Shown: positions 1-64,000 of the stretch, in pieces | Position numbering within the stretch: the stretch's first letter is position 1 | Layout: every line of letters begins with the position of its first letter | Virus record (IMG/VR): IMGVR_UViG_3300037119_005106 | Span: 16,500-80,499 of that record | DNA from: a virus | Reading direction: 5' to 3' (one strand) | DNA length: 64,000 nt | The notes under the pieces: generated by a model | What the model was told of the DNA's origin: nothing | The model's input: the letters and a program-made list of their open reading frames with translations, nothing else | Databases searched by the model: none | Program-made: the position numbers and the translations under genes

Positions 1-1097
1 TTCTTAGAAACCTCATCATCATACTCGTTTTTGGTTTTACCATATTTAAGAATACCTCTTTCAATAGGCATTGGTGGGGTTAATTTATTTACTCTTTTTC
101 CAATTTGACTTTTCAAATCTTCTAAATCAAAAGAAGTAGTAGAGCCATGAGAAAAACTTGTTTTATCATCTATCTTATTAGCTTTTGGAGTTAATCCAAG
201 TTCTTTGTATAAAGCGATAATTTCCTTATCCCCTATTACTTTTCCAGTCTTAGGATTTCTTTTAACAAGTTTACCTGTTGCATCATCAACAATAGAAGGA
301 CGATCATTGAATTCAGCAACACGTTCTTGAATATTTTTGATTTTATTCTCATGATCTAAATAGGTTTTATTGGTTTGGCGAATATTTTCATTAATGGCCA
401 ACAACTTCCCTTCTCTATAAAATTTGCTTTTTACCTGATTCTTTTGCTTTTCTTTTTCTTCATCTGAAACAACTTTAGAATCTTGAGCATTTATAGCTCG
501 CAATTGTTTAAGATAATCTTCTTTGTATTTCTTAATATCTTCAGGATTTTTAGACAAGTTTTTTTCATTCAATTCAGCATAGCCTTTATTTATTTTCGCT
601 CTGGCAGCTTCGTTAGAATTCATGTAATTCATAACTGTAGATAATGGCTTTGCTTTTTGAGGTTTATTGTTTTTACCTTTCAAAGCACTTACTCCACTAG
701 CATCTTTTGGAAGAGCAGCCCATACAGGAGCAGCAGAATAAATTGCTTTATCTAAATCTCCATTATCAATATGAGCCAAAGAACCTTGTTTCTCTAATAA
801 TGACAATGCAGCGATATCTTGTTCTTCAGGTGAGAATCCTGTAAAGCCAAGGTTACTAGAAAGAGTATCCCAAGTTTCATTCATAAACTGATACTTTCCA
901 TGAGCATTAGAAGTTCCGTCAGAAGCTCTATCTTTTCCTTTTCTCCAATCCTTCTTCTTTCCACCAAACTTTGTAGAATAGGCATCAGCACCCCAAGTAC
1001 CTTCTGCTTTGGAAATAGCATCAAGCATTACCTTGTATTGAGGATTACTTTCAAGCAATCCTTTTAGTCGTAAGTATTCCGCATTTGTATTTGGCAT
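1..1097 (-). CDS. Virion ejection/cargo protein with N-terminal lambda R-like lytic transglycosylase domain (partial, runs off the left edge)
   Basis: Not in the ORF track. Manual translation from ATG at 1097 gives MPNTNAEYL...MLDAISKAEGT...AHGKYQFMNETW...FSPEEQDIAALSLL...VWAALP, which matches lambda R lysozyme motifs. Confidence 0.8.
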   Translation of the reverse strand, partial: MPNTNAEYLRLKGLLESNPQYKVMLDAISKAEGTWGADAYSTKFGGKKKDWRKGKDRASDGTSNAHGKYQFMNETWDTLSSNLGFTGFSPEEQDIAALSLLEKQGSLAHIDNGDLDKAIYSAAPVWAALPKDASGVSALKGKNNKPQKAKPLSTVMNYMNSNEAARAKINKGYAELNEKNLSKNPEDIKKYKEDYLKQLRAINAQDSKVVSDEEKEKQKNQVKSKFYREGKLLAINENIRQTNKTYLDHENKIKNIQERVAEFNDRPSIVDDATGKLVKRNPKTGKVIGDKEIIALYKELGLTPKANKIDDKTSFSHGSTTSFDLEDLKSQIGKRVNKLTPPMPIERGILKYGKTKNEYDDEVSK

Positions 1098-1099
1098 GA

Positions 1100-1816
1100 C
1101 TATACGTTTTTAGAGTTATAATTGGAACCCAATATTCCCATTTGAGATTTTAGGATATTTTTCTTAGCCTGAACTTGTTCTCCAGCATCATAAAGTTTCT
1201 GAGCTTCTTCCCTATCAGTAACTTGTTTTTGATAAGCAATAGCTTCTGCTTCCTTATTTTTCTTTCTCAATTTCTTTTCATCACCCATATGGCTAAGATA
1301 ACCAGTTGCTCCACCAATAACAGCACCAGCAGCACCACCAATAAGAGTACCAACACCCGGAATAACACTACCAATAGCAGCACCAGTTGAAGCACCTTTA
1401 GCAGCCATTTGCATTGTATTGGCTTTTCGTTCCTTTCCGGTTAAAAGTCCTTCATTTGCTTTAGCAGTTATTGCCATATCCAAAGCACCCGAAGCACCCG
1501 CCATTACACCAGCACCAACAGCATTACCAGAAGCTAATGATTGACCTGTAGAAGAAGCATCTTTTAATGCATTAGTCTTTGTATCATCAGCATAAGTAGA
1601 ACCTACAACATTAGAGCTTTTATTGGCTTGATAATCATTAGAATTATCAACTTGATTTTTAGTCAAAGCAATCTTATTACCACCAAGTTCTGTGTCAATG
1701 TCTGATACATCTGGATCAGTTGGAAGAACAGGTTTTTTAAGTAAAAGTTTCTTTTTTAAATCTTCAGCAGATTCAGTTCCATCGTCGTCTCCGACTGCAT
1801 AATTAGATTGTATCAT
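1100..1816 (-). CDS. Virion cargo/ejection protein with Gly/Ala-rich membrane-inserting segments
   Basis: GAAIGSVIPGVGTLIGGAAGAVIGG glycine zipper; lies directly after the tail stabiliser, as in crAss-like phages. Confidence 0.6.
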   Translation of the reverse strand: MIQSNYAVGDDDGTESAEDLKKKLLLKKPVLPTDPDVSDIDTELGGNKIALTKNQVDNSNDYQANKSSNVVGSTYADDTKTNALKDASSTGQSLASGNAVGAGVMAGASGALDMAITAKANEGLLTGKERKANTMQMAAKGASTGAAIGSVIPGVGTLIGGAAGAVIGGATGYLSHMGDEKKLRKKNKEAEAIAYQKQVTDREEAQKLYDAGEQVQAKKNILKSQMGILGSNYNSKNV

Positions 1817-1824
1817 AGTCGTTT

Positions 1825-4800
1825 TTATTTATAAGATTGTCTAAAATAGTTTATAATGGAAAACAGTTTAATTTTAGTATTTGATACTGAATTTATCTCT
1901 AATTCAAAAGAACACCATTCCCCTCTTAAATCATCATAATCATCTGGATTCTTAGCAGGGAAGGTATGAAGTCCTTCTCTGATTTTATACCAGTGGTGCG
2001 TTCCGGGAACAACTCTTGTTTGCCCTAACGAAGTTATGAAAGTAGTCTTTAATAAAGGATAATTTGTACTTAAAATAACTCCAAGACCTTTATTGATTTT
2101 TGTTTCAAAAAAATCTGGAGCTGAAATAACTTTTAATTTTAAGTTTTTCTGAGATTCAAATAACTCCAATTCATTACCACTATTCAATTCTCCTAGTTTC
2201 TGAGAGGATTCATAAGGAGCAATTACTTTGTTTTGAAACATAAAATACAAATCATTATTGTATTCTATTTTACCATTAAAAACTTCCAACAACTCATTGT
2301 ATGAAACAACAAAGTTAATATCATTTTTGGTTCTAAAACGTATATTGGTTTCTTTAAATTCATCATCATAATATCCTTCAGCAGAAACAACATCATTGTC
2401 TTTAAACATTCTCAATATTTCTAAAGCCAAAAAATTATCAACCAATAAAGGTTTTACTATTTTAACGATTTCTTTTTTCAAATCATCATAAAACACAAAT
2501 CCAAAAGGACTTTCAATTATAGCCCTTCTAAAAGACGTTCCGTAATCGCTAAGTACTTCATGTCCACTTATTGATTTTCCATCGCCTTGAGCAATCTGAA
2601 TAGCCGAACCACCCTTATCTGGAGTTATAAACGATCTTTCATCTATAAGTATTTTAGAAGTTTGCAATCCTTGAACAGCATAGATTTCATCTTTGTATTT
2701 TATGATGTTTAAAACAGAACCTTTGTTCTTATCCAATTCATAAAACTCATTTGTAGAAAACTTAGACCAAGCATCAATACTATCTCCATTCAACTTAGTA
2801 TTGGACACAGCAATCACATTATTTAGAATAGGCTCATCTTTAAAATCATAAGGAACAGGAATAGATTTTCTTAAATCATTTTCTTGAAGATATCCAGAAT
2901 TATAAAGTTCTTCATATTTAAAATCAATACTACTACTGAATAAATAGAATTCTTCTGAATTGGCTAATCTTGGCTCGATAGTACTTTCTAATACAACACT
3001 ATAACACCAAGCGTTGTATTTATTGTATTGATATCTTCTTTCATCTTCATTACCACCATGACCAGGAAAGTTATCCCAATGCATACCAATTGAAACAGGA
3101 GTTTGAGAACCTCTATAAGAACTTTTGTTTCTTAGATAAAGACTGCAATAACTATCTCCTTCAACATAAAATATTTGAGAAACAACTAATTCTTTAGTAA
3201 CTGGAATAACATCACTCAAAGGAATGTATTCATTTGAAGCATAAGCAAATTCTGTTCGACCACCATAAATAGAATCTTGGATATTTCTTTTTAGATTAGA
3301 AACAATATAGGAATCACGGCCATATAAAGAATCTTCATTTCTATATCCCCAATCACCAAAATTAACTCTACTTTTTATAAGATATTGCCTTTGAGAAATA
3401 TTAGTTTCGTTGAAGAAATTGAACTTTGTTTTTATAAAAACACTTTTTCTTCCACCAGCAATATTATTTACTCTAAAAATTGTTTGCTCTCTATTATTTC
3501 CACTTCTTGCAGAACCACAATAAAACCATCCTGGACAACCTAAAGTAAACGCATGATTTGCATAATCAAAAGTATCATTGAATTTATATCCAGACAATAT
3601 TTGTCCTTCTCCTATTTCAGAAGCTTTATCAATTTCATAAACATTACCAGAACTTGGTGTATTTTGGAAACTAGTATAAGATCTTCTTCTTAAAAGATTT
3701 GAAAAAACACTAACATTTACATAAAAAGGTCTTGTTTTGGAATCTCCAGCCAATAAGTTAGATGGTATTTTTTGAGAAAATTTTGGACCGCCAAAAGGAA
3801 CAGGCCCATTAAAATTAGAGCCACCATCAGAATAATAAGCCATACAACCTGGATTGTCACGATCATATCCACATGTTGCTTCGTTATAACCACCAAGAAT
3901 ATTATATCTATCATGATCGGTAGATATTGATTCAATGTATTCTAACTGACATGAACTAGCTAACTTTGAAGATATTTTATTGTGAACAAAATCAGGACTA
4001 TCAAAGTAAAAAGATTTTCTATTAGTAATTACAAGTCCAGAATTATTACTTGCATTATTCATATTAGGATCGGTATCAAAATTTAATATACCTCTATGGT
4101 CATAAACTGGACCTCCATTACTAGGCAACGCCCATTTGTCTACCATTTCAGGTTCAAAACCTAAGTTTTCATCAGGACCACCCAAATTTCCAAAATTAAC
4201 TATTCTTTCTAATGGACCAGAAATACCTTGCGCTAAAATCGTTCTATTGTTTTCATTACGCTCAACATATACGATTTGATAAGAATCTATTTCTTTGGAG
4301 AACTCACAATTAATACGAACATCAAATTGAAGTTCTATCTTTTCAGCATACATTTCATTACCTACAACACTCCAATTTTTATAGATATCAGAATTTAAAA
4401 TAATATTACCTGTTTCATCAAGTTCCCTTTTTACTTGACCGATATCAGGTATTTTCAAATCTCCAAGAATGATAGTAAACAATCTATTTCCATTCTTATA
4501 ACACTGAATTCCTAATCGATATATCTCCCCTTTCATTACACACTTACGAAGAGAAGGTTCTTTGATTTGTAAAGGTTTTGAACCACTTACCATCCAATCT
4601 GTATTTTTTGAAAGAACATTCTCTTTAACACTATGCATAGTAACTTTCACACCATTACCATTATACCATCCATTAGATACACCACCGTAAACTAAAGAAG
4701 CGTTTTTTGCCGCATCAGTTGTCGGCCAAGGAAAACTTCTTTTCTCAGTATCATTTTCTAAATCAATAATAACTTGATTGGTTGAAAAGGTCAAAATGTA

Positions 4801-6525
4801 ATTGTAGAAATCTGTAATTACCAATTCATCAATTGGCTCAAACAATATTTTAGAACTGGAAAGTCTTATTTTAAGATTTGGAAATTTTGTATTAAAATCA
4901 ACATCTTCTTGACATACTAACAAAAATGCAGCAATTTCCTCAATACGATTAACGTATTTATAAGAGATATCAGAAATAGAAAGTTCATAGGATTCAGAAG
5001 TAAGACTATTGAATAACTTCATGCTAAAATTACCAAAAACCTCTATTTTACGATACAATCTTCTTTGAACATAAAAGAATGATTGTGTAAAATTATTATT
5101 GATTAAATTGTATTTAACAGGATCCGGATTAAGCAAACAGTCATGCGTTTCTCCTAAATGAGAAAAACCAGCCAAAGCAAAATCCAAAGCAACATTTTTG
5201 GAATTAATAAATGAAGGATCATTACGTAAAGAAGACGCAATAAGTTTATTGTTTTTTGTTGTAAAATCAGAATTATATTTCCATGTAATAGAATTGGCAT
5301 AGATATCAGCTAAAGTAACATTTTCTTTAAACTCAGGTTCAGAACCAACATGTTCAAAAGAAACTATAGCATCAATCTTTTTCTTTCCAATAACACGAAT
5401 AGCGCTAGGAACATCCTTTGCTTCATACTCAATAGCAACTAATTGTACTTCTTTAAAGTTTTTATAATCCGGAATATAACATTCAATAATTACAGATTTA
5501 TTAGTGGACTCACTAATATCTCCACCCTTGAGTTCATTACCACTTCCTTCAGTTATTTTTAAACCTCTTGATAAAGCAGAGAAGTCTGTTATCTGACCAT
5601 TTTCAGTAATCAATCTCATTACATAAAAAACAGTCATTGCTTTTAAACTTCCATTTTCTTGAACTGATTTTACTCTTGGATTCAATAAAGTACCAGTTGG
5701 AGAAATATTAAAATCATTAGCTTTTCTTGTTGAAAGTTTTGGATCCTTAACATTTACAACTCTTGAGTAATTGTAGTAGTCGGTAAAATAAACTCTTTTG
5801 TAACTTGCGTTTTCATCAACTCCTTCTGTACAAATTACAGCATCCATAGGAATATTCAAATAACCAACCCATAATTTTCTTCCAAGAAGTATTCCAGATG
5901 AATTATACTTGAAAGACATAATAAAATCAGTTACATCGTCTTGATTGTTTATAGGTGGAGTAATTCCTTCAATCTCGCAAACAATAGGATTGGAAGGCAT
6001 ATAGGTAAGTGTTTTAAATAATCCACCATAAGTAACATCAATTACTGTTGGTCCATCATCCTCAGTCATATTTTGACTAAAATCATCCTCATCAATTGGC
6101 TCAACAGGAACAGTAATAGTAGTTTCACTTTCTACAAAATGAGTAGAGAAAGGAATTCCGGTTACAGTATTTACATTGGAAACAATATTAAAATTATCAA
6201 CAACAACTTGTATAACTGTTTGTTCTTCTGTTTCTCCAACTTCAATTGGAAAAGTACTTTTACCAAAAACAATAAGTTCATCCTGAAAAGCATAATAACC
6301 GTTGTATTTTAATATCTGGTCATTATTGTAAACCATCTTAGAACCATTTACCGAAACGAAAGCTAATGTTCCATCCTCGCTATAAAGTCTACCATTCCAA
6401 GCATCAGCATATCCTTTAGGATTTTCAGCATGATTATCTAAGTCAACACTCCATCCCTTAGAAAATTGATGAATTTGAGCATCATTTAAATTAGGTATTT
6501 TTTTAGAATCATCTTCGGCGGCCAT
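1825..6525 (-). CDS. Tail stabilisation/muzzle protein (crAss Tstab, P22 gp10-like)
   Basis: 1566 aa; motifs RVYFTDYYN, KGEIYRLGI, VERNENNRTILAQG, SFYFDSPD and EGDSY; crAss synteny. Confidence 0.8.
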   Translation of the reverse strand: MAAEDDSKKIPNLNDAQIHQFSKGWSVDLDNHAENPKGYADAWNGRLYSEDGTLAFVSVNGSKMVYNNDQILKYNGYYAFQDELIVFGKSTFPIEVGETEEQTVIQVVVDNFNIVSNVNTVTGIPFSTHFVESETTITVPVEPIDEDDFSQNMTEDDGPTVIDVTYGGLFKTLTYMPSNPIVCEIEGITPPINNQDDVTDFIMSFKYNSSGILLGRKLWVGYLNIPMDAVICTEGVDENASYKRVYFTDYYNYSRVVNVKDPKLSTRKANDFNISPTGTLLNPRVKSVQENGSLKAMTVFYVMRLITENGQITDFSALSRGLKITEGSGNELKGGDISESTNKSVIIECYIPDYKNFKEVQLVAIEYEAKDVPSAIRVIGKKKIDAIVSFEHVGSEPEFKENVTLADIYANSITWKYNSDFTTKNNKLIASSLRNDPSFINSKNVALDFALAGFSHLGETHDCLLNPDPVKYNLINNNFTQSFFYVQRRLYRKIEVFGNFSMKLFNSLTSESYELSISDISYKYVNRIEEIAAFLLVCQEDVDFNTKFPNLKIRLSSSKILFEPIDELVITDFYNYILTFSTNQVIIDLENDTEKRSFPWPTTDAAKNASLVYGGVSNGWYNGNGVKVTMHSVKENVLSKNTDWMVSGSKPLQIKEPSLRKCVMKGEIYRLGIQCYKNGNRLFTIILGDLKIPDIGQVKRELDETGNIILNSDIYKNWSVVGNEMYAEKIELQFDVRINCEFSKEIDSYQIVYVERNENNRTILAQGISGPLERIVNFGNLGGPDENLGFEPEMVDKWALPSNGGPVYDHRGILNFDTDPNMNNASNNSGLVITNRKSFYFDSPDFVHNKISSKLASSCQLEYIESISTDHDRYNILGGYNEATCGYDRDNPGCMAYYSDGGSNFNGPVPFGGPKFSQKIPSNLLAGDSKTRPFYVNVSVFSNLLRRRSYTSFQNTPSSGNVYEIDKASEIGEGQILSGYKFNDTFDYANHAFTLGCPGWFYCGSARSGNNREQTIFRVNNIAGGRKSVFIKTKFNFFNETNISQRQYLIKSRVNFGDWGYRNEDSLYGRDSYIVSNLKRNIQDSIYGGRTEFAYASNEYIPLSDVIPVTKELVVSQIFYVEGDSYCSLYLRNKSSYRGSQTPVSIGMHWDNFPGHGGNEDERRYQYNKYNAWCYSVVLESTIEPRLANSEEFYLFSSSIDFKYEELYNSGYLQENDLRKSIPVPYDFKDEPILNNVIAVSNTKLNGDSIDAWSKFSTNEFYELDKNKGSVLNIIKYKDEIYAVQGLQTSKILIDERSFITPDKGGSAIQIAQGDGKSISGHEVLSDYGTSFRRAIIESPFGFVFYDDLKKEIVKIVKPLLVDNFLALEILRMFKDNDVVSAEGYYDDEFKETNIRFRTKNDINFVVSYNELLEVFNGKIEYNNDLYFMFQNKVIAPYESSQKLGELNSGNELELFESQKNLKLKVISAPDFFETKINKGLGVILSTNYPLLKTTFITSLGQTRVVPGTHHWYKIREGLHTFPAKNPDDYDDLRGEWCSFELEINSVSNTKIKLFSIINYFRQSYK

Positions 6526-6541
6526 AGCTATATATTTTCAA

Positions 6542-6549
6542 CAAATTTA
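6542..6549 (-). promoter_or_regulatory. Bacteroidota sigma70 -7 element TAAATTTG upstream of the Tstab gene
   Basis: Matches TAnnTTTG, 16 nt before the ATG and just after a terminator. Confidence 0.5.
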
Positions 6550-6551
6550 AA

Positions 6552-6580
6552 CAAAAAAAACACACCGTTTAAAAGTGTGT
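6552..6580 (-). terminator. Intrinsic terminator
   Basis: ACACAC-TTTTAAACG-GTGTGT hairpin followed by a U-tract on the minus strand. Confidence 0.65.
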
Positions 6581-6822
6581 TATAATTGTGTTTTAATAAG
6601 ATAGTAAGCCATTAATCTGTCAAAGTGAGGTTTAGCTATTAAAAGTCTTGCTCGGTTGTTAGCGTGTGTAGGTGGATCTACTTTGGGATATCTATCCACT
6701 ACCGCTATATGGCTTTTCAAAAATAGTGCTTCATCAATTATCGTATCATGCCTTGCCACTTTTACAGGTTGGTCAGACAATGTTAAATTCAATAAAGCTT
6801 CTTTTAGTTGTGGCCAAGTCAT
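6580..6822 (-). CDS. Hypothetical 80-aa protein with its own TAGATTTG promoter (6840-6847)
   Basis: Fills the gap between genes; flanked by a promoter-like motif and a terminator. Confidence 0.55.
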   Translation of the reverse strand: MTWPQLKEALLNLTLSDQPVKVARHDTIIDEALFLKSHIAVVDRYPKVDPPTHANNRARLLIAKPHFDRLMAYYLIKTQL

Positions 6823-6860
6823 ATAGAAATTGTTTACTACAAATCTACAATATTTTTTGA

Positions 6861-7535
6861 TTATTTAACTATTAGAAATCCAGTTGCTATAATGGCTGCT
6901 GCAGCCACACCTTGCCAAACTGTTTTCTTTGTCTTTTCTTTCCTGACTGCCTTTTCTGTATTCTTTATAATATCCTTCTGCTTATTACTTATGCTATCGT
7001 ATTCAGAAACTACTTTTCCAAAATTGCTTATAATGGTATCTTTTACAACTCCTTTCTGCTCTTCTATATGGAGCTCGTCTTTTAATAATGAGTTTTCAGA
7101 AACACAACCATCGTATTGTACAATCTCTATAATATTCTTTTTTGCAACATCATCAGATAGCGTAGTTCCGTATTGAGTGATTGTAATAGGTAATTTGTAG
7201 CGCTCTTGATAGAATTTTGCTATTTGCTTAGTATTTAGTCCTATTACTTTTTCAACCTCTCTATGAGTCTTATTTTCAACTTCTACTATTTTAACCTTTA
7301 CCTTTTGCTTTATCTTATTCAAAGAATCTAATTTTACCAATAAATTCTCGTTCTTATTCAGTAAAGAAGAAACCCGATGCTCTCCATCAACAACTTCTTT
7401 CTTGAGTAATTTATTAGTGAGCTCTAATTCTTTTCTACCATTACAACTTCCAATAAGCAACAAGGAAAGAAGAAAGATTATAATATATGGCACAATTCTA
7501 CTCCAATCAATTTTGTATATATTAAACTGTTCCAT
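6861..7535 (-). CDS. Spanin-like lysis protein (N-terminal lipobox, coiled coil, C-terminal TM)
   Basis: Hydrophobic leader ending LLLIGS-C, C-terminal VWQGVAAAAIIATGFLIV, and position after the endolysin. Confidence 0.6.
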   Translation of the reverse strand: MEQFNIYKIDWSRIVPYIIIFLLSLLLIGSCNGRKELELTNKLLKKEVVDGEHRVSSLLNKNENLLVKLDSLNKIKQKVKVKIVEVENKTHREVEKVIGLNTKQIAKFYQERYKLPITITQYGTTLSDDVAKKNIIEIVQYDGCVSENSLLKDELHIEEQKGVVKDTIISNFGKVVSEYDSISNKQKDIIKNTEKAVRKEKTKKTVWQGVAAAAIIATGFLIVK

Positions 7536-7536
7536 A

Positions 7537-8085
7537 TTAAATCATGTTTTCGTAACGTTGAATAATCTCTGCATGTGCTATAGCCAATTTATGCTTATTG
7601 GAATGATAGAGTTTCAAATCGTTTGCATTGGAGATAAAACAAAGTTCTTGTAGTGCAACAATACCTAATTCTCTCATCAATCCTAAACGCCCTCTATGGC
7701 TTTCTGATTCGGCTTTAACACCACGATTCTTGATACCAAGAATTGAAGAGGTTGTATCAGCCAACTCTTTACCAAAAGCTTTGTCTAATCTGTCAGCATC
7801 ATCCCCAACTAATGAAGTTGTTCCGGTTGCTGTTGGTGAATCCGCAGCATCAAAATGATATTCTATTACTACCGAACCACTACCAGTTTTAATACGTTCC
7901 AGATACGTTCCAAGACGCTCGTCATCTTTATCCTGAATTACTTTAACACCTCTTCTAAGAAGGTCTGTTATTACCAAATCACGAAACTCTACTGTTAGGT
8001 CTGCTTCATGATATCCATTTCCAATTGCTCCTGGATCTGGTTTAATTCCTTTTGGGTTATGCCCCGCACTAGCAAATACTGTCAT
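7537..8085 (-). CDS. Endolysin, N-acetylmuramoyl-L-alanine amidase (Amidase_3)
   Basis: AGH...DPGA...E, HFDA and ELCFISN Zn-amidase motifs. Confidence 0.9.
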   Translation of the reverse strand: MTVFASAGHNPKGIKPDPGAIGNGYHEADLTVEFRDLVITDLLRRGVKVIQDKDDERLGTYLERIKTGSGSVVIEYHFDAADSPTATGTTSLVGDDADRLDKAFGKELADTTSSILGIKNRGVKAESESHRGRLGLMRELGIVALQELCFISNANDLKLYHSNKHKLAIAHAEIIQRYENMI

Positions 8086-8090
8086 AATTA

Positions 8091-8777
8091 TTATTTTATT
8101 GGTTCTTGTTCTTTTTCTTCTACTTCTTCATCAAATCCATCATCTTTCTCTTTCTTTAAAAAAGCAGCTAGTCTTGGTTCAAACATACTTTCTACTATGG
8201 GAAAGATGGGTGGTTTTTTACCATAAACATATTCTATATTTCTACCAATGGATTTAAAATCATAATACCAGAAAAAAGCTATTGGCGCTTTAACAACTAC
8301 TCCTGATGCAAAGCCCATAAGAACAGCAATAGAACTATCGTCTTTTTGATACTCCATTATGTGATTGGCGCAGAATAAATAGAAGATAAGCGTTAAGCAT
8401 TTGAAGAAGGTAAATAATAGTTTCTTTGAATTAAATTGATATCCTCTGTATAGCCGAATAAACCTTGCTCTATTTGGATCATCTGATTCTAATCGCTTTG
8501 CTTTTCTGTAATAAGTATGTGATTTTTTAATCGACCTCTGGACTCCAAATACAGCATCAATGAGAACAGTTCCTATAACAATCAATAGAATAAAATTAGA
8601 TACTCCAAAATACTCTCGTTCATAAAAAGTAGACAAACACTGATGAATAGTAGCTAGACTAACTGTTTTAAAATACAAATCAAAATCATTGGCCGACACA
8701 AGTATATTCACCTTTTTTATATAAAGATGAATTGGTTTAAAATATGTCGTAAAGCAAGTGTACATAAATAACGTCAT
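8091..8777 (-). CDS. Putative holin
   Basis: About 3 TM segments, SIGRNIE motif, acidic C-tail, adjacent to the endolysin. Confidence 0.6.
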   Translation of the reverse strand: MTLFMYTCFTTYFKPIHLYIKKVNILVSANDFDLYFKTVSLATIHQCLSTFYEREYFGVSNFILLIVIGTVLIDAVFGVQRSIKKSHTYYRKAKRLESDDPNRARFIRLYRGYQFNSKKLLFTFFKCLTLIFYLFCANHIMEYQKDDSSIAVLMGFASGVVVKAPIAFFWYYDFKSIGRNIEYVYGKKPPIFPIVESMFEPRLAAFLKKEKDDGFDEEVEEKEQEPIK

Positions 8778-8849
8778 TAGATACTATTATTTTTCTGATT
8801 ATTAATTGGTTTAAAGTTAGGTATTATTTTTTAATATTTAATTAAACAG

Positions 8850-9626
8850 TTATTTCCAATTCCATTCTACAAACCTGACAAGAGGTGAATTTGCCACAGT
8901 ATATAGTTTTTTACCATCATTTCTAAACCACAACCCTAAAATTGCACCAAACTGTGATCTGTTTTCTGTTCTAAAAAGAGTTAGTGTTGACACATCCCAA
9001 GGAGTGGAGGCTTTGTACTGTTTTATTACTTGTATAGCACTGGGTAAATAAAAATTAATACCGTCAGGTGAAATCCTAATATCTTGAAAAGTTGTACTGT
9101 CTGCGGATAAATCTTTAGATGTTATTAATGTTTTCGTAGAAACGTCCCATGCCGTACTTAGAGAGTAACTGTACATAGTGGTGGCGGTCATAATGAATAG
9201 CAATGTTCCATTACTATTAAACTCTATTCCTCTACCATTTGCAGGAATACTAGTTGTTTCCGCTGTTGTTTTAACAGAAACATCCCATGCAGTAGTTAAA
9301 TTAAAAGCTTGTATTAAATTCGATGTAATATTTACTAGATATAATTTTGTACCGTCATTTTTTAAAGTTAATCCTTGCTGACTTCCTGTTTGACTTTTGT
9401 TTATATAATTAAGTGTACGGGTTGATATATCCCAAGGTATGCTTAAATCTCCTTGTGATAGCTCATTGTTGTCCGCACAAGTGTAAACTCTAGTGCCGTC
9501 AGGTTTAAAAAAAATACCTGATTTCCTTTGTGATTCTGTACCAGCTGTAATTTCAAGACCAGCTTTAACAACTAAATTAATAAGATTCCAAGTAGCTTTA
9601 AACAGATATGGGTTTACTAGATTCAT
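8850..9626 (-). CDS. Tail fibre/receptor-binding beta-propeller protein
   Basis: Four (L/A)S/T-x-(P/A)WD(V/I)S repeats with F-x-x-DGT turns; probable start MNLVNPYLF at 9626 rather than the track start at 9680. Confidence 0.6.
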   Translation of the reverse strand: MNLVNPYLFKATWNLINLVVKAGLEITAGTESQRKSGIFFKPDGTRVYTCADNNELSQGDLSIPWDISTRTLNYINKSQTGSQQGLTLKNDGTKLYLVNITSNLIQAFNLTTAWDVSVKTTAETTSIPANGRGIEFNSNGTLLFIMTATTMYSYSLSTAWDVSTKTLITSKDLSADSTTFQDIRISPDGINFYLPSAIQVIKQYKASTPWDVSTLTLFRTENRSQFGAILGLWFRNDGKKLYTVANSPLVRFVEWNWK

Positions 9627-9664
9627 TTGTCTATATTTTTTGTAAACATTATAGATCGGATTAA

Positions 9665-10216
9665 TTAATTTCTCTCCCATCCTTCATCAATATTAGGTTC
9701 TTGACCATTTGTAACTTGAAGGACTTTTATGTTTCTTGTGTCAAGATTTTTAGCAAGCTTTACATTGATAGATGATAATTTATTTAAATGCGCTTGCTCT
9801 TCATCTGTTAAAGCAATATTTGAAGCTTCTTTACGAACACTATTAATCATAAACAACGTTTCGTCTTTATGTACGGATTCACTCCAAATAGAAGCATTTG
9901 CATCTTTTTCAGCATTTTCAATTGCCATTACAATCTCCGCATTAGGTCGTTTGATTGGATTGTAGGTGATTCTATACTCTCTTAATCCTGGATAAGATGG
10001 ATGTTGTCCAAATTCTAGCAAATGCTCCAAGTCAGGAAGATTAGTTTGAAGAAGAAAAATTCTAGAATCATAATCTGGTTCAGGATAAGGAATGTTTTTT
10101 ACCAACCATTCATAATCGGGATCAATTCCCTCAACCGGAAGCATATCTTCGCGAGGATATAAATCGTGTTTAATAATTTCTTTTGTGCTTTTACGAACTA
10201 AAACTGATGGTACCAT
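9665..10216 (-). CDS. Tail fibre-associated protein (chaperone-like)
   Basis: Lies between fibre genes; C-terminal NIDEGW resembles fibre-assembly proteins. Confidence 0.4.
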   Translation of the reverse strand: MVPSVLVRKSTKEIIKHDLYPREDMLPVEGIDPDYEWLVKNIPYPEPDYDSRIFLLQTNLPDLEHLLEFGQHPSYPGLREYRITYNPIKRPNAEIVMAIENAEKDANASIWSESVHKDETLFMINSVRKEASNIALTDEEQAHLNKLSSINVKLAKNLDTRNIKVLQVTNGQEPNIDEGWERN

Positions 10217-10236
10217 ATTTGTTTTTTATTAATTAG

Positions 10237-12309
10237 TTAAACTTTTTTTCCTATGAATAATATTTTCAAACCTGCTCCAGCAACTCCACTACCTATTTGA
10301 GTTACACTTACTATAATCTCTGAATCATTTGCTAAATTAACATCAGAGATTACAGCCGGAACCGCTGCCGTAACACTTGTTTTCTCTGTAGCATCAATGC
10401 TTAGCAATGTACTAAATATTGACACACCATTTTCTTTTACATTAACAATTAAACTAGATACTGTTGGAGCTGTATTAAGACTTGTTCTTACCTCAGATAA
10501 AGTCATAGCAAATGGAACTCTAAATGTTATTACATCACCTACCATTAAAGGAGAAAACTCATCGCTACACGCATAAGCAATCTCTGTTTTTGAAAGAGGA
10601 TCGCTAGTTGATAAATTACCTGATGAATCGGCTACAACAACTCTACTGCCAGTTCCAGCAAGATTAGGAACATTAAGACTTCCGTCTTTATTTACTTTTA
10701 CTTTTATAGAAATAGTACCGTCAGAATTTCTAGTTGCAAAATTCATTGAAACAGCATTGGTATTGGTTCTTTCGTCAGGCGTATCAATATAAGCAACTTC
10801 AACACTATTGGAAGCGAACCAAGACAATCTTCTGCTTTTTGGTGATGCAGTTGTGCCATCACTATCAACCATTATTCCTAATACAGAACCAAGACTACGT
10901 ATTAAAAACTTAGACAAATTAAATATATTGGTACCAATAGAGATTCCGCCATATCTAAAAATATGGTTTGTTTTATTATTTCCCGCATCTACTTCCGGTC
11001 CAGCCAAAAGAAAATTTGATATTTCAGAAGTAATTACTTCAGGTTCATAAAGACTAGTAGAAGAATTATAAACCCAAGTTGAATTATTATTACCTATATA
11101 TAAATTTTGACTATCTAATCTTAATGAATCATCATTTACAGTAGGAGGATTATTTAAATCAAATATTGTTGCTGAAAGAGAGTTTGGATTTGTGAAATTG
11201 AAAAAAACATTTTTAGCATATGTTTTTGGTATCTTATCCAATTCTTCCTCTAGACCTTCTATATCTGAAATAGTATTTCTTAGAATACCAACGAAACATA
11301 AAAAATAACTATTCCAAGCCGTTTGTCTTGCTTTGAAATGAGCTATTTCTTTATACTTCATAACAAGATCTTTCCCTTCAGTAAAAGCAAATTTATACGC
11401 TCCACCAGAAAAAGGAGAACTATAATCATATATTGTAAAAGGAGCACCAGTATAGTTGAAAACATAAAAATCTTTCCATTCATACATTTCATCCAAACCT
11501 TCGTCAATAATATTTACCCCTCCTAAACTTGTTGCCCCTCCAGCTATTTGGATTAAAGATTTTTCGGTAGGAATATCAACAAAAGGAACATGTCCATAAC
11601 TAACAGGAAAATCAAAAATAATTCCACCTTTTGAAGTTTTAGTTATATAATTGTCACCAATTATAGGCATAATAGGTTCACTAATACCGGTATCTGTTAC
11701 TTTTACCCAAGTAGCATAAATTCCACCATTAGGAAGAACAGGAGCAAATGGTTCTCCTAAAGATTCTTCGCCAGATATCATATCAAAACTATTGCTTACA
11801 TTAGGAACAAAATAAACAAGTCTTGAGTAATCGGTTGATGACAAAGGAATAGTTATAGTTTCTTCAACAGGATTGCTATAAGGTATATTTGCTATTATCC
11901 ATTTCCATTCCGGATTAAAAACAATATCGTTACCCGTAACATAAGCTCCAGTAGCTTCTGTTATTTCATTGATAGTACTAAATAAATCCTTAGCTTCAGT
12001 AAGCTTGTAAAAATTATATTCTTTACCAGAGTAATTAACATCATCAACAATCCATCGAAGAGGATAAGTAAAATTCTGAGCAACAAGACCTACCTCTGCA
12101 ACAGTTCCTACTCTCCATTCCCATTTAGTATCTTCTTCTCTACAATGAACAATAAGTTTGTCATAATATGTAAAAGCTAGATTGTCATTAAGCCCTAAAC
12201 TAGACAAAATACTTTCCGAAGGACTATACTTTATGTAATCTAATGGTATTTGTGCCGGAACAGATAAGCCGGTTTGTATATCAGTTTTATTAGGATTGCT
12301 GCTAGACAT
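10237..12309 (-). CDS. Tail fibre protein
   Basis: 690 aa, beta-rich; LAGTGSRVVVADSSGNL fibre linker; C-terminal FRVPFAMTLSEVR...TQIGSGVAGAGLKI module. Confidence 0.7.
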   Translation of the reverse strand: MSSSNPNKTDIQTGLSVPAQIPLDYIKYSPSESILSSLGLNDNLAFTYYDKLIVHCREEDTKWEWRVGTVAEVGLVAQNFTYPLRWIVDDVNYSGKEYNFYKLTEAKDLFSTINEITEATGAYVTGNDIVFNPEWKWIIANIPYSNPVEETITIPLSSTDYSRLVYFVPNVSNSFDMISGEESLGEPFAPVLPNGGIYATWVKVTDTGISEPIMPIIGDNYITKTSKGGIIFDFPVSYGHVPFVDIPTEKSLIQIAGGATSLGGVNIIDEGLDEMYEWKDFYVFNYTGAPFTIYDYSSPFSGGAYKFAFTEGKDLVMKYKEIAHFKARQTAWNSYFLCFVGILRNTISDIEGLEEELDKIPKTYAKNVFFNFTNPNSLSATIFDLNNPPTVNDDSLRLDSQNLYIGNNNSTWVYNSSTSLYEPEVITSEISNFLLAGPEVDAGNNKTNHIFRYGGISIGTNIFNLSKFLIRSLGSVLGIMVDSDGTTASPKSRRLSWFASNSVEVAYIDTPDERTNTNAVSMNFATRNSDGTISIKVKVNKDGSLNVPNLAGTGSRVVVADSSGNLSTSDPLSKTEIAYACSDEFSPLMVGDVITFRVPFAMTLSEVRTSLNTAPTVSSLIVNVKENGVSIFSTLLSIDATEKTSVTAAVPAVISDVNLANDSEIIVSVTQIGSGVAGAGLKILFIGKKV

Positions 12310-12320
12310 ATCAGTTTTTG

Positions 12321-12575
12321 TTATTGATTAAATAAGAATAATGCTGCTGCTTTGTTTAAATAATCTTTAAGGTCTGTAGAGCCCAGTTTATCAGATATTT
12401 CAGAATACAAAATAAAAAGAGTAGGCTCACCATGTATTTTCACATGAAGAACATTACCTCTTAATAAAACATTTGTCAATTGATTTATCATATAAAATTC
12501 TGGAGTTCCTGTACCATCAACAACTTCAATCATTGTTGCTTTCCCTACTTTGGTAATATTTATTACTCTACTCAT
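12321..12575 (-). CDS. Small tail-module protein
   Basis: Translationally coupled within the tail operon. Confidence 0.45.
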   Translation of the reverse strand: MSRVINITKVGKATMIEVVDGTGTPEFYMINQLTNVLLRGNVLHVKIHGEPTLFILYSEISDKLGSTDLKDYLNKAAALFLFNQ

Positions 12576-13540
12576 GGCGTTGGTGTTATTGGAATTATTA
12601 ATATAAGTTGATTCAATAATGGATTGACATTTAATGGATCCCCATCAACATCATTAAGCGTAATCGTAATACTATTTTCAACAACCGTATCTGTATCTTT
12701 TACTATTCGAACATAATAAACAGTTTCTCCATTATCATCAAGAAAAAAGTCAATTACAAAAAGACCAGAAGTATTAATTATTCCTTCCGGATAATCTCTT
12801 TCGGTTATACCAACAATATCCAAAGGATTAATTCCTATTGTTGGATAAAGAGTAGTATCTATTCCTATTTGATATGAAGCACCTACAATACTGTTTTGTA
12901 TTTTAAATGAATAGTTAGTTGTTTCTACCAAAGTTGTTGGATCCTGTTCCGAACTTGGTCCTGAAACTAATACCAATTCAGCACCATTCAAAGAAGAAGT
13001 ATTCACTGTAATCGTATTGGTTTGTCCATGATTTCCAAGTATGCTTTCAGTATCCCAAGTGAATACAGCATAATCATCCATGTTGCCAGGATTATCAGCA
13101 ATGAATTTCAAATTATTCACAAGGTCATAATAGAATATGGTTTGGCCAACAAAAACAATATTACCATTTAAAGTCCAAGAACCTCTGCCTTCAATATTCG
13201 TTATTGTAATTCTATCATAATGCGCTTCCGGAGCAACAATATCACTAAAGAAAAAAGAATCCGTAAAATGAATATCTTGAACAATTGTTAATATCGGCGG
13301 AACTCCTGTTTTATTGGTAGCAAAAGAAACCCGAACAGTTCCGGTATTTACAGAAACCTTACCATCTTTTGTTACTTTATATTTGAAAGAATCAAATGGT
13401 TCTCCTAGGAACGGAGTTGCATTATGAAGAACCGTTGCCGACTCTAAAGCGATATCATATTGCGTTCCAACAACAACCTCAATGCCTGATACGGTCATTA
13501 AGGTTCTAATTGGTTTTTCTGTTATCTCAAAAGTTGTCAT
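12572..13540 (-). CDS. Tail structural protein (Ig/cadherin-like beta domains)
   Basis: Thr/Val/Ile-rich beta composition, DSFKYKV motif, tail operon position. Confidence 0.5.
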   Translation of the reverse strand: MTTFEITEKPIRTLMTVSGIEVVVGTQYDIALESATVLHNATPFLGEPFDSFKYKVTKDGKVSVNTGTVRVSFATNKTGVPPILTIVQDIHFTDSFFFSDIVAPEAHYDRITITNIEGRGSWTLNGNIVFVGQTIFYYDLVNNLKFIADNPGNMDDYAVFTWDTESILGNHGQTNTITVNTSSLNGAELVLVSGPSSEQDPTTLVETTNYSFKIQNSIVGASYQIGIDTTLYPTIGINPLDIVGITERDYPEGIINTSGLFVIDFFLDDNGETVYYVRIVKDTDTVVENSITITLNDVDGDPLNVNPLLNQLILIIPITPTP

Positions 13541-13542
13541 GA

Positions 13543-14547
13543 TTACGGTGTTTCTATTTTAGTATTTAAAGTAGAATAGGTATATACGTTTTTAGATACA
13601 TATAATTTCGTTCTAGTAGCAGCATCATAATTTACATCAAAAGCATTAGTGATATTACTCTCAAAAGTATCTCTCAAAATATAATTAATATCTTCAGTAT
13701 TTCTTATACAGAAACATATTCTACCGATAAAAGTATAAACAACATCCTCTCCATCAGCAAATATTCTCAACGGAACATTTTGTTTGGCATCTAGGTAAGT
13801 ATTATTGATCAATGGAATTACATCATTGATATCATCCGTTAAACTATTTAATTGCCAGTAAGCAAGTGATGCATCTACAATTGCAGAACCTTCACAAACT
13901 ACATCTTCATACTCCGCACAATAATCATAAGAATGAACTGTTTGATCAATCAATAATCTTCTGTCCGTATAAGATAACTGTCCAAGAGCATTCCACTGTT
14001 CTAACGTTGGGAAAGCATCATCACCGCGAGCTTCTAACAGAGCATTGATAAAACTTTGCTCATAGTTTTTATTAGCATTCATATTTCCTATTCCTAAGAA
14101 AATCTTAGAAGAATACAATTTCCAAACAATAAAAGCAACAACAGCTTCTTCATGATTTCGGGTTACCATCGGATAACCTTGCTCATCTGTTCTTATTCCC
14201 CAATATAAAACAACGATATCTTTAGTTTGCTTTTCTTTGAATCGAATCCCCTCAGCAGTTGGTGTATATTTAAACTCCGGAACAATACAGCAATTTACTC
14301 CAACACCTTCCAATTCTATAAAATCTTCAGGGAATTTAAAAAACTTTCCAAAGTTGCAATCGCCTGTAGAACCGACAACAATATATGTTTTTTTCTTTAA
14401 CTCAACCGAACCACCATATCCTATTTCTCTCTCTCCGCGAAACATAAGTCTACGTAACTTTTCGTAAAAAGGCCTTAGATTCTCAAGACCAGTTTCATCT
14501 TTTACAGACTGAACAATTTCTTCAAAAGGTACTATTCCTGATATCAT
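13543..14547 (-). CDS. Tail tubular/ring protein (crAss Ttub-like)
   Basis: PEDFIEL, YWGIRTDEQGYP and AVVAFIVWK motifs; crAss synteny. Confidence 0.7.
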   Translation of the reverse strand: MISGIVPFEEIVQSVKDETGLENLRPFYEKLRRLMFRGEREIGYGGSVELKKKTYIVVGSTGDCNFGKFFKFPEDFIELEGVGVNCCIVPEFKYTPTAEGIRFKEKQTKDIVVLYWGIRTDEQGYPMVTRNHEEAVVAFIVWKLYSSKIFLGIGNMNANKNYEQSFINALLEARGDDAFPTLEQWNALGQLSYTDRRLLIDQTVHSYDYCAEYEDVVCEGSAIVDASLAYWQLNSLTDDINDVIPLINNTYLDAKQNVPLRIFADGEDVVYTFIGRICFCIRNTEDINYILRDTFESNITNAFDVNYDAATRTKLYVSKNVYTYSTLNTKIETP

Positions 14548-15056
14548 GGTATGAAGTTATTTTTATGGATTCTTTGCTCTTCGATAGCATCTTCAAAATT
14601 AACAATTAAATTAACATCAAAATTGTTTTTATATATTTTTTCTATCTTAGGTAAAATATTAGTAGAACCAGTAAGCTTCTTTAATTTACAACAAAGGAAA
14701 AACAATTCAGAAGGCCTTTGGTACCACATAAAACCAATAGAAGCATTCACTACTTTTTTGACTCCTTTATTCATAATAACTCTTGGACGATATTTTACTT
14801 TAGTCAAAGAACCTGTATAAAGGAAATAGGATGGTCCATCTAAAAAATATATCTCTTTAAAGTAAATATCAAAGTATTCTTTTAATATTTTTCCGTAAAG
14901 AGATATACTGACTTTTTTAGGTGTTACACCTTTCTTCTCTCCAAGCATTTTAGGAGGGTATTTATTAGGGAACATAGAGTAGAAGTAATTTAATCCAAAA
15001 ACTTCCTTAAACTTAGTTCTGTTGGTTTTGGGTTGGCTTGGCGCTGCTTTCGTCAT
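14544..15056 (-). CDS. crAss IHF-like basic protein of the structural block
   Basis: Basic, HU/IHF-like pattern (YGKILKEYF...TGSL); sits between ring genes. Confidence 0.55.
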   Translation of the reverse strand: MTKAAPSQPKTNRTKFKEVFGLNYFYSMFPNKYPPKMLGEKKGVTPKKVSISLYGKILKEYFDIYFKEIYFLDGPSYFLYTGSLTKVKYRPRVIMNKGVKKVVNASIGFMWYQRPSELFFLCCKLKKLTGSTNILPKIEKIYKNNFDVNLIVNFEDAIEEQRIHKNNFIP

Positions 15057-15726
15057 TTGAATCAGTTACTTTATCTTGTCGCACATTTAAAATCACATTG
15101 TATTCTTTGGCTAGAATTTTGGTAGTTATTTCCTCAACCAAATCCGAAGGACAAGGATATGGATCCTTAGTCCAATCATAATCCTCAGCTTCATCAGGAT
15201 TATCCAAAACACCATAAACATCAATATTTATGAACTCATTTTCATTCTCATAAATCTGATCTTCAAGTTCATCAATTATAACATTACTCTTTGGTCTTTT
15301 CTTTCCATCAACAACTTTATATTCTCCAGTGTAAATAAGGGCATTGTTGCCACTCATTTTAGCTTTGGGAAGATTACCATTCATTATGCTTTTCATTGAC
15401 AAATGGAATTCTTCTGAATTTAATACCGGAATACTTTCTCCAGAAATCTCAAAGTAAAAACCTGAGCGATTGTTTAACTGAATGAATTTTGGAAGCTTTC
15501 TTTCAAACTTTCTATTACTCAATTTAACAAATGGAAGAGAACCTAAGAACTGAAAACATTCATCACTAATTATTTGCCCGGACATAGAATACTTTCCAAT
15601 AGCAGCAGCTCTATACTTTTGCAAGAAAGCACGAATAACTCTTTCATCTATTTTAGAATCATCAGTTAGGTTTCCTTTCTGAACCGTTTCAATAATCGAA
15701 TAAACTATTTTTTCTTCAGTTTCCAT
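15013..15726 (-). CDS. Head-tail ring protein (crAss gene-73-like)
   Basis: DDSKIDER and VYGVLDNP...PYPCP motifs; synteny. Confidence 0.65.
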   Translation of the reverse strand: METEEKIVYSIIETVQKGNLTDDSKIDERVIRAFLQKYRAAAIGKYSMSGQIISDECFQFLGSLPFVKLSNRKFERKLPKFIQLNNRSGFYFEISGESIPVLNSEEFHLSMKSIMNGNLPKAKMSGNNALIYTGEYKVVDGKKRPKSNVIIDELEDQIYENENEFINIDVYGVLDNPDEAEDYDWTKDPYPCPSDLVEEITTKILAKEYNVILNVRQDKVTDSNDESSAKPTQNQQN

Positions 15727-16373
15727 TATTTGTTTCTATAAGTTTGATTAAGTTTAAAATCTGCCATTGCGCTAGGTTCACCAGTTTTCTGTCTTAAAGA
15801 ATTGGCTGTTTCTGCAAACAAGTATTCGCAAACCGCATCTGGAAGATTTACTATTGGATTGGTAGATACCGAGCCAAAGGTAGGTTGCTTTACGTATATC
15901 AGGATAAGCTTTGATGGTTGTACTGTAGAATTTAAAGCAAGTCCTGTATGCACATTAAAATAATTAGAGAACTGTTGAATCAATGGATACATTCTCTCAG
16001 GTTTTTTAAATGGACTCGTCATATTGGTATTATGCTCCCCATGACGTTCTATTGTTGGTTTTCTAGCCTTTATACCATCATTATACAAAACGTTTATTGT
16101 GAGCTTTGTGTGATAGTCATTCGGCAAGGTAGCCATCTTCTCAACAGCACTATCAGGATTATTTACAAACGGAATAAGAACCGAAGCCAAGAGAGGTCTA
16201 ATATCATCAGTTATCTCTTGATTCAATTCAGCTTCTTTAGCACGCGCTCCTACGAAACTTAACGTTTCTTTCTTGAAAGCTTTAAGAACTTGAGGAAGGG
16301 TAAAGTAGTCTGAACCTAATTTATCCGCTTCCTCTAGTACTCTATTATAGCCCTCCGTTACGGTATATGGCAT
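15726..16373 (-). CDS. Head-tail ring/adaptor protein (crAss gene-74-like)
   Basis: ITDDIRPL, LPNDY, YVKQP and NLPDAV motifs; synteny. Confidence 0.65.
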   Translation of the reverse strand: MPYTVTEGYNRVLEEADKLGSDYFTLPQVLKAFKKETLSFVGARAKEAELNQEITDDIRPLLASVLIPFVNNPDSAVEKMATLPNDYHTKLTINVLYNDGIKARKPTIERHGEHNTNMTSPFKKPERMYPLIQQFSNYFNVHTGLALNSTVQPSKLILIYVKQPTFGSVSTNPIVNLPDAVCEYLFAETANSLRQKTGEPSAMADFKLNQTYRNK

Positions 16374-16382
16374 AATGATTTT

Positions 16383-17270
16383 TTATTTAAAAGTGAATCC
16401 GTCAGCTTTTAGCCTTGGATATAATTCACCTACCATTTCGGTGTAAATCTCCAAGTTAGTTTTCAACCAATTGATTACACTATCTTCATTACTTCCGATA
16501 GGTACATTGTTGAATTTATAAATACCATTGGCTTCACGAATGATATCATAACGCAACATTTCTTTGAACTCATAAGAGTATTTCAAGTTGTCGATATCAT
16601 CGAATACTTTGCCAATAAGAGAAGCATTTAACTCGCCACCAGCACTTGTACCTCTAGCAAAGTTTTTAATCTTCTGACGAAGTAATTTCTTCTCAGTGGT
16701 TTTGTTCTTAATCCAACGAATGTCAAAATATGGCAAATTGAAGTGAGCTAATAAATATCTCAATCTTTCCAATGATACGCCAGTTTTTGGATTATCATCT
16801 GACAACTTACCAATGATAACATCGATAGTATCTTGATTATCGATTTCAGACAACTCTTGTCTATCAACATTCTTCAATGTGATAGTTGGATTAGACATTT
16901 TTTTAATCTTCACAAGGTCGGTTAATTCAATTCCTTGAACACCTACTTCTGGATGAGCAATCAACCAATCAACAATTCTTCTATCCATTGGATTAGAATC
17001 AGGCTGTAATCTCATTGTAGGCTTGTCAATCATATAACCAAGAGTTTCTTGATTATCTAAATCGATAAGCGGAACACGAGTACCTGTCCATGGATGAATA
17101 TAAGTTGTTAATCTTCTACCACCAAATGCTTTTGTTCCTTGAGAGTTTGATAACTCAATCTTCAATTCCCAAACACCTTGCATTTTTTTAGGATCAAGAA
17201 CGACAGCTTTTAAATACTTATCTCTTCCTGATTCTACTTTCTCTTCTTTTAATTCTAACTCGTTTCCCAT
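16383..17270 (-). CDS. Conserved crAss structural-block protein (gene-75-like)
   Basis: Follows the MCP; C-terminal IG.NEDSVINWLK motif. Confidence 0.6.
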   Translation of the reverse strand: MGNELELKEEKVESGRDKYLKAVVLDPKKMQGVWELKIELSNSQGTKAFGGRRLTTYIHPWTGTRVPLIDLDNQETLGYMIDKPTMRLQPDSNPMDRRIVDWLIAHPEVGVQGIELTDLVKIKKMSNPTITLKNVDRQELSEIDNQDTIDVIIGKLSDDNPKTGVSLERLRYLLAHFNLPYFDIRWIKNKTTEKKLLRQKIKNFARGTSAGGELNASLIGKVFDDIDNLKYSYEFKEMLRYDIIREANGIYKFNNVPIGSNEDSVINWLKTNLEIYTEMVGELYPRLKADGFTFK

Positions 17271-17291
17271 TTTATTTGTTTTTTAATTTAT

Positions 17292-17327
17292 AAAAAGTGC
17301 GAGAAACTTAATGAATCTCGCACTTTT
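17292..17327 (-). terminator. Intrinsic terminator after the major capsid gene
   Basis: AAAAGTGCGAGA...TCTCGCACTTTT inverted repeat with U-tract. Confidence 0.8.
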
Positions 17328-17337
17328 AAATTTAATA

Positions 17338-19020
17338 CTAATACAAGAATTTCGCTGCTTGATGCGTTCCTTGAGTAATAGCGTTGCCAGACAATGCTCC
17401 ACCGTTGTATTTGGTAGTCGCTTTGATAATAGCACAACTTCTTACATCATAAAGAATTGGCAACAACTCAGACAATGTATGTACTGAACATCCATCGAAT
17501 CCTGATGATGCAACATCGCCAGCTGATTCTTGGAATGATTCCATACCATTTTCATACTTACGTTTCAACTCTCTTCCTGAACGAGCAAATAACTCAAAGT
17601 TAGATACACCATCAACAGAAGAACAGTTTAACACGTAGATATTACCTGTTCCAGTAACACCACCACTTGTATTGAACAAACCTGGATTGTTGTTCAACTC
17701 ATCTTCAAGGATAACAAATTTGTTTCCAAGATAGTTGTAAGTAGTGATTTCAAATCCAATTTCATTTTCTTTACCTGTAGAGATATCGACAATGTTTGAA
17801 TTCATAGTTCCTGCAGCAGAGTTTGCAGCATGGTTACCAAAACCAATCAATTTCTTGAAAGCTGCATCGATTACAGAACGTCCAATAGTATCTGTAACAC
17901 CTACGAAAGTGTTTCCAGAAGAACCTACAGGAGAACGTTGTCCAAGAATCATCATTAATGACTCTAAAGCCAAATAAGATAATCCAGCATTTGGATCATA
18001 ATCAATAGTCAAGTTTTCTTGAATTTGTGGAATCCAACCATCACCCAACATCGGAGCAGTTAAACCTGACTCTGCTTTAAACCCTGTAAGAGTTAATTTG
18101 TTGGTACCATAGTTTTCAAACCATGAGTGGTCAGTAGCATCCATAGAAATACGAGAATATCTCAATGCAAGTTCGTTTTGCATGTGAAAGATTCTATCGT
18201 TTTTCAAGATTTCATCATACTCCCATAACTTACCATCTGTTTCTGGATTACTAATCCAAGCAATTTTCTGTTTCTTAGCAGAACCAGTCATTGTAACAGT
18301 AGAACGGTGAATTGAAGAATAGTTGATTCTCCATTTGTTACGGTTGTAACGTTGCCATCCTCTAAGAGAACCTTCCCCGAAGTAGTTACCACCTTCTGTC
18401 ATAACTTCTCCAGCAGCCAAATACTCGACTTTGAATAAGTTAGCAGTACCAACAAACTTACCATCAAGAACGTAGTGGCTTCCGTCAACTGAACGTCTTG
18501 GGTGTTGTTGAATGATAAACAAAGAACCCATACCTTGACCTAAAATGATAGAGTCGTTAGGATTGAATTTGTCTCCGTAGATTTCATTGTCCGGATCGTG
18601 CTCAATAGAGATACTTCCAGGAACATCGGTAATTACGGTTGCAGCAGTAATACCATTGGTAAAAGTAACTGTAACTACAGCACCCATATCCGGTTGGCTA
18701 TTACCAGCATCAAACCATGAACCGATTTGCGCTCCACCTTTCGCATACGCAGGAAGCAATAAAGCTCCTTCATACTGAATACGGTAAGCGTTGTCCATTA
18801 ACGTATCTTTAGCAGCGCTCATAACCTTTCCAGATTTTGCACCACCATTAACACGCCCTGAAGCAAACATAAACGAAGTAAACTTCGTATAACGAGCAAA
18901 CAAATCCATAGACTTTCTACGAACTTCAAAGTGTTTGTTCATCTTAGAAGTCAACGAATTGGCTTCTGTGTGGATTTGAGGGTTGAAATTCTCTTTCGTT
19001 CCTCTAATTAAAATTGACAT
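17338..19020 (-). CDS. Major capsid protein
   Basis: 560 aa; follows portal and acidic scaffold; GDGWIPQI motif; high-expression codon bias; followed by a terminator. Confidence 0.85.
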   Translation of the reverse strand: MSILIRGTKENFNPQIHTEANSLTSKMNKHFEVRRKSMDLFARYTKFTSFMFASGRVNGGAKSGKVMSAAKDTLMDNAYRIQYEGALLLPAYAKGGAQIGSWFDAGNSQPDMGAVVTVTFTNGITAATVITDVPGSISIEHDPDNEIYGDKFNPNDSIILGQGMGSLFIIQQHPRRSVDGSHYVLDGKFVGTANLFKVEYLAAGEVMTEGGNYFGEGSLRGWQRYNRNKWRINYSSIHRSTVTMTGSAKKQKIAWISNPETDGKLWEYDEILKNDRIFHMQNELALRYSRISMDATDHSWFENYGTNKLTLTGFKAESGLTAPMLGDGWIPQIQENLTIDYDPNAGLSYLALESLMMILGQRSPVGSSGNTFVGVTDTIGRSVIDAAFKKLIGFGNHAANSAAGTMNSNIVDISTGKENEIGFEITTYNYLGNKFVILEDELNNNPGLFNTSGGVTGTGNIYVLNCSSVDGVSNFELFARSGRELKRKYENGMESFQESAGDVASSGFDGCSVHTLSELLPILYDVRSCAIIKATTKYNGGALSGNAITQGTHQAAKFLY

Positions 19021-19139
19021 AATTTCTCTTGTTTTAAGATTTTTAAAAAATAAATTATTGTACTCAAAACATTGTTGGTTTTTACCGTTGGCTAAAACCT
19101 TCTATGCATAAAAATAACTTCTCTCAATTAGTCCTTGAC

Positions 19140-20171
19140 CTATCTCAAGAAGTTGTTTAAATTATCGTCGGCGCTACCTGATGATGCTGAGCCATTGGCT
19201 TGTGTGACACTTCTACGTCGCTTTTCACCATTACCGGCTAAAGTTTGGAACGCACTTTTAGTGTTGTCACTGTGAGTTGGTCGATTGGCTGTTTTTGAAA
19301 TTTCTTTTTCTAATTCAGCGAATAATGCCAACTTGGCAATCATTTCCTGGCTGTTGTTAACACTCTCGAAAAATTTATTTGTTCTAACGCTTTGATACGC
19401 TTTTTGTATAATTTCTTTGGTAACCGTAACACCCATGAATTCTTGTTGGGTGAATATTTCTGCAAAAGCATCCTGAAGGTCACTTGTATTCTTTTTAGAA
19501 ATAGCATTTTGAGTTTCTATTCTTTTGTTGTCAATCTTATCAATAGAAGATTGTGCTTTCTCTTTGTTTGAATTAAGATTCGCTCTTAGAGTATTTGCAT
19601 AACCATCCAATTGGTTAAGGTCAATCATTCCCTGAAGTTTTTCTTCAATCTCATCCAATACATCCGTATCAGTGATATCTCTTTTCTCGCCTTTAGCTTC
19701 CGAAATTAGTTGCTCTCTGATTAATTCCTCATTAGACAACTGAATGTAACGGTCATACAATCCAACTTTATTGGTAAGTGCTTTGTATTCGTTTTCTTCT
19801 TTCTGAAGATCTGATTCTTCTTCTTGAGATTTAAGACTGTTTTTTAAATCATCAACTGTTTTGAAGTTGGTACCTAACTTTTTGTTAAGAACGGTAAGTT
19901 CTTCTTCTTTGAATTCGGCATCATCTTCTTCTTCGTTTTCATCATCATCTTCCTCATCCGGAAACATTTTATCTTCTTCTTCCTCTTCCTCGTATTCTTC
20001 TTCTTCAAATTCTTCTTCAAAACTTTGAAAAGGTTTGTCGATATTTAAAAGTTCATCTTCATCATCATCGTGATCATCAAGACCATCTTGTAATGTTTGA
20101 AATAAGTTGTCCTCAGTATGCAAAGCATCAGAACCTCTATTTTCTTCGAAATCTTCTTCTTCTCTTGCCAT
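19140..20171 (-). CDS. Scaffolding-like acidic protein (crAss gene-77-like)
   Basis: Very acidic N-terminus and coiled coil, between portal and MCP; TACATTTG promoter at ~20203-20210. Confidence 0.7.
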   Translation of the reverse strand: MAREEEDFEENRGSDALHTEDNLFQTLQDGLDDHDDDEDELLNIDKPFQSFEEEFEEEEYEEEEEEDKMFPDEEDDDENEEEDDAEFKEEELTVLNKKLGTNFKTVDDLKNSLKSQEEESDLQKEENEYKALTNKVGLYDRYIQLSNEELIREQLISEAKGEKRDITDTDVLDEIEEKLQGMIDLNQLDGYANTLRANLNSNKEKAQSSIDKIDNKRIETQNAISKKNTSDLQDAFAEIFTQQEFMGVTVTKEIIQKAYQSVRTNKFFESVNNSQEMIAKLALFAELEKEISKTANRPTHSDNTKSAFQTLAGNGEKRRRSVTQANGSASSGSADDNLNNFLR

Positions 20172-20214
20172 GATATTTTTCCTTTTTAATTATTTATTTT
20201 AACAAATGTAAAAA

Positions 20215-22470
20215 TTATTTTGATGTTTCAGACCTTTTCTGCTCAGCCAATAGCAAATCTTTTTCTATATCAGCTAGTTTGACTTTTTCAGAAGAAGCAT
20301 TTTTATTCATTTCACGTACCGCCTGGCCATTAGTTTGAATAGTAGCAACATCAATATTGTTTTTGAATTCTTCACGTTTCAAGTCAGCTTTATCACTCTC
20401 AATTTTGGCAGTAGCTTCTTGTGCTGATTTTTGAGCATCAGCAGCAGCTTGAGCTTCTTGTGCTTTTAATTTTTCCAAAGCTTTTACCGCACGCTTGAAT
20501 ATTGCTTCACTCTCACCAGCAGTATCAGCATTTAATGTTTCAATCAATGACAATATTAAATCCGGAGTAGCCGCATTTGATAAAGCTTGAGTAGCAGCTT
20601 GGTCGATAACTGATTTTTTCTTTTGCTCAGCAAAGTTATCAGCGATATACACACCAACATCCTCTTGGAAGTATTCCGGATATACTTTGAAAAATGAAGT
20701 TTTTAAATCTCCAAAAATATATTGGGTAACTTCTCCTTCTTCGTAAACATGCTTTCCTTTCATCAATACCTTATCCAAAAGGTATTTTATAAACGATTCA
20801 AAAGGTTTTACATAAATCTCTGTTCTCGCTGTCGATTGGCTTACAGCACGCTCTGTTCCTGTAGCACTTTCATACTGGTCAATATTACCTTCACGCTGTG
20901 GAGATAAACCTAAAAACTTACCCGCCAATTCTTCAATAAGTCCAAGCATATTGAATATGTCTTGCATCAATCCTTTGGTAGATAAATCTAATGATGTAAA
21001 CTGATTGAAATTATAACGGGATTGTTTATCGGCTGAATTAATAATCAAGAACTGATCCTTTTTGGCGTGATGCATTACTCTATTAATTGCATTACTATAT
21101 CCACCTGATTTCAAGAACTGCTTCGGAACTTGTGCAGCATCATATACCAACACTCGGCCATTATTTCTACGCATGGCTAAACGTAGTTCAAAAAGACACT
21201 CCGAAGCAAAGTCTTGTAACTGTAATAATTTATATGCTGCAGAGCGCATTTGCATATTACTTAAATTATTGTTTCTTCTGATTGCTGCAACAAAGATAGA
21301 ATCTTCTTTAGGATTATCAATACGGGAAGCTCTTTCATTATCTACTCCCCATTCCAAAACTAGATTAGGACCACACATTAGACAATGGCGTTTTTCTTGA
21401 ACCCATATAGATTTTACATCATCCCCTTTTCTAGCCTTATAGCCATCTGGAATACTTTTGTATATTTCTTTTCCGGTTTTCTTATTGATAGAAACTTTTA
21501 CAGATACTCTTTTTTGAGATATCCATACCATTTCAACACAACGAATACGAAGATTGTTTTTATCTCCCTGAATCCAATTGGAGTAATTGGTATCTAAACC
21601 ACCCATTCCCATACCACCAAGATAATCTTCATCCATCATAGAAGAACCGATAGGATTTACTTGCATATAGCTTTGAAGCGTTTGAGTTTCTTCATCGGTA
21701 AGTTCGTATGTATTGATTATCTCATTGTAACCAAGAACTTTGTTGAAGATAAGATATTGTGGATTGTCTTGTATTTCAGAATCCGGATTAAAATCCATTT
21801 CCGTTTCAAAAATATTCAGTTTTCTAATATTCGGACTTCCATCCTTTTCATCAATATAACCAATACACTCATCATACAAAAGGAAGTCAAGGTATAAGTC
21901 TTTGATTTTGTCAATATTCTTTTTACTGATAAGAACTTGATTTAGTATGGTATCAGAAACCTGCTCTGAAATTGTTTTGTAACCTTGCTCAAAGAATTCT
22001 TCGATATTTGGTGGAAGTTCTTTATCTGGAGAAGCAGTTTCGGGAGTAAACCCTAATTGTGGTTCCAATTGCTTATTGACTTCACGAAGTAGTTCTTCGG
22101 AAACCATATCAAACAATTCATTTAACTTAGCTGTCTGAGCCTTTTTATTTATAACATAGGTTTTGCGCTTAATACCACGAGTCATAAACTCACCCACCAT
22201 TTGCTCCAACTTACTTTCTACAAGAGGATAGTCAATCCATTCCATTCCCAAACTCATAGCGTATGGATGTGTGACTGGCATGGTATTTCTATTATGCTCT
22301 TCACTTTGCTGACAGCTATAAGCTCTCCAACATTTTAACTGCATAGCCTTTCTTTCGGAAAGAGTTCTAGAAGAATCAAAATTTACAAAATTCACAACAT
22401 GTGCTTTGTGCCACTCCTTGTCTTTCTCTTTTTCTGAAATCTTCTGATTGGTAAGAATGTATGAGTTCAT
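20215..22470 (-). CDS. Portal protein
   Basis: 751 aa; YPLVESKLEQMVGE, FNQFTSLDLS and GLSPQREG crAss-portal motifs; follows TerL. Confidence 0.88.
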   Translation of the reverse strand: MNSYILTNQKISEKEKDKEWHKAHVVNFVNFDSSRTLSERKAMQLKCWRAYSCQQSEEHNRNTMPVTHPYAMSLGMEWIDYPLVESKLEQMVGEFMTRGIKRKTYVINKKAQTAKLNELFDMVSEELLREVNKQLEPQLGFTPETASPDKELPPNIEEFFEQGYKTISEQVSDTILNQVLISKKNIDKIKDLYLDFLLYDECIGYIDEKDGSPNIRKLNIFETEMDFNPDSEIQDNPQYLIFNKVLGYNEIINTYELTDEETQTLQSYMQVNPIGSSMMDEDYLGGMGMGGLDTNYSNWIQGDKNNLRIRCVEMVWISQKRVSVKVSINKKTGKEIYKSIPDGYKARKGDDVKSIWVQEKRHCLMCGPNLVLEWGVDNERASRIDNPKEDSIFVAAIRRNNNLSNMQMRSAAYKLLQLQDFASECLFELRLAMRRNNGRVLVYDAAQVPKQFLKSGGYSNAINRVMHHAKKDQFLIINSADKQSRYNFNQFTSLDLSTKGLMQDIFNMLGLIEELAGKFLGLSPQREGNIDQYESATGTERAVSQSTARTEIYVKPFESFIKYLLDKVLMKGKHVYEEGEVTQYIFGDLKTSFFKVYPEYFQEDVGVYIADNFAEQKKKSVIDQAATQALSNAATPDLILSLIETLNADTAGESEAIFKRAVKALEKLKAQEAQAAADAQKSAQEATAKIESDKADLKREEFKNNIDVATIQTNGQAVREMNKNASSEKVKLADIEKDLLLAEQKRSETSK

Positions 22471-22503
22471 TGGATATTATTTTTATGTAAAATTATTACT
22501 TTT

Positions 22504-24681
22504 TTACGAGTGTTCAATATTTTTTAAAATTTCTTGTTGGATTAAATCCTCAAAGGATGTTTTTCGCTTGCCTTCATACTCTTTTTTAAGGGATTCAAGA
22601 TTCTTTTTATCCTCAGCACGCTTACGTGTAATCTCTCGTCGGTCATAATCAGTAAGATGGATATCGGGATTAAATGTTTCCAACATATCTAAGTCTTGAC
22701 CACTATATGTTTTTACAAGAACGTTTCCTTTCTTATCCACATCATAATAAGCCATTGCATCAAATATGTTTTGACCATCATCATAATCATCATCATCTTC
22801 CTCTACTGTCATTTCAAACATTTCCAGTTTGTAAAGTAGAACGATCATGTAAGCCATAGCGATATCTGTATTGGTATCTCCAAAATCGATAAGGTCAAGC
22901 AATATATTTTTGAACCAAATATTTTCAGAATTATTCTTAACCTCGGCTTTAAGTAATTTGGTACCCAATACTTTTACATCGGTAGTCATACGTTGACCAA
23001 ATTCATTCTTGGCTTTGGTAGGACCTAAATCTTTTCTTAAATCAGGACGTATTTTCAAATACTTCTCAGCGCCTACATCCTTGAAGTAACTTTCGATAGC
23101 AATTTTAGAATATTCAAAAAGCAATTCATAATTGTAATAGATAGCCAACTTCACATTATTCTCATAAAACGTATCATCATTACTTGAATCGCCACGTTCT
23201 GCCAATACCGCTATTGGTAGATTGAATTCTCTTGATGGTCCAGCATAGGTTCTAAAAACAACTGTAGAACCATCGGAAGCCGTTTTGGAATCTTCCTCTA
23301 CTTCCTCATCATAACTATCACAACCAGCGATATCAGGTTTGTGGTCCATATCATCATGATTAATAGGATCCGCTATTTTCTGAATAACTCCATTCTCATC
23401 ATCGAACCAACGAAGCTTGGATTTGTTTTTAATACGGAGTTTTGTTTTCTCCTTGGTATCTTTACATTTCTGCAAAGATTTTATAGTACGTTCATCATCT
23501 ACCCATTCTAGGCGACCTCTCCTAACATCATAAGGACAAAGCCCTTCTTCTATTACCATCAACTGATTGTTCAGTTTAACGCGGTCAAGAATACCCCCTT
23601 TGGTTTTAATGAAAATCTCAGATTCTTTAATTGGATAAGACTGTATGTGTTTGGTAATACCATCTTTGGATTTGGAAGCAATTTTACGTTGGTCAATAAT
23701 ATGCTTTAACGCTGCTTCTTGGTTTGTTCTACCGGTTCTAATATCAAAGAACGATGGCTGTTGAACACCTGTTTTGGCATCAGTTTCTCCATCCCCTGGA
23801 TAATATTCATAAGCCGGAATAAATACTTTTTCAAGATTGTAGGCTTTGTGGTTCTCCCACATTTCCATATAACCTTTTGAACCTTTTTCAATCTGTCCAC
23901 CGGTACCATAAATCAATGGAGTTCCAAATTGTATCGCTCCATCTTTAAAACAAGGTTCTGTTGATTTATAGGAAGCAATTAGATTACCAAATAAACCCGC
24001 TTCCTCAAAAATAACCAAAGACATAGAAGCACCCTCGAATCCAGCACTATCAACAAACATGGTTCGGATAAGCATTTCAGATTCTAAACCACATTCAATA
24101 GATTGCTTATTTACGATATCGCTATATCCTAGTTTCAGCAATTTATCATTTTTCAATAATCTGGCAGAAGCATACTCAGGTCTTATGTTTTTAAGCAAGG
24201 ACATTACTTTGTCTACAAAACCATCAACCTTGTCTTGCTTACCAGCACATACACCAATACGGTTACGCAAGTGCATGATGAGTTCATATTCAGCCTGACA
24301 AGCTCCAAACTCTGATAAACCAACCCTACGAGGTTTACCAACAATTAAACCATAACGATGTTTCTTGGCATCATAGGTAATTTTAAATAATCTATTATCA
24401 AGTTCCCGATAGTACGGTGAATGGAGTTTCTTTCTTGAAGCACCTTGTGGAAGCATTTCAATTTGATTCATATTTAAATGAAAGTAATGCTCTCCAGTAA
24501 TATCGTTCATTCCTCTTGGCTTGAAACCAAAAAGACATCGATCATCTTGTTCATCCCAAAAATCATCATAAGCTAAAGTTCCTGGTCTAAGTGAATGGGA
24601 ATACTTTATGACTTTTTCATCATAAACAAGCGGACTAAAACGCTGAGCATTGTAGGTGTGATCAAGAATTGTAACAGCCAT
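22504..24681 (-). CDS. terL: Terminase large subunit
   Basis: ITGEHYFHLN, Walker A KPRRVGLS, Walker B VIFEEAG, GTGG motif and nuclease AGCDSYD. Confidence 0.92.
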   Translation of the reverse strand: MAVTILDHTYNAQRFSPLVYDEKVIKYSHSLRPGTLAYDDFWDEQDDRCLFGFKPRGMNDITGEHYFHLNMNQIEMLPQGASRKKLHSPYYRELDNRLFKITYDAKKHRYGLIVGKPRRVGLSEFGACQAEYELIMHLRNRIGVCAGKQDKVDGFVDKVMSLLKNIRPEYASARLLKNDKLLKLGYSDIVNKQSIECGLESEMLIRTMFVDSAGFEGASMSLVIFEEAGLFGNLIASYKSTEPCFKDGAIQFGTPLIYGTGGQIEKGSKGYMEMWENHKAYNLEKVFIPAYEYYPGDGETDAKTGVQQPSFFDIRTGRTNQEAALKHIIDQRKIASKSKDGITKHIQSYPIKESEIFIKTKGGILDRVKLNNQLMVIEEGLCPYDVRRGRLEWVDDERTIKSLQKCKDTKEKTKLRIKNKSKLRWFDDENGVIQKIADPINHDDMDHKPDIAGCDSYDEEVEEDSKTASDGSTVVFRTYAGPSREFNLPIAVLAERGDSSNDDTFYENNVKLAIYYNYELLFEYSKIAIESYFKDVGAEKYLKIRPDLRKDLGPTKAKNEFGQRMTTDVKVLGTKLLKAEVKNNSENIWFKNILLDLIDFGDTNTDIAMAYMIVLLYKLEMFEMTVEEDDDDYDDGQNIFDAMAYYDVDKKGNVLVKTYSGQDLDMLETFNPDIHLTDYDRREITRKRAEDKKNLESLKKEYEGKRKTSFEDLIQQEILKNIEHS

Positions 24682-24698
24682 AGATTGTAATTTAAAAT

Positions 24699-24734
24699 AG
24701 AAACAGCTTTCGCAAATAAATGGAAAGCTGTTTC
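24699..24734. terminator. Hairpin upstream of terL
   Basis: GAAACAGCTTTC...GAAAGCTGTTTC inverted repeat. Confidence 0.5.
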
Positions 24735-24778
24735 AGAACAAATAAAAAAGAAGGACTTTTCAGAATGTAAATACAGAA

Positions 24779-25210
24779 CTATTCCTCTATTTTATTCAGT
24801 TTCTCAAGCTTGTCCGATAACGCATCACGTTGAGCAATTGCTTCGATAAGTTGCGTTCTTAAACTTTTAATTGTTTCTTGATTTGCTTTTAGAACCGTTT
24901 TGAAATGGTCTTTCTCAACCGCAGTAGCAGGTTTAGCAAATACATGTTCTTCTTCTTCCGGAACTTCTTCCTCTGATGCTGGAATTTCCTCATCAGGAAC
25001 TTCTGAACTTGGCGCTCCTTCTTCTGGAACAACAGTATCAGGAAATTTTTTCTCAAAAACTTTGTCCACATCTTCTGAAGAAGCTTCAGGAGGTAATGGC
25101 GTTTTTAATAATTCTAAATCTGTTTCAGCTTTCGGTGCTTCCGGAATCTGACTCTCTTGCTTTGGCAAGTTCTCGTTCTCTTGCTTCGGCTTCTCTTTTT
25201 TGTCGTTCAT
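24779..25210 (-). CDS. Acidic low-complexity protein with C-terminal coiled coil
   Basis: E/P-rich; overlaps the upstream gene by 86 nt. Confidence 0.55.
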   Translation of the reverse strand: MNDKKEKPKQENENLPKQESQIPEAPKAETDLELLKTPLPPEASSEDVDKVFEKKFPDTVVPEEGAPSSEVPDEEIPASEEEVPEEEEHVFAKPATAVEKDHFKTVLKANQETIKSLRTQLIEAIAQRDALSDKLEKLNKIEE

Positions 25211-25751
25211 AATAGAATGATTTTTTGTCTAGAATTTTTACTTCCAAACGGGTTAATTTATATCCATTTCTAACAGGACTCTCAGCAAACTTTTCCTTAT
25301 TCCCATTCTTTTTATCAAAAGCATCATGAAGATCGTTGATATTGGAAAGTTCTTTTAGCAAAGAAGTTTTCTGAAAGGTTGTTTCGGCATTCTTAATTTC
25401 ATTCAGCTTATTAATTCTAAGCTGCTCCATCAATCCCTTTTCTTCCAAAGATGGATTGTATTGAAGTTCTTTATAATTGATACAAGCAAGCTGTATTTCA
25501 TCACAATTCCAATTCAAAGCCTTTCTATTGTTAAAAACAATATTCATTGCTTTCAATGGTTTTTCCTTCTCGCTGTAGTTGTTAATTATAGAACCATAAT
25601 CAATCACTAAAGCTACACAAGTTAAGGCTTGAATACCATACCCTTCTTTGTTTACCAAATCCCTAAAAGATTCAATAGCCATCCAATTGTCTAATTCATC
25701 ATCATCTTTTATCAGTCCAGTAATCGGATTTAATTGCAATAGATACATCAA
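25125..25751 (-). CDS. Conserved protein upstream of terL (possible small terminase)
   Basis: Helical 208-aa protein; function inferred from position only. Confidence 0.4.
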   Translation of the reverse strand: MMYLLQLNPITGLIKDDDELDNWMAIESFRDLVNKEGYGIQALTCVALVIDYGSIINNYSEKEKPLKAMNIVFNNRKALNWNCDEIQLACINYKELQYNPSLEEKGLMEQLRINKLNEIKNAETTFQKTSLLKELSNINDLHDAFDKKNGNKEKFAESPVRNGYKLTRLEVKILDKKSFYYERQKREAEARERELAKARESDSGSTES

Positions 25752-25759
25752 AAGTATGT

Positions 25760-26128
25760 TTAATTTTTAATAAATACACTATATTTTTTCAAACCATATT
25801 CATTAATCAGATTGAAATATTGTCTTTTCTCTACAAAAATATCAAATCTTTCCATTACTGCTTTAAAAATATCTTTTTTTAATACTTCTGGAAATACCTT
25901 AGAAAACAATTCATTAAGATATCCAACCTTGTATTCTGATTTTTCTTTATTCAAAGTGATGTGTTCTGGAATATAAACTTTAGGATATTTTAAAAAAAGG
26001 ACATCCCTTAACGAAGCGGTTTCTTGCTCCGTTAAAAGGGATGGATCTTTTATATATTTTCCATTAAGTATTATCATCACTTGCGATTGACAAATTAGAA
26101 ACATTTTCTTCCGAAATACGCTTGGCAT
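25760..26128 (-). CDS. Hypothetical protein
   Basis: In-operon ORF; true start probably downstream of 26128. Confidence 0.45.
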   Translation of the reverse strand: MPSVFRKKMFLICQSQVMIILNGKYIKDPSLLTEQETASLRDVLFLKYPKVYIPEHITLNKEKSEYKVGYLNELFSKVFPEVLKKDIFKAVMERFDIFVEKRQYFNLINEYGLKKYSVFIKN

Positions 26129-26474
26129 CCTCGGCTAACTTTTTGTTCTCAGCTTCAGCTGCATTATTCTTAGCAGAGATAAAAGCATCAAACTCCTTGA
26201 TGATGGATTGGCTACGACGAACACCGAACTTCATTCCCAAGTCCTTTTTAATTCTCATATCCAATTCCTTTTGCACTTCTGCATAAATCTCATCAGCTTC
26301 CGTTCTAGCATCAATTGATTTGTAAACAATTTTCTCTATTTCTTCTTTGGTACAAAAACCGCCAGAAACAGCTCTTTCCGCTTCGCCTTGGATTTCAATA
26401 TTAGTAGTGATGATATTCTCCAAGATGGTAGAATAGTTCAATAAATCTGAGGTAGTTAACTTTTCTAAGTTCAT
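26064..26474 (-). CDS. Hypothetical helical protein
   Basis: In-operon ORF after GroEL. Confidence 0.55.
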   Translation of the reverse strand: MNLEKLTTSDLLNYSTILENIITTNIEIQGEAERAVSGGFCTKEEIEKIVYKSIDARTEADEIYAEVQKELDMRIKKDLGMKFGVRRSQSIIKEFDAFISAKNNAAEAENKKLAEDAKRISEENVSNLSIASDDNT

Positions 26475-26478
26475 AATT

Positions 26479-28026
26479 TTATTGGTTGTGTGTTTCCACG
26501 ATTAGACATTCGGTTGACAGAACAGTAAGAGCAATACTTACCGCATTAGTAAGTCCATTGATAGAAACACTTATTGGATCCACAATACCTGATTCATAAA
26601 GATTCTCAAACTTTCTTGTTTTGGCATTATATCCTTTTTCGAAAGAAATAGCATTTCCAATTTTAAGTATTTCATCATCATTATGAAATGAGTTCTTTAA
26701 AATTTCAGCAAAAGGTCGACAAATAGATGAATAAAAAATAGTTTGAAAAGGATCAGGATTTCTTATATCTTTTGAAAGCAATACCAAACTCTGACCACCA
26801 CCTATAATCACATTGTCTTTCAATGCAGCTTTACAAGCTTTATAAGCATCTTCCACACGATGCTTCTTTTCCTTGATTTCAATATCACTAGCACCACCAA
26901 CATAGAAAGTAGTAATACCATTTTTCATCTTGTCAATACGCTTGAGCATCGATGTAGAATGATAAGCTGATTTTTCTTCTTTAGAAGCCATTTCCAATAA
27001 GAACAGATATTCATCCAATAACTCTTTTCGAGTTCCTTCAACTTCTCCAAAAACGGTATAACCTTGTTTTACGACAACATTATTGGCTTCTCCAAACTCA
27101 CTATCATATTCATTGAAATTCTGAATAATATCAGCTCCAGTGTATTGAGATAGGTCATTCATGTAATTCATGTACTCATCATTTCTGAATTGGTTTTTAA
27201 TCAAACAGATTTTAATTCCTATACGGTCCATATTGTTGAATTCAACAATACTTTCCACGTCCTTTGAGAAATCTTTGGCAAAAATGATTATAGGCAATGG
27301 ATTTACTTTTGAACCAGTGTCTATCAATCGAATGATTTCTTTTTTATCGGTAAACTCATTGTCATACAAAATAACTTTACATTTATCCGCTTCAAAGTAT
27401 CCTGTTATCGGATTGTTGGCATACTTTCTGTCACAATACCCCATTTCAACAACATATCCTTTGATGATATCCACATAACTTTTACCAGTCATGGTTTCAA
27501 GGATATTGATATAGCCATCTTCTTTGGCGTTGTTAAAAGCTTTTTGGAATAGGTTAGCAATTTCCAAATCATTGTTAGCTGAAGTAAGCGCTACTTTACC
27601 AATTTCTGCTAAAGGAATTTTTACCGAATTCTTTCTAATAGCATTAACGATATATTGCAATTCAGCATTAATAGTTTCTCTGAAAAGATGTTCATTAAAT
27701 CCTGATTTAGAACGAGCTTCCATTCCTAATGCAATTAAGGTGCGACACACAACTGTAGCGCTTGTGGTACCATCACCCGAATCCTCATCGGTTTTACTAG
27801 CCACCTTTTTTACCATCTGAATACCTACGTTAATCACTGGATCGGGATGATTCATTTCCATAGCAACAGTAACACCATCTTTTGTAGCAAAAGGATCTTC
27901 TCCGGCATTCGCTATAATTACAGTTTTACCACTTGGACCAAGTGTGCTTTTAACAGCGTTGTAAAGAAGGTCTACCCCTTCCATCAACTTGTCCTGACTA
28001 TCGTTTAAGTATATCCTTTTTGACAT
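26479..28026 (-). CDS. groEL: Phage chaperonin GroEL-like
   Basis: AVKSTLGPSG, TKDGVTVA, GDGTTSATV, IKEKKHRVEDA and GIVDP motifs; no GGM tail. Confidence 0.95.
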   Translation of the reverse strand: MSKRIYLNDSQDKLMEGVDLLYNAVKSTLGPSGKTVIIANAGEDPFATKDGVTVAMEMNHPDPVINVGIQMVKKVASKTDEDSGDGTTSATVVCRTLIALGMEARSKSGFNEHLFRETINAELQYIVNAIRKNSVKIPLAEIGKVALTSANNDLEIANLFQKAFNNAKEDGYINILETMTGKSYVDIIKGYVVEMGYCDRKYANNPITGYFEADKCKVILYDNEFTDKKEIIRLIDTGSKVNPLPIIIFAKDFSKDVESIVEFNNMDRIGIKICLIKNQFRNDEYMNYMNDLSQYTGADIIQNFNEYDSEFGEANNVVVKQGYTVFGEVEGTRKELLDEYLFLLEMASKEEKSAYHSTSMLKRIDKMKNGITTFYVGGASDIEIKEKKHRVEDAYKACKAALKDNVIIGGGQSLVLLSKDIRNPDPFQTIFYSSICRPFAEILKNSFHNDDEILKIGNAISFEKGYNAKTRKFENLYESGIVDPISVSINGLTNAVSIALTVLSTECLIVETHNQ

Positions 28027-28450
28027 GTTCTGCTTTTAAATGACACTGAATTTCTGCAGTGTTGATTATACAATACGTTTCTCCTTCAAAGCTTTGTTCA
28101 TTGTAGAAACGGTGATTGAACTTTACCAAATCTCCTTTGGCGTATTTCTCATTCCCATTCACTACTTCAAAGAATATGTCCGAAGTATCCTGTGGATCCC
28201 TTTTTTTACTGGTTTCATATTTGACCTTTCTTGTCAAAATATTGCCATTGTCCATTTCCAACAATTCTGCTAGATTCATAATTTTCTTGTCTTTATTTAT
28301 TTCTTTTTTTTTCACTAATCCCATAACTACAATCGAAATGAACATAGTTGCAATTAGGCAACCATAAAAAAAGTCCAAAGGAGTGGTTCTCCTTATCGGA
28401 CTTTCTTTAATAGTTTCTTCAACAATTTCTGGATTGAATAATCTAGCCAT
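27998..28450 (-). CDS. GroES-like co-chaperonin domain preceded by a TM segment (alternative start 28279)
   Basis: C-terminal KGDLVKF...SFEGETYCIINTAEIQC resembles GroES; adjacent to groEL. Confidence 0.55.
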   Translation of the reverse strand: MARLFNPEIVEETIKESPIRRTTPLDFFYGCLIATMFISIVVMGLVKKKEINKDKKIMNLAELLEMDNGNILTRKVKYETSKKRDPQDTSDIFFEVVNGNEKYAKGDLVKFNHRFYNEQSFEGETYCIINTAEIQCHLKAEHVKKDILKR

Positions 28451-28695
28451 TAAACTACTTGTTTAAAATTTTTTCCAGTCTTGAATTTATTGAACCAATC
28501 TTTGAGAACTACTCCTGGAGCAAAAGCTTCATTAAATTCTTTTGCAGTAACCGGCCAATAATCATAAGAAGCACCTCTTTGAAATTCTACACGAACAACA
28601 GAACTTGGTTTGCCATCAATAGTTTTGTTATGCCATCCAATAGATTTTAGATTGGAACTTTGAACTTCGTGCTGAATATTTATCTCTTTTGCCAT
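28450..28695 (-). CDS. KTSC-domain protein
   Basis: VQSSNLKSIGW...VEFQRGASYDYWPV is a KTSC signature; likely start MAKEIN at 28695. Confidence 0.8.
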   Translation of the reverse strand: MAKEINIQHEVQSSNLKSIGWHNKTIDGKPSSVVRVEFQRGASYDYWPVTAKEFNEAFAPGVVLKDWFNKFKTGKNFKQVV

Positions 28696-28697
28696 GA

Positions 28698-29159
28698 CTA
28701 ATCTTTTTGAGTTGATACCCCTTTGAACTCCGCAATACGATTGGACAAAACAGAGAAGTATTGTCGCATCACCAACAACTGCATTTTCAATCGGCATCGT
28801 TCTGCAGGTGGAATATTTTCAAAAATTGGATTAGATTCTATAAAGTCATGCAACTTCACAATCTTATCATGCAATTCATTTGCTTCCCAAATAACTCTTT
28901 GCTCATGAGAGAATTCACTTCCAATATCAGCAAGAGTATCAACAGGTTTGATGTAGGCTTCCTCAAATTGCTTCTTAGGACTCCAAGAGATATAACCCGT
29001 ATGATTTACGTGATTTGAAGTATCTCCTTTGTATTCTACCAAATACCCCTCATCTGAACCATTCTCATCAGAAGGCAATTCCCAACCTCTATAAAGATTG
29101 TATTCTTCTCTGGTCATTGGCGTAGCTTCAATCTCTCTTGTTCCGATATACTTTTCCAT
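28698..29159 (-). CDS. Two-domain protein: YIGT...GYLVEY...SWSPK domain plus crAss001_48/T4 Y16Q-like helical hairpin (candidate signal sponge)
   Basis: KYIGTREIEATPMT...EGYLVEY...GYISWSPKKQFEEAY and QRVIWEANEL...KL..FI...F...Q...M..Y..VL..RI; likely start 29159. Confidence 0.65.
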   Translation of the reverse strand: MEKYIGTREIEATPMTREEYNLYRGWELPSDENGSDEGYLVEYKGDTSNHVNHTGYISWSPKKQFEEAYIKPVDTLADIGSEFSHEQRVIWEANELHDKIVKLHDFIESNPIFENIPPAERCRLKMQLLVMRQYFSVLSNRIAEFKGVSTQKD

Positions 29160-29176
29160 TTTTACAGTTTTAAGGA

Positions 29177-29389
29177 TTATACAAATAAAGCTTTTACAGC
29201 ATACATACATGATGTTTCTGCATCAGTTTGAGCGATAGAGATTTCTCTACCATTGCGCTCATTTCTACTCTCTTCCAGATTATCAATTAGCGTTGCATAA
29301 GCTTCCTTAATATTCTCCACTTGTGGATTTGCTGACGGATTGAAGTTTCTCTGAACTCTCTTTTGTCCTAACGTGATATTCTCAGCCAT
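29177..29389 (-). CDS. Acb2/Tad1-like helical-hairpin protein (candidate anti-CBASS/Thoeris sponge)
   Basis: 70 aa; FNPS...IK...GREISIAQTDAETSCMYAVKA matches the Acb2/Tad1 hairpin pattern. Confidence 0.65.
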   Translation of the reverse strand: MAENITLGQKRVQRNFNPSANPQVENIKEAYATLIDNLEESRNERNGREISIAQTDAETSCMYAVKALFV

Positions 29390-29436
29390 AATAGTTGCAG
29401 CACTTTACCTTGCCATCGGTTCCTTTAGTTTATTTG

Positions 29437-30228
29437 TTATAGTTTGTTCAAAAATTCAAATAATTGCTTGTTCCATCTTGCATCCTCAATAGCATTGTGT
29501 GATTTGGATGGATCTTGTTTTGGATAATCAGTCATTTTTTTAATATAGTCTAATACTTGACTTTGATTTTGCCAAACAGTGTGAGGTAAATATTTATCTG
29601 CTTTATCATCCAAAATCTGCTTCAAATCCTTGCAATACATCGGAAATCCTTTTGGTAAGTCCATCATTTTTCCAAACAACCAACAGAATACTACCCAGTC
29701 ATAATCGGCGTAGTAGGCGTAGAATTCAATTGGATGATTTTGCAAACTTCTTCCAGAATCTAATGTATTCCAAAAATGACAAAACTCTTTAACTTCTTCA
29801 GCAATTTGATTGTTGGTTTTTCCATAGCGAAAAAGCAATCTTTCAAATAATGAGAATCCTGATTCATGTCTTTCCATATCACCCATGAAATTACCAAGAT
29901 TACCATAAACTTCTTTTGATTTATTAGGATAATCCTTTTGATACAATTCCCAGAAGATAGGATACAACACATTCTCACGAAGCCAGTATTCTTTATATCC
30001 TTCTGGACGATGGTTTCTCATATCTCCAGAATACTGCTTCATATCATATCTATTCCAAGCTTCTTTCAAATTAAAGTCTTTGGAAATAGCATAGTATTCT
30101 CGACCATCCTCAGCCACTATACCAATCGATATCAAATCAATTGTCGGTTTGGTTTCTCCAATGGTAAACCCTAAAAAAGTTTTCTTTTGTGGCCCTTCAA
30201 GGAATTCTGTATCTATGAAATAACGCAT
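29437..30228 (-). CDS. DEDD 3'-5' exo(ribo)nuclease (Rv2179c-like)
   Basis: FIDTEF, DLISIGIVAEDGREYY, YYADYDWV and HNAIEDARW motifs. Confidence 0.85.
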   Translation of the reverse strand: MRYFIDTEFLEGPQKKTFLGFTIGETKPTIDLISIGIVAEDGREYYAISKDFNLKEAWNRYDMKQYSGDMRNHRPEGYKEYWLRENVLYPIFWELYQKDYPNKSKEVYGNLGNFMGDMERHESGFSLFERLLFRYGKTNNQIAEEVKEFCHFWNTLDSGRSLQNHPIEFYAYYADYDWVVFCWLFGKMMDLPKGFPMYCKDLKQILDDKADKYLPHTVWQNQSQVLDYIKKMTDYPKQDPSKSHNAIEDARWNKQLFEFLNKL

Positions 30229-30971
30229 ATTTTTTCTATTTTATAGTTATATAATTTATTATTTAATCTTATTGCATTTGAAATAGATCCTTGTTTTACT
30301 TTTTCAAAACCTATTTTATTAAAATATTCAACAACTTCTTGATGTGAATGAAATTTTTTTGAAAAATTATCTTTAGATATTTTTATATTATGCTTACCTA
30401 ATCTATTTTCTCTTTTAATTAATTTTTCGGAAAAAGACCACCTAAAACCAAAAGCACTAAACGTAATTCCTAAACAAGATTGTGATATATGAGAAGAACC
30501 ATTTTTTGTTTTTTCTAAAAATTTTAATGCTTCAATAATTGAATTGTGTTTTTGAATCAATTCCCCTTTTTTAGAAAATTGAAATACTTTTTTTGATGTA
30601 TGATGTAATCCACCAACTATAGTTCTTGTCTTTGAATTTTCTGAATGTTTTAATCCTAATAAACTTCCTGCCACTAAACAACTATTATAATCCGTTCCTT
30701 TATTTATAAAAAATTGTTCTGTTACAATACAATCTTCTTTTGAGCATATTGAAATAATTTCAAATTTAAAATTTTCAAATCCATATTTCTTAAATGCTTT
30801 AAACAAAATAGGTTGGTTACACAATTCTTTCTTATAAGCTGAGCAATATTGAAGGTATCTTTGTCTAAAATTAGTACTTGTACTGCCAATATAAATTTTA
30901 TTGTTTATAGTATTTATTATAGAATATACTCCGGTTTTTCTCCAATTAGATTTTTCTACATCAAAATTCAT
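30213..30971 (-). mobile_element. Free-standing GIY-YIG homing endonuclease with NUMOD1-type repeats
   Basis: GVYSIINTINNKIYIGST; KKVFQFSKKGELIQKHNSIIEA...AFGFRW; very AT-rich; likely start MNFDV at 30971; TACATTTG at 30992-30999. Confidence 0.85.
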
Positions 30972-31035
30972 AATAAAATATTTTATAGATACAAATGTAT
31001 TAATAAATATCAATAAAATATTTCATACCTTCTTT

Positions 31036-31461
31036 TTATTTATTTCTGTCAAACGGATCAAACTTGAAAAACTCTTCTGGATTGAATTCATTCCTACTTT
31101 GTTGCATTCTTTCCATAAAGGATTTTCCCATAACCGGAAATGGACCAGCTTCCTCATAACCAGTAGGAATAAAAACATGATTCAAATCCTTTCCTCTACC
31201 AGCTTCTAACCAATTGTAATAATCAGCACTATGATTACCACCCGTTCCAAAAATCATTGGAATACCAATTACACGAGAACCAGGACGTCTTGCTTTTAAC
31301 AAAATCATTTCCTTCATAGCTTCATCAATCTCTGGTGAATTTGGTGGATACACAACAAAAGTTTTCTTCTCTTTAGATAAAAAAATATCTTCTAAAGCTT
31401 TCTCTATACCTTCTTTGGTGAGATTTGGATATACCATCTTCTTCTTATCACGCTTTGCCAT
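31036..31461 (-). CDS. Small protein containing a terminase-ATPase-like segment
   Basis: IGIPMIFGTGG...LNHVFIPTGYE aligns by eye with TerL FGTPLIYGTGG...LEKVFIPAYE. Confidence 0.6.
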   Translation of the reverse strand: MAKRDKKKMVYPNLTKEGIEKALEDIFLSKEKKTFVVYPPNSPEIDEAMKEMILLKARRPGSRVIGIPMIFGTGGNHSADYYNWLEAGRGKDLNHVFIPTGYEEAGPFPVMGKSFMERMQQSRNEFNPEEFFKFDPFDRNK

Positions 31462-31464
31462 AAC

Positions 31465-31674
31465 CTACTTCTTATAGTTCGTAAAATCAATCTCCACATG
31501 TGCCTGAGCCAAAGCCAAAGAACGATGCTCATTAGCAATACGCAAAGAAAGAGCATCATGAATCAACACAGGAGAAGCAACCATCCATATAGCAGTAAGA
31601 TAGAAATAAATCTCAACTGCATCAAATCCCTTGCACTCCATCTTCCATATCAATTCTGACAACGTGTTATTCAT
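31465..31674 (-). CDS. Hypothetical protein
   Basis: Likely start MNNTLSE at 31674; the longer track ORF extends into structured RNA. Confidence 0.45.
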   Translation of the reverse strand: MNNTLSELIWKMECKGFDAVEIYFYLTAIWMVASPVLIHDALSLRIANEHRSLALAQAHVEIDFTNYKK

Positions 31675-31813
31675 AATAAATTGTTTTTTATTAATGGCGG
31701 GCAAGGCTGGGAGCCTTACATCTCCCTTAACCCCTCCCAATGAATAGCATTCCAACTACCATAGCTCGGACTTCAACCGGCATTTCCCTACTAGAAGTGT
31801 AGAGCGATATTCG

Positions 31814-31947
31814 TGGAGGATGCAGGACTCGAACCTACGACTTACTCATACAACTTTTACGGCTTAATAATTATGGCGCCTTAATGTTCATCACTCCGCT
31901 TCACATTACTTGTACTTTCACACTTTAACCAACTCAGTCAATCCCCC
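31814..31947 (-). ncRNA. tRNA-like RNA 1 (Ala-identity acceptor, anticodon arm replaced by ~77-nt branched insert)
   Basis: GGGGGAT/ATCCTCC-A acceptor with G3·U70 and A73; D arm ACTG-AGTTGGTTA-AAGT; T arm GTAGG-TTCGAGT-CCTGC. Confidence 0.75.
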
Positions 31948-31999
31948 CAGTGTGGGCTACTCTCCCCGCGCTTGTCCTCTCCATCGGAGGTTAATACTG

Positions 32000-32107
32000 T
32001 GGAGAAGAACGGACTCGAACCGCTGACCATTGAAAGGATTTGAGCCATATGCAAGATACGCTAACTACTGTTCTTTCAACTACTCTAACCAACTGAGCTA
32101 CTTCCCC
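32000..32107 (-). ncRNA. tRNA-like RNA 2 (Ala-identity acceptor, elongated anticodon arm)
   Basis: GGGGAAG/CTTCTCC-A acceptor with G3·U70; D arm GCTC-AGTTGGTTA-GAGT; T arm AGCGG-TTCGAGT-CCGTT; TTGAAAG/CTTTCAA stem enclosing 36 nt. Confidence 0.78.
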
Positions 32108-32199
32108 ATTCGCCCAAACAGCTTCCAGATAGTTTCCTCCGTTCTCTAAATTAATAATCTAACACAATATCATTTAAACAAACCACTGTTTGGACTTTA

Positions 32200-32207
32200 C
32201 AAATATA
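32200..32207 (-). promoter_or_regulatory. TATATTTG -7 promoter element for the leftward ncRNA/accessory operon
   Basis: TAnnTTTG at the start of the minus-strand block. Confidence 0.5.
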
Positions 32208-32368
32208 TGCAATTATTGCACACTACCAAACCATAATATAAAATAATTAAAAAGAAATTATAAAGTAGATATCCACACACAACTATACCGAACAAATTAT
32301 AGATAGGTAATTATTGCATATGATGGAACAGGATGATATAAATTAACCGAGGGTTGCTTATATACAAA

Positions 32369-32406
32369 AGCCCCCGGCCTACTTCTAAACTTCGAAGGCG
32401 GGGGCT
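32369..32406. other. GC-rich hairpin at the strand switch
   Basis: AGCCCCCG-GCCT...AGGC-GGGGGCT in an AT-rich background. Confidence 0.6.
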
Positions 32407-32461
32407 ATAAAACAAATTAAAAATTCAGTAAGATTTAACAACCCTCTTACTCTTAAACAAT

Positions 32462-32734
32462 ATGAATACAACTCAAGAAGCTACAGCAGTAGCACCAGCA
32501 ATCAACGGTAAAGACGTTGCAGTACACACAGTAAAAACAATCACTAGTGCAGCACACATAGGCTTCACGGTATTAGCTGACCTATGCATGTATGCAGGAG
32601 CACACATCGTAAACAAGATAGATAACACACAATCTGTCCAAGACACAGTAGACTATGTACAAGCCAAAACAGATACCAAGCTAAACCCACTTAGACAAAA
32701 GCTATCTGGATACAAACCAGCACCAACTAAGTAA
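32462..32734 (+). CDS. Early hypothetical protein (paralog of 34495-35013)
   Basis: Shared AV..VK.I...AH......ADL......IN.ID.T pattern. Confidence 0.65.
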   Translation: MNTTQEATAVAPAINGKDVAVHTVKTITSAAHIGFTVLADLCMYAGAHIVNKIDNTQSVQDTVDYVQAKTDTKLNPLRQKLSGYKPAPTK

Positions 32735-33180
32735 CAACCAAGCACGCCTAATACAGTGTGCCCTAACAAAAGCTGAAACCATAACAGCCAATAGACCAAA
32801 CCATAGCAATATGGACTATAACTGTTCAATCATCAGCTATTAATCAGCCAAAGGACAAGCCAAAGGCAGAGAATGTTGTACACACTTCCATGGTCACAAT
32901 ATGTCAGCATCACTGTTCAGGTCACTGATACAGGTATTATTCATTATTCATGGTTCGGCTCAAGGTCGGCAATATTCGGATTTTATGCGATAAATATCGA
33001 AAGTAGGATAGAAGGAGTAGAATACGTGAGTTGTAAAGTATGGTAGAGAAAATGGCATATTTAAGTTGCATGTGATTGTCAAAGGGTAGTTACTATAGCT
33101 CTCTAAACAATAATAAGCACAGAATGTTCAAAAAGTCTTGATGGGGTTAGTGGTATCAAGGGTTAACAAGGATTTGTACT

Positions 33181-33230
33181 ACTACGAAAAATCGTAGTCT
33201 GCAGGGCTTTAAACTACGATTTATCGTAGT
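33181..33230. repeat. Two palindromes ACTACGA-N4-TCGTAGT spaced 32 bp
   Basis: Copies at 33181-33198 and 33213-33230, seen directly. Confidence 0.85.
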
Positions 33231-33324
33231 TTTAGTGTAAGAATAGTTATTTGTAGGATACAATAATAAAACAAATTAAAGAATAGATGGAAGACCTCAT
33301 CGCTAAATATAGGCATTAAATATT

Positions 33325-33549
33325 ATGGAATTAGCAACAGTTATTAGAGGGAGTATTGTAGAGTTCAATGAATTGAACAAACTATTAGAGCAAGACTTAT
33401 GTGATGTTAATATGGCTATTGAGAAGCTATTGAATAGCGTTAGTGATGTCAATGATGTATTGGATGATTTCAACATGTTGAATAAGCTCAAGAAAGAGAT
33501 CTTAATAGATTTACAAATATGGCAATTAAATAGAGTATTCAACAACTAA
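33325..33549 (+). CDS. Hypothetical coiled-coil protein
   Basis: Good start context (AAATATTATG). Confidence 0.55.
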   Translation: MELATVIRGSIVEFNELNKLLEQDLCDVNMAIEKLLNSVSDVNDVLDDFNMLNKLKKEILIDLQIWQLNRVFNN

Positions 33550-33560
33550 ATATAAATATC

Positions 33561-33764
33561 ATGAGAAATAGAATCACCACCATCGATACGGCTACACAGA
33601 CTCAAAGAATCATCAGAGTATTATCAGAACTATATGATATCAGCTATGCTGTAGTCAGAGCGTATTATTATCGCTATCAAGAGGATGTACAAGCAACTAA
33701 GTTAAAGCTTAAACTCATCTATCAAGTAGGCTTGGAGTTGGAACAATTAGAAATCATAAATTAA
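33561..33764 (+). CDS. Hypothetical protein
   Basis: Co-directional, tight spacing. Confidence 0.55.
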   Translation: MRNRITTIDTATQTQRIIRVLSELYDISYAVVRAYYYRYQEDVQATKLKLKLIYQVGLELEQLEIIN

Positions 33765-33775
33765 ATATATAGATC

Positions 33776-34090
33776 ATGAAAGACAGAAGAATGAATATAC
33801 TCATCTATGGCGGGATGCTATTAGGTGCAGTAGTAATTGGTGGGAATGTAGTAGGCTATGCATTCTCCGGACTGATCACATTGTTATCATTTGTATTCCT
33901 AGTAGAATCCATACCAGCATTAAAATGGTGTGTTGCTAAGACAACATACCTCATCGACATTGTATTATTCATATTCGCTGTATATGCTAAGGTACACTTC
34001 GGTGTTACCTTGGCTATGGCATTGATGTTTGGTACAATTGGATTCACATTATTATACGCACCTTATGTGCGTGAAACCTATGATAAATAA
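33776..34090 (+). CDS. Polytopic membrane protein
   Basis: 3-4 hydrophobic segments. Confidence 0.65.
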   Translation: MKDRRMNILIYGGMLLGAVVIGGNVVGYAFSGLITLLSFVFLVESIPALKWCVAKTTYLIDIVLFIFAVYAKVHFGVTLAMALMFGTIGFTLLYAPYVRETYDK

Positions 34091-34096
34091 CAAGCT

Positions 34097-34171
34097 ATGA
34101 GAAAATTTATAGAATTCGTAAAAGGCGTGGGTTATATATTCACCAACAATTGGAAAAACTTAATACAATAA
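34097..34171 (+). CDS. 24-aa amphipathic peptide
   Basis: Manual translation MRKFIEFVKGVGYIFTNNWKNLIQ; tightly packed. Confidence 0.4.
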   Translation: MRKFIEFVKGVGYIFTNNWKNLIQ

Positions 34172-34173
34172 TC

Positions 34174-34275
34174 ATGAAATACAATTTCAGAACAGATAGC
34201 TATATCTTGGTAAAGATGACTATCATATTATTAGCAATATTATCAATACTTGATGTATTAGGTTACATCAGTTAA
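34174..34275 (+). CDS. 33-aa single-TM peptide
   Basis: Manual translation MKYNFRTDSYILVKMTIILLAILSILDVLGYIS. Confidence 0.5.
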   Translation: MKYNFRTDSYILVKMTIILLAILSILDVLGYIS

Positions 34276-34286
34276 AAACAAAAATC

Positions 34287-34442
34287 ATGAACAACGAAAT
34301 ATTAATTCCATTTATAATAGCAAATACTGTAGCCAGCTTTATAGCTGCAGAAGTATTTGAAAGCAAATTCAAAGCAGATAAATACATTTTATTTATAGCG
34401 TTTTTCATTGCTTATTCAGCAGTATTTTATTTCATCAGTTAA
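34287..34442 (+). CDS. 51-aa two-TM peptide
   Basis: Manual translation MNNEILIPFIIANTVASFIAAEV...ILFIAFFIAYSAVFYFIS. Confidence 0.5.
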   Translation: MNNEILIPFIIANTVASFIAAEVFESKFKADKYILFIAFFIAYSAVFYFIS

Positions 34443-34494
34443 AAACAAATTCAACAATTAAATCAATTCAATAAACAATCTAAATTATATCATT

Positions 34495-35013
34495 ATGAAA
34501 ACTATCAACAAACAATCAGTACAATCAGCAGCGGTAACAGCAGTAAAAGTAATTGTTTATCCAGCTCACTTGGTGGCTCAAACAACAGCAGACCTATTGA
34601 ATATTGGTCAAGCTAAAGCAATCAATTTGATTGATGGCACAGAAATATATGAGTCTATGATGAATCAACAATCGTGGACACAACAACAACAGGCTACTGT
34701 TGTGGAGAAAGCTATGACTATCAGAGAGAAGATGCAAGAGCAACGTCTATTCAATAGACAACAAGACATTGACAAGTTAAAATCCAAATTGGATAAACTT
34801 GAAGGAGTAGAGCACATCGATAGTACAGAACCTACTGCCACTAACACAGAAGCTCCAGCTGTAACAACAGAACCTATTGCTGTACCAACACCACCAAACA
34901 TGGTGATTGAACCACCAAAAGAGGATACTACTGGCGAAGCGGTACCATTTGTACCAATCAACCAACGTAAACCAAAAGCTAAAGACGTGCCATTAATGAC
35001 ACCAAAAGAATAA
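34495..35013 (+). CDS. Early hypothetical protein with P/T/E-rich tail (paralog of 32462-32734)
   Basis: N-terminal similarity to the 32462 ORF. Confidence 0.7.
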   Translation: MKTINKQSVQSAAVTAVKVIVYPAHLVAQTTADLLNIGQAKAINLIDGTEIYESMMNQQSWTQQQQATVVEKAMTIREKMQEQRLFNRQQDIDKLKSKLDKLEGVEHIDSTEPTATNTEAPAVTTEPIAVPTPPNMVIEPPKEDTTGEAVPFVPINQRKPKAKDVPLMTPKE

Positions 35014-35080
35014 ACAATAAGCATTGGAATGTCCTATGGGATGGTTACCCTTGTCGAAGGATGAAACATAAATAACCAAC

Positions 35081-35121
35081 GGACGAATAGGCAATAGCGG
35101 GTTCGATTCCCGCATCGTCCA
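35081..35121 (+). ncRNA. tRNA minihelix-like element (acceptor plus T arm only)
   Basis: GGACGA...GCGGG-TTCGATT-CCCGC-A-TCGTCC-A; upstream TGGTTA/TAACCA-closed hairpins at 35042-35078. Confidence 0.5.
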
Positions 35122-35189
35122 CTAACCAAGTCCTGATATCAGGCACTAAAGCAGTTCATTGCTCTGGATAACAAAAGCAATATCATATT

Positions 35190-35543
35190 ATGAATACAGT
35201 AAACTTCATCGGAAACGCAGGACAAGAGCCAACAATCAAAACTCTTGACAATGGTACAATCGTAGCTAAATTCAATGTGGCTACAAAAGAAACGTACACT
35301 GATAAAGAAGGTGCTCCAGTAGAGAAAACTACTTGGCACAGAATTGTAGCCTGGAATAAAGCAGCAGAAGCAATAGCTAAAACGGTTCACAAAGGTAGTT
35401 TCATTCATATCAAAGCTAAAGTAGTTACAAATGAATACGATAAAGTAATCAAGGTGCCTATCTCAGCTAAGAAAACTATTGATCATACCATCAAAGTCAA
35501 AGGCACAGAGTTCCAAGCATTCGAAGTAACAGTGCTTCGTTAA
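35190..35543 (+). CDS. ssb: Single-stranded DNA-binding protein (OB fold, no acidic tail)
   Basis: NTVNFIGNAGQEP...VAKFNVAT...TTWHRIVAW...KGSFIHI. Confidence 0.9.
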   Translation: MNTVNFIGNAGQEPTIKTLDNGTIVAKFNVATKETYTDKEGAPVEKTTWHRIVAWNKAAEAIAKTVHKGSFIHIKAKVVTNEYDKVIKVPISAKKTIDHTIKVKGTEFQAFEVTVLR

Positions 35544-35558
35544 ACTCCATAAAGAAAT

Positions 35559-35595
35559 AATAATCTCTCGGAACAAATACTCTGAGAGGTTATTA
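35559..35595 (+). terminator. Hairpin after ssb, overlapping a TATATTTG promoter for the next gene
   Basis: ATAATCTCTC...GAGAGGTTAT inverted repeat. Confidence 0.5.
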
Positions 35596-35605
35596 TATTT
35601 GTATT

Positions 35606-36127
35606 ATGAAAAAGGAAGTAAAACGAATCAATGAAAAAAAGATTATTGATATCAGCCAATATCATAATTCAGAAACAGGAGAACTCCTATCATCAGAAAT
35701 GAAAAAAGGCACATCAATAGTAGTTAATGAAGCTACTTCAAAAGTAACTATTGACTACGAGAACTACGCTACAGTATCCACCAAGGCTATAATGGCATTG
35801 GTAGAGATACTGAATAACTCTGACTTGGCTAATGCATTGAAAATGTCATTTTGTGCTAAAGGGCCATTGAGCTTATTGTACAATGAAAACAATCAATTGC
35901 ATTCCAATAAAACACTACAAGACTATCTAGATATATCCTCTGAATCCACATACTTCATTCTAATCAACAAATTAATTAAAGCAGGTGTATTGTATCAGAT
36001 AAAAGGAAATATCTACGGAGAAGTCCGAAAAGTGTATATGCTTAATCCATTCCTTAGCAAGAAACGTAAAACGTTTGATGAGGAAGTCATTAAAATATTC
36101 AAATCATTCGATCAAAAAGAAAAATAA
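35606..36127 (+). CDS. RepL-like winged-helix DNA-binding/replication protein
   Basis: NSETGE, HTH LQDYLDISSESTY...LIKAGVL and YMLNP motif. Confidence 0.7.
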   Translation: MKKEVKRINEKKIIDISQYHNSETGELLSSEMKKGTSIVVNEATSKVTIDYENYATVSTKAIMALVEILNNSDLANALKMSFCAKGPLSLLYNENNQLHSNKTLQDYLDISSESTYFILINKLIKAGVLYQIKGNIYGEVRKVYMLNPFLSKKRKTFDEEVIKIFKSFDQKEK

Positions 36128-36492
36128 TGGAACTATGTACCGCCTGTAAAACATATCAAGCAATTAAAGGACATCATCATTGCGAAAGCTGTAAAGGATT
36201 ATTTGAACACTCAATAATACCAGGCATCAAAAAGAAAATTATTTACATCAAATTCCGAGGTATAGATGATTGGCATAGAGCTGTATTTAAAGATATAAAT
36301 TCAGCAACTTATTATGGTGATTGTGATGCTAATAAAACTGGTAAGCCGGAAGATGTTATTGAATATTACAGAAATAATATCAATAAGCTAGAATACTTTG
36401 GAAACAGCTTTAACTGTGAACCCAATGGAGGATTGAATCCTAATCATCAACTTGAAATACTAACAACCAATGAGAATATCAATTCAAAATAA
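36127..36492 (+). CDS. Hypothetical protein with N-terminal Zn finger
   Basis: CxxC...CxxC; GIDDWHRAVFK and CEPNG motifs. Confidence 0.6.
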   Translation: MELCTACKTYQAIKGHHHCESCKGLFEHSIIPGIKKKIIYIKFRGIDDWHRAVFKDINSATYYGDCDANKTGKPEDVIEYYRNNINKLEYFGNSFNCEPNGGLNPNHQLEILTTNENINSK

Positions 36493-39055
36493 ATCAGGAC
36501 CAGCTGGCGAACAAGCACTAATGGAATTTGATTGTGAAGATACTATTACTCAAGAAGAAAATAGTAACGAATTCTTATACGCTGATATCGACAACATTCG
36601 TAAAATGTTACCTATACTTTATCCTGGACAACACGACAACATACTCTTCGCAGAACAAAGATTTCTAGAAGGTAAAGGAGTAATGTTTACTGACGGGACT
36701 GGAACGGGAAAAACTTTTACAGGATGTGGAATCATTTATAGATTCTTTTATCAAGATAAAAGAAATATCCTCATCATCGTTCCAACCGATCAGAAATGTA
36801 TTGATTGGATAGAAGAAGCACAAAAGTTAGATTTAAGCATGTACCAATTAATAGGCATTCAAGATGCTGGACATGATATAACCGTAACCACTTATGCTAA
36901 CTTTTATCAAAACAATGCATTAAACAAACGCGCTTGGGATTTAGTAATCTACGATGAATCCCACTACCTCTGCCAAAACCAACAAGGAATACAGACTAGC
37001 TATTTTGAACAACACAAAAGCATAGTCAATCTACCATCATCAGCAAGGGATAAAGCCAAGGAGCTTAACAAATTCCTAAAACCTGAATGGGACGGAAGCA
37101 GAGAATATTATCAAAAGCTAGAGCATTACGAAGATGCTATTCATAGAGCAGTAGAGAAACTAGTTCTAAGAACAAAGGTTGTATTCCTATCAGCAACGCC
37201 ATTTGCTTATCATAAATCGATTAAATATGCAGATGGCACACTAATAGACATCGAAGAACAAATCGTTGTTAGAAACAAAGCTACAGGCGCTTACAATGAA
37301 GCACCACCATTCGGAGATTTTCTAATAGAGAATTTCGGTTACCAAATGAAATATAACAAGGTCACTATCCCAGAAAGCGGAGTGGATGTTAATCTTATGG
37401 AACGCGAATTCTTTGAGAAGATGAAGAAGAATGGTATTATCAGCACACGTATGCTTGAACTAAAGCACGATTATTCAAGAGATTTTGTAACCATAGATTC
37501 AGAAATTGGAGATAGAATCAACGAAGGAATGGAATTATTCTATGAAGAATCATTCAAGAAAACATTCCCAACACTAGCAGAAAAGTTTAGTAAAAAATAC
37601 AATTACATGTATGTAAACCAACTGCTAGAATGTATCAAAGCCAAAGAGATTCATACTCGTATTCAACAGCATTTAGATTTAGGCAGAAAGGTAGTTATCT
37701 TTCACAGCTACAATCATGCTGCAGTAGAGCATCCCTTTCATTTTGATCCATACAAATTGATTGAAGCCAAGCAAGAATACATTCTTCCAAGATTGGAACG
37801 AGAAATAAAACTATTTGAGAAACTATATCCGGAGTATTACAATCTGGATTTATCTCATCTAGAAAATACTCGTGATGCTATACTTCGACACTTTCCTGAA
37901 ACCAAACAATTCAATGGTACCATTAGCAAAAAACTAAGAAGTCAATATCTTAAAGATTTCAACAGCGATCATGGTAATACCAATATTTTGTTGGTTCAAC
38001 AAAAAGCGGGTAAAGAAGGTATCAGTTTGCATGATAGAACTGGAAACTTCCAAAGAGTTCTTATGCAATTAGGACTACCAACAGAACCTACTTCTTGTAT
38101 TCAAATCGAAGGCAGAACGTACAGGGATGGAGTTAAGAGCAATGCTCCTTATGAATACATGACTCTTCAAACCACCTTTGAACGTATTGCTTTTGGTACA
38201 AAAATAGCGGAGCGTTCCCGAACAGCCGAGAATCTAGCAATGGGAAATCTAGCTAGAGATTTAGAAACTTCATTCAAAGAAGGATATCTAAACTCTAGTT
38301 ACAAACCACCATCAATAGAACAAGGAATAGGCGGTAAGCAAATGGATAAATTCAATAACAATACTACCAAGTTTGACAAAGCCATTTCATACTACTTCTC
38401 CAGAGCCAAAAGGAATTCTAAAAACAAAGCTAAAGAAGGTGGCGATTACTACGCTACTCCCGAACCGTTAGGGTTAAAAATGGTAGAGTGGTTAAACCCA
38501 CAACCTGACGAGAATGGATTAGAACCAAGTGCTGGACATGGTGCAATAGCAAGATGGTTCCCAGGCTTTACCAACAATCATTTTGTTGAAGAGAATATCA
38601 ATCTAACTGGAGAACTCTGTATCAATTCCATTGGACAAGTTCGTATAGGTAAGTTCGAAGACCATAGCAGTATTAACAAATACAATTTCATAGCGATGAA
38701 TCCACCATTTGGAACATCAGGAAAAACAGCTATGGAACATTTGCAAAAAGCATTAGTAAGACATAGTGATCGATACGACACAAGGCTAATAGCAATTATA
38801 CCCGCTGGACCATCAATGGATAAACGATTGGAAATGTTTCTCAACTCGGAGAAAGGAAAAGACTTTTATGTGAGAACACAAATAAGACTTCCATCATGTA
38901 CTTTCGAAAGAGCCGGAACATCGGTATCAACTAAGATTTTAGAAATCAGAAAAATGAGTTATATTAATAATCGACCTCAAACGAACTATATAGACTTGTC
39001 TTATATTCAAACCATTAAGGACTTTTTCGAGGAAATCAGAGATTTAAAAATATAA
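36470..39055 (+). CDS. SF2 (strawberry-notch-type) helicase fused to C-terminal N6-adenine methyltransferase, DarB-like
   Basis: DGTGTGKT, DESH, SAT, AGKEGISLH and QIEGRTYR; then YYATPEP, LEPSAGHG and MNPPFG. Confidence 0.85.
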   Translation: MRISIQNKSGPAGEQALMEFDCEDTITQEENSNEFLYADIDNIRKMLPILYPGQHDNILFAEQRFLEGKGVMFTDGTGTGKTFTGCGIIYRFFYQDKRNILIIVPTDQKCIDWIEEAQKLDLSMYQLIGIQDAGHDITVTTYANFYQNNALNKRAWDLVIYDESHYLCQNQQGIQTSYFEQHKSIVNLPSSARDKAKELNKFLKPEWDGSREYYQKLEHYEDAIHRAVEKLVLRTKVVFLSATPFAYHKSIKYADGTLIDIEEQIVVRNKATGAYNEAPPFGDFLIENFGYQMKYNKVTIPESGVDVNLMEREFFEKMKKNGIISTRMLELKHDYSRDFVTIDSEIGDRINEGMELFYEESFKKTFPTLAEKFSKKYNYMYVNQLLECIKAKEIHTRIQQHLDLGRKVVIFHSYNHAAVEHPFHFDPYKLIEAKQEYILPRLEREIKLFEKLYPEYYNLDLSHLENTRDAILRHFPETKQFNGTISKKLRSQYLKDFNSDHGNTNILLVQQKAGKEGISLHDRTGNFQRVLMQLGLPTEPTSCIQIEGRTYRDGVKSNAPYEYMTLQTTFERIAFGTKIAERSRTAENLAMGNLARDLETSFKEGYLNSSYKPPSIEQGIGGKQMDKFNNNTTKFDKAISYYFSRAKRNSKNKAKEGGDYYATPEPLGLKMVEWLNPQPDENGLEPSAGHGAIARWFPGFTNNHFVEENINLTGELCINSIGQVRIGKFEDHSSINKYNFIAMNPPFGTSGKTAMEHLQKALVRHSDRYDTRLIAIIPAGPSMDKRLEMFLNSEKGKDFYVRTQIRLPSCTFERAGTSVSTKILEIRKMSYINNRPQTNYIDLSYIQTIKDFFEEIRDLKI

Positions 39056-39105
39056 ATTATTCATACCTTTGAAATTCAATTAGTATAAATCTAAAATCAA
39101 ACGCT

Positions 39106-39531
39106 ATGCCGGATCCTAAAAACACTGTTCCTGCTCACTCAAGAAAAGGAATATTAACCCAATCCAATTTAGATGATATAACCAAAACATCTGAAGAAAA
39201 CACCAAGAGAAGAGGTGTAGAAGCTATGGCTTCAAAAGACAGCATTGTTGCTTCCAACAAAGCAAAGCTATTTGGTAAACCTAAAGACCAACAAGGTACT
39301 GAAGGGAATCAAGCAGCCAATAGAACTAGAGTTGCTGGAGGTAATCCAAAAGTAATTCAATCTAAAAGCGTTACCAATAACGCAAGGATTGAAGGCGACA
39401 ACTACACTTCTAAACCAGTAAAAGCAACACTGTCTTACAACAGAGAAGCACCTCTTGAAAAAGAAATGCCAAAAGCTAAGTACAAAAGAGTAGAGCCATT
39501 GGACAATGCAAAGAAATTTGTAGGTAAGTAA
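39106..39531 (+). CDS. Lys-rich disordered protein in a stand-alone transcription unit
   Basis: TACCTTTG at ~39064-39071; terminator downstream. Confidence 0.6.
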   Translation: MPDPKNTVPAHSRKGILTQSNLDDITKTSEENTKRRGVEAMASKDSIVASNKAKLFGKPKDQQGTEGNQAANRTRVAGGNPKVIQSKSVTNNARIEGDNYTSKPVKATLSYNREAPLEKEMPKAKYKRVEPLDNAKKFVGK

Positions 39532-39556
39532 AACCTTCAACACTTAAAAACAAATT

Positions 39557-39584
39557 AAAGCCATTGATATTCAATGGCTTTTTT
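39557..39584 (+). terminator. Intrinsic terminator
   Basis: AAAGCCATTGA-TAT-TCAATGGCTTT followed by U-tract. Confidence 0.85.
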
Positions 39585-39610
39585 ATTTCAACACCCTAAA
39601 CAAAATCATC

Positions 39611-39940
39611 ATGAAAAATCTATTAGTAGTATTAGCATTCGTAGTATGTGGAACAATCAGTGCTCAATTCAAAACAGGTAAATTCTATATTCTTTATGAA
39701 AAAGAAATAAGCTTATGCAAAGAGGAAGCCAATAGTTATTGGTTCTTCTATGTTCAGAAAGACGATGGAAAAGAATTATTGGTAAACCAAGCATTCTTTG
39801 ATAAAGACTCTCGAGAGTTTTATTATAACGAAAACAAATTAGAAAAGGTAGACAGAAAATACCTTATCAAACACATGAACAGTGAAATACTACCAGTGTA
39901 TATTGATGAAGGAAATTTATATATTCCTTTGTATAAATAA
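39611..39940 (+). CDS. Exported protein
   Basis: Bacteroidota-style signal peptide MKNLLVVLAFVVCGTISA-Q. Confidence 0.6.
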   Translation: MKNLLVVLAFVVCGTISAQFKTGKFYILYEKEISLCKEEANSYWFFYVQKDDGKELLVNQAFFDKDSREFYYNENKLEKVDRKYLIKHMNSEILPVYIDEGNLYIPLYK

Positions 39941-39982
39941 AAACAAATTCAAAAATTAGTATTAACCTTAAATTCAAAATTT

Positions 39983-40216
39983 ATGACTGAATATGAATTG
40001 TATCTATTTTTTATGGGAGCATCCATAATATTATTAGCAATAGCCACATGGTTTGGTTTTATAATTTTACTGAAGGAAAAAGAGATCTCAAGATTGTTAA
40101 ATGATAATATAAAACTTATCAAAGAAACTAATAAGCTTCGAGATAAACTCATCGATAAAAACAATATTATAATCAAAAAAAATGAAGAGCTAATTGAATT
40201 TATGAAAAATAACTAA
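39983..40216 (+). CDS. TM plus coiled-coil protein
   Basis: N-terminal hydrophobic helix. Confidence 0.5.
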   Translation: MTEYELYLFFMGASIILLAIATWFGFIILLKEKEISRLLNDNIKLIKETNKLRDKLIDKNNIIIKKNEELIEFMKNN

Positions 40217-40914
40217 TGGCAAGAACTTCACCAAAAATTGATATCTACCCTTTGGAAGCGGTAGAGAAACGAATCACTTTCTATAAACAAAGAGAGTTGG
40301 AATTGAACGCAAACAAGGGCACCAAAGAAGCCTTGTTGATTAACAAAAATCTATTATCATTCTGGATAACTTATAAATCAAAAAACTATGGCACAGAAAC
40401 CGGAACTCCTATTTAAAATTAGTGAGGAAATTATTCAAAAAGAAACTAAAGCAAAAAATCCTCAGATTCTAAAAATAGAATACATCGACTACACCAGAAA
40501 TGTTTACATTTTTGAAGAACCTTGGATCCACAATCTTTCACAAATGAAGTCAGTAGACTTTACCAAAACACATGAACAATTTAAATTAAAGGAATAATGG
40601 GAACTTGTTTAACAATAGCCATTTTTATAATTGCACTCTTGCTTCGACAGTTACACTTTCAAAATAAAAAGTTAGCAGCTATCAAGTATCAAGAATACAA
40701 TTGTAAGAAGCTGGAAGAAGTTAATGATGCACACTCAAATCAAATCGATTATTATAAAAATAGAGTAAGGCATCTAACAACCATCAATTTAAAATTAGCC
40801 TTAGAATACAATCGTATTCGGGAATCAACTATTGATGTACCACTCAAATCAGGACGATTCTTTTATGTCGTTCCGGAAGGAGAAAAAATACTAATGAACT
40901 TTTCAGAAAATTAA
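40216..40914 (+). CDS. Three small coupled hypothetical ORFs (40216-40416, 40388-40597, 40597-40914)
   Basis: Overlapping stop/start junctions. Confidence 0.5.
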
Positions 40915-40943
40915 AAACAAAGTCCTGAAACAAGGCAACAAAA

Positions 40944-41957
40944 ATGAGTACACCAAAATTCGATTTAGAAGAAGTTTTGAATTTACTGCCAACAACTACT
41001 TCATTGTATTATGTAGAGTATCGTGATGATTTAGAAAATCATTTACAAGAACTCCAAGACTGCATTCACGCTAATAACTGGGAAGCTATAGAAGATCAAG
41101 TTTGTGATTGGTACAACGAACAAGTATCCGGTAACGAACTAGACTATAAAAAACAACTTCGTAAAGACTTTCAATCGAAATACGATATCTCAAAAGAACA
41201 CGCTAAAGACATTGTGGATTATTACGAAGATCATATTTATGATGAAATTCACAGCCGATGTAATGACACACCTGTAAAAGATTTGCTTCGCAACACTTGT
41301 AAAGAATCAATTTACTTTGACACTTGCTATTACATGGAAGCAGACTCTTGGAATTGGGATGCTCGTAGAGTAAAACGAGAAGTTAACGAAATCAAGAAAG
41401 TTCTCAAGATAAAAGCATCAGACAAAAGACATAATGATGCTTTGGCTATGATGATACAACAAGCTTCTTATGGCGGTCAATTGGTATTGTATTTTAGACC
41501 GTCTTGGAATGAACTTATCTCCGAAGGAGAACAAGACTTTGAAACAATATCATTCAAAAATCCAACCATTGCCATTACTAATACTTCAAATGGCTCTGGA
41601 GATAGTTGTCATTTAAGCGATATTGAAATCACTTTACCATTCGTTAGAGAGAATCTATTCATTGACAAGCTTGACAAATACAGCTACGTATATCAAGTAT
41701 GTGGCATGTGTTCAGATTGGTGTGATGGAACAGATGCTACGCTATCTATCAAAAAACGTAGAGGTAGAAAAGCCAAAGCTGGAACAAGTGACACCTATGA
41801 CATCAGACAACGTGATGCTGAATTGGATAAAGTATTCAAATCAGGTTCTTGTACTCCAGGCGATAGGGATTCTTCCAGACATCGAAATACGTTTTATCGA
41901 AACGATTACCCTTGTGGAACAAAATGTAGTGATTGTGGAACTTTTTGGATAGACTAA
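40944..41957 (+). CDS. Hypothetical protein with C-terminal Zn ribbon
   Basis: ASYGGQL, NGSG and CGTKCSDCGTFWID. Confidence 0.7.
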   Translation: MSTPKFDLEEVLNLLPTTTSLYYVEYRDDLENHLQELQDCIHANNWEAIEDQVCDWYNEQVSGNELDYKKQLRKDFQSKYDISKEHAKDIVDYYEDHIYDEIHSRCNDTPVKDLLRNTCKESIYFDTCYYMEADSWNWDARRVKREVNEIKKVLKIKASDKRHNDALAMMIQQASYGGQLVLYFRPSWNELISEGEQDFETISFKNPTIAITNTSNGSGDSCHLSDIEITLPFVRENLFIDKLDKYSYVYQVCGMCSDWCDGTDATLSIKKRRGRKAKAGTSDTYDIRQRDAELDKVFKSGSCTPGDRDSSRHRNTFYRNDYPCGTKCSDCGTFWID

Positions 41958-41959
41958 TT

Positions 41960-42579
41960 ATGAAAAATACAAGAAAAGAAATAGACAAATTCCTTGATGT
42001 TTATAGCGAGGAACAATTAAAAACCATCCTTGAAATCATGCGTACATTTGTTAATGGAGGTTGGAATAAAAGCGATATCATGGATATTGTGTACACTAAA
42101 GAAGAAAACAATAAAATTGATAGTGCATTACCTTGTGATTACGTGAAAGCTATTCAAGAAGTATATCCACAATTTAATTGGATATTCAATGTGTACAATT
42201 ATAACGAGCCAAACTCGATGGGAGCAATGGATAATATTGCAGAGAAATTTATTAAACATTTAGCAAATACACTTAATTATAATAATCTCAAAGAATAATG
42301 GAAAAACCAACATCAGAAGAATGGAAAGCAATAATGGATTACATTCAAGAAAATATTCCTTATCCAGTATTAATACCAGAACATTTGGGAGAATATATGA
42401 TTGACCACTTTACGAACTGCCTACCACCATTATTATGGAATAGCCATGCAGTACTTTGCTCAGAACCATATGATCATGATGGTGCTAGAGGATTCGCAAG
42501 ATACATCGGATTCTACAAAAACAAGGAGGGATATCATGGAGTAATAACAACAATTGATGAATTTAAAAAACTAAGCTAA
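41960..42579 (+). CDS. Two hypothetical proteins (~41960-42298, 42298-42579)
   Basis: TAATG coupling. Confidence 0.55.
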
Positions 42580-42581
42580 TC

Positions 42582-42755
42582 ATGACCAGACTCTTAACCA
42601 TATCATCCGTATTCCGTAAAAGAATGTGGATGAAGCCAACCATCAAGCCAAAGCTTACTATTCAAGGAGAATGGTTTGAAAAAGCTGGATTTAATATTGG
42701 AGATAAAATAGAACTCCAAGTAATTAACGATCAAATAATAATTCAAAAAGTATAA
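42582..42755 (+). CDS. SymE-family (AbrB-fold) protein, 57 aa
   Basis: Not in the track; manual translation ...KPKLTIQGEWFEKAGFNIGDKIELQVINDQIIIQKV. Confidence 0.75.
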   Translation: MTRLLTISSVFRKRMWMKPTIKPKLTIQGEWFEKAGFNIGDKIELQVINDQIIIQKV

Positions 42756-42757
42756 TC

Positions 42758-43153
42758 ATGACACTAGGACAAATCAAAAAACAACAAGAAGAAAAGCTAA
42801 GCCAACTCTTCAAAGACAATGGCGTATTCTTCGCATTTAGCGATGAACAATTTGCAGAAAATAAAACACCATTAGAGCCTGGAGATACATATTCTAGCTT
42901 TTATGCTGGAGGTTATCTTCCTAAAAAGAATTTCAAGCAAGCAGAAAAAGGACTAAACGATATCATGAATTGGAAGGAACAAGCCATTCAAGACAACGGA
43001 CTTCGAGAACAGCATATCTGCTACGAACTATCAAATCACGAAGCATTCTATACTTACGAAATAGAAGATACGTTAGATGCTTTAGGTGGAGATTATACAC
43101 GTGAAGAAGTGTGGGAAGTATTCAATAAAAACAAAGACAAATACGACGAATAA
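42758..43153 (+). CDS. Conserved mobile-element hypothetical protein
   Basis: FFAFSDEQF...GGY...YELSNHE pattern common in phages and plasmids. Confidence 0.65.
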   Translation: MTLGQIKKQQEEKLSQLFKDNGVFFAFSDEQFAENKTPLEPGDTYSSFYAGGYLPKKNFKQAEKGLNDIMNWKEQAIQDNGLREQHICYELSNHEAFYTYEIEDTLDALGGDYTREEVWEVFNKNKDKYDE

Positions 43154-43446
43154 TGAGAACAGTAAAATTTTTAGGATATACTTGCAACATCGAAGAAGGA
43201 CAATATTCCAACGGTAGAATAGCTTTGGAATTAGTAGATGCCAAAACAGGAGAACCAGTAGCGGTAGCCACTGTAAACATACCAAAGGAAGATATCGAGG
43301 AAGGAGAAGTAATTATAAAAGACTACTCCGAAAACGAAGGAATCTATCAAGTATTACTTGATGCAAAAATCATTGGGCCAAAAAGAAGAATAGTTAATAC
43401 GGGATGGAGCTATTCTAATGTATGTCATTACTTTAAAGAGAAATAA
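43153..43446 (+). CDS. DUF4313-like protein
   Basis: QYSNGRIALEL...GEPVAVATVN...TGW. Confidence 0.65.
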   Translation: MRTVKFLGYTCNIEEGQYSNGRIALELVDAKTGEPVAVATVNIPKEDIEEGEVIIKDYSENEGIYQVLLDAKIIGPKRRIVNTGWSYSNVCHYFKEK

Positions 43447-43448
43447 TA

Positions 43449-44009
43449 TGAAGAAGTATCAATTCACAATCATTCACGATCAAGGACAACACAAGCTATC
43501 TACTTATGCAAAGAACCTAAGTACCGCATTAAAATTAGTTATGGATGCAGAGCGTTGCCCTGAAGGTGCAATTATTAATATTAAAATCACAGATAAGTAA
43601 TGGCAACAATAACTGAAAAGAAATACAAATGCACTCAATGTGGTCATGAAGTTTTACAAAATACAAATCACTTCGGGCCAACATGGAGTTTTGGCAGAAC
43701 AAACGTTTGTCCAAAATGTCCACCTTATAAAAAATATTCAGAATTTGGTGGACAAACAATTTGGGAATGCATGGAAACGAAACCCGAAGAAGAAAAAGAA
43801 TAATTATGAATTATACTAAAAAATACACAGCCATTCAAGTAAAACAAGAAGGATGTAAAATAAAATTCTACTTTAGAAAATTTGCTAAATATTTAGCAGA
43901 TGAACCACAATCAGTATTTGATACTGAAGAAGAAGCATTAGAATCAGCATACAAAGAAAATAAATATGGAACATGGTTAATTGTTCCTATAATAAAATTT
44001 GATATTTAA
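43449..44009 (+). CDS. Three small ORFs (~43449-43600, Zn-finger 43600-43803, ~43807-44009)
   Basis: Coupled; the middle ORF has CTQC...CPKC. Confidence 0.5.
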
Positions 44010-44042
44010 TTAAACAAAGTCCTTTATAGGCAACTAGAAATT

Positions 44043-44522
44043 ATGAAAACATATAACAAATCAGCGATAATGAAAAGAGCATGGAAAATGATTAGAATAT
44101 CTTCCAGCCTTACTTGGTCAAATGCATTAACTCGTTCTTGGGAAATAGAAAAAGAAAACATCAATAGTCAACCTATTTCGCCAGCTATATTGAACAAATT
44201 CCTTAACGGGCTACGAACCTTCAACCGTTCCAGAACAACAGCAGAGAACAAGCCATTGATGGCTGGAACCCAAGAGCATTTCAAAATCCTTAATTCAAAG
44301 ATGGGTAGAAAAATAATGAAACTACCAATCGAAAGCGATTCCAAAGAAATGTTGGAAACAGGAGAACTGTTCGCTCAGGATATCATCCACCAAAGAAGAA
44401 AAGAATCCAAGCACTTTACTAAGCCAACTGCTAAGAAGAAAACAGTTTTCAGAAACAGAATTATTAATCCGGAAACTTGTGTTTCTATAAACATCGAAGA
44501 ATACATTAATGGAAACAGCTAA
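44043..44522 (+). CDS. Phage protein with N-terminal IMKRAW...ALTRSW helical motif
   Basis: Motif familiar from early phage proteins; function unknown. Confidence 0.55.
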   Translation: MKTYNKSAIMKRAWKMIRISSSLTWSNALTRSWEIEKENINSQPISPAILNKFLNGLRTFNRSRTTAENKPLMAGTQEHFKILNSKMGRKIMKLPIESDSKEMLETGELFAQDIIHQRRKESKHFTKPTAKKKTVFRNRIINPETCVSINIEEYINGNS

Positions 44523-45119
44523 CAACGCAGAACTACTAGAAGTAGGAGAAGTCAAACTGTCTAAGTCTTGGACAAATCTATATATGAAATTTAGATTTGA
44601 GAATGGGGATGAACGATGGCTATACTACTCGGAACATAAAGACAAACCTATTCCATTAAAACAAATAGAAGATTTTGTTTATCCTGAGAAATATAAGCCA
44701 GGAACAAAAATGACAGTCAATTACAAAGTCACTCAATCGCCTAACAAATCAACCAAACTGGCTATTATAAACATAGCCAATATTGGTTTTAATAACAAAT
44801 AATATATGGAAACTATAGGAATGCTAATCGGAGTTGCTGTACTAGCTGGATTAATATTTATAGTGATTGAAGTGATAAACTCAATAAATAAATAATTATG
44901 AAAAGTATTTTTCTTATTGAAAAAGGATGGATTGATCCAATGGAAAATAGAGTAGCCGATGGTTATAATCCATTTGGATATAAATTAACCGAACAAGAAG
45001 CCAGAGAATTCTGCGAATCAAAAGGATATTGGACAGATAAAGATTGCTATTCTATTGCATTTATGCCAAACAAAAGAATGGCAAAATACACATACAGAGA
45101 AATTAAATATTGTCCATAA
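44509..45119 (+). CDS. Small hypothetical ORFs (44509-44802, 29-aa TM peptide 44806-44895, 44898-45119)
   Basis: Co-directional packing. Confidence 0.5.
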
Positions 45120-45182
45120 TATTAATAAACATAAATAACTATCTTTGAAGAGTATAACTAAACCCTTTAAAACATAGAAATT

Positions 45183-45863
45183 ATGAGCGCAGTACCACAA
45201 GACAAGCTTTCTGATCACCAAGCATTCTTAATGAATATTGGTTATCTAGCAGTAATCAACGGAAGAGGTCCATTCTCTGGAATATTTCCTCAATCCGCAA
45301 TCGGACAATTCAACATTCGTGAAAACATTAAAGATGTCGCTCTTGGTGATGATGCTTTTAATGGAAATGAATGGGGTAAAGTAACCGCAATAGCTGGCGA
45401 TGCAGTAAACGGATTTACATTCACTGTAAAATACACTCACACTGTATTACCACAAGGAATAGACCATGCATCATGGAATCCAACAAGAACAAAAACATAT
45501 GCTTCTATGTTACCCGCAGCGGGAACCGTAGCTGGATTAGTAGAAAACAATGCTTGGCAGAAATTAGCAAGTATTGGAGTAATTGTTGTTCAGAATTCAA
45601 ACCCAATTCCAATTGAAGTTAAGTTAGAAAGTGCAACACCCGTAATCGTACAAGGTGGAGCAGCAACAACACTTGACTTTAGTGTAGCTGGAGTATCTGT
45701 TCAGAAACTTGTAAATGATGTAGCATCGGGAGCACCCGTTGTTGCAAATGGTTCAGGTGTTGCAGTAATTCCAAATGGAAATACTACTGGACAAAAAATT
45801 AAATTTGCTGTTTCTTCTGGCGGTAAACTAGTAGGCACATGGGGGCCTTATACCGTAGGATAA
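45183..45863 (+). CDS. Beta-rich putative virion/decoration protein in a stand-alone unit
   Basis: G/A/V/T/N-rich; TATCTTTG promoter at ~45140; terminator 45885-45917. Confidence 0.5.
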   Translation: MSAVPQDKLSDHQAFLMNIGYLAVINGRGPFSGIFPQSAIGQFNIRENIKDVALGDDAFNGNEWGKVTAIAGDAVNGFTFTVKYTHTVLPQGIDHASWNPTRTKTYASMLPAAGTVAGLVENNAWQKLASIGVIVVQNSNPIPIEVKLESATPVIVQGGAATTLDFSVAGVSVQKLVNDVASGAPVVANGSGVAVIPNGNTTGQKIKFAVSSGGKLVGTWGPYTVG

Positions 45864-45884
45864 CTTAAAAACAAATTCAATATT

Positions 45885-45922
45885 AAAAAATGCTATCATT
45901 TATATGGTAGCATTTTTCTTTT
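45885..45922 (+). terminator. Intrinsic terminator
   Basis: AAAAATGCTATCAT...ATGGTAGCATTTTT followed by U-tract; TACATTTG promoter follows at ~45930. Confidence 0.75.
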
Positions 45923-45964
45923 TTAGTTATACATTTGTACCCTACACTGTATAAATAAAACAAA

Positions 45965-46252
45965 ATGACTATAGAAGATATTGCTAAAAAAGTTTCCAAA
46001 GAAACAGGAGAACCTGCTTATAAAATAAGCATAATATTAAAATCTACTTTCGAAGTAATACGAGCAGAAATACTAAAAGCTCAGATTATTAAAATCCGAG
46101 GGCTTATGTCTTTATTTATAGACGTGCTCCCCGAAGTAAAAAGGTATGATTTAATTGCTCAAGAAGTAAAAATACTTCCAAGAAGATTTACATTAAAAGT
46201 TGTTCCAAGCAGAAGACTTAAAAAAGAAATCGATGCGAAAAAAACATACTAA
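45965..46252 (+). CDS. HU/IHF-family DNA-binding protein
   Basis: MTIEDIAKKVSKETG...IKIRGLMSL...IL.RRFTLKVVPSRRLK. Confidence 0.85.
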   Translation: MTIEDIAKKVSKETGEPAYKISIILKSTFEVIRAEILKAQIIKIRGLMSLFIDVLPEVKRYDLIAQEVKILPRRFTLKVVPSRRLKKEIDAKKTY

Positions 46253-46556
46253 GAATTCGGTTTTTGAAAAAATATATAAAGACCATGAACTACAGAACCA
46301 CATCATCAAGCACGTTGACAACAGCAAGTTTGATGAACATTGTGAACAAGTAGCCAAGAATCTTAATATAGATCCTATTGTTGTAAAAGAACTGCTATTA
46401 AACAATTCCTTCGTTGTATTATCCTTAATACAGAAGTATGTCAAAAAGAATGAAGAAATCAAGATAAATATAACAGGATTCTTCAGCTTCATTACCACCT
46501 TAATAAAATACAAAATATCCCATTTACAGAAATTGACAAAGGGAAGAACTTATTAA
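46233..46556 (+). CDS. Second, divergent HU-like protein
   Basis: EQVAKNLNID...VK.LL...KINITGFFSF. Confidence 0.5.
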   Translation: MRKKHTKNSVFEKIYKDHELQNHIIKHVDNSKFDEHCEQVAKNLNIDPIVVKELLLNNSFVVLSLIQKYVKKNEEIKINITGFFSFITTLIKYKISHLQKLTKGRTY

Positions 46557-46577
46557 ACAATCCTTAAATTTTATATC

Positions 46578-47945
46578 ATGTCACACACACCAATGACGGC
46601 TCCGGCTCAAACAAGTAATTTCCCTAAGAAAGAGAAAAATGAAAACCTACAATTAGTTCCTATGGGAATGCACCCAGCTATTATTTATGGCGTAGTAAAT
46701 GTAGGCACACAAGATGGAGAATGGCAAGGGAAAGCCACTTCTTCCAATAAGCTAAAAGTACTTATTGAATTTCCACAACATAGACAATTGTTTTGGAAAG
46801 AAGATACAGTTCCTACTCCATCAGCATTGATTATGGATTTCAATTACAGTGTTTCTAAAAATAAAAAGACTGGAAAGAAAAGCAACTTGTTGATTTTAAT
46901 AGAAAGCTTATACGGGCCACTTCAAGAATCTCAATATTTGAATTTTGACATTTCCCAATTGGCAACCATGAAAGTATTCGCTAACGTTCTTCACTATGTA
47001 AAACTAGATGGAACAACGGGAGCGAAGATTACAAACCTTGCACCATTCAATGCAAACATGGTGGATCCAAACTCTATTCAGTTAACAAACGAAGTACAAA
47101 TCTATTCTGTTCAGATGGGATATGAATGTATGTCTTTTGCAAAACTTTCCTATTTCTACAGAAACTTGATAAAAGATTCTCACGAAGGGAAAGCACATAT
47201 TGCTAAGGGTGGAAGATTCACTAAATTGAATGAAGCTGGAGAAATGATTATCGATGATGGTTCTGATAATTACACAGCAGCGCCTATGGGTAAAATTGTA
47301 ATGCTAGGAGATTTTAGCTATGATCAATTGAAAGGTGCTGGATGGACTGACCAAGCCATGATTGATAATGGTTATGCTAGGAGAGAAGCAGCTGCTCCCG
47401 TTCCTACACCAGCACCACAAATGGCACCAACACCTGTTCCACAAGCACAAGGAGTTCATCCAATAAACTTAACTCCTTCATCGAATCCAGCACATCAACC
47501 ACAAGCACCAATGTCAATTGCACCACAAATGCCTTTAGCAAGTGCTAATCCAACACAGCCAATGTTGACCATGATTGATAAATCAGCTACATACGATGAA
47601 TTTATTAAAATTGGATGGACTGATGCTTTGTTGATTCAACATGGAAAAGCAATATTGATGCCCGCTGCAAATGATGTGTTTCCACCATCAGGAGCAGTAG
47701 CACCACCACCGGTACAAGCGCCACCTGTTCAACAAGTGCCACAAGCACAGCCAATGGCTCAAGCAATTCCTACTCCGCAACCAAGCGCAGCAGCATTGTT
47801 TCAAGGAACACCAGCAGCACCGGTTCAGCAAGTACCTCAAGCGGGTATTCCACAAGCCATACCACCAGCACCAATCAGTTCTTTTGAACAAGCACCTGCT
47901 CCAATGATTGATGATGCAATGCCGGATGATTTACCTTTCGGTTAA
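46578..47945 (+). CDS. Phage ssDNA-binding-like replication protein with Pro/Ala/Gln tail, two GW(T)D micro-domains and C-terminal DDLPF
   Basis: PMGMHPAIIYGVVNVGTQ.EWQG N-domain; SSB-type acidic tip DDLPFG. Confidence 0.65.
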   Translation: MSHTPMTAPAQTSNFPKKEKNENLQLVPMGMHPAIIYGVVNVGTQDGEWQGKATSSNKLKVLIEFPQHRQLFWKEDTVPTPSALIMDFNYSVSKNKKTGKKSNLLILIESLYGPLQESQYLNFDISQLATMKVFANVLHYVKLDGTTGAKITNLAPFNANMVDPNSIQLTNEVQIYSVQMGYECMSFAKLSYFYRNLIKDSHEGKAHIAKGGRFTKLNEAGEMIIDDGSDNYTAAPMGKIVMLGDFSYDQLKGAGWTDQAMIDNGYARREAAAPVPTPAPQMAPTPVPQAQGVHPINLTPSSNPAHQPQAPMSIAPQMPLASANPTQPMLTMIDKSATYDEFIKIGWTDALLIQHGKAILMPAANDVFPPSGAVAPPPVQAPPVQQVPQAQPMAQAIPTPQPSAAALFQGTPAAPVQQVPQAGIPQAIPPAPISSFEQAPAPMIDDAMPDDLPFG

Positions 47946-47948
47946 GCC

Positions 47949-48317
47949 ATGAAAAAGTTAATCCAAACAAGGATGCACAATCCCCCTGTATCAAGGGGGA
48001 ATTGTTTACCAACAGTAATTGCTTGTTTCATGAATTTAGATTCTCCAGAAGATGTTCTGCAAATTCAAGAGAAGTTTAATGAAAAGGATTGGAATGTTCA
48101 GTTGTGGGAATGGTTAAACGGTAAAGGATGGGATTGGACTGTATTAAGAAACCATTTATTTGATAATACTTTTTATTGTGTAACTGGAAAAACCATAAGA
48201 GGAACTACACATATTTGTATTTACAGAAATGGAAAACTATATCACGATCCACATCCATCAGGAGAAGGGCTTATAACTGAAGATAGTTTTGAAGTTTTTG
48301 AGAAAGCAGAATCATGA
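47949..48317 (+). CDS. Papain-fold-like hypothetical protein
   Basis: GNCL..VIAC...THICIY...HDPHP (Cys/His/Asp). Confidence 0.4.
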   Translation: MKKLIQTRMHNPPVSRGNCLPTVIACFMNLDSPEDVLQIQEKFNEKDWNVQLWEWLNGKGWDWTVLRNHLFDNTFYCVTGKTIRGTTHICIYRNGKLYHDPHPSGEGLITEDSFEVFEKAES

Positions 48318-48700
48318 TTAAACTAGTCGTTAAAGACGGTAAGCCTATATTTGAGAATGATGCTTCCATAACTCTATACAATAGGGTTATGGCGGCTTAT
48401 TCCAATACAGGTAAAATATTAGTAATGACTATTGAAGAATGGAGTCCTGATGTAACTGATGCTCAGCATAAATTATTCAAAGCATTATTAGTAAAAGGTT
48501 CAGAAGCTTCGGGTTATACATACAAAGAATTCGAAGATGAACTGATAGACAACTTTGCTCCTTATAAATTCGAGAAAAATATATTTGATACAATCTCGAG
48601 AACAAAGAAAAAAGTTCTAGAAATGAATAACAAAGAATTTAATTTATTTATAGAACAAGCAATACAATTCTGTAATGAGTTCTATGGATTGAACTTTTAA
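48314..48700 (+). CDS. NinB/YbcN-like recombination-associated protein
   Basis: TDAQHKLF...GY....E...EMNNKEFNLFIEQ. Confidence 0.5.
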   Translation: MIKLVVKDGKPIFENDASITLYNRVMAAYSNTGKILVMTIEEWSPDVTDAQHKLFKALLVKGSEASGYTYKEFEDELIDNFAPYKFEKNIFDTISRTKKKVLEMNNKEFNLFIEQAIQFCNEFYGLNF

Positions 48701-48851
48701 ACTATGAGTATTTACATAGGAATATCACAAGCTGCAAGACTCGCAGCTGTATGGTCAAGGAATAGATTAGTGACACAATTATTACTATCAGCATCAATTG
48801 TAGCCTACTCACTATTACTTGTCGAAAGAAATAAGAAAATTAATAAATACT

Positions 48852-50183
48852 ATGAGCGAGATAATCCTAACGGAAAGCCAGAGAATAGCGGACAAGAAAA
48901 TAAAGAAGTTCCTAGAATCTGACCAAATGTTTTTTAGACTTACTGGACCACCTGGTTCAGGAAAGACATTTGTAATCAAACACGCGCTTGAGAAATATTT
49001 AAAGAAAGAAGAGGAAACCGACAAAGTGCAAGTTGTCGGTATCACTCTTTCTCATCAAGCCAAAAATGTATTACACAAAGCTTCCATAAAAAACTGTAGA
49101 ACATTTGCTGCAGCTTATGGATTTAAAGAAACCTATCACGAAGATGGTAGCAGAAGCTTTAAGCCAGCTTCTTATTTTGAAGAAAAACCAGTAGGACATT
49201 TAAACATACCGGTATTTGTCCATGATGAGATTTCACAATACTCTTATGAAATGAAGAAAATTGTGTTTGAAAAGACATCCTTATTCAGCAAGGTTATTCT
49301 AATGGGAGATCCGGCACAATTACCGCCTATTGATTCAAAGATGAAGCCTGACGAAGATAGTCCAATGTTTTTCTTTCCTGTACCTGATTGGTGCGAACAT
49401 GAACTTACCGAAAGAGTAAGACAAAAAGTAGGCAATCCAATATTAGACTTATCGGATATCATTCGTGAGGAAATATTTGGAGAACAGAACTTGGCAAGAG
49501 TAATACAAGAAATACTCAAACCAAAGTTATCTGAAGGAAAAGGATATCTATGCCTTGACAGGAGAGAACTCTTTCAAGAATATGCCAAATCCAACAATTT
49601 TCTAAACGACAAAATAATAGCATTTAGAAAATTCAAGGTTAAAGAATTGAATGAAGAAATTAGAAGAATGGTACATCCAGAATCCCATAATTATTTGAAC
49701 AAAATGGATTTGGTATTTATGAATAACAATTACAAGAACGAAGAATTCAATTACCGATTGATGAACTCCGACCAGTATATTATTCAGGATGTAAAAGTGG
49801 CTATGCAATGGCCACCTGGTTCCGATGTTGGTATCGAATGTTACCTTGGTCAAATACAAACCAATGCATACAAATCCTATATCATCACACCAACGGAAAA
49901 GGGATTGATTGAATACAACAAGACATTGAATAGGCTAAAAGCTTTTGCAAATCAGAATAGAGCCTTATGGCCAACCGTTCATGCTTTCATGGATTCGTTT
50001 TGTGACTTTACTATGGGATATGCAATAAACGCATACAAGTGCCAAGGAAGCACTTACGCTAACGTGTATATTGATTTGTTGGATATTCTAGAAACAGGGC
50101 CACTTACTCCAAAGAGAAAATTACAAACCATATTTACGGCTCTTACAAGAGCGACGGACGTATGTTATTTTATAAAACCATAA
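48852..50183 (+). CDS. SF1B Dda/RecD-like DNA helicase
   Basis: GPPGSGKT, DEISQ, MGDPAQLPP, RVRQ, YAINAYKCQGST and TALTRA; likely start MSEIILT. Confidence 0.9.
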   Translation: MSEIILTESQRIADKKIKKFLESDQMFFRLTGPPGSGKTFVIKHALEKYLKKEEETDKVQVVGITLSHQAKNVLHKASIKNCRTFAAAYGFKETYHEDGSRSFKPASYFEEKPVGHLNIPVFVHDEISQYSYEMKKIVFEKTSLFSKVILMGDPAQLPPIDSKMKPDEDSPMFFFPVPDWCEHELTERVRQKVGNPILDLSDIIREEIFGEQNLARVIQEILKPKLSEGKGYLCLDRRELFQEYAKSNNFLNDKIIAFRKFKVKELNEEIRRMVHPESHNYLNKMDLVFMNNNYKNEEFNYRLMNSDQYIIQDVKVAMQWPPGSDVGIECYLGQIQTNAYKSYIITPTEKGLIEYNKTLNRLKAFANQNRALWPTVHAFMDSFCDFTMGYAINAYKCQGSTYANVYIDLLDILETGPLTPKRKLQTIFTALTRATDVCYFIKP

Positions 50184-50185
50184 TT

Positions 50186-51016
50186 ATGGAAAATCAAATG
50201 TTCGCTCCCAAACAAGCGTTTACACAACAACCAAAGAAACATTTTGATAAAGTAGCTTTAATTGATGCTGATAAAATGAAACATTTGGTCGCTTACGATG
50301 TTTCGTGCGATTTAAAGAACAATATGCCAAGAACTCCTGATAGACTAGCTATGTTTATAGAAGAACGCTTGGCGGGGATATTTAATAGCTTTTCGGCTAG
50401 AGGATATATCTTTTGCTTTTCTGGAAAATCATCCAATACATTTCGTTATTCAGTTGCCGTTGAGAAAGAATACAAAGGTACAAGAAAAGATGATCCTAGT
50501 TTTTATGAAGGAAAGATTGAGGATATGGCAGAAGTAGTTAGGGTAGTAATGAATTCTCATCCTACTCTAATCTATAGCGACTTGGAAGCAGACGATATCG
50601 TTTGCTTTTTACAAACTCCTGATACCTTTGTCTATTCCAATGATAAGGATTTGAATCAGATACCTGGTTGGCATTTTGATTTTATCAAAAAGGATTTATT
50701 CGAGGTATCAGAAGAAGAAGCTTTTAGGAATTTATGCAAGCAACTTCTTTTGGGAGATACAACGGATTGCATTCCCGGATTAAAAGGATGGGGACCAAAG
50801 AAAACAGAAACCTTTATGGAAAAGGTTGGTACCAAGCAATTGATAAATAAAATATTGATTGAGTACCAAACAGCTATGGGACTTACCAAAGGAACAGATG
50901 CTTTTGTAGAGTCATGGAACTTGGTAAAATTAAGACCTAATCGCGGTACATACTTCATCAAGAAATATGAATCAGCATTCAATCTATTAAACATCATTTT
51001 AACTAATTCGAAATAA
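50186..51016 (+). CDS. 5'-3' exonuclease/flap endonuclease
   Basis: LIDAD, YKGTR, LEADD, DKDLNQIPG and GDTTDCIPGLKGWGPK. Confidence 0.9.
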   Translation: MENQMFAPKQAFTQQPKKHFDKVALIDADKMKHLVAYDVSCDLKNNMPRTPDRLAMFIEERLAGIFNSFSARGYIFCFSGKSSNTFRYSVAVEKEYKGTRKDDPSFYEGKIEDMAEVVRVVMNSHPTLIYSDLEADDIVCFLQTPDTFVYSNDKDLNQIPGWHFDFIKKDLFEVSEEEAFRNLCKQLLLGDTTDCIPGLKGWGPKKTETFMEKVGTKQLINKILIEYQTAMGLTKGTDAFVESWNLVKLRPNRGTYFIKKYESAFNLLNIILTNSK

Positions 51017-51018
51017 CC

Positions 51019-51216
51019 TTGGAAGAGAAAGCTTGTAAAAAATGTAACGCAGTAAAGCCATTAACAGAGTTTAATGATACAGTCATACTAACAAAAAGAA
51101 GTGATTGTAAGACTTGTCAAAGCGCATATACAACAGCTTATTATTTTGCTAATAAGCAACGCATTCGCAATAATGCAAAACTTAGAAGAAACAGAGCTAA
51201 AAATTTTAAAAAATAA
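51019..51216 (+). CDS. Small Zn-finger protein
   Basis: CKKC...KPLTEF...CKTC. Confidence 0.55.
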   Translation: MEEKACKKCNAVKPLTEFNDTVILTKRSDCKTCQSAYTTAYYFANKQRIRNNAKLRRNRAKNFKK

Positions 51217-52589
51217 TGAAAAATTCAGAAGAAAAATTAGGAGGTTATACTGCTACTGAATGGATTGATATGATTGAAGATGGAGTAGTAGCCGAAATAT
51301 CAAATGAAGTATCAGCTTTTATAGCACCACTTGTAAACAATAAATTAAACCAAATGGAAAACAAATTAATGCCACCGCCACCACCATCAAATGAATTGGT
51401 AATCTTCTCACAAGAGCAATTGAATATTTTGCCACAAGAAGCAAAGGATAGTGTTATCTCTTTGGAGAAAAATCTTCCTCAAAAAGAACTATTGATTTTA
51501 AATCCTTTGGTTTCGGAATTACTAAAAGTAAAGGAATTGGCAAAATTAAAATACGAGCCACTTCCTGAAGAACCAACCAAAGAAGATATTGAAAAACATA
51601 ATATCAATATCCAAGAATTCAAAGATGCTAAAAAATCCATAACAGCTTTGAAACAACAAAATGAAAGCGCCAAAACAGCTATCAAGAAACCTCTTGATAC
51701 TTTAGGCAAGCAAGTATTAACTTTTGAGAAATCAGTTAATACAATAGCTGTAGATGTGCTTACCACTTTGGAAAAAACTTTCAAGATTTGGATTGATGCC
51801 GAAGCTGCTAAAGCTAAAGCAAAAGCGGATGCAAAAACAGAAAAAGCAAACGCAGCAATAAATGCTTTAAGCGAACAGAACCAAGCACAGGCTAATACAT
51901 TCAAGAAAAGCACATTGATTACCTTCTTGAAATATGAAATGCTTGGGCCATTAAAATTAGAAGTAAATGGAGCAATTGAAAACTATTCATTAGACAAATT
52001 ATTTGTACTTCGTGATGGACTAGTTTTAAGAACCTTTGAAAGCTTTACTGCAGAAAAGGAATTGAACTTATTAGATGATGAAGAATTGACAAATATCAAG
52101 AAGTTCTTCAGTGATGAAATTGATTTATTCAGAAAATCTATCAACACAAAGATTGAAGCTTTAGAATTGGCTAAGACAAATGAAAAGTTGGTTGATACAG
52201 TAGAAACTCAAGCAGAACAATTATCTACTCCACCACCGCCACCACCACTAGGAACTTCTCCAATTGCCAATACAAATGTATTTGAGCAAATCAATGACAA
52301 GTCAGGAGTTCCATACGGACAAGGAGCAAATCAAAACACTGTTCCGGTGGATATCTTTCCAAAGAATCCAAACGATGTGGATTTCTTAGATTTGGTTATT
52401 GATCAGATTAATTCTTGTCGCGATAATGTGAAATACATTCGTGATAGATTTGTAACCACAACCGAGATAGTAAAATCAGAAGATGATTTGGTAAATATCA
52501 CAAGAGTGGGTGGCTCACTTCATTTATTAGACAAAACAATTGCCTACATTCTTGGTCAATTACCACCAAAGGACGGAACCACTAAATAA
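51216..52589 (+). CDS. Coiled-coil protein with polyproline tracts (DUF1351-like core)
   Basis: KKSITALK...AIKKPLD pattern; two PPPPP runs. Confidence 0.5.
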   Translation: MKNSEEKLGGYTATEWIDMIEDGVVAEISNEVSAFIAPLVNNKLNQMENKLMPPPPPSNELVIFSQEQLNILPQEAKDSVISLEKNLPQKELLILNPLVSELLKVKELAKLKYEPLPEEPTKEDIEKHNINIQEFKDAKKSITALKQQNESAKTAIKKPLDTLGKQVLTFEKSVNTIAVDVLTTLEKTFKIWIDAEAAKAKAKADAKTEKANAAINALSEQNQAQANTFKKSTLITFLKYEMLGPLKLEVNGAIENYSLDKLFVLRDGLVLRTFESFTAEKELNLLDDEELTNIKKFFSDEIDLFRKSINTKIEALELAKTNEKLVDTVETQAEQLSTPPPPPPLGTSPIANTNVFEQINDKSGVPYGQGANQNTVPVDIFPKNPNDVDFLDLVIDQINSCRDNVKYIRDRFVTTTEIVKSEDDLVNITRVGGSLHLLDKTIAYILGQLPPKDGTTK

Positions 52590-52597
52590 CTTTAAAT

Positions 52598-53257
52598 ATG
52601 AAAAAAGTATTAATTATGTTTCCAGCATTGGAAAAAGGAATCATCAAAACCAAATCAGAAGCATCAGAACCTTATAACTACGTGTCCATTATCAACGGGC
52701 ACGCAGTTGTAGTTACTCCTTATTCAAGCATTTTCATAGACCTTAATGATTACTTCATTAACTATATGACAATCGTGGACGATCATAGAGAGGGATTTGA
52801 TGAACTGATGAAATGGATGGAAGGGAAACACTTCACTTCCGAGTTTTGGAGTTATCTTACCCATTGGAATACTATCTATGTAGTAAACGAAAAGAGTATT
52901 AAAATTAGTGGAGATAATTTCGAAAAGGAATTGCATTACACCCACGATGATGAAGTTGATATCAAGAATGTTTTGAATATGTTAGTAAACAATTTCAAAG
53001 CCGGAAAGAATCAATTAGCATCTATCGGGGTATCCAATTACACTTTGAAGATTATCGACAAAACTATTGGTAAAATCATTCAGAAGAATCCTTTGATATT
53101 TGAATTCATATCATTGAATGCTACCATTCGTTTTACCGTTGATAGTATGCCTTGTGTTTTTGGAATAATCCTATCCAGCAATGCGCTTACTACCAAACAA
53201 TTTTTGTTTGATGGATTCAAGAATTTTGCTATGAAAGCCGAACTAAAATTATTGTAA
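52598..53257 (+). CDS. Hypothetical replication-module protein
   Basis: Alpha/beta ORF, no motif recognised. Confidence 0.55.
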   Translation: MKKVLIMFPALEKGIIKTKSEASEPYNYVSIINGHAVVVTPYSSIFIDLNDYFINYMTIVDDHREGFDELMKWMEGKHFTSEFWSYLTHWNTIYVVNEKSIKISGDNFEKELHYTHDDEVDIKNVLNMLVNNFKAGKNQLASIGVSNYTLKIIDKTIGKIIQKNPLIFEFISLNATIRFTVDSMPCVFGIILSSNALTTKQFLFDGFKNFAMKAELKLL

Positions 53258-53258
53258 A

Positions 53259-53549
53259 ATGGAAACAGGTGTAGAAATAATCGCCAAAGAGCGAAAAAGA
53301 CAAATTGAAGAATTGGGTTATGATTATACTCACGATCATTTGTATGCTAATGAACAACTTGCAAAGGCTGCATCAGTATATGCTTTACCTGAGAAGTTAA
53401 GACACTTATCTTTCTTTTCATTCGCAAGTATTTGGCCTTGGGATTTGCGTTATTGGAAACCAACTCCACAAGACAGAGTTCGTGAACTTGCTAAAGCTGG
53501 TGCTTTGATAGCTGCTCAAATTGATTATGAACTAGCAAAAGAAAAATAA
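53259..53549 (+). CDS. Conserved phage helical protein (ER.RQI...HD...WPW...WKP family)
   Basis: IAKERKRQIE...HD...WPWDLRYWKPT...RELAKAGALIAAQID. Confidence 0.7.
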   Translation: METGVEIIAKERKRQIEELGYDYTHDHLYANEQLAKAASVYALPEKLRHLSFFSFASIWPWDLRYWKPTPQDRVRELAKAGALIAAQIDYELAKEK

Positions 53550-54217
53550 TGGCAACAGAACAGAATCAATTAGAAACCTATTTTGAGTGGTACATCAACG
53601 AACTCAAAGAAGCTGGCTACATTAAGTTAGTAAAGCGAGAAGCTTTTTCTATATTGGTAAGTGATGCTGTAGAACGTACTCGTTACGACTTCTCAGTAAA
53701 AACACCAAGGATAGAGAACTACAAACTATTCCAAAAGAATACCTATCTCTATGATTGGGTAATCATCTGGGAGAAGCACGCTCACGAGATATTTTATAAT
53801 CTGCTTGATGATAATCCACTTAGGATTTTTTGTCCATTCTACGCAGTTATTGATAGCCAAGGAGAGCATATTTCTTTCGTGGATGTAAAACCACCATCAG
53901 GCGCTATGCAGTTCGGAAATAATACTTCTGCTTACACCTTTCCAATCATTCAAAAGATTATTTACACCGTATATGGAATTTATGTAAACAAAGCTATTCC
54001 AATTCCACTTATGGCAAAAGGAGTAGTGAAGTCAGGAAACAAACAAGCTTTATTCCTAACAACATTTGTTCCTAAGCGATATCTACTTACTGATGGTGGA
54101 ATGCAAGGAAGGGATATCAAGTTCCGTAAGCAATCGCTTAAGGAATATGTAGCCTACAAGCTAAAAGAAATAACCCGAATAAATACTTTATTCAACAAAC
54201 AAACAGAATTGCTATAA
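53549..54217 (+). CDS. Putative PD-(D/E)XK nuclease
   Basis: E..F...L..AG, Y.YDW and FVDVKP. Confidence 0.55.
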   Translation: MATEQNQLETYFEWYINELKEAGYIKLVKREAFSILVSDAVERTRYDFSVKTPRIENYKLFQKNTYLYDWVIIWEKHAHEIFYNLLDDNPLRIFCPFYAVIDSQGEHISFVDVKPPSGAMQFGNNTSAYTFPIIQKIIYTVYGIYVNKAIPIPLMAKGVVKSGNKQALFLTTFVPKRYLLTDGGMQGRDIKFRKQSLKEYVAYKLKEITRINTLFNKQTELL

Positions 54218-54714
54218 TGAAAAATGAAGATATAATTAAAACGCTAAACTACTTTCAATCCAATGCTTTCAAAACATACAAATCGCTTGGGTTCGGTGCC
54301 GATAATGCCAATATCATTTTTGGTATTATCATTGAAATGAGAAACCTGGTTACTGCTGCCGAAGCTGAGGACACAATCCTATTACATAAATATATGGGAG
54401 AGTGCGCTAACTACATAGCCAATTACGCTGTTGTTCACAGCTTGAAGCTTTCAGAAGTACTTACCAAGAAATCACATTCTGAAATGGCAGAAGCTACCGA
54501 CTTGGTAGATCTAGAATATTATCTTGAAAAGATAAAGGATGATTTAGGATTTGTCAAAGACATGCAAGAGAATGAAAAAATAGAATTCATTCAAAAATGC
54601 TGGATTTGCACATTCCCTGAAGAGTATCACGATGATTTTATAAAAACGGATAGAATCCTAAGAGCCAACATCGAGGACAACAAAGTAAAATATCCTCAAG
54701 CATTCACAAAATAA
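54217..54714 (+). CDS. Divergent MazG-like NTP pyrophosphatase-fold protein
   Basis: FQSNAFKT...GIIIE...MGE..NY.A...ANIE.NKVKYP..F. Confidence 0.5.
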   Translation: MKNEDIIKTLNYFQSNAFKTYKSLGFGADNANIIFGIIIEMRNLVTAAEAEDTILLHKYMGECANYIANYAVVHSLKLSEVLTKKSHSEMAEATDLVDLEYYLEKIKDDLGFVKDMQENEKIEFIQKCWICTFPEEYHDDFIKTDRILRANIEDNKVKYPQAFTK

Positions 54715-54746
54715 TAAACAATCAATAATCAATAAAAACAATCATT

Positions 54747-55889
54747 ATGAAATTTTTCGAAACATTAGTACAAACAGGAATTAAAGATGTAGTATTTCAA
54801 GTAAAACAAGATGACAAAGGTTTATTAACCGTCTTTATTACTCCTAAATCAATAGCCAATGATTCTGCTTTAAAAGAGTTAAAACCAATCATTCTATCAG
54901 GAACAGTTGAAGATATGGATGAAGGATTCTTTGAAGCAATATCTCCAGCTCTTGAGCAAGCACAAAAACTATTCTCTAATGTGGTGGACTTCGAAGCACA
55001 ATTAGCTGAAATCGCTAAAGCTACTGCCGATAAGAAGAAAACCAAAGCACCTGTAAAAGCTGAGAAGTCAGAAGATGATGGAGAGGAAAAGGATGAAGAA
55101 GAAACTGCTGCAAAAGAGAAAGTTGTAAAAGTAAACAACGAGAAAGTATTCAAAGACTTTATCACTTCTATCAAAGCGAAGCCAGAACCATTAACCAACC
55201 ACACAGAAAAAATAGAAGAACTGTATGCTTTGCTTACGGATGTTGAGAAAGAGAAAGCACCTATCAAGAAAATAAGAACGGAGTTTGATGCAGCGGTTAA
55301 GAAAGCAAATGATATTGCTAAAGCTAAAGCACAATTTGCACCAAAAGCTGAAACAGAATCAGTTTCAGTAGGAGAAGAAACAGTTATCATAGATATTCCA
55401 GCTACTCCAATTCCAGAGGAAGAAATCCCAAACGTGGAAAATGTTGGAGCCGTAGAGGAAGTTGTCGTTGAGGAAGAAGAAGTTGCTGAATTGGTTACTG
55501 CAATGGTAGAAGATTTTCCAATAGAAGAAGTTGAGGAAGTAGTTGAAGAAACATCATTCACTTCTAAAGAAGATTTCTTGAAAAAGAATAATCCAGTTGA
55601 GGATATACCAGTAGTTGCTGAAACACTTCCATCGATGCCTTCTGCTCCAACACCACCAGCACCATCAATTCCTGTTCCGGCACCAGCTCCAGTATTCGAA
55701 GAAGTGGATGTATTGGTTATGATTAATCAAGACTTCTCTAAAGAAGATTTCCTTGCTGCTGGATGGGATGAGGATAAATTGGTTCAAGCCGGTCACGCCA
55801 AATGGGAAAAACAAATGGTTGAGGTAGCCAAACCAAAACTATCTTATGCTTTTCCAAAACCTTTTGATGCGGAAGAAACAGAAGCATAA
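54747..55889 (+). CDS. PRTRC system protein E with long acidic extension
   Basis: MKFFETL...LTVFITPK...LKPIILSGTVEDMDEGFFEAISPAL...LFSNVVDFE. Confidence 0.85.
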   Translation: MKFFETLVQTGIKDVVFQVKQDDKGLLTVFITPKSIANDSALKELKPIILSGTVEDMDEGFFEAISPALEQAQKLFSNVVDFEAQLAEIAKATADKKKTKAPVKAEKSEDDGEEKDEEETAAKEKVVKVNNEKVFKDFITSIKAKPEPLTNHTEKIEELYALLTDVEKEKAPIKKIRTEFDAAVKKANDIAKAKAQFAPKAETESVSVGEETVIIDIPATPIPEEEIPNVENVGAVEEVVVEEEEVAELVTAMVEDFPIEEVEEVVEETSFTSKEDFLKKNNPVEDIPVVAETLPSMPSAPTPPAPSIPVPAPAPVFEEVDVLVMINQDFSKEDFLAAGWDEDKLVQAGHAKWEKQMVEVAKPKLSYAFPKPFDAEETEA

Positions 55890-55901
55890 TAAATAATCCT
55901 T

Positions 55902-55932
55902 GAACCTCTCTTAATCGGGAGGTTCTTTTTTT
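55902..55932 (+). terminator. Intrinsic terminator between PRTRC E and C
   Basis: GAACCTCTC-TTAATC-GGGAGGTTC followed by a U-tract. Confidence 0.8.
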
Positions 55933-55956
55933 CATTAATCAATAATATCAAGAATC

Positions 55957-56178
55957 ATGGCTTTAGCAAAACAAGAATTAAAAAGAAAGTTCACAGTAAA
56001 AGTAGGAAGCAATTCAGTAACGCTTGAGGATCCAAATCCTAATTTCTCAGCGCAAGAAGTAATGGAAATGTATTCCACACAATATCCACAATTAGTCAAT
56101 GCAAACATAGAAAGCAAAGGAATTGTGGAAGATTGTATTTTGTTCAATTTCGCAACCGTTGCCGGAACTAAAGGATAG
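55957..56178 (+). CDS. PRTRC protein C, prokaryotic ubiquitin-like modifier
   Basis: L.R.F...L.DPNPNFSAQEV..MYS..YPQL.NA...F.TVAGTKG with C-terminal Gly. Confidence 0.9.
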   Translation: MALAKQELKRKFTVKVGSNSVTLEDPNPNFSAQEVMEMYSTQYPQLVNANIESKGIVEDCILFNFATVAGTKG

Positions 56179-56182
56179 TATC

Positions 56183-56362
56183 ATGAACGCTATTCAATTT
56201 TTAAAATTTCTAAAAGAGCAGCCTAAACCAAAGGCTGCTACTTTGGATACTAATTTTGGAGGATTATGGGACAAGATAAAAAGACAGCAAGAAACCGAAT
56301 ATCAAAACGGAACACAACAAGTTCAAATGCTGTTAAGCAAAGAAAAAATATTTTTCAGTTAG
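56183..56362 (+). CDS. Small PRTRC-linked hypothetical protein
   Basis: MNAIQFLKFL..., start 4 nt after the Ubl stop. Confidence 0.45.
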   Translation: MNAIQFLKFLKEQPKPKAATLDTNFGGLWDKIKRQQETEYQNGTQQVQMLLSKEKIFFS

Positions 56363-57330
56363 TTAAGGGAGATTCCATATACAAAGCTCTTCCAGAAATT
56401 CACAGTCAAATAAGAGATAAATTCATTTTTGCTGAAAACCTAATCAGCTTCCTAAAGGAAAAGCACAACGAAGAATTAGAAAGTCTTTCCTTCAATCCCA
56501 TCAAAGACGATATCAATACATTAATCAATAGCCTTATAAATACAATCATTAGGCTTGGCTACATTATTGTATTTGATAACTACAACCAAGACAATACAGA
56601 TCTAAAAATTCTGTATAGTATTGGAGATATGGAATTCATGTGGTATCTGATAGAATATAAAAAGATAAACAACATTGAATCCGAAGAAATACGCATTGGC
56701 TTTACTTATTTACTAGACAGAATCGCTACACAAACAGAAGCCTATCCTGATGTTTTCCAATATGAATACTTTCAAGAAGATGATAACTGTTTTCAAGGAG
56801 AATTCGAAATGCTATTTGATGAAGAAAGATTCGCTGACGAAGAAGATAATATAGACGAAGGAATGCTTCAAGAAATGCAAGAAGAAAAGAAAGAAGAACT
56901 TGCTAGGCTTCGCAAATGGAAAGACTTATACACACTTTATTTCTATCAGTCTTATGATCGATTCCTAGAATACGTTCCCAAAAATAAAGACGAAGAAGAA
57001 TTCAAAGAATTTATCATAAAAGGAATGGCTATTGATTACAGTATTCCTAACAAATTTATGGATGGAGAAGATATTAGTTCAGATGGCGGAATTAGCTTCT
57101 CTCAAAACACAATGGTAAGTTTTGATTTCTCACAAGGAGTAGAAGAACAATGGTTCGAAATGATGGAAGAATATGGATATAACGGTTCTTCACAACCTGT
57201 AGGATGGTATGAGGTTTCGAAAGAAGGAGTAGTTAATAAAACCAGCCAACAAGACATTACCGACCTAAAAGCAATCTACCAATACATTTTAGATTTATAC
57301 GAAAACCATTTAAACAAATTGGAAAAATGA
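56266..57330 (+). CDS. PRTRC protein F-like acidic protein
   Basis: Position between C and B, size and acidity; no motif confirmed. Confidence 0.55.
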   Translation: MGQDKKTARNRISKRNTTSSNAVKQRKNIFQLVKGDSIYKALPEIHSQIRDKFIFAENLISFLKEKHNEELESLSFNPIKDDINTLINSLINTIIRLGYIIVFDNYNQDNTDLKILYSIGDMEFMWYLIEYKKINNIESEEIRIGFTYLLDRIATQTEAYPDVFQYEYFQEDDNCFQGEFEMLFDEERFADEEDNIDEGMLQEMQEEKKEELARLRKWKDLYTLYFYQSYDRFLEYVPKNKDEEEFKEFIIKGMAIDYSIPNKFMDGEDISSDGGISFSQNTMVSFDFSQGVEEQWFEMMEEYGYNGSSQPVGWYEVSKEGVVNKTSQQDITDLKAIYQYILDLYENHLNKLEK

Positions 57331-57995
57331 GTTATATAACCTCTTCAAACGAACAGCATTTAAAATTTGTGCTATGCGCTTATGATAACAAAATGATTTA
57401 TCATGACTATAATCATAAGACGGATGAACTATCAGCGGGAAAGATGCTGACTGTTGATGCAGCGAAAACATTGTTTAAGTTCTCTAATGAGATTAACTCC
57501 ATGAAGCAATATGAATTCAATGGAATTATCCCAAGCAATGTTTTAAGATTTAAGACAGATGAAAAATATATCATCTGGGAAACGGAACCTGGGATAAAAG
57601 AAATTTTATATCATGAAAGCCTTCCTGTAAAATCAGGGAAGTATTGGGTACCAAGAATGATTTGGAAACTAAACGCCAATTCTCTTTCAGTTCATGCTAT
57701 TATGAAGGAAGTAAAATCAGAAAAGGACAAGCTATACAATGCTCCATTCTTCAATGTAAGCAAAGGCGGTAGTGTGTGTATGGGTAATACCAAGTTCACA
57801 GACCAAGGCTACAATTATGAAAAAATCATGAAGAAAGTTGAGGAAGGATTTTGGGGTTCAGTTTTTACACATAGCAATAATGATGCATTACTACATTTCA
57901 ACTTTGTTGAATGGTGTAACAATCCAAAATTAAATCAAATGCAATGCAATGATTTATTGGTAGATTCTGAAAAAACAATTAAAAGTATATTGTAA
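57327..57995 (+). CDS. PRTRC protein B, prokaryotic E2 family D
   Basis: L.AGK.LT, IIP.NVL, VPRMIW, LYNAPFFNV...GSVCMGN and FWGS.FTH. Confidence 0.88.
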   Translation: MSYITSSNEQHLKFVLCAYDNKMIYHDYNHKTDELSAGKMLTVDAAKTLFKFSNEINSMKQYEFNGIIPSNVLRFKTDEKYIIWETEPGIKEILYHESLPVKSGKYWVPRMIWKLNANSLSVHAIMKEVKSEKDKLYNAPFFNVSKGGSVCMGNTKFTDQGYNYEKIMKKVEEGFWGSVFTHSNNDALLHFNFVEWCNNPKLNQMQCNDLLVDSEKTIKSIL

Positions 57996-58273
57996 TGAGC
58001 GCAATTAAAATTTATAACCAAGCAGAAAGAAACGGAATTTATTTTTATACTGACTGTACTAGCATTACTATTACACAGCACGAAAAATTAATGGAAAATT
58101 CCACTAAAGCAAACGGAAAAAAAATCAGACAATTGATTAAAAATAATTGTTCCGATTTATATGAAAGTTTAGGTTTAGAATTTCCTAATCCTTACGAATA
58201 TAAAAGCCGAAAAAAAGAAGGATTATTAATTTACGTACATTCATCAATTGAATATTTTTTCAAAATAAATTAA
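57995..58273 (+). CDS. AT-rich hypothetical protein inserted in the PRTRC cassette
   Basis: NPY...LIYVHSSIEYF; lower GC than its neighbours. Confidence 0.55.
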   Translation: MSAIKIYNQAERNGIYFYTDCTSITITQHEKLMENSTKANGKKIRQLIKNNCSDLYESLGLEFPNPYEYKSRKKEGLLIYVHSSIEYFFKIN

Positions 58274-58275
58274 TC

Positions 58276-59061
58276 ATGAAAAAAGAAACCATTCATTACG
58301 CTCCTGAATACTTCATAAGTCCGCAACATCCAGTTTCAATAGCGCTTATAGGGGCTGGAGGTACAGGCTCATTAGTTGCTCCAAGATTGGCAAGACTAGA
58401 TTATGTCTTAAAAGAATTAGGATTGCCCGGATTATATGTAATCGTTTATGATGGTGACACCGTAGAACAAAACAATGTAGGCAGACAGAATTTCAGCAAG
58501 AATGATATCGGCGATTATAAAGCAGCCAATATTGTTCAGAAGATAAATATGGCTTACGGGTTGGACTGGGAATGCAAGAATGAATATGTTGGAGATAAGA
58601 TTCCTGATGCCAATATTGTTATTTCTTGTGTTGACAATGTAGAGCTTCGAAACAAAATCCATAAAAAAAGAGAAGAGAAATCAATCATAAACAGAATTGA
58701 TTATACTACTCCTTTCTATTGGTTGGATTGCGGTAATGGAAAGGATTTTGGTCAAGTAATCTTATCAACAATATTCGATATCCACCAACCTGAGAAATCA
58801 GTATTCAAATGCCAAAAAAGACTTCCATCAGTCATTGATATCTATGGAGAACTTTCTCAATATGATACCAAAGAATCCCAAGGTATTGAGGGATGCTCTA
58901 TGGCTGAGAGTTTATCCAAGCAAGATGTATTCATTAATGATGAGATTGCTATACAGGCTGTAAAAATAGTGCAACAGTTGGTTCGTAATTATAGAATATC
59001 ATATCATGGCGCTGTAGTCAATCAGGCAACTAGTAAAGTAATCGGAATACCTATTCCATAA
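58276..59061 (+). CDS. PRTRC ThiF-family E1-like enzyme
   Basis: IGAGGTGS, DGDTVEQNNVGRQ, CVDN, YWLDCGN and CSMAESLSKQDVFIN. Confidence 0.92.
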   Translation: MKKETIHYAPEYFISPQHPVSIALIGAGGTGSLVAPRLARLDYVLKELGLPGLYVIVYDGDTVEQNNVGRQNFSKNDIGDYKAANIVQKINMAYGLDWECKNEYVGDKIPDANIVISCVDNVELRNKIHKKREEKSIINRIDYTTPFYWLDCGNGKDFGQVILSTIFDIHQPEKSVFKCQKRLPSVIDIYGELSQYDTKESQGIEGCSMAESLSKQDVFINDEIAIQAVKIVQQLVRNYRISYHGAVVNQATSKVIGIPIP

Positions 59062-59071
59062 ATTAAAGATT

Positions 59072-59332
59072 ATGACTTTAGAAAATATAGAATACGCAAA
59101 TGAATTGGTTAAATCAATCAAAGAAAAGGAAACTAAAATTGATTTATTAGAAAAAAATATAGAAGTAATAAAAATGAATTCAGTAAAAAATATAACACTT
59201 AATTTTTATTATAACGTGCCAGAAATAACAATTTCTATTTCAAAAGAAGTTATTATTAAAGAAATTAAAGAACAATTATATGTTTTGCGAAATCTAGTCA
59301 AAGCACATAAATATAATCTAGAAAGACTATAA
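59072..59332 (+). CDS. Hypothetical coiled-coil protein
   Basis: AT-rich ORF. Confidence 0.5.
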   Translation: MTLENIEYANELVKSIKEKETKIDLLEKNIEVIKMNSVKNITLNFYYNVPEITISISKEVIIKEIKEQLYVLRNLVKAHKYNLERL

Positions 59333-59336
59333 CAAA

Positions 59337-59552
59337 ATGGAAGCTAAAACAGCAGGACAAATAGCTGAGGAATGCGATATAGACTACCATACCATTTACA
59401 GAATTATCAAAAAGAAAGAGATAAAAGGAACTAAAAGGAGAGGGGATTGTCAAATCTTCTTTAATGAACACCAACAAGAACTCATTCATAATATTCTCAC
59501 TGCATCAGGAAAAATGGAATGGCTCACTTTAAAATCAAAAATAAATAATTAA
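59337..59552 (+). CDS. HTH (excisionase/MerR-like) DNA-binding protein
   Basis: TAGQIAEECDIDYHTIYRIIKKKEI. Confidence 0.7.
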   Translation: MEAKTAGQIAEECDIDYHTIYRIIKKKEIKGTKRRGDCQIFFNEHQQELIHNILTASGKMEWLTLKSKINN

Positions 59553-59554
59553 TT

Positions 59555-60616
59555 ATGGTATCACAAAGAACATTAGCCATTTACGGATGGACATCAATTG
59601 AGGATTACTTCGAATATATAATAGAAAGTAAAATCAATGGCCAACATAAACAAGTTCTAGGATTAATTCAAGCTATGTCAAAATCACAAAAGAAACATTG
59701 CCTGATTTGGTTCGATGAACAAGTACGTTCTCACGATGTAGAGTATTGCAAAGACGTTTTAATCAAGGAGCTGTAATGAAAGCTTTGTCAAAGCATTTAG
59801 TTTTCTATGGCTTTGCTAAACTTACCAAGAAAGCTATACGCAAAAGGTCTATCATTATTCAATACGCAAATACTTCCAATTATAACGATAGGCAGAAGCG
59901 CTACATTGAACAAAAAATGCACATCGTTTATCAACGTTACCAAACCAAGGAAGAAGCCGAGGAAAGCAAGAATTCAAATAGAAGCTGGACGAAGTGGGAA
60001 TACTTTGTGGATGATAAACGATGGAAAGGAAATATTGAAGCGATTTTACACGACAACTTTGTAGCTGAAGTAAATAATGTTTCGCTTAAAGAACGCACAG
60101 AAATTAAGGAAAAATTGGAGAAAGGCTATTATGACTTCTACCAATTAAAAAGAGAACCAAAAGGACAACAACAACTTTTATTCGAATAATTATGGCAATT
60201 ATATTAGGAAAGAAATTGGTAACAATTCAAAACAGAAAAGGAACAAATGTATTCCAAGGAACTGAAGAAGAATTAATTCAACTCATCAAAGACACTCAAT
60301 CTATAGCAGATTCTATCAGAGAAGATTTAAAGGCGGGAAATATTGATGCCAAAAATGATAGTATAGCTATTGAGGAATATGAGGAATTTGCTAATAAATA
60401 TTAAAAATGGAAATTCTATTATTAAAAGAAACTAAAGATAGCGACTTACACATAGGATTAAAAGTATGCTATAAAGACATTAATGGTAATTACTCCAAAC
60501 TCGGGGTTATTACCGATAGCTATGAACAGGATGGTATAACACTCTACCTGATAAATACGGCAATGGGCTCTTATGCGGCCAACGAATTAAAATTGATAAA
60601 AGATGAAAACAATTGA
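59555..60616 (+). CDS. Four small hypothetical ORFs (59555-59776, ~59776-60189, 60192-60404, 60407-60616)
   Basis: Coupled, co-directional. Confidence 0.5.
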
Positions 60617-60732
60617 AACAATTATTAAGAATTTTGATTTTAATTCTTTCATGATAGGATTTATAATTGGAGCAATTTTAATATGTAAATATATGATTTG
60701 GACTATAGGTCTATATTATAAAAAAAAAATAA

Positions 60733-62655
60733 ATGATACTAAAAGAAACAATTGACAAAGTATTTGCTCTCGACATTGTGGATGTTATCAAGGACTATGT
60801 AAAACTTAAAAAAACGGGAGCAAACTACAAAGGACTCTCCTGCTTTACCGACGAACGAACGCCATCATTTACCGTATCACCAGCTAAAGGAATATTCAAA
60901 TGTTTCAGTAGTGGGAAAGGTGGCAACTTGGTAAAGTTCATCATGGAAAAGGAGCTGATGAATTATCCTGAAGCTTTGAAGTTTTTATGTAAGCGCTTTA
61001 ACATCGAGTGCTTGGAATCGGAAGAAACCAACGAAGAGAAAATACTTTCACAGAAAAAGGAATCCATGCACATCATCAATACTGCTGCATTGAATTTCTA
61101 TAAACAGAATCTCAACTACTTCCAAGAGGTTTTGAACTATGTCTATGGAGAGCGACAGATTTCCGCAGAAATGGTAAACAAGTTTGAGATAGGATTTGCA
61201 CCAAGCACCATTTCGGGATTAACCAACCATTTAATCAATGCTGGTTACAATTGGCAATTAGCAGTTGAAAACTCTGTACTGGGTTACATTCCTGAGAAGA
61301 ACAATCTCTATGACAGGTTTCGGAACAGGGTAATGTTTCCAATAAAAAATATATCTGGAAATGTTATTGGCTTTGGTGGTCGCTCATTGGCTCCCAATGA
61401 AAAGAACGCGAAGTATCTGAACAGTTCCGACAGTATTCTTTACAATAAGAGTGAAGCACTCTTTGGGATATTTGAAAGCAAGAAAGCGATCATTGACAAA
61501 AACCAATGTTTATTATCCGAAGGATATTTGGATGTGGTTATGTTCCATCAAAAAGGAGTAGAGAATATTGTAGCATCATCCGGAACAGCACTTACCATAG
61601 AACACGTAAAACTGATTAAAAGGTTTACCAAAAATGTGGTCGTGGTTTTTGATAATGACAAAGCCGGAATACGAGCAACGCTAAAAGGAATTGATATTCT
61701 TTTGGCCGAGGAAATGTATGTGAAAGTTTTAATCCTACCACAAGGACAAGATCCGGATGATTTTGCTAAAGCAAGGAATAAGGAAGAAATAGAAAAATAC
61801 ATTCTAGATTATTCCCAAGACTTTGTTTTATTCAAACTCAATCATTTGCTAATGGAAGCTAATGGCGATTTGAATTTAGCATCTAAAGCAGTAGAAGATG
61901 TATTGGAGAGTATTGCCAAAATGCCAGACGTAGTACGTCGGGAAGTCTATTTGAAAGAGTGCGCTGCCATATCCAAAATTAGTATTGATATGCTCCGCAT
62001 CACGCTGAGAAAACATATAGCAGATGAAATAGCTTTCAGTCCATCGGTGCCACAAAACTTCTACGAACAGTTTATGTCCAACAGGAACTACATCCAAACC
62101 CAATGCGAGAAGAAAATACTCCAATATGTGTTGGCTTATGGTAGTTTGGAATTGACTTTCAAAGAAGTGCTATTGGACAAGGCTGGTACCGCTACGCATC
62201 AGTATTTCAAAGAAAGACCATTTGATGCCAGGAGAACGGTTTTGGATAAAGTGAAATATGAATTGGAAACCGATGGAATCCATTTTCTGAACATCACTTA
62301 CTCTCACATATACGAGAGAGCCAAATTAGCCGATTTAAGGAACTTTAATTCTTTAGAGCATCATTTGGACACCGAAACCTATTTGTTAGCTATTGAGTTA
62401 AGGAATGAGGAACTGACAGGGAACAGGAATACTTTTTCCTATGGCGCTTCGATAGGAGTTCAGGAACAAAATATAATTCCTAATCTTCATGAATACTTAC
62501 AAGCTTCCATAAAAGAGAACTTGCTTTTCTATAAAGTGATGTATATCGAATGGCTGATTGAGGAAGAGAGCAAAAAGAACATACCCAACAAGGAGAATGT
62601 GAAAGATTATATTGAACTGATCATTCGCATTAAAAAAGAACTTAATACTATTTAA
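60733..62655 (+). CDS. dnaG: DNA primase (DnaG-type)
   Basis: Zn-binding domain variant, DRFRNRVMFPI, GFGGR, KYLNS, EGYLDV, FDNDKAG and DPDD. Confidence 0.95.
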   Translation: MILKETIDKVFALDIVDVIKDYVKLKKTGANYKGLSCFTDERTPSFTVSPAKGIFKCFSSGKGGNLVKFIMEKELMNYPEALKFLCKRFNIECLESEETNEEKILSQKKESMHIINTAALNFYKQNLNYFQEVLNYVYGERQISAEMVNKFEIGFAPSTISGLTNHLINAGYNWQLAVENSVLGYIPEKNNLYDRFRNRVMFPIKNISGNVIGFGGRSLAPNEKNAKYLNSSDSILYNKSEALFGIFESKKAIIDKNQCLLSEGYLDVVMFHQKGVENIVASSGTALTIEHVKLIKRFTKNVVVVFDNDKAGIRATLKGIDILLAEEMYVKVLILPQGQDPDDFAKARNKEEIEKYILDYSQDFVLFKLNHLLMEANGDLNLASKAVEDVLESIAKMPDVVRREVYLKECAAISKISIDMLRITLRKHIADEIAFSPSVPQNFYEQFMSNRNYIQTQCEKKILQYVLAYGSLELTFKEVLLDKAGTATHQYFKERPFDARRTVLDKVKYELETDGIHFLNITYSHIYERAKLADLRNFNSLEHHLDTETYLLAIELRNEELTGNRNTFSYGASIGVQEQNIIPNLHEYLQASIKENLLFYKVMYIEWLIEEESKKNIPNKENVKDYIELIIRIKKELNTI

Positions 62656-62656
62656 G

Positions 62657-63016
62657 ATGGATAATGAAATAAAATTTCAAGACAATAATCATACTCATGA
62701 TAAACTAAGAAAAGATTGGGATGATTTAGAATGGATAAATGAATTTTATGAATTTCTCAAAGGAGATATTCCAGAAGGAATTAAAATAGGTAAACATAGT
62801 AACCCTAAAATAACTCCTAAAAAAGCTTTTACAATAATCTGGTACTTACAGGAACATTTGAGAATATTACCAGATCATATTGAAAAATGCAGTTGTTGTA
62901 ATGATTTATATGATACTCACTCAGAAGGTATTTATTGGGAATCTAAAGGAAAGTTTTATTGCGGAACATGTGAAGATCAAGTTCCTTTAAATTATGATAA
63001 TAATCAAAGAGATTAA
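62657..63016 (+). CDS. Hypothetical Zn-finger protein
   Basis: WYLQE...CSCC...CGTC. Confidence 0.55.
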   Translation: MDNEIKFQDNNHTHDKLRKDWDDLEWINEFYEFLKGDIPEGIKIGKHSNPKITPKKAFTIIWYLQEHLRILPDHIEKCSCCNDLYDTHSEGIYWESKGKFYCGTCEDQVPLNYDNNQRD

Positions 63017-63119
63017 TTATGTGTGGATTTCCAGATTACCTACCACCCGATAGCGACTATTGGGAATTTGAAAAAGAATTAGAAGAACAAGACAAAGAAG
63101 AACCTAATCCAAATTAGTT

Positions 63120-63521
63120 ATGACTAAAGAAGAAATAAAAAAAGAAGCGTATGGCGAGTATTATGATAAACACCAGCAAGATATAGATGAAAATGGTTGG
63201 CTATCTTATGGATTATTTCCTGAAAAGTTTTTACGTAAACAAGAATTATTAGAATTCAAAGGAGAAACACAAAGCAAATGTTTTGTTCGGCCAAAATCAC
63301 TTCAAGGAATAGAAACCAACAAAGGCTGGATTACCGTAAACCCAAAAGACAGCGGAACAACCAATCCAACAGAAACAGGATTTGTTCACATAGTTTACCG
63401 AGCCAACGGAGAAGTAGGGATGGCGCATTATAATAAGATGTCGTATCAAGACGTTGATTTCTTTGCCTATACCTACAGCCATTGGCAACCGATTGATAAA
63501 AAAGAAAAACCTTTATACTAG
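63120..63521 (+). CDS. DUF551-like phage protein
   Basis: GWITV...YSHWQPI. Confidence 0.5.
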   Translation: MTKEEIKKEAYGEYYDKHQQDIDENGWLSYGLFPEKFLRKQELLEFKGETQSKCFVRPKSLQGIETNKGWITVNPKDSGTTNPTETGFVHIVYRANGEVGMAHYNKMSYQDVDFFAYTYSHWQPIDKKEKPLY

Positions 63522-63526
63522 AGATT

Positions 63527-63945
63527 ATGCCGAAAGATGAAATCATTAGCGCATTTGCTTTTCAGACAGGAAAAGAAATTGAAAAATTAATCAATGAACG
63601 AACCAACAATCTTCAAGACGAAAACGAAATATTAATCGCTAGAATATTAAGATGGTACGAAATAACAAAAGATCCTGAGTTCGCAAAACACTTTGGAATA
63701 GGAGAAGATAGAAAAGGTATAATTCCAAAAAAATAATTATGACAACATACGGAATACTTTTAGGAAGCGATTCACACCACACTTGCTTTGGAAGATTAGG
63801 GTGCTCACGTGGAGCATCCTATGGCAGTTATGACAATTACTATTACGGAATAAAATATCTTTTCGCTATTTGTGTTTACAAAGGCTGGGGAGATTTCTCA
63901 AAACCACATAGACAATGGCCACATCTTTATAATCCTGAAAAATAA
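63527..63945 (+). CDS. Two small hypothetical ORFs (63527-63736, 63739-63945)
   Basis: Co-directional packing. Confidence 0.45.
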
Positions 63946-64000
63946 TAATTATGAAAAAATTATTTATTATACCGATTCTTCTTTTTCTCATTGCTTGTGA

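What the first reader, a model, noticed from the sequence alone, without database searches (positions are those of the whole stretch)
46578..55889. Shared ~28-aa GW(T/D) micro-domain links PRTRC-E and the SSB-like protein
Seen: MLGDFSYDQLKGAGWTDQAMIDNGYA (47301-47378) and MIDKSATYDEFIKIGWTDALLIQHGKA (47571-47651) in the DDLPF-tailed protein, and MINQDFSKEDFLAAGWDEDKLVQAGHA (55719-55799) at the end of PRTRC-E. Each copy sits beside a Pro/Ala-rich linker. PRTRC-E is usually much shorter, so this looks like a phage-specific graft. Inference: a common docking module, perhaps a small UBA-like helical bundle binding the Ubl or a shared partner, recruits the Ubl machinery to the replication fork.
Basis: partly seen in the sequence, partly recalled or inferred. 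Interest (0 to 1): 0.75.

Follow-up and report, generated by a model that had tools for sequence, protein, structure and literature searches.

The report
Phage SSB-tail mini-domain on PRTRC-E
A small folded module of about 35 residues that many phages hang on the floppy tail of their single-stranded-DNA-binding protein has also been added to protein E of this phage's ubiquitin-like (PRTRC) cassette, which probably sends that unstudied cassette to the same place as the replication protein; what the module binds is still unknown.

Summary
The three peptides are at the stated coordinates. Their similarity is significant: leave-one-out profile E 9e-5 within the genome, profile-profile E 7e-11. Every homologue of both proteins keeps the module.

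It is not UBA-like. AlphaFold2 predicts strand-helix-helix-strand (pLDDT 75-88). No Pfam family and no solved structure covers it.

It is widespread and phage-specific. A 75-copy profile finds 1,097 protein clusters among 1.84 billion. Most are C-terminal tails (1-4 copies) of Gp2.5/Enc34-type and DUF669-type phage SSBs. Rarer carriers are a DNA polymerase and phrog_11133 proteins.

Only 1 of 40 module-bearing viral genomes encodes a Prok_Ub, so Ubl binding is not its general role. One plasmid PRTRC-E lacks the module, which fits a graft. The PRTRC-E copy most resembles SSB copy B.

Best reading: a portable protein-docking module of phage SSB tails, copied onto PRTRC-E so that the cassette shares the SSB's location or partner. 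The partner is unidentified. The one complex prediction gave no verdict.

This scan reached the same reading earlier on other DNA (e1-5868861, e1-145066).

The parts
46578..47945 (+). SSB-like protein, 455 aa: OB-fold N-domain, two mini-domains in a Pro/Gln/Ala-rich tail, and an acidic tip
   Evidence: ORF. 38 homologues. AF2 model. No Pfam or PHROG hit. NCBIfam NF046043 at 68.4 bits, below its cut-off of 75.
46635..47261 (+). N-terminal OB-fold domain (about aa 20-228), DUF669-like at fold level
   Evidence: pLDDT above 85. Best PDB match is PrgE (Z 6.9), followed by RPA, LEF-3, Pf3 SSB and cold-shock domains. BFVD matches include DUF669 proteins.
47286..47396 (+). Mini-domain copy A (aa 237-273)
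   Evidence: Predicted strand 240-242, helices 248-253 and 258-263, strand 267-269. W256, D258, G265 and A267 are invariant.
47556..47669 (+). Mini-domain copy B (aa 327-364)
   Evidence: Predicted strand 329-332, helices 339-344 and 349-354, strand 358-361. G346, W347 and G356 are invariant.
47925..47942 (+). Acidic tail tip DDLPFG. Homologues end DDLPF, a bacterial SSB-Ct-like tip.
54747..55889 (+). PRTRC system protein E, 380 aa, extended form
   Evidence: PF19556 on aa 2-162. TIGR03741. 12 homologues. AF2 model.
55704..55817 (+). Mini-domain copy on PRTRC-E (aa 320-357)
   Evidence: Predicted strand 317-325, helices 332-337 and 342-347, strand 351-359, pLDDT 85-88. W340 is invariant.
55836..55886 (+). 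Conserved C-terminal short motif of the phage PRTRC-E proteins (K-L-S-Y-x-F-P-K-P-F-D-A-E-E)
   Evidence: It is unique in the genome.
55957..56178 (+). PRTRC-C, a Prok_Ub ubiquitin-like protein
   Evidence: PF14454, 64.4 bits. TIGR03738.
57327..57995 (+). PRTRC-B, Prok-E2_D (E2-like)
   Evidence: PF14460, 80.2 bits. TIGR03737 is below its cut-off.
58276..59061 (+). PRTRC ThiF-family E1-like protein
   Evidence: TIGR03736, 215 bits against a cut-off of 144.75. PF00899.

Best explanation
The repeat is a portable mini-domain of about 35 residues, predicted as strand-helix-helix-strand, with consensus h-x-M-h-x5-T-Y-E-x-h-h-x-x-G-W-T-D-x-L-L-I-Q-H-G-h-h. Phages attach it by disordered Pro/Ala-rich linkers to the C-terminal tails of their ssDNA-binding proteins. 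There it most likely acts as a protein-protein docking element, as the acidic tips of T7 gp2.5 and bacterial SSB do.

In this crAss-like lineage the SSB-like protein carries two diverged copies plus a classical DDLPF tip. A third copy, most like SSB copy B, has been grafted behind the PRTRC-E core. PRTRC-E would then be an adaptor: its N-domain belongs to the Ubl/E2/E1 cassette, and its tail module takes it to whatever the SSB tail contacts. That would place the cassette at SSB-coated ssDNA or the replisome.

Shown here: the homology, the conservation, the distribution, and the addition to the PRTRC-E core. Predicted: the fold. Inferred: that the module binds a protein, which partner it binds, and the co-localisation.
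For: Significance and conservation.

Fold: the same strand-helix-helix-strand topology was predicted independently in the three window copies (pLDDT 75-88), embedded in low-confidence linkers.

Distribution:
- 1,097 cluster representatives at E <= 1e-3 and 266 at E <= 1e-10.
- Of the 109 top full-length carriers, 77 match phrog_7011 and 32 match phrog_112 (both Gp2.5-like SSBs), 7 match phrog_6015 (SSB, PF05037/DUF669) and 3 match the window-type family phrog_862.
- In 71 of 109 the last copy ends within 2 residues of the C-terminus, and copy number is 1-4. This is the place where known SSB tips sit.
- The same SSB core carries other tails elsewhere: acidic in Enc34 (PMC5686142) and Q/G-rich in Pseudoalteromonas phage PY6. 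Tails are exchangeable modules.

Repeated copying onto other proteins of the same phage: PRTRC-E here, phrog_11133 proteins in L039 and L067 whose copies are near-identical to the copy on their own SSB, and a DNA polymerase insertion in L063.

Origin of the PRTRC-E copy: 45% mean identity to SSB copy B against about 35% to copy A or to Gp2.5-type tails.

The module coexists with DDLPF or DDIPF tips in several SSBs, so the two are not redundant.

It is nearly absent from 185,579 prokaryote genomes: 4 small MAG contigs.
Against: No binding partner is identified and nothing here shows binding.

In about 30 of 40 module-bearing genomes the SSB is the only carrier. A second module-bearing protein is therefore not needed for its basic function.

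No phage-encoded replisome protein family is shared between this phage and the Enc34-type phages. This phage has no family A or B polymerase. The Enc34-type module consists of helicase phrog_16, exonuclease phrog_69 and a family A polymerase. A single common phage partner is therefore hard to name.

The fold rests on AlphaFold2 with shallow alignments (24 and 12 rows). 'SSB' is inferred from an OB fold with modest scores (Z 6.9). The PRTRC-E copy in this window is the most diverged of its family.
Confidence: 0.6

Rival explanations
1. Homotypic 'sticker'. The modules bind each other, module to module. That would give SSB cooperative assembly or condensate-like clustering on ssDNA. Any other protein given a module (PRTRC-E, phrog_11133, the polymerase) would join the SSB assembly directly, with no third partner.
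For: The only component guaranteed to be present in every module-bearing phage is the SSB itself. Tandem arrays of 1-4 copies on flexible spacers are a multivalent layout. The module has many hydrophobic positions for its size. Copies on different proteins of one phage are unusually alike in L039 and L067.
Against: Copies A and B of the window family are only about 36% identical to each other, yet each is conserved at 53-60% across genomes. That suggests two distinct specificities, not one generic self-contact. Many SSBs carry a single copy. No oligomer evidence was obtained.
Confidence: 0.2
2. One reading: a UBA-like domain that binds the PRTRC Ubl (or the E1 or E2), so that the SSB and PRTRC-E are both Ubl receptors.
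For: The module sits on a PRTRC protein, directly upstream of the Ubl gene, in this lineage. UBA-sized helical modules on linkers are a known way to bind ubiquitin (general knowledge).
Against: Prok_Ub is found in only 1 of 40 module-bearing viral genomes, and 27 of 28 near-complete ones lack it. The predicted topology has two helices flanked by strands, not a three-helix bundle. No UBA or other Pfam match was found for 75 copies. The plasmid PRTRC-E lacks the module.
Confidence: 0.05
3. Intramolecular regulator. The module folds back on the OB domain or its ssDNA groove, in cis or on a neighbouring SSB. It would tune ssDNA affinity or ss/ds discrimination, as the acidic tails of T7 gp2.5 and Enc34 ORF6 do. 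On PRTRC-E it would then bind the SSB's OB domain.
For: Acidic tails of T7-type SSBs compete with ssDNA for the binding surface and set ssDNA specificity (PMC5686142). The module occupies the same terminal position and is neutral to acidic.
Against: The module sits on at least four unrelated or very distant SSB cores: phrog_7011/112, phrog_6015, and the window type. One module is unlikely to fit all their grooves. It also occurs inside a polymerase.
Confidence: 0.1
4. A helix-hairpin-helix-like nucleic-acid contact. The G-W-T-D turn between two helices would act like the hairpin of an HhH or SAM-like motif and touch the DNA backbone.
For: One carrier (P0040) gave a sub-threshold match to the SMF/DprA SAM domain: PF25317, 23.4 bits against a cut-off of 27.
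Against: The match did not recur among 75 copies. The turn is followed by Asp/Glu, and the module lacks conserved basic residues.
Confidence: 0.04

Closest known systems
C-terminal tail of bacterial SSB (disordered linker plus acidic tip ...DDDIPF, SSB-Ct) and the acidic Phe-tipped tails of T7 gp2.5 and gp4
   Same: It has the same position, on or at the end of a disordered SSB tail. It has the same presumed logic, a handle for partner proteins, and the handle is sometimes shared by other replication proteins of the same phage. The window protein also has a true DDLPF-type tip.
   Different: The handle here is a folded, largely hydrophobic mini-domain of about 35 residues with an invariant Trp, not an acidic linear peptide. 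It occurs in 1-4 tandem copies, can be internal, and coexists with the acidic tip. Its partner is unknown.
Enterobacter phage Enc34 ORF6 / PF10991 (DUF2815) and PHROG phrog_7011 'Gp2.5-like ssDNA binding and annealing protein'
   Same: Most carriers have this SSB core. The phrog_7011 profile already contains the module at its positions of about 246-301 of 303.
   Different: Enc34 ORF6 itself has an unstructured acidic tail (PMC5686142). The window protein's N-domain does not match phrog_7011 or PF10991; only the module is shared.
UBA domain (PF00627)
   Same: Similar size, on flexible linkers, next to ubiquitin-like machinery in this phage.
   Different: UBA is a three-helix bundle. The module is predicted as strand-helix-helix-strand, has no sequence match, and is found mostly in genomes without any Ubl.
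PRTRC system protein E of plasmids and ICEs (PF19556, TIGR03741)
   Same: The N-terminal 160 residues and the operon order E-C-(F)-B-(D)-ThiF are the same.
   Different: The phage form has an extra acidic and Pro-rich linker, the SSB-tail mini-domain and a conserved F-P-K-P-F-D tail. The Tunicatimonas plasmid protein has a disordered tail ending N-S-Y-F-H-F and no module.

Membership tests
UBA domain | Compact three-helix bundle of about 40 residues | tested here: not met
   AF2 predicts two short helices flanked by two strands in all three copies. This is a prediction only.
UBA domain | Match to the Pfam UBA profile | tested here: not met
   A Pfam scan of 75 copies at E <= 1 lists no UBA family. 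Scans of the carriers gave none either.
UBA domain | Binds ubiquitin or a Ubl | not testable with these tools
   Indirect only: 39 of 40 module-bearing viral genomes have no Prok_Ub.
PRTRC system protein E | Profile match above the curated cut-off | tested here: met
   PF19556 at 64.1 bits against 26. TIGR03741 at 47.3 bits against 37.95.
PRTRC system protein E | Encoded next to PRTRC-C (Ubl), PRTRC-B (E2-like) and the PRTRC ThiF protein | tested here: met
   No ParB gene was looked for.
Bacterial/phage SSB with SSB-Ct tail | OB-fold DNA-binding domain | tested here: inconclusive
   OB-fold matches only: PrgE at Z 6.9, rmsd 5.6 over 119 residues, then RPA, LEF-3 and Pf3 SSB at Z 3.6-4.5. Foldseek E 1e-3. 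BFVD shows DUF669 proteins. No SSB Pfam or PHROG hit.
Bacterial/phage SSB with SSB-Ct tail | Disordered linker ending in an acidic tip with a terminal Pro-Phe | tested here: met
   All full-length homologues but one (P0039, which ends in a module copy) end D-D-L-P-F or close variants. The window copy has one extra Gly. The linker has pLDDT below 50.
Bacterial/phage SSB with SSB-Ct tail | Binds ssDNA | not testable with these tools
   An EMSA with purified protein is needed.
phrog_7011 / PF10991 Gp2.5-like SSB | Profile match of the core domain | tested here: not met
   The window protein has no PHROG or Pfam hit. Only the tail module is shared with these families.
Helix-hairpin-helix / SAM-like motif | Profile match and a G-h-G hairpin with basic residues that contact DNA | tested here: inconclusive
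   One sub-threshold PF25317 hit in P0040 and none in 75 copies. The turn is G-W-T-D, followed by acidic residues.

The most novel reading that the evidence does not exclude
The module is a self-associating 'sticker' that assembles phage SSB on ssDNA. By carrying the same sticker, PRTRC-E enters that assembly as the substrate adaptor of the Ubl/E2/E1 cassette, so that the phage conjugates its Ubl to the SSB-like protein or to proteins bound to it. One possible site is the Lys of the H-G-K turn, which copies B and E of this lineage keep. This would give the first substrate and cellular site for a PRTRC system, and a phage that uses ubiquitin-like tagging to control its own replication.
Probability: 0.1. 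Interest if true: 0.85.

Novelty: new variant of a known kind. Interest (0 to 1): 0.6.

Why it matters
SSB tails are the hubs that organise replication, recombination and repair proteins on ssDNA. The textbook handle is a short acidic peptide. Here a folded mini-domain takes that place in more than a thousand phage protein clusters. It has no Pfam entry and no solved structure, and I could find no mention of it in the searchable literature. A large part of phage replisome organisation may therefore use an unstudied contact.

PRTRC cassettes (Ubl, E2-like, ThiF E1-like, plus proteins D, E and F) have had no known function or substrate since they were defined. Finding an SSB-tail module grafted on protein E gives a concrete, testable lead: E is an adaptor, and the cassette acts at SSB-coated DNA. 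A cultured phage with the module on its SSB, Stenotrophomonas phage B2, makes part of this testable at the bench.

Tried and rejected
- Complex prediction of SSB copy B (aa 322-368) with the PRTRC-E copy (aa 312-362): no verdict, score 0.00, controls not run. It is evidence neither for nor against binding.
- tblastn of both whole proteins against 50,697 phage records: no match.
- Scan of genome contigs with the PRTRC-E N-domain: no relative found. Typical PRTRC-E length therefore rests on the Pfam and TIGRFAM model lengths and one plasmid example.
I could not check whether more distant SSB relatives (P0022, P0031) have a PRTRC cassette.
- Profile against all PDB sequences: only chance-level hits, E above 1.
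- ESM Atlas by features, named clusters: no usable hit. By structure it returned the same module on Enc34-type SSBs.
- Pfam: sub-threshold hits only, to PF25296 'Decapeptide' and SepQ; not members.
- The NCBIfam name 'phage replication initiation protein, NGO0469 family' for the N-domain was rejected as a functional label. The score is below the cut-off, and the name goes back to a 26%-identity BLAST match in 2007.
- Search for a phage helicase shared between this phage and the Enc34-type module: no significant similarity.
- P0112, a 1,166-aa repeat protein, was set aside as a false positive of the wide search.
- Literature searches for the motif, for PRTRC function and for crAss-like Ubl systems gave nothing relevant.
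- Chance similarity and recent DNA duplication were both rejected.
Full report
**1. What is in the window**

ORF 46578-47945 (+) encodes a 455-aa protein, and ORF 54747-55889 (+) encodes a 380-aa protein. The three quoted peptides translate exactly as written.

The 380-aa protein is PRTRC system protein E. PF19556 matches residues 2-162 at 64.1 bits against a cut-off of 26, and TIGR03741 also matches. It is followed by:
- PRTRC-C, a Prok_Ub protein (55957-56178);
- an unassigned 354-aa ORF;
- PRTRC-B, Prok-E2_D (57327-57995);
- a 92-aa ORF;
- the PRTRC ThiF protein (58276-59061).

The surroundings are a replication arm:
- HU-like protein (45965-46252);
- SF1 helicase (48819-50183);
- 5'-3' exonuclease (50162-51016);
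- DnaG-type primase (60733-62655);
- SF2 helicase (36470-39055).

The genome is one 80.5-kb contig with 34% G+C, and CheckV rates it complete.

**2. Is the similarity real?**

Yes.
- BLASTP of the two proteins aligns only these stretches (E 3e-4 and 7e-4).
- A profile built from the two SSB copies alone retrieves the PRTRC-E copy as the only further hit in the six-frame translation of the whole genome (E 9e-5). The genome holds exactly three copies.
- Homologues were found in the 5.8-billion-protein collection: 38 for the 455-aa protein and 12 for PRTRC-E. All 36 SSB-like relatives examined carry the module: 34 have two copies and two truncated sequences (P0029, P0030) have one. All but P0039 and those two truncated sequences end in D-D-L-P-F or a close variant. 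All PRTRC-E relatives keep one copy, followed by a conserved tail Y-x-F-P-K-P-F-D-A-E-E.
- Within the alignments the module columns are conserved (invariant Trp, near-invariant Gly-Trp-Thr-Asp and a C-capping Gly). The linkers between them change length and sequence.
- Profile-profile comparison of the two families aligns only the module: 97.1% probability, E 7.3e-11, 41 columns.
- At the DNA level the three copies share only 31 of 114 positions. They are old copies maintained by selection on the protein.

**3. What the unit looks like**

AlphaFold2 was run with the family alignments. For the 455-aa protein it gives a confident N-domain (residues about 20-225, pLDDT above 85) and low-confidence linkers. 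Two islands have pLDDT 75-83 and the order strand, helix, helix, strand (240-269 and 329-361).

The PRTRC-E model gives the same order at 317-359 with pLDDT 85-88. The unit is therefore about 32-38 residues: a hydrophobic strand (h-x-M-h), a helix (T-Y-E-x-h-h), a G-W-T-D turn that caps the second helix (x-L-L-I-Q-H-G), and a closing hydrophobic strand. It is not a three-helix UBA bundle. The fold is a prediction from shallow alignments.

**4. The carrier called 'SSB-like'**

There is no Pfam or PHROG hit. The N-domain model matches OB folds:
- PrgE of pCF10 is best (Z 6.9, 119 residues).
- RPA, baculovirus LEF-3, Pf3 SSB and cold-shock domains follow.
- In BFVD it matches many uncharacterised phage proteins (E down to 5e-14) and DUF669 proteins.

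NCBIfam gives a sub-threshold match to 'phage replication initiation protein, NGO0469 family' (68.4 bits against 75). That name goes back to a 26%-identity BLAST match reported in 2007 (PMC1931599), so I give it no weight. An OB fold, a long Pro/Gln/Ala linker and a D-D-L-P-F tip are the architecture of an SSB. ssDNA binding itself is inferred, not shown.

**5. Where else the module occurs**

I fetched 68 viral loci with a referenced alignment of eight copies. In most of them the module is the extreme C-terminus (G-W-T-D-A-L-L-I-Q-H-G-M-M-x-x, then stop) of a 250-350-aa protein. The contigs range from 30 to 68% G+C. The carriers are:
- Gp2.5-like SSBs (phrog_7011, phrog_112; Pfam PF10991, Enc34_ssDNA-bd);
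- a phrog_6015/DUF669 SSB;
- a relative of the window protein ending D-E-S-D-V-P-F;
- two phrog_11133 proteins of unknown function;
- one family A-type DNA polymerase, in which the module plus a zinc-ribbon-like stretch is inserted in the middle of the polymerase, at residues 461-490 of the open frame.

A 75-copy profile (A4) was searched against 1.84 billion cluster representatives. It found 1,097 proteins at E <= 1e-3 and 266 at E <= 1e-10. At least one of these is a false positive (P0112).

Of the 109 top carriers of at least 200 aa:
- 77 match phrog_7011, 32 phrog_112, 7 phrog_6015 and 3 phrog_862;
- 71 end within two residues of the last copy;
- copy number is one in 43, two in 56, three in 9 and four in 1;
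- seven also end in a D-L-P-F or D-I-P-F type tip.

Sources name almost all of them 'hypothetical protein'. One is B2_20 of the cultured Stenotrophomonas phage B2.

The module on DUF669-type SSBs aligns to the window family at E 3.9e-13, again with only the module aligned. No Pfam family and no PDB sequence covers it. The phrog_7011 profile contains it silently at its C-terminal end. A scan of one genome for each of 185,579 prokaryote species found it on only four small MAG contigs. It is essentially a phage module.

**6. Tails are exchangeable**

The same Gp2.5/Enc34-type core carries different tails:
- an unstructured acidic tail in Enc34, where the authors call that tail characteristic of all prokaryotic and phage SSBs (PMC5686142);
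- a Q/G-rich tail in Pseudoalteromonas phage PY6;
- the mini-domain in phage B2 and hundreds of uncultured phages.

The module has also been copied within genomes onto other proteins. In L039 and L067 the copy on the phrog_11133 protein shares idiosyncratic residues with the copy on that phage's own SSB. In the window's lineage the PRTRC-E copy is on average 45% identical to SSB copy B, against about 35% to copy A or to Gp2.5-type tails. The one plasmid PRTRC-E I could retrieve (Tunicatimonas pelagia, 254 aa) has the N-domain and a disordered tail but no module.

**7. What it does**

The position, the linkers, the exchangeability with acidic tips and the copying onto other replication-arm proteins all point to a docking element.

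In about 30 of 40 genomes the SSB is the only carrier. The basic function therefore does not need a second module-bearing protein.

The usual neighbours of Gp2.5-type carriers are a phrog_16 helicase, a phrog_11133 protein, a phrog_69 exonuclease and a family A polymerase. The window's phage has no detectable family A or B polymerase, and its SF2 helicase is unrelated to phrog_16.

That leaves three candidates for the partner:
- the SSB assembly itself, through module-module or module-OB contacts;
- a host protein conserved across phyla;
- different partners in different lineages.

Copies A and B of the window family are only about 36% identical, yet each is conserved at 53-60% across genomes. 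This argues that they are not interchangeable.

My one complex-prediction job (SSB copy B with the PRTRC-E copy) gave no verdict and counts for nothing either way.

I therefore commit to this reading: a portable SSB-tail docking module, grafted on PRTRC-E so that the cassette shares the SSB's partner or location (0.6). The main rivals are a homotypic sticker (0.2), an intramolecular or OB-binding regulator (0.1), Ubl binding (0.05) and an HhH-like DNA contact (0.04).

**8. Comparison with what is known, and novelty**

It works like the SSB-Ct tip of bacterial SSB and the acidic tails of T7 gp2.5 and gp4. It is not a member of that class. It is folded, hydrophobic, Trp-centred, often repeated, sometimes internal, and it coexists with a true tip. 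It is not a UBA domain.

I found no description of it in Pfam, the PDB or the searchable literature. Two earlier follow-ups of this scan reached the same reading on other genomes (e1-5868861 for the SSB plus PRTRC-E pair, e1-145066 for the SSB-tail module). My searches were made independently and agree with them.

I class it as a new variant of a known kind (SSB tail handles), with interest 0.6. The module is widespread and unstudied, and its presence on PRTRC-E is the first concrete lead to where a PRTRC cassette acts. The partner and any binding remain to be shown.

Noticed in passing
window 47925-47945: The window's SSB-like protein ends D-D-L-P-F-G (TTC GGT TAA). All homologues that keep the tip end at the Phe. 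In bacterial SSB the free carboxylate of the last Phe is part of the contact, so the extra Gly may weaken or change tip binding, or it may be a sequence variant.
   Followed up: partly
window 55836-55886: The phage PRTRC-E proteins share a second conserved element after the module: a terminal short motif K-L-S-Y-x-F-P-K-P-F-D-A-E-E, unique in this genome. It looks like another linear docking motif with an unknown reader.
   Followed up: partly
whole genome G000 (window = G000:C1:16500-80499): No family A or family B DNA polymerase is detectable in a genome that CheckV rates 100% complete, although primase, helicases, FEN and an SSB-like protein with a host-type DDLPF tip are present. The phage may depend on the host replicase.
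   Followed up: partly
L063:1415-3997 (module at L063:2786-2899): A phage family A-type DNA polymerase carries the mini-domain plus a C-x-x-H...C-P-W-C zinc-ribbon-like stretch as an insertion in the middle of the protein (residues 461-490 of the open frame). It lies next to an SSB whose tail has diverged copies of the module.
   Followed up: partly
L039:3282-4067, L067:2839-3864; also P0067, P0102, P0134, P0142, P0174, P0177, P0191: A family of unknown function (phrog_11133) lies in 32 of 64 loci, in the same replication module as the exonuclease and SSB genes. It has a conserved P-W-D-x-R-I-H...D-G-x-W-K-x-K-R-G motif and often a D-L-I-K-D-W end, and it carries one to three copies of the SSB-tail module in some phages.
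   Followed up: partly
L074:4598-5362 (Tunicatimonas pelagia plasmid): An ordinary plasmid PRTRC-E also has a long disordered Pro/Glu/Gln-rich tail, ending in the aromatic peptide N-S-Y-F-H-F. This suggests that PRTRC-E proteins in general are adaptors with a tail handle.
   Followed up: no
window 46635-47261: NCBIfam would nearly name this N-domain 'phage replication initiation protein, NGO0469 family'. The name traces to a weak 2007 BLAST match, and the fold is an OB fold like DUF669 SSBs, so the family name is probably misleading.
   Followed up: partly
L073:5977-6630 (Pseudoalteromonas phage vB_Psp_PY6): A Gp2.5-type SSB homologous to the module-bearing ones ends instead in tandem G-G-F-G-Q-Q-Q-T-A-P-Q-Q-Q-A-Q repeats. 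This is a third kind of SSB tail on the same core.
   Followed up: no
window 56266-57330 and 57995-58273: Two ORFs inside the PRTRC operon (354 aa, very acidic, and 92 aa) match no Pfam, PHROG or NCBIfam model, including the PRTRC-F and PRTRC-D models. They may be divergent F and D proteins or lineage-specific additions.
   Followed up: no
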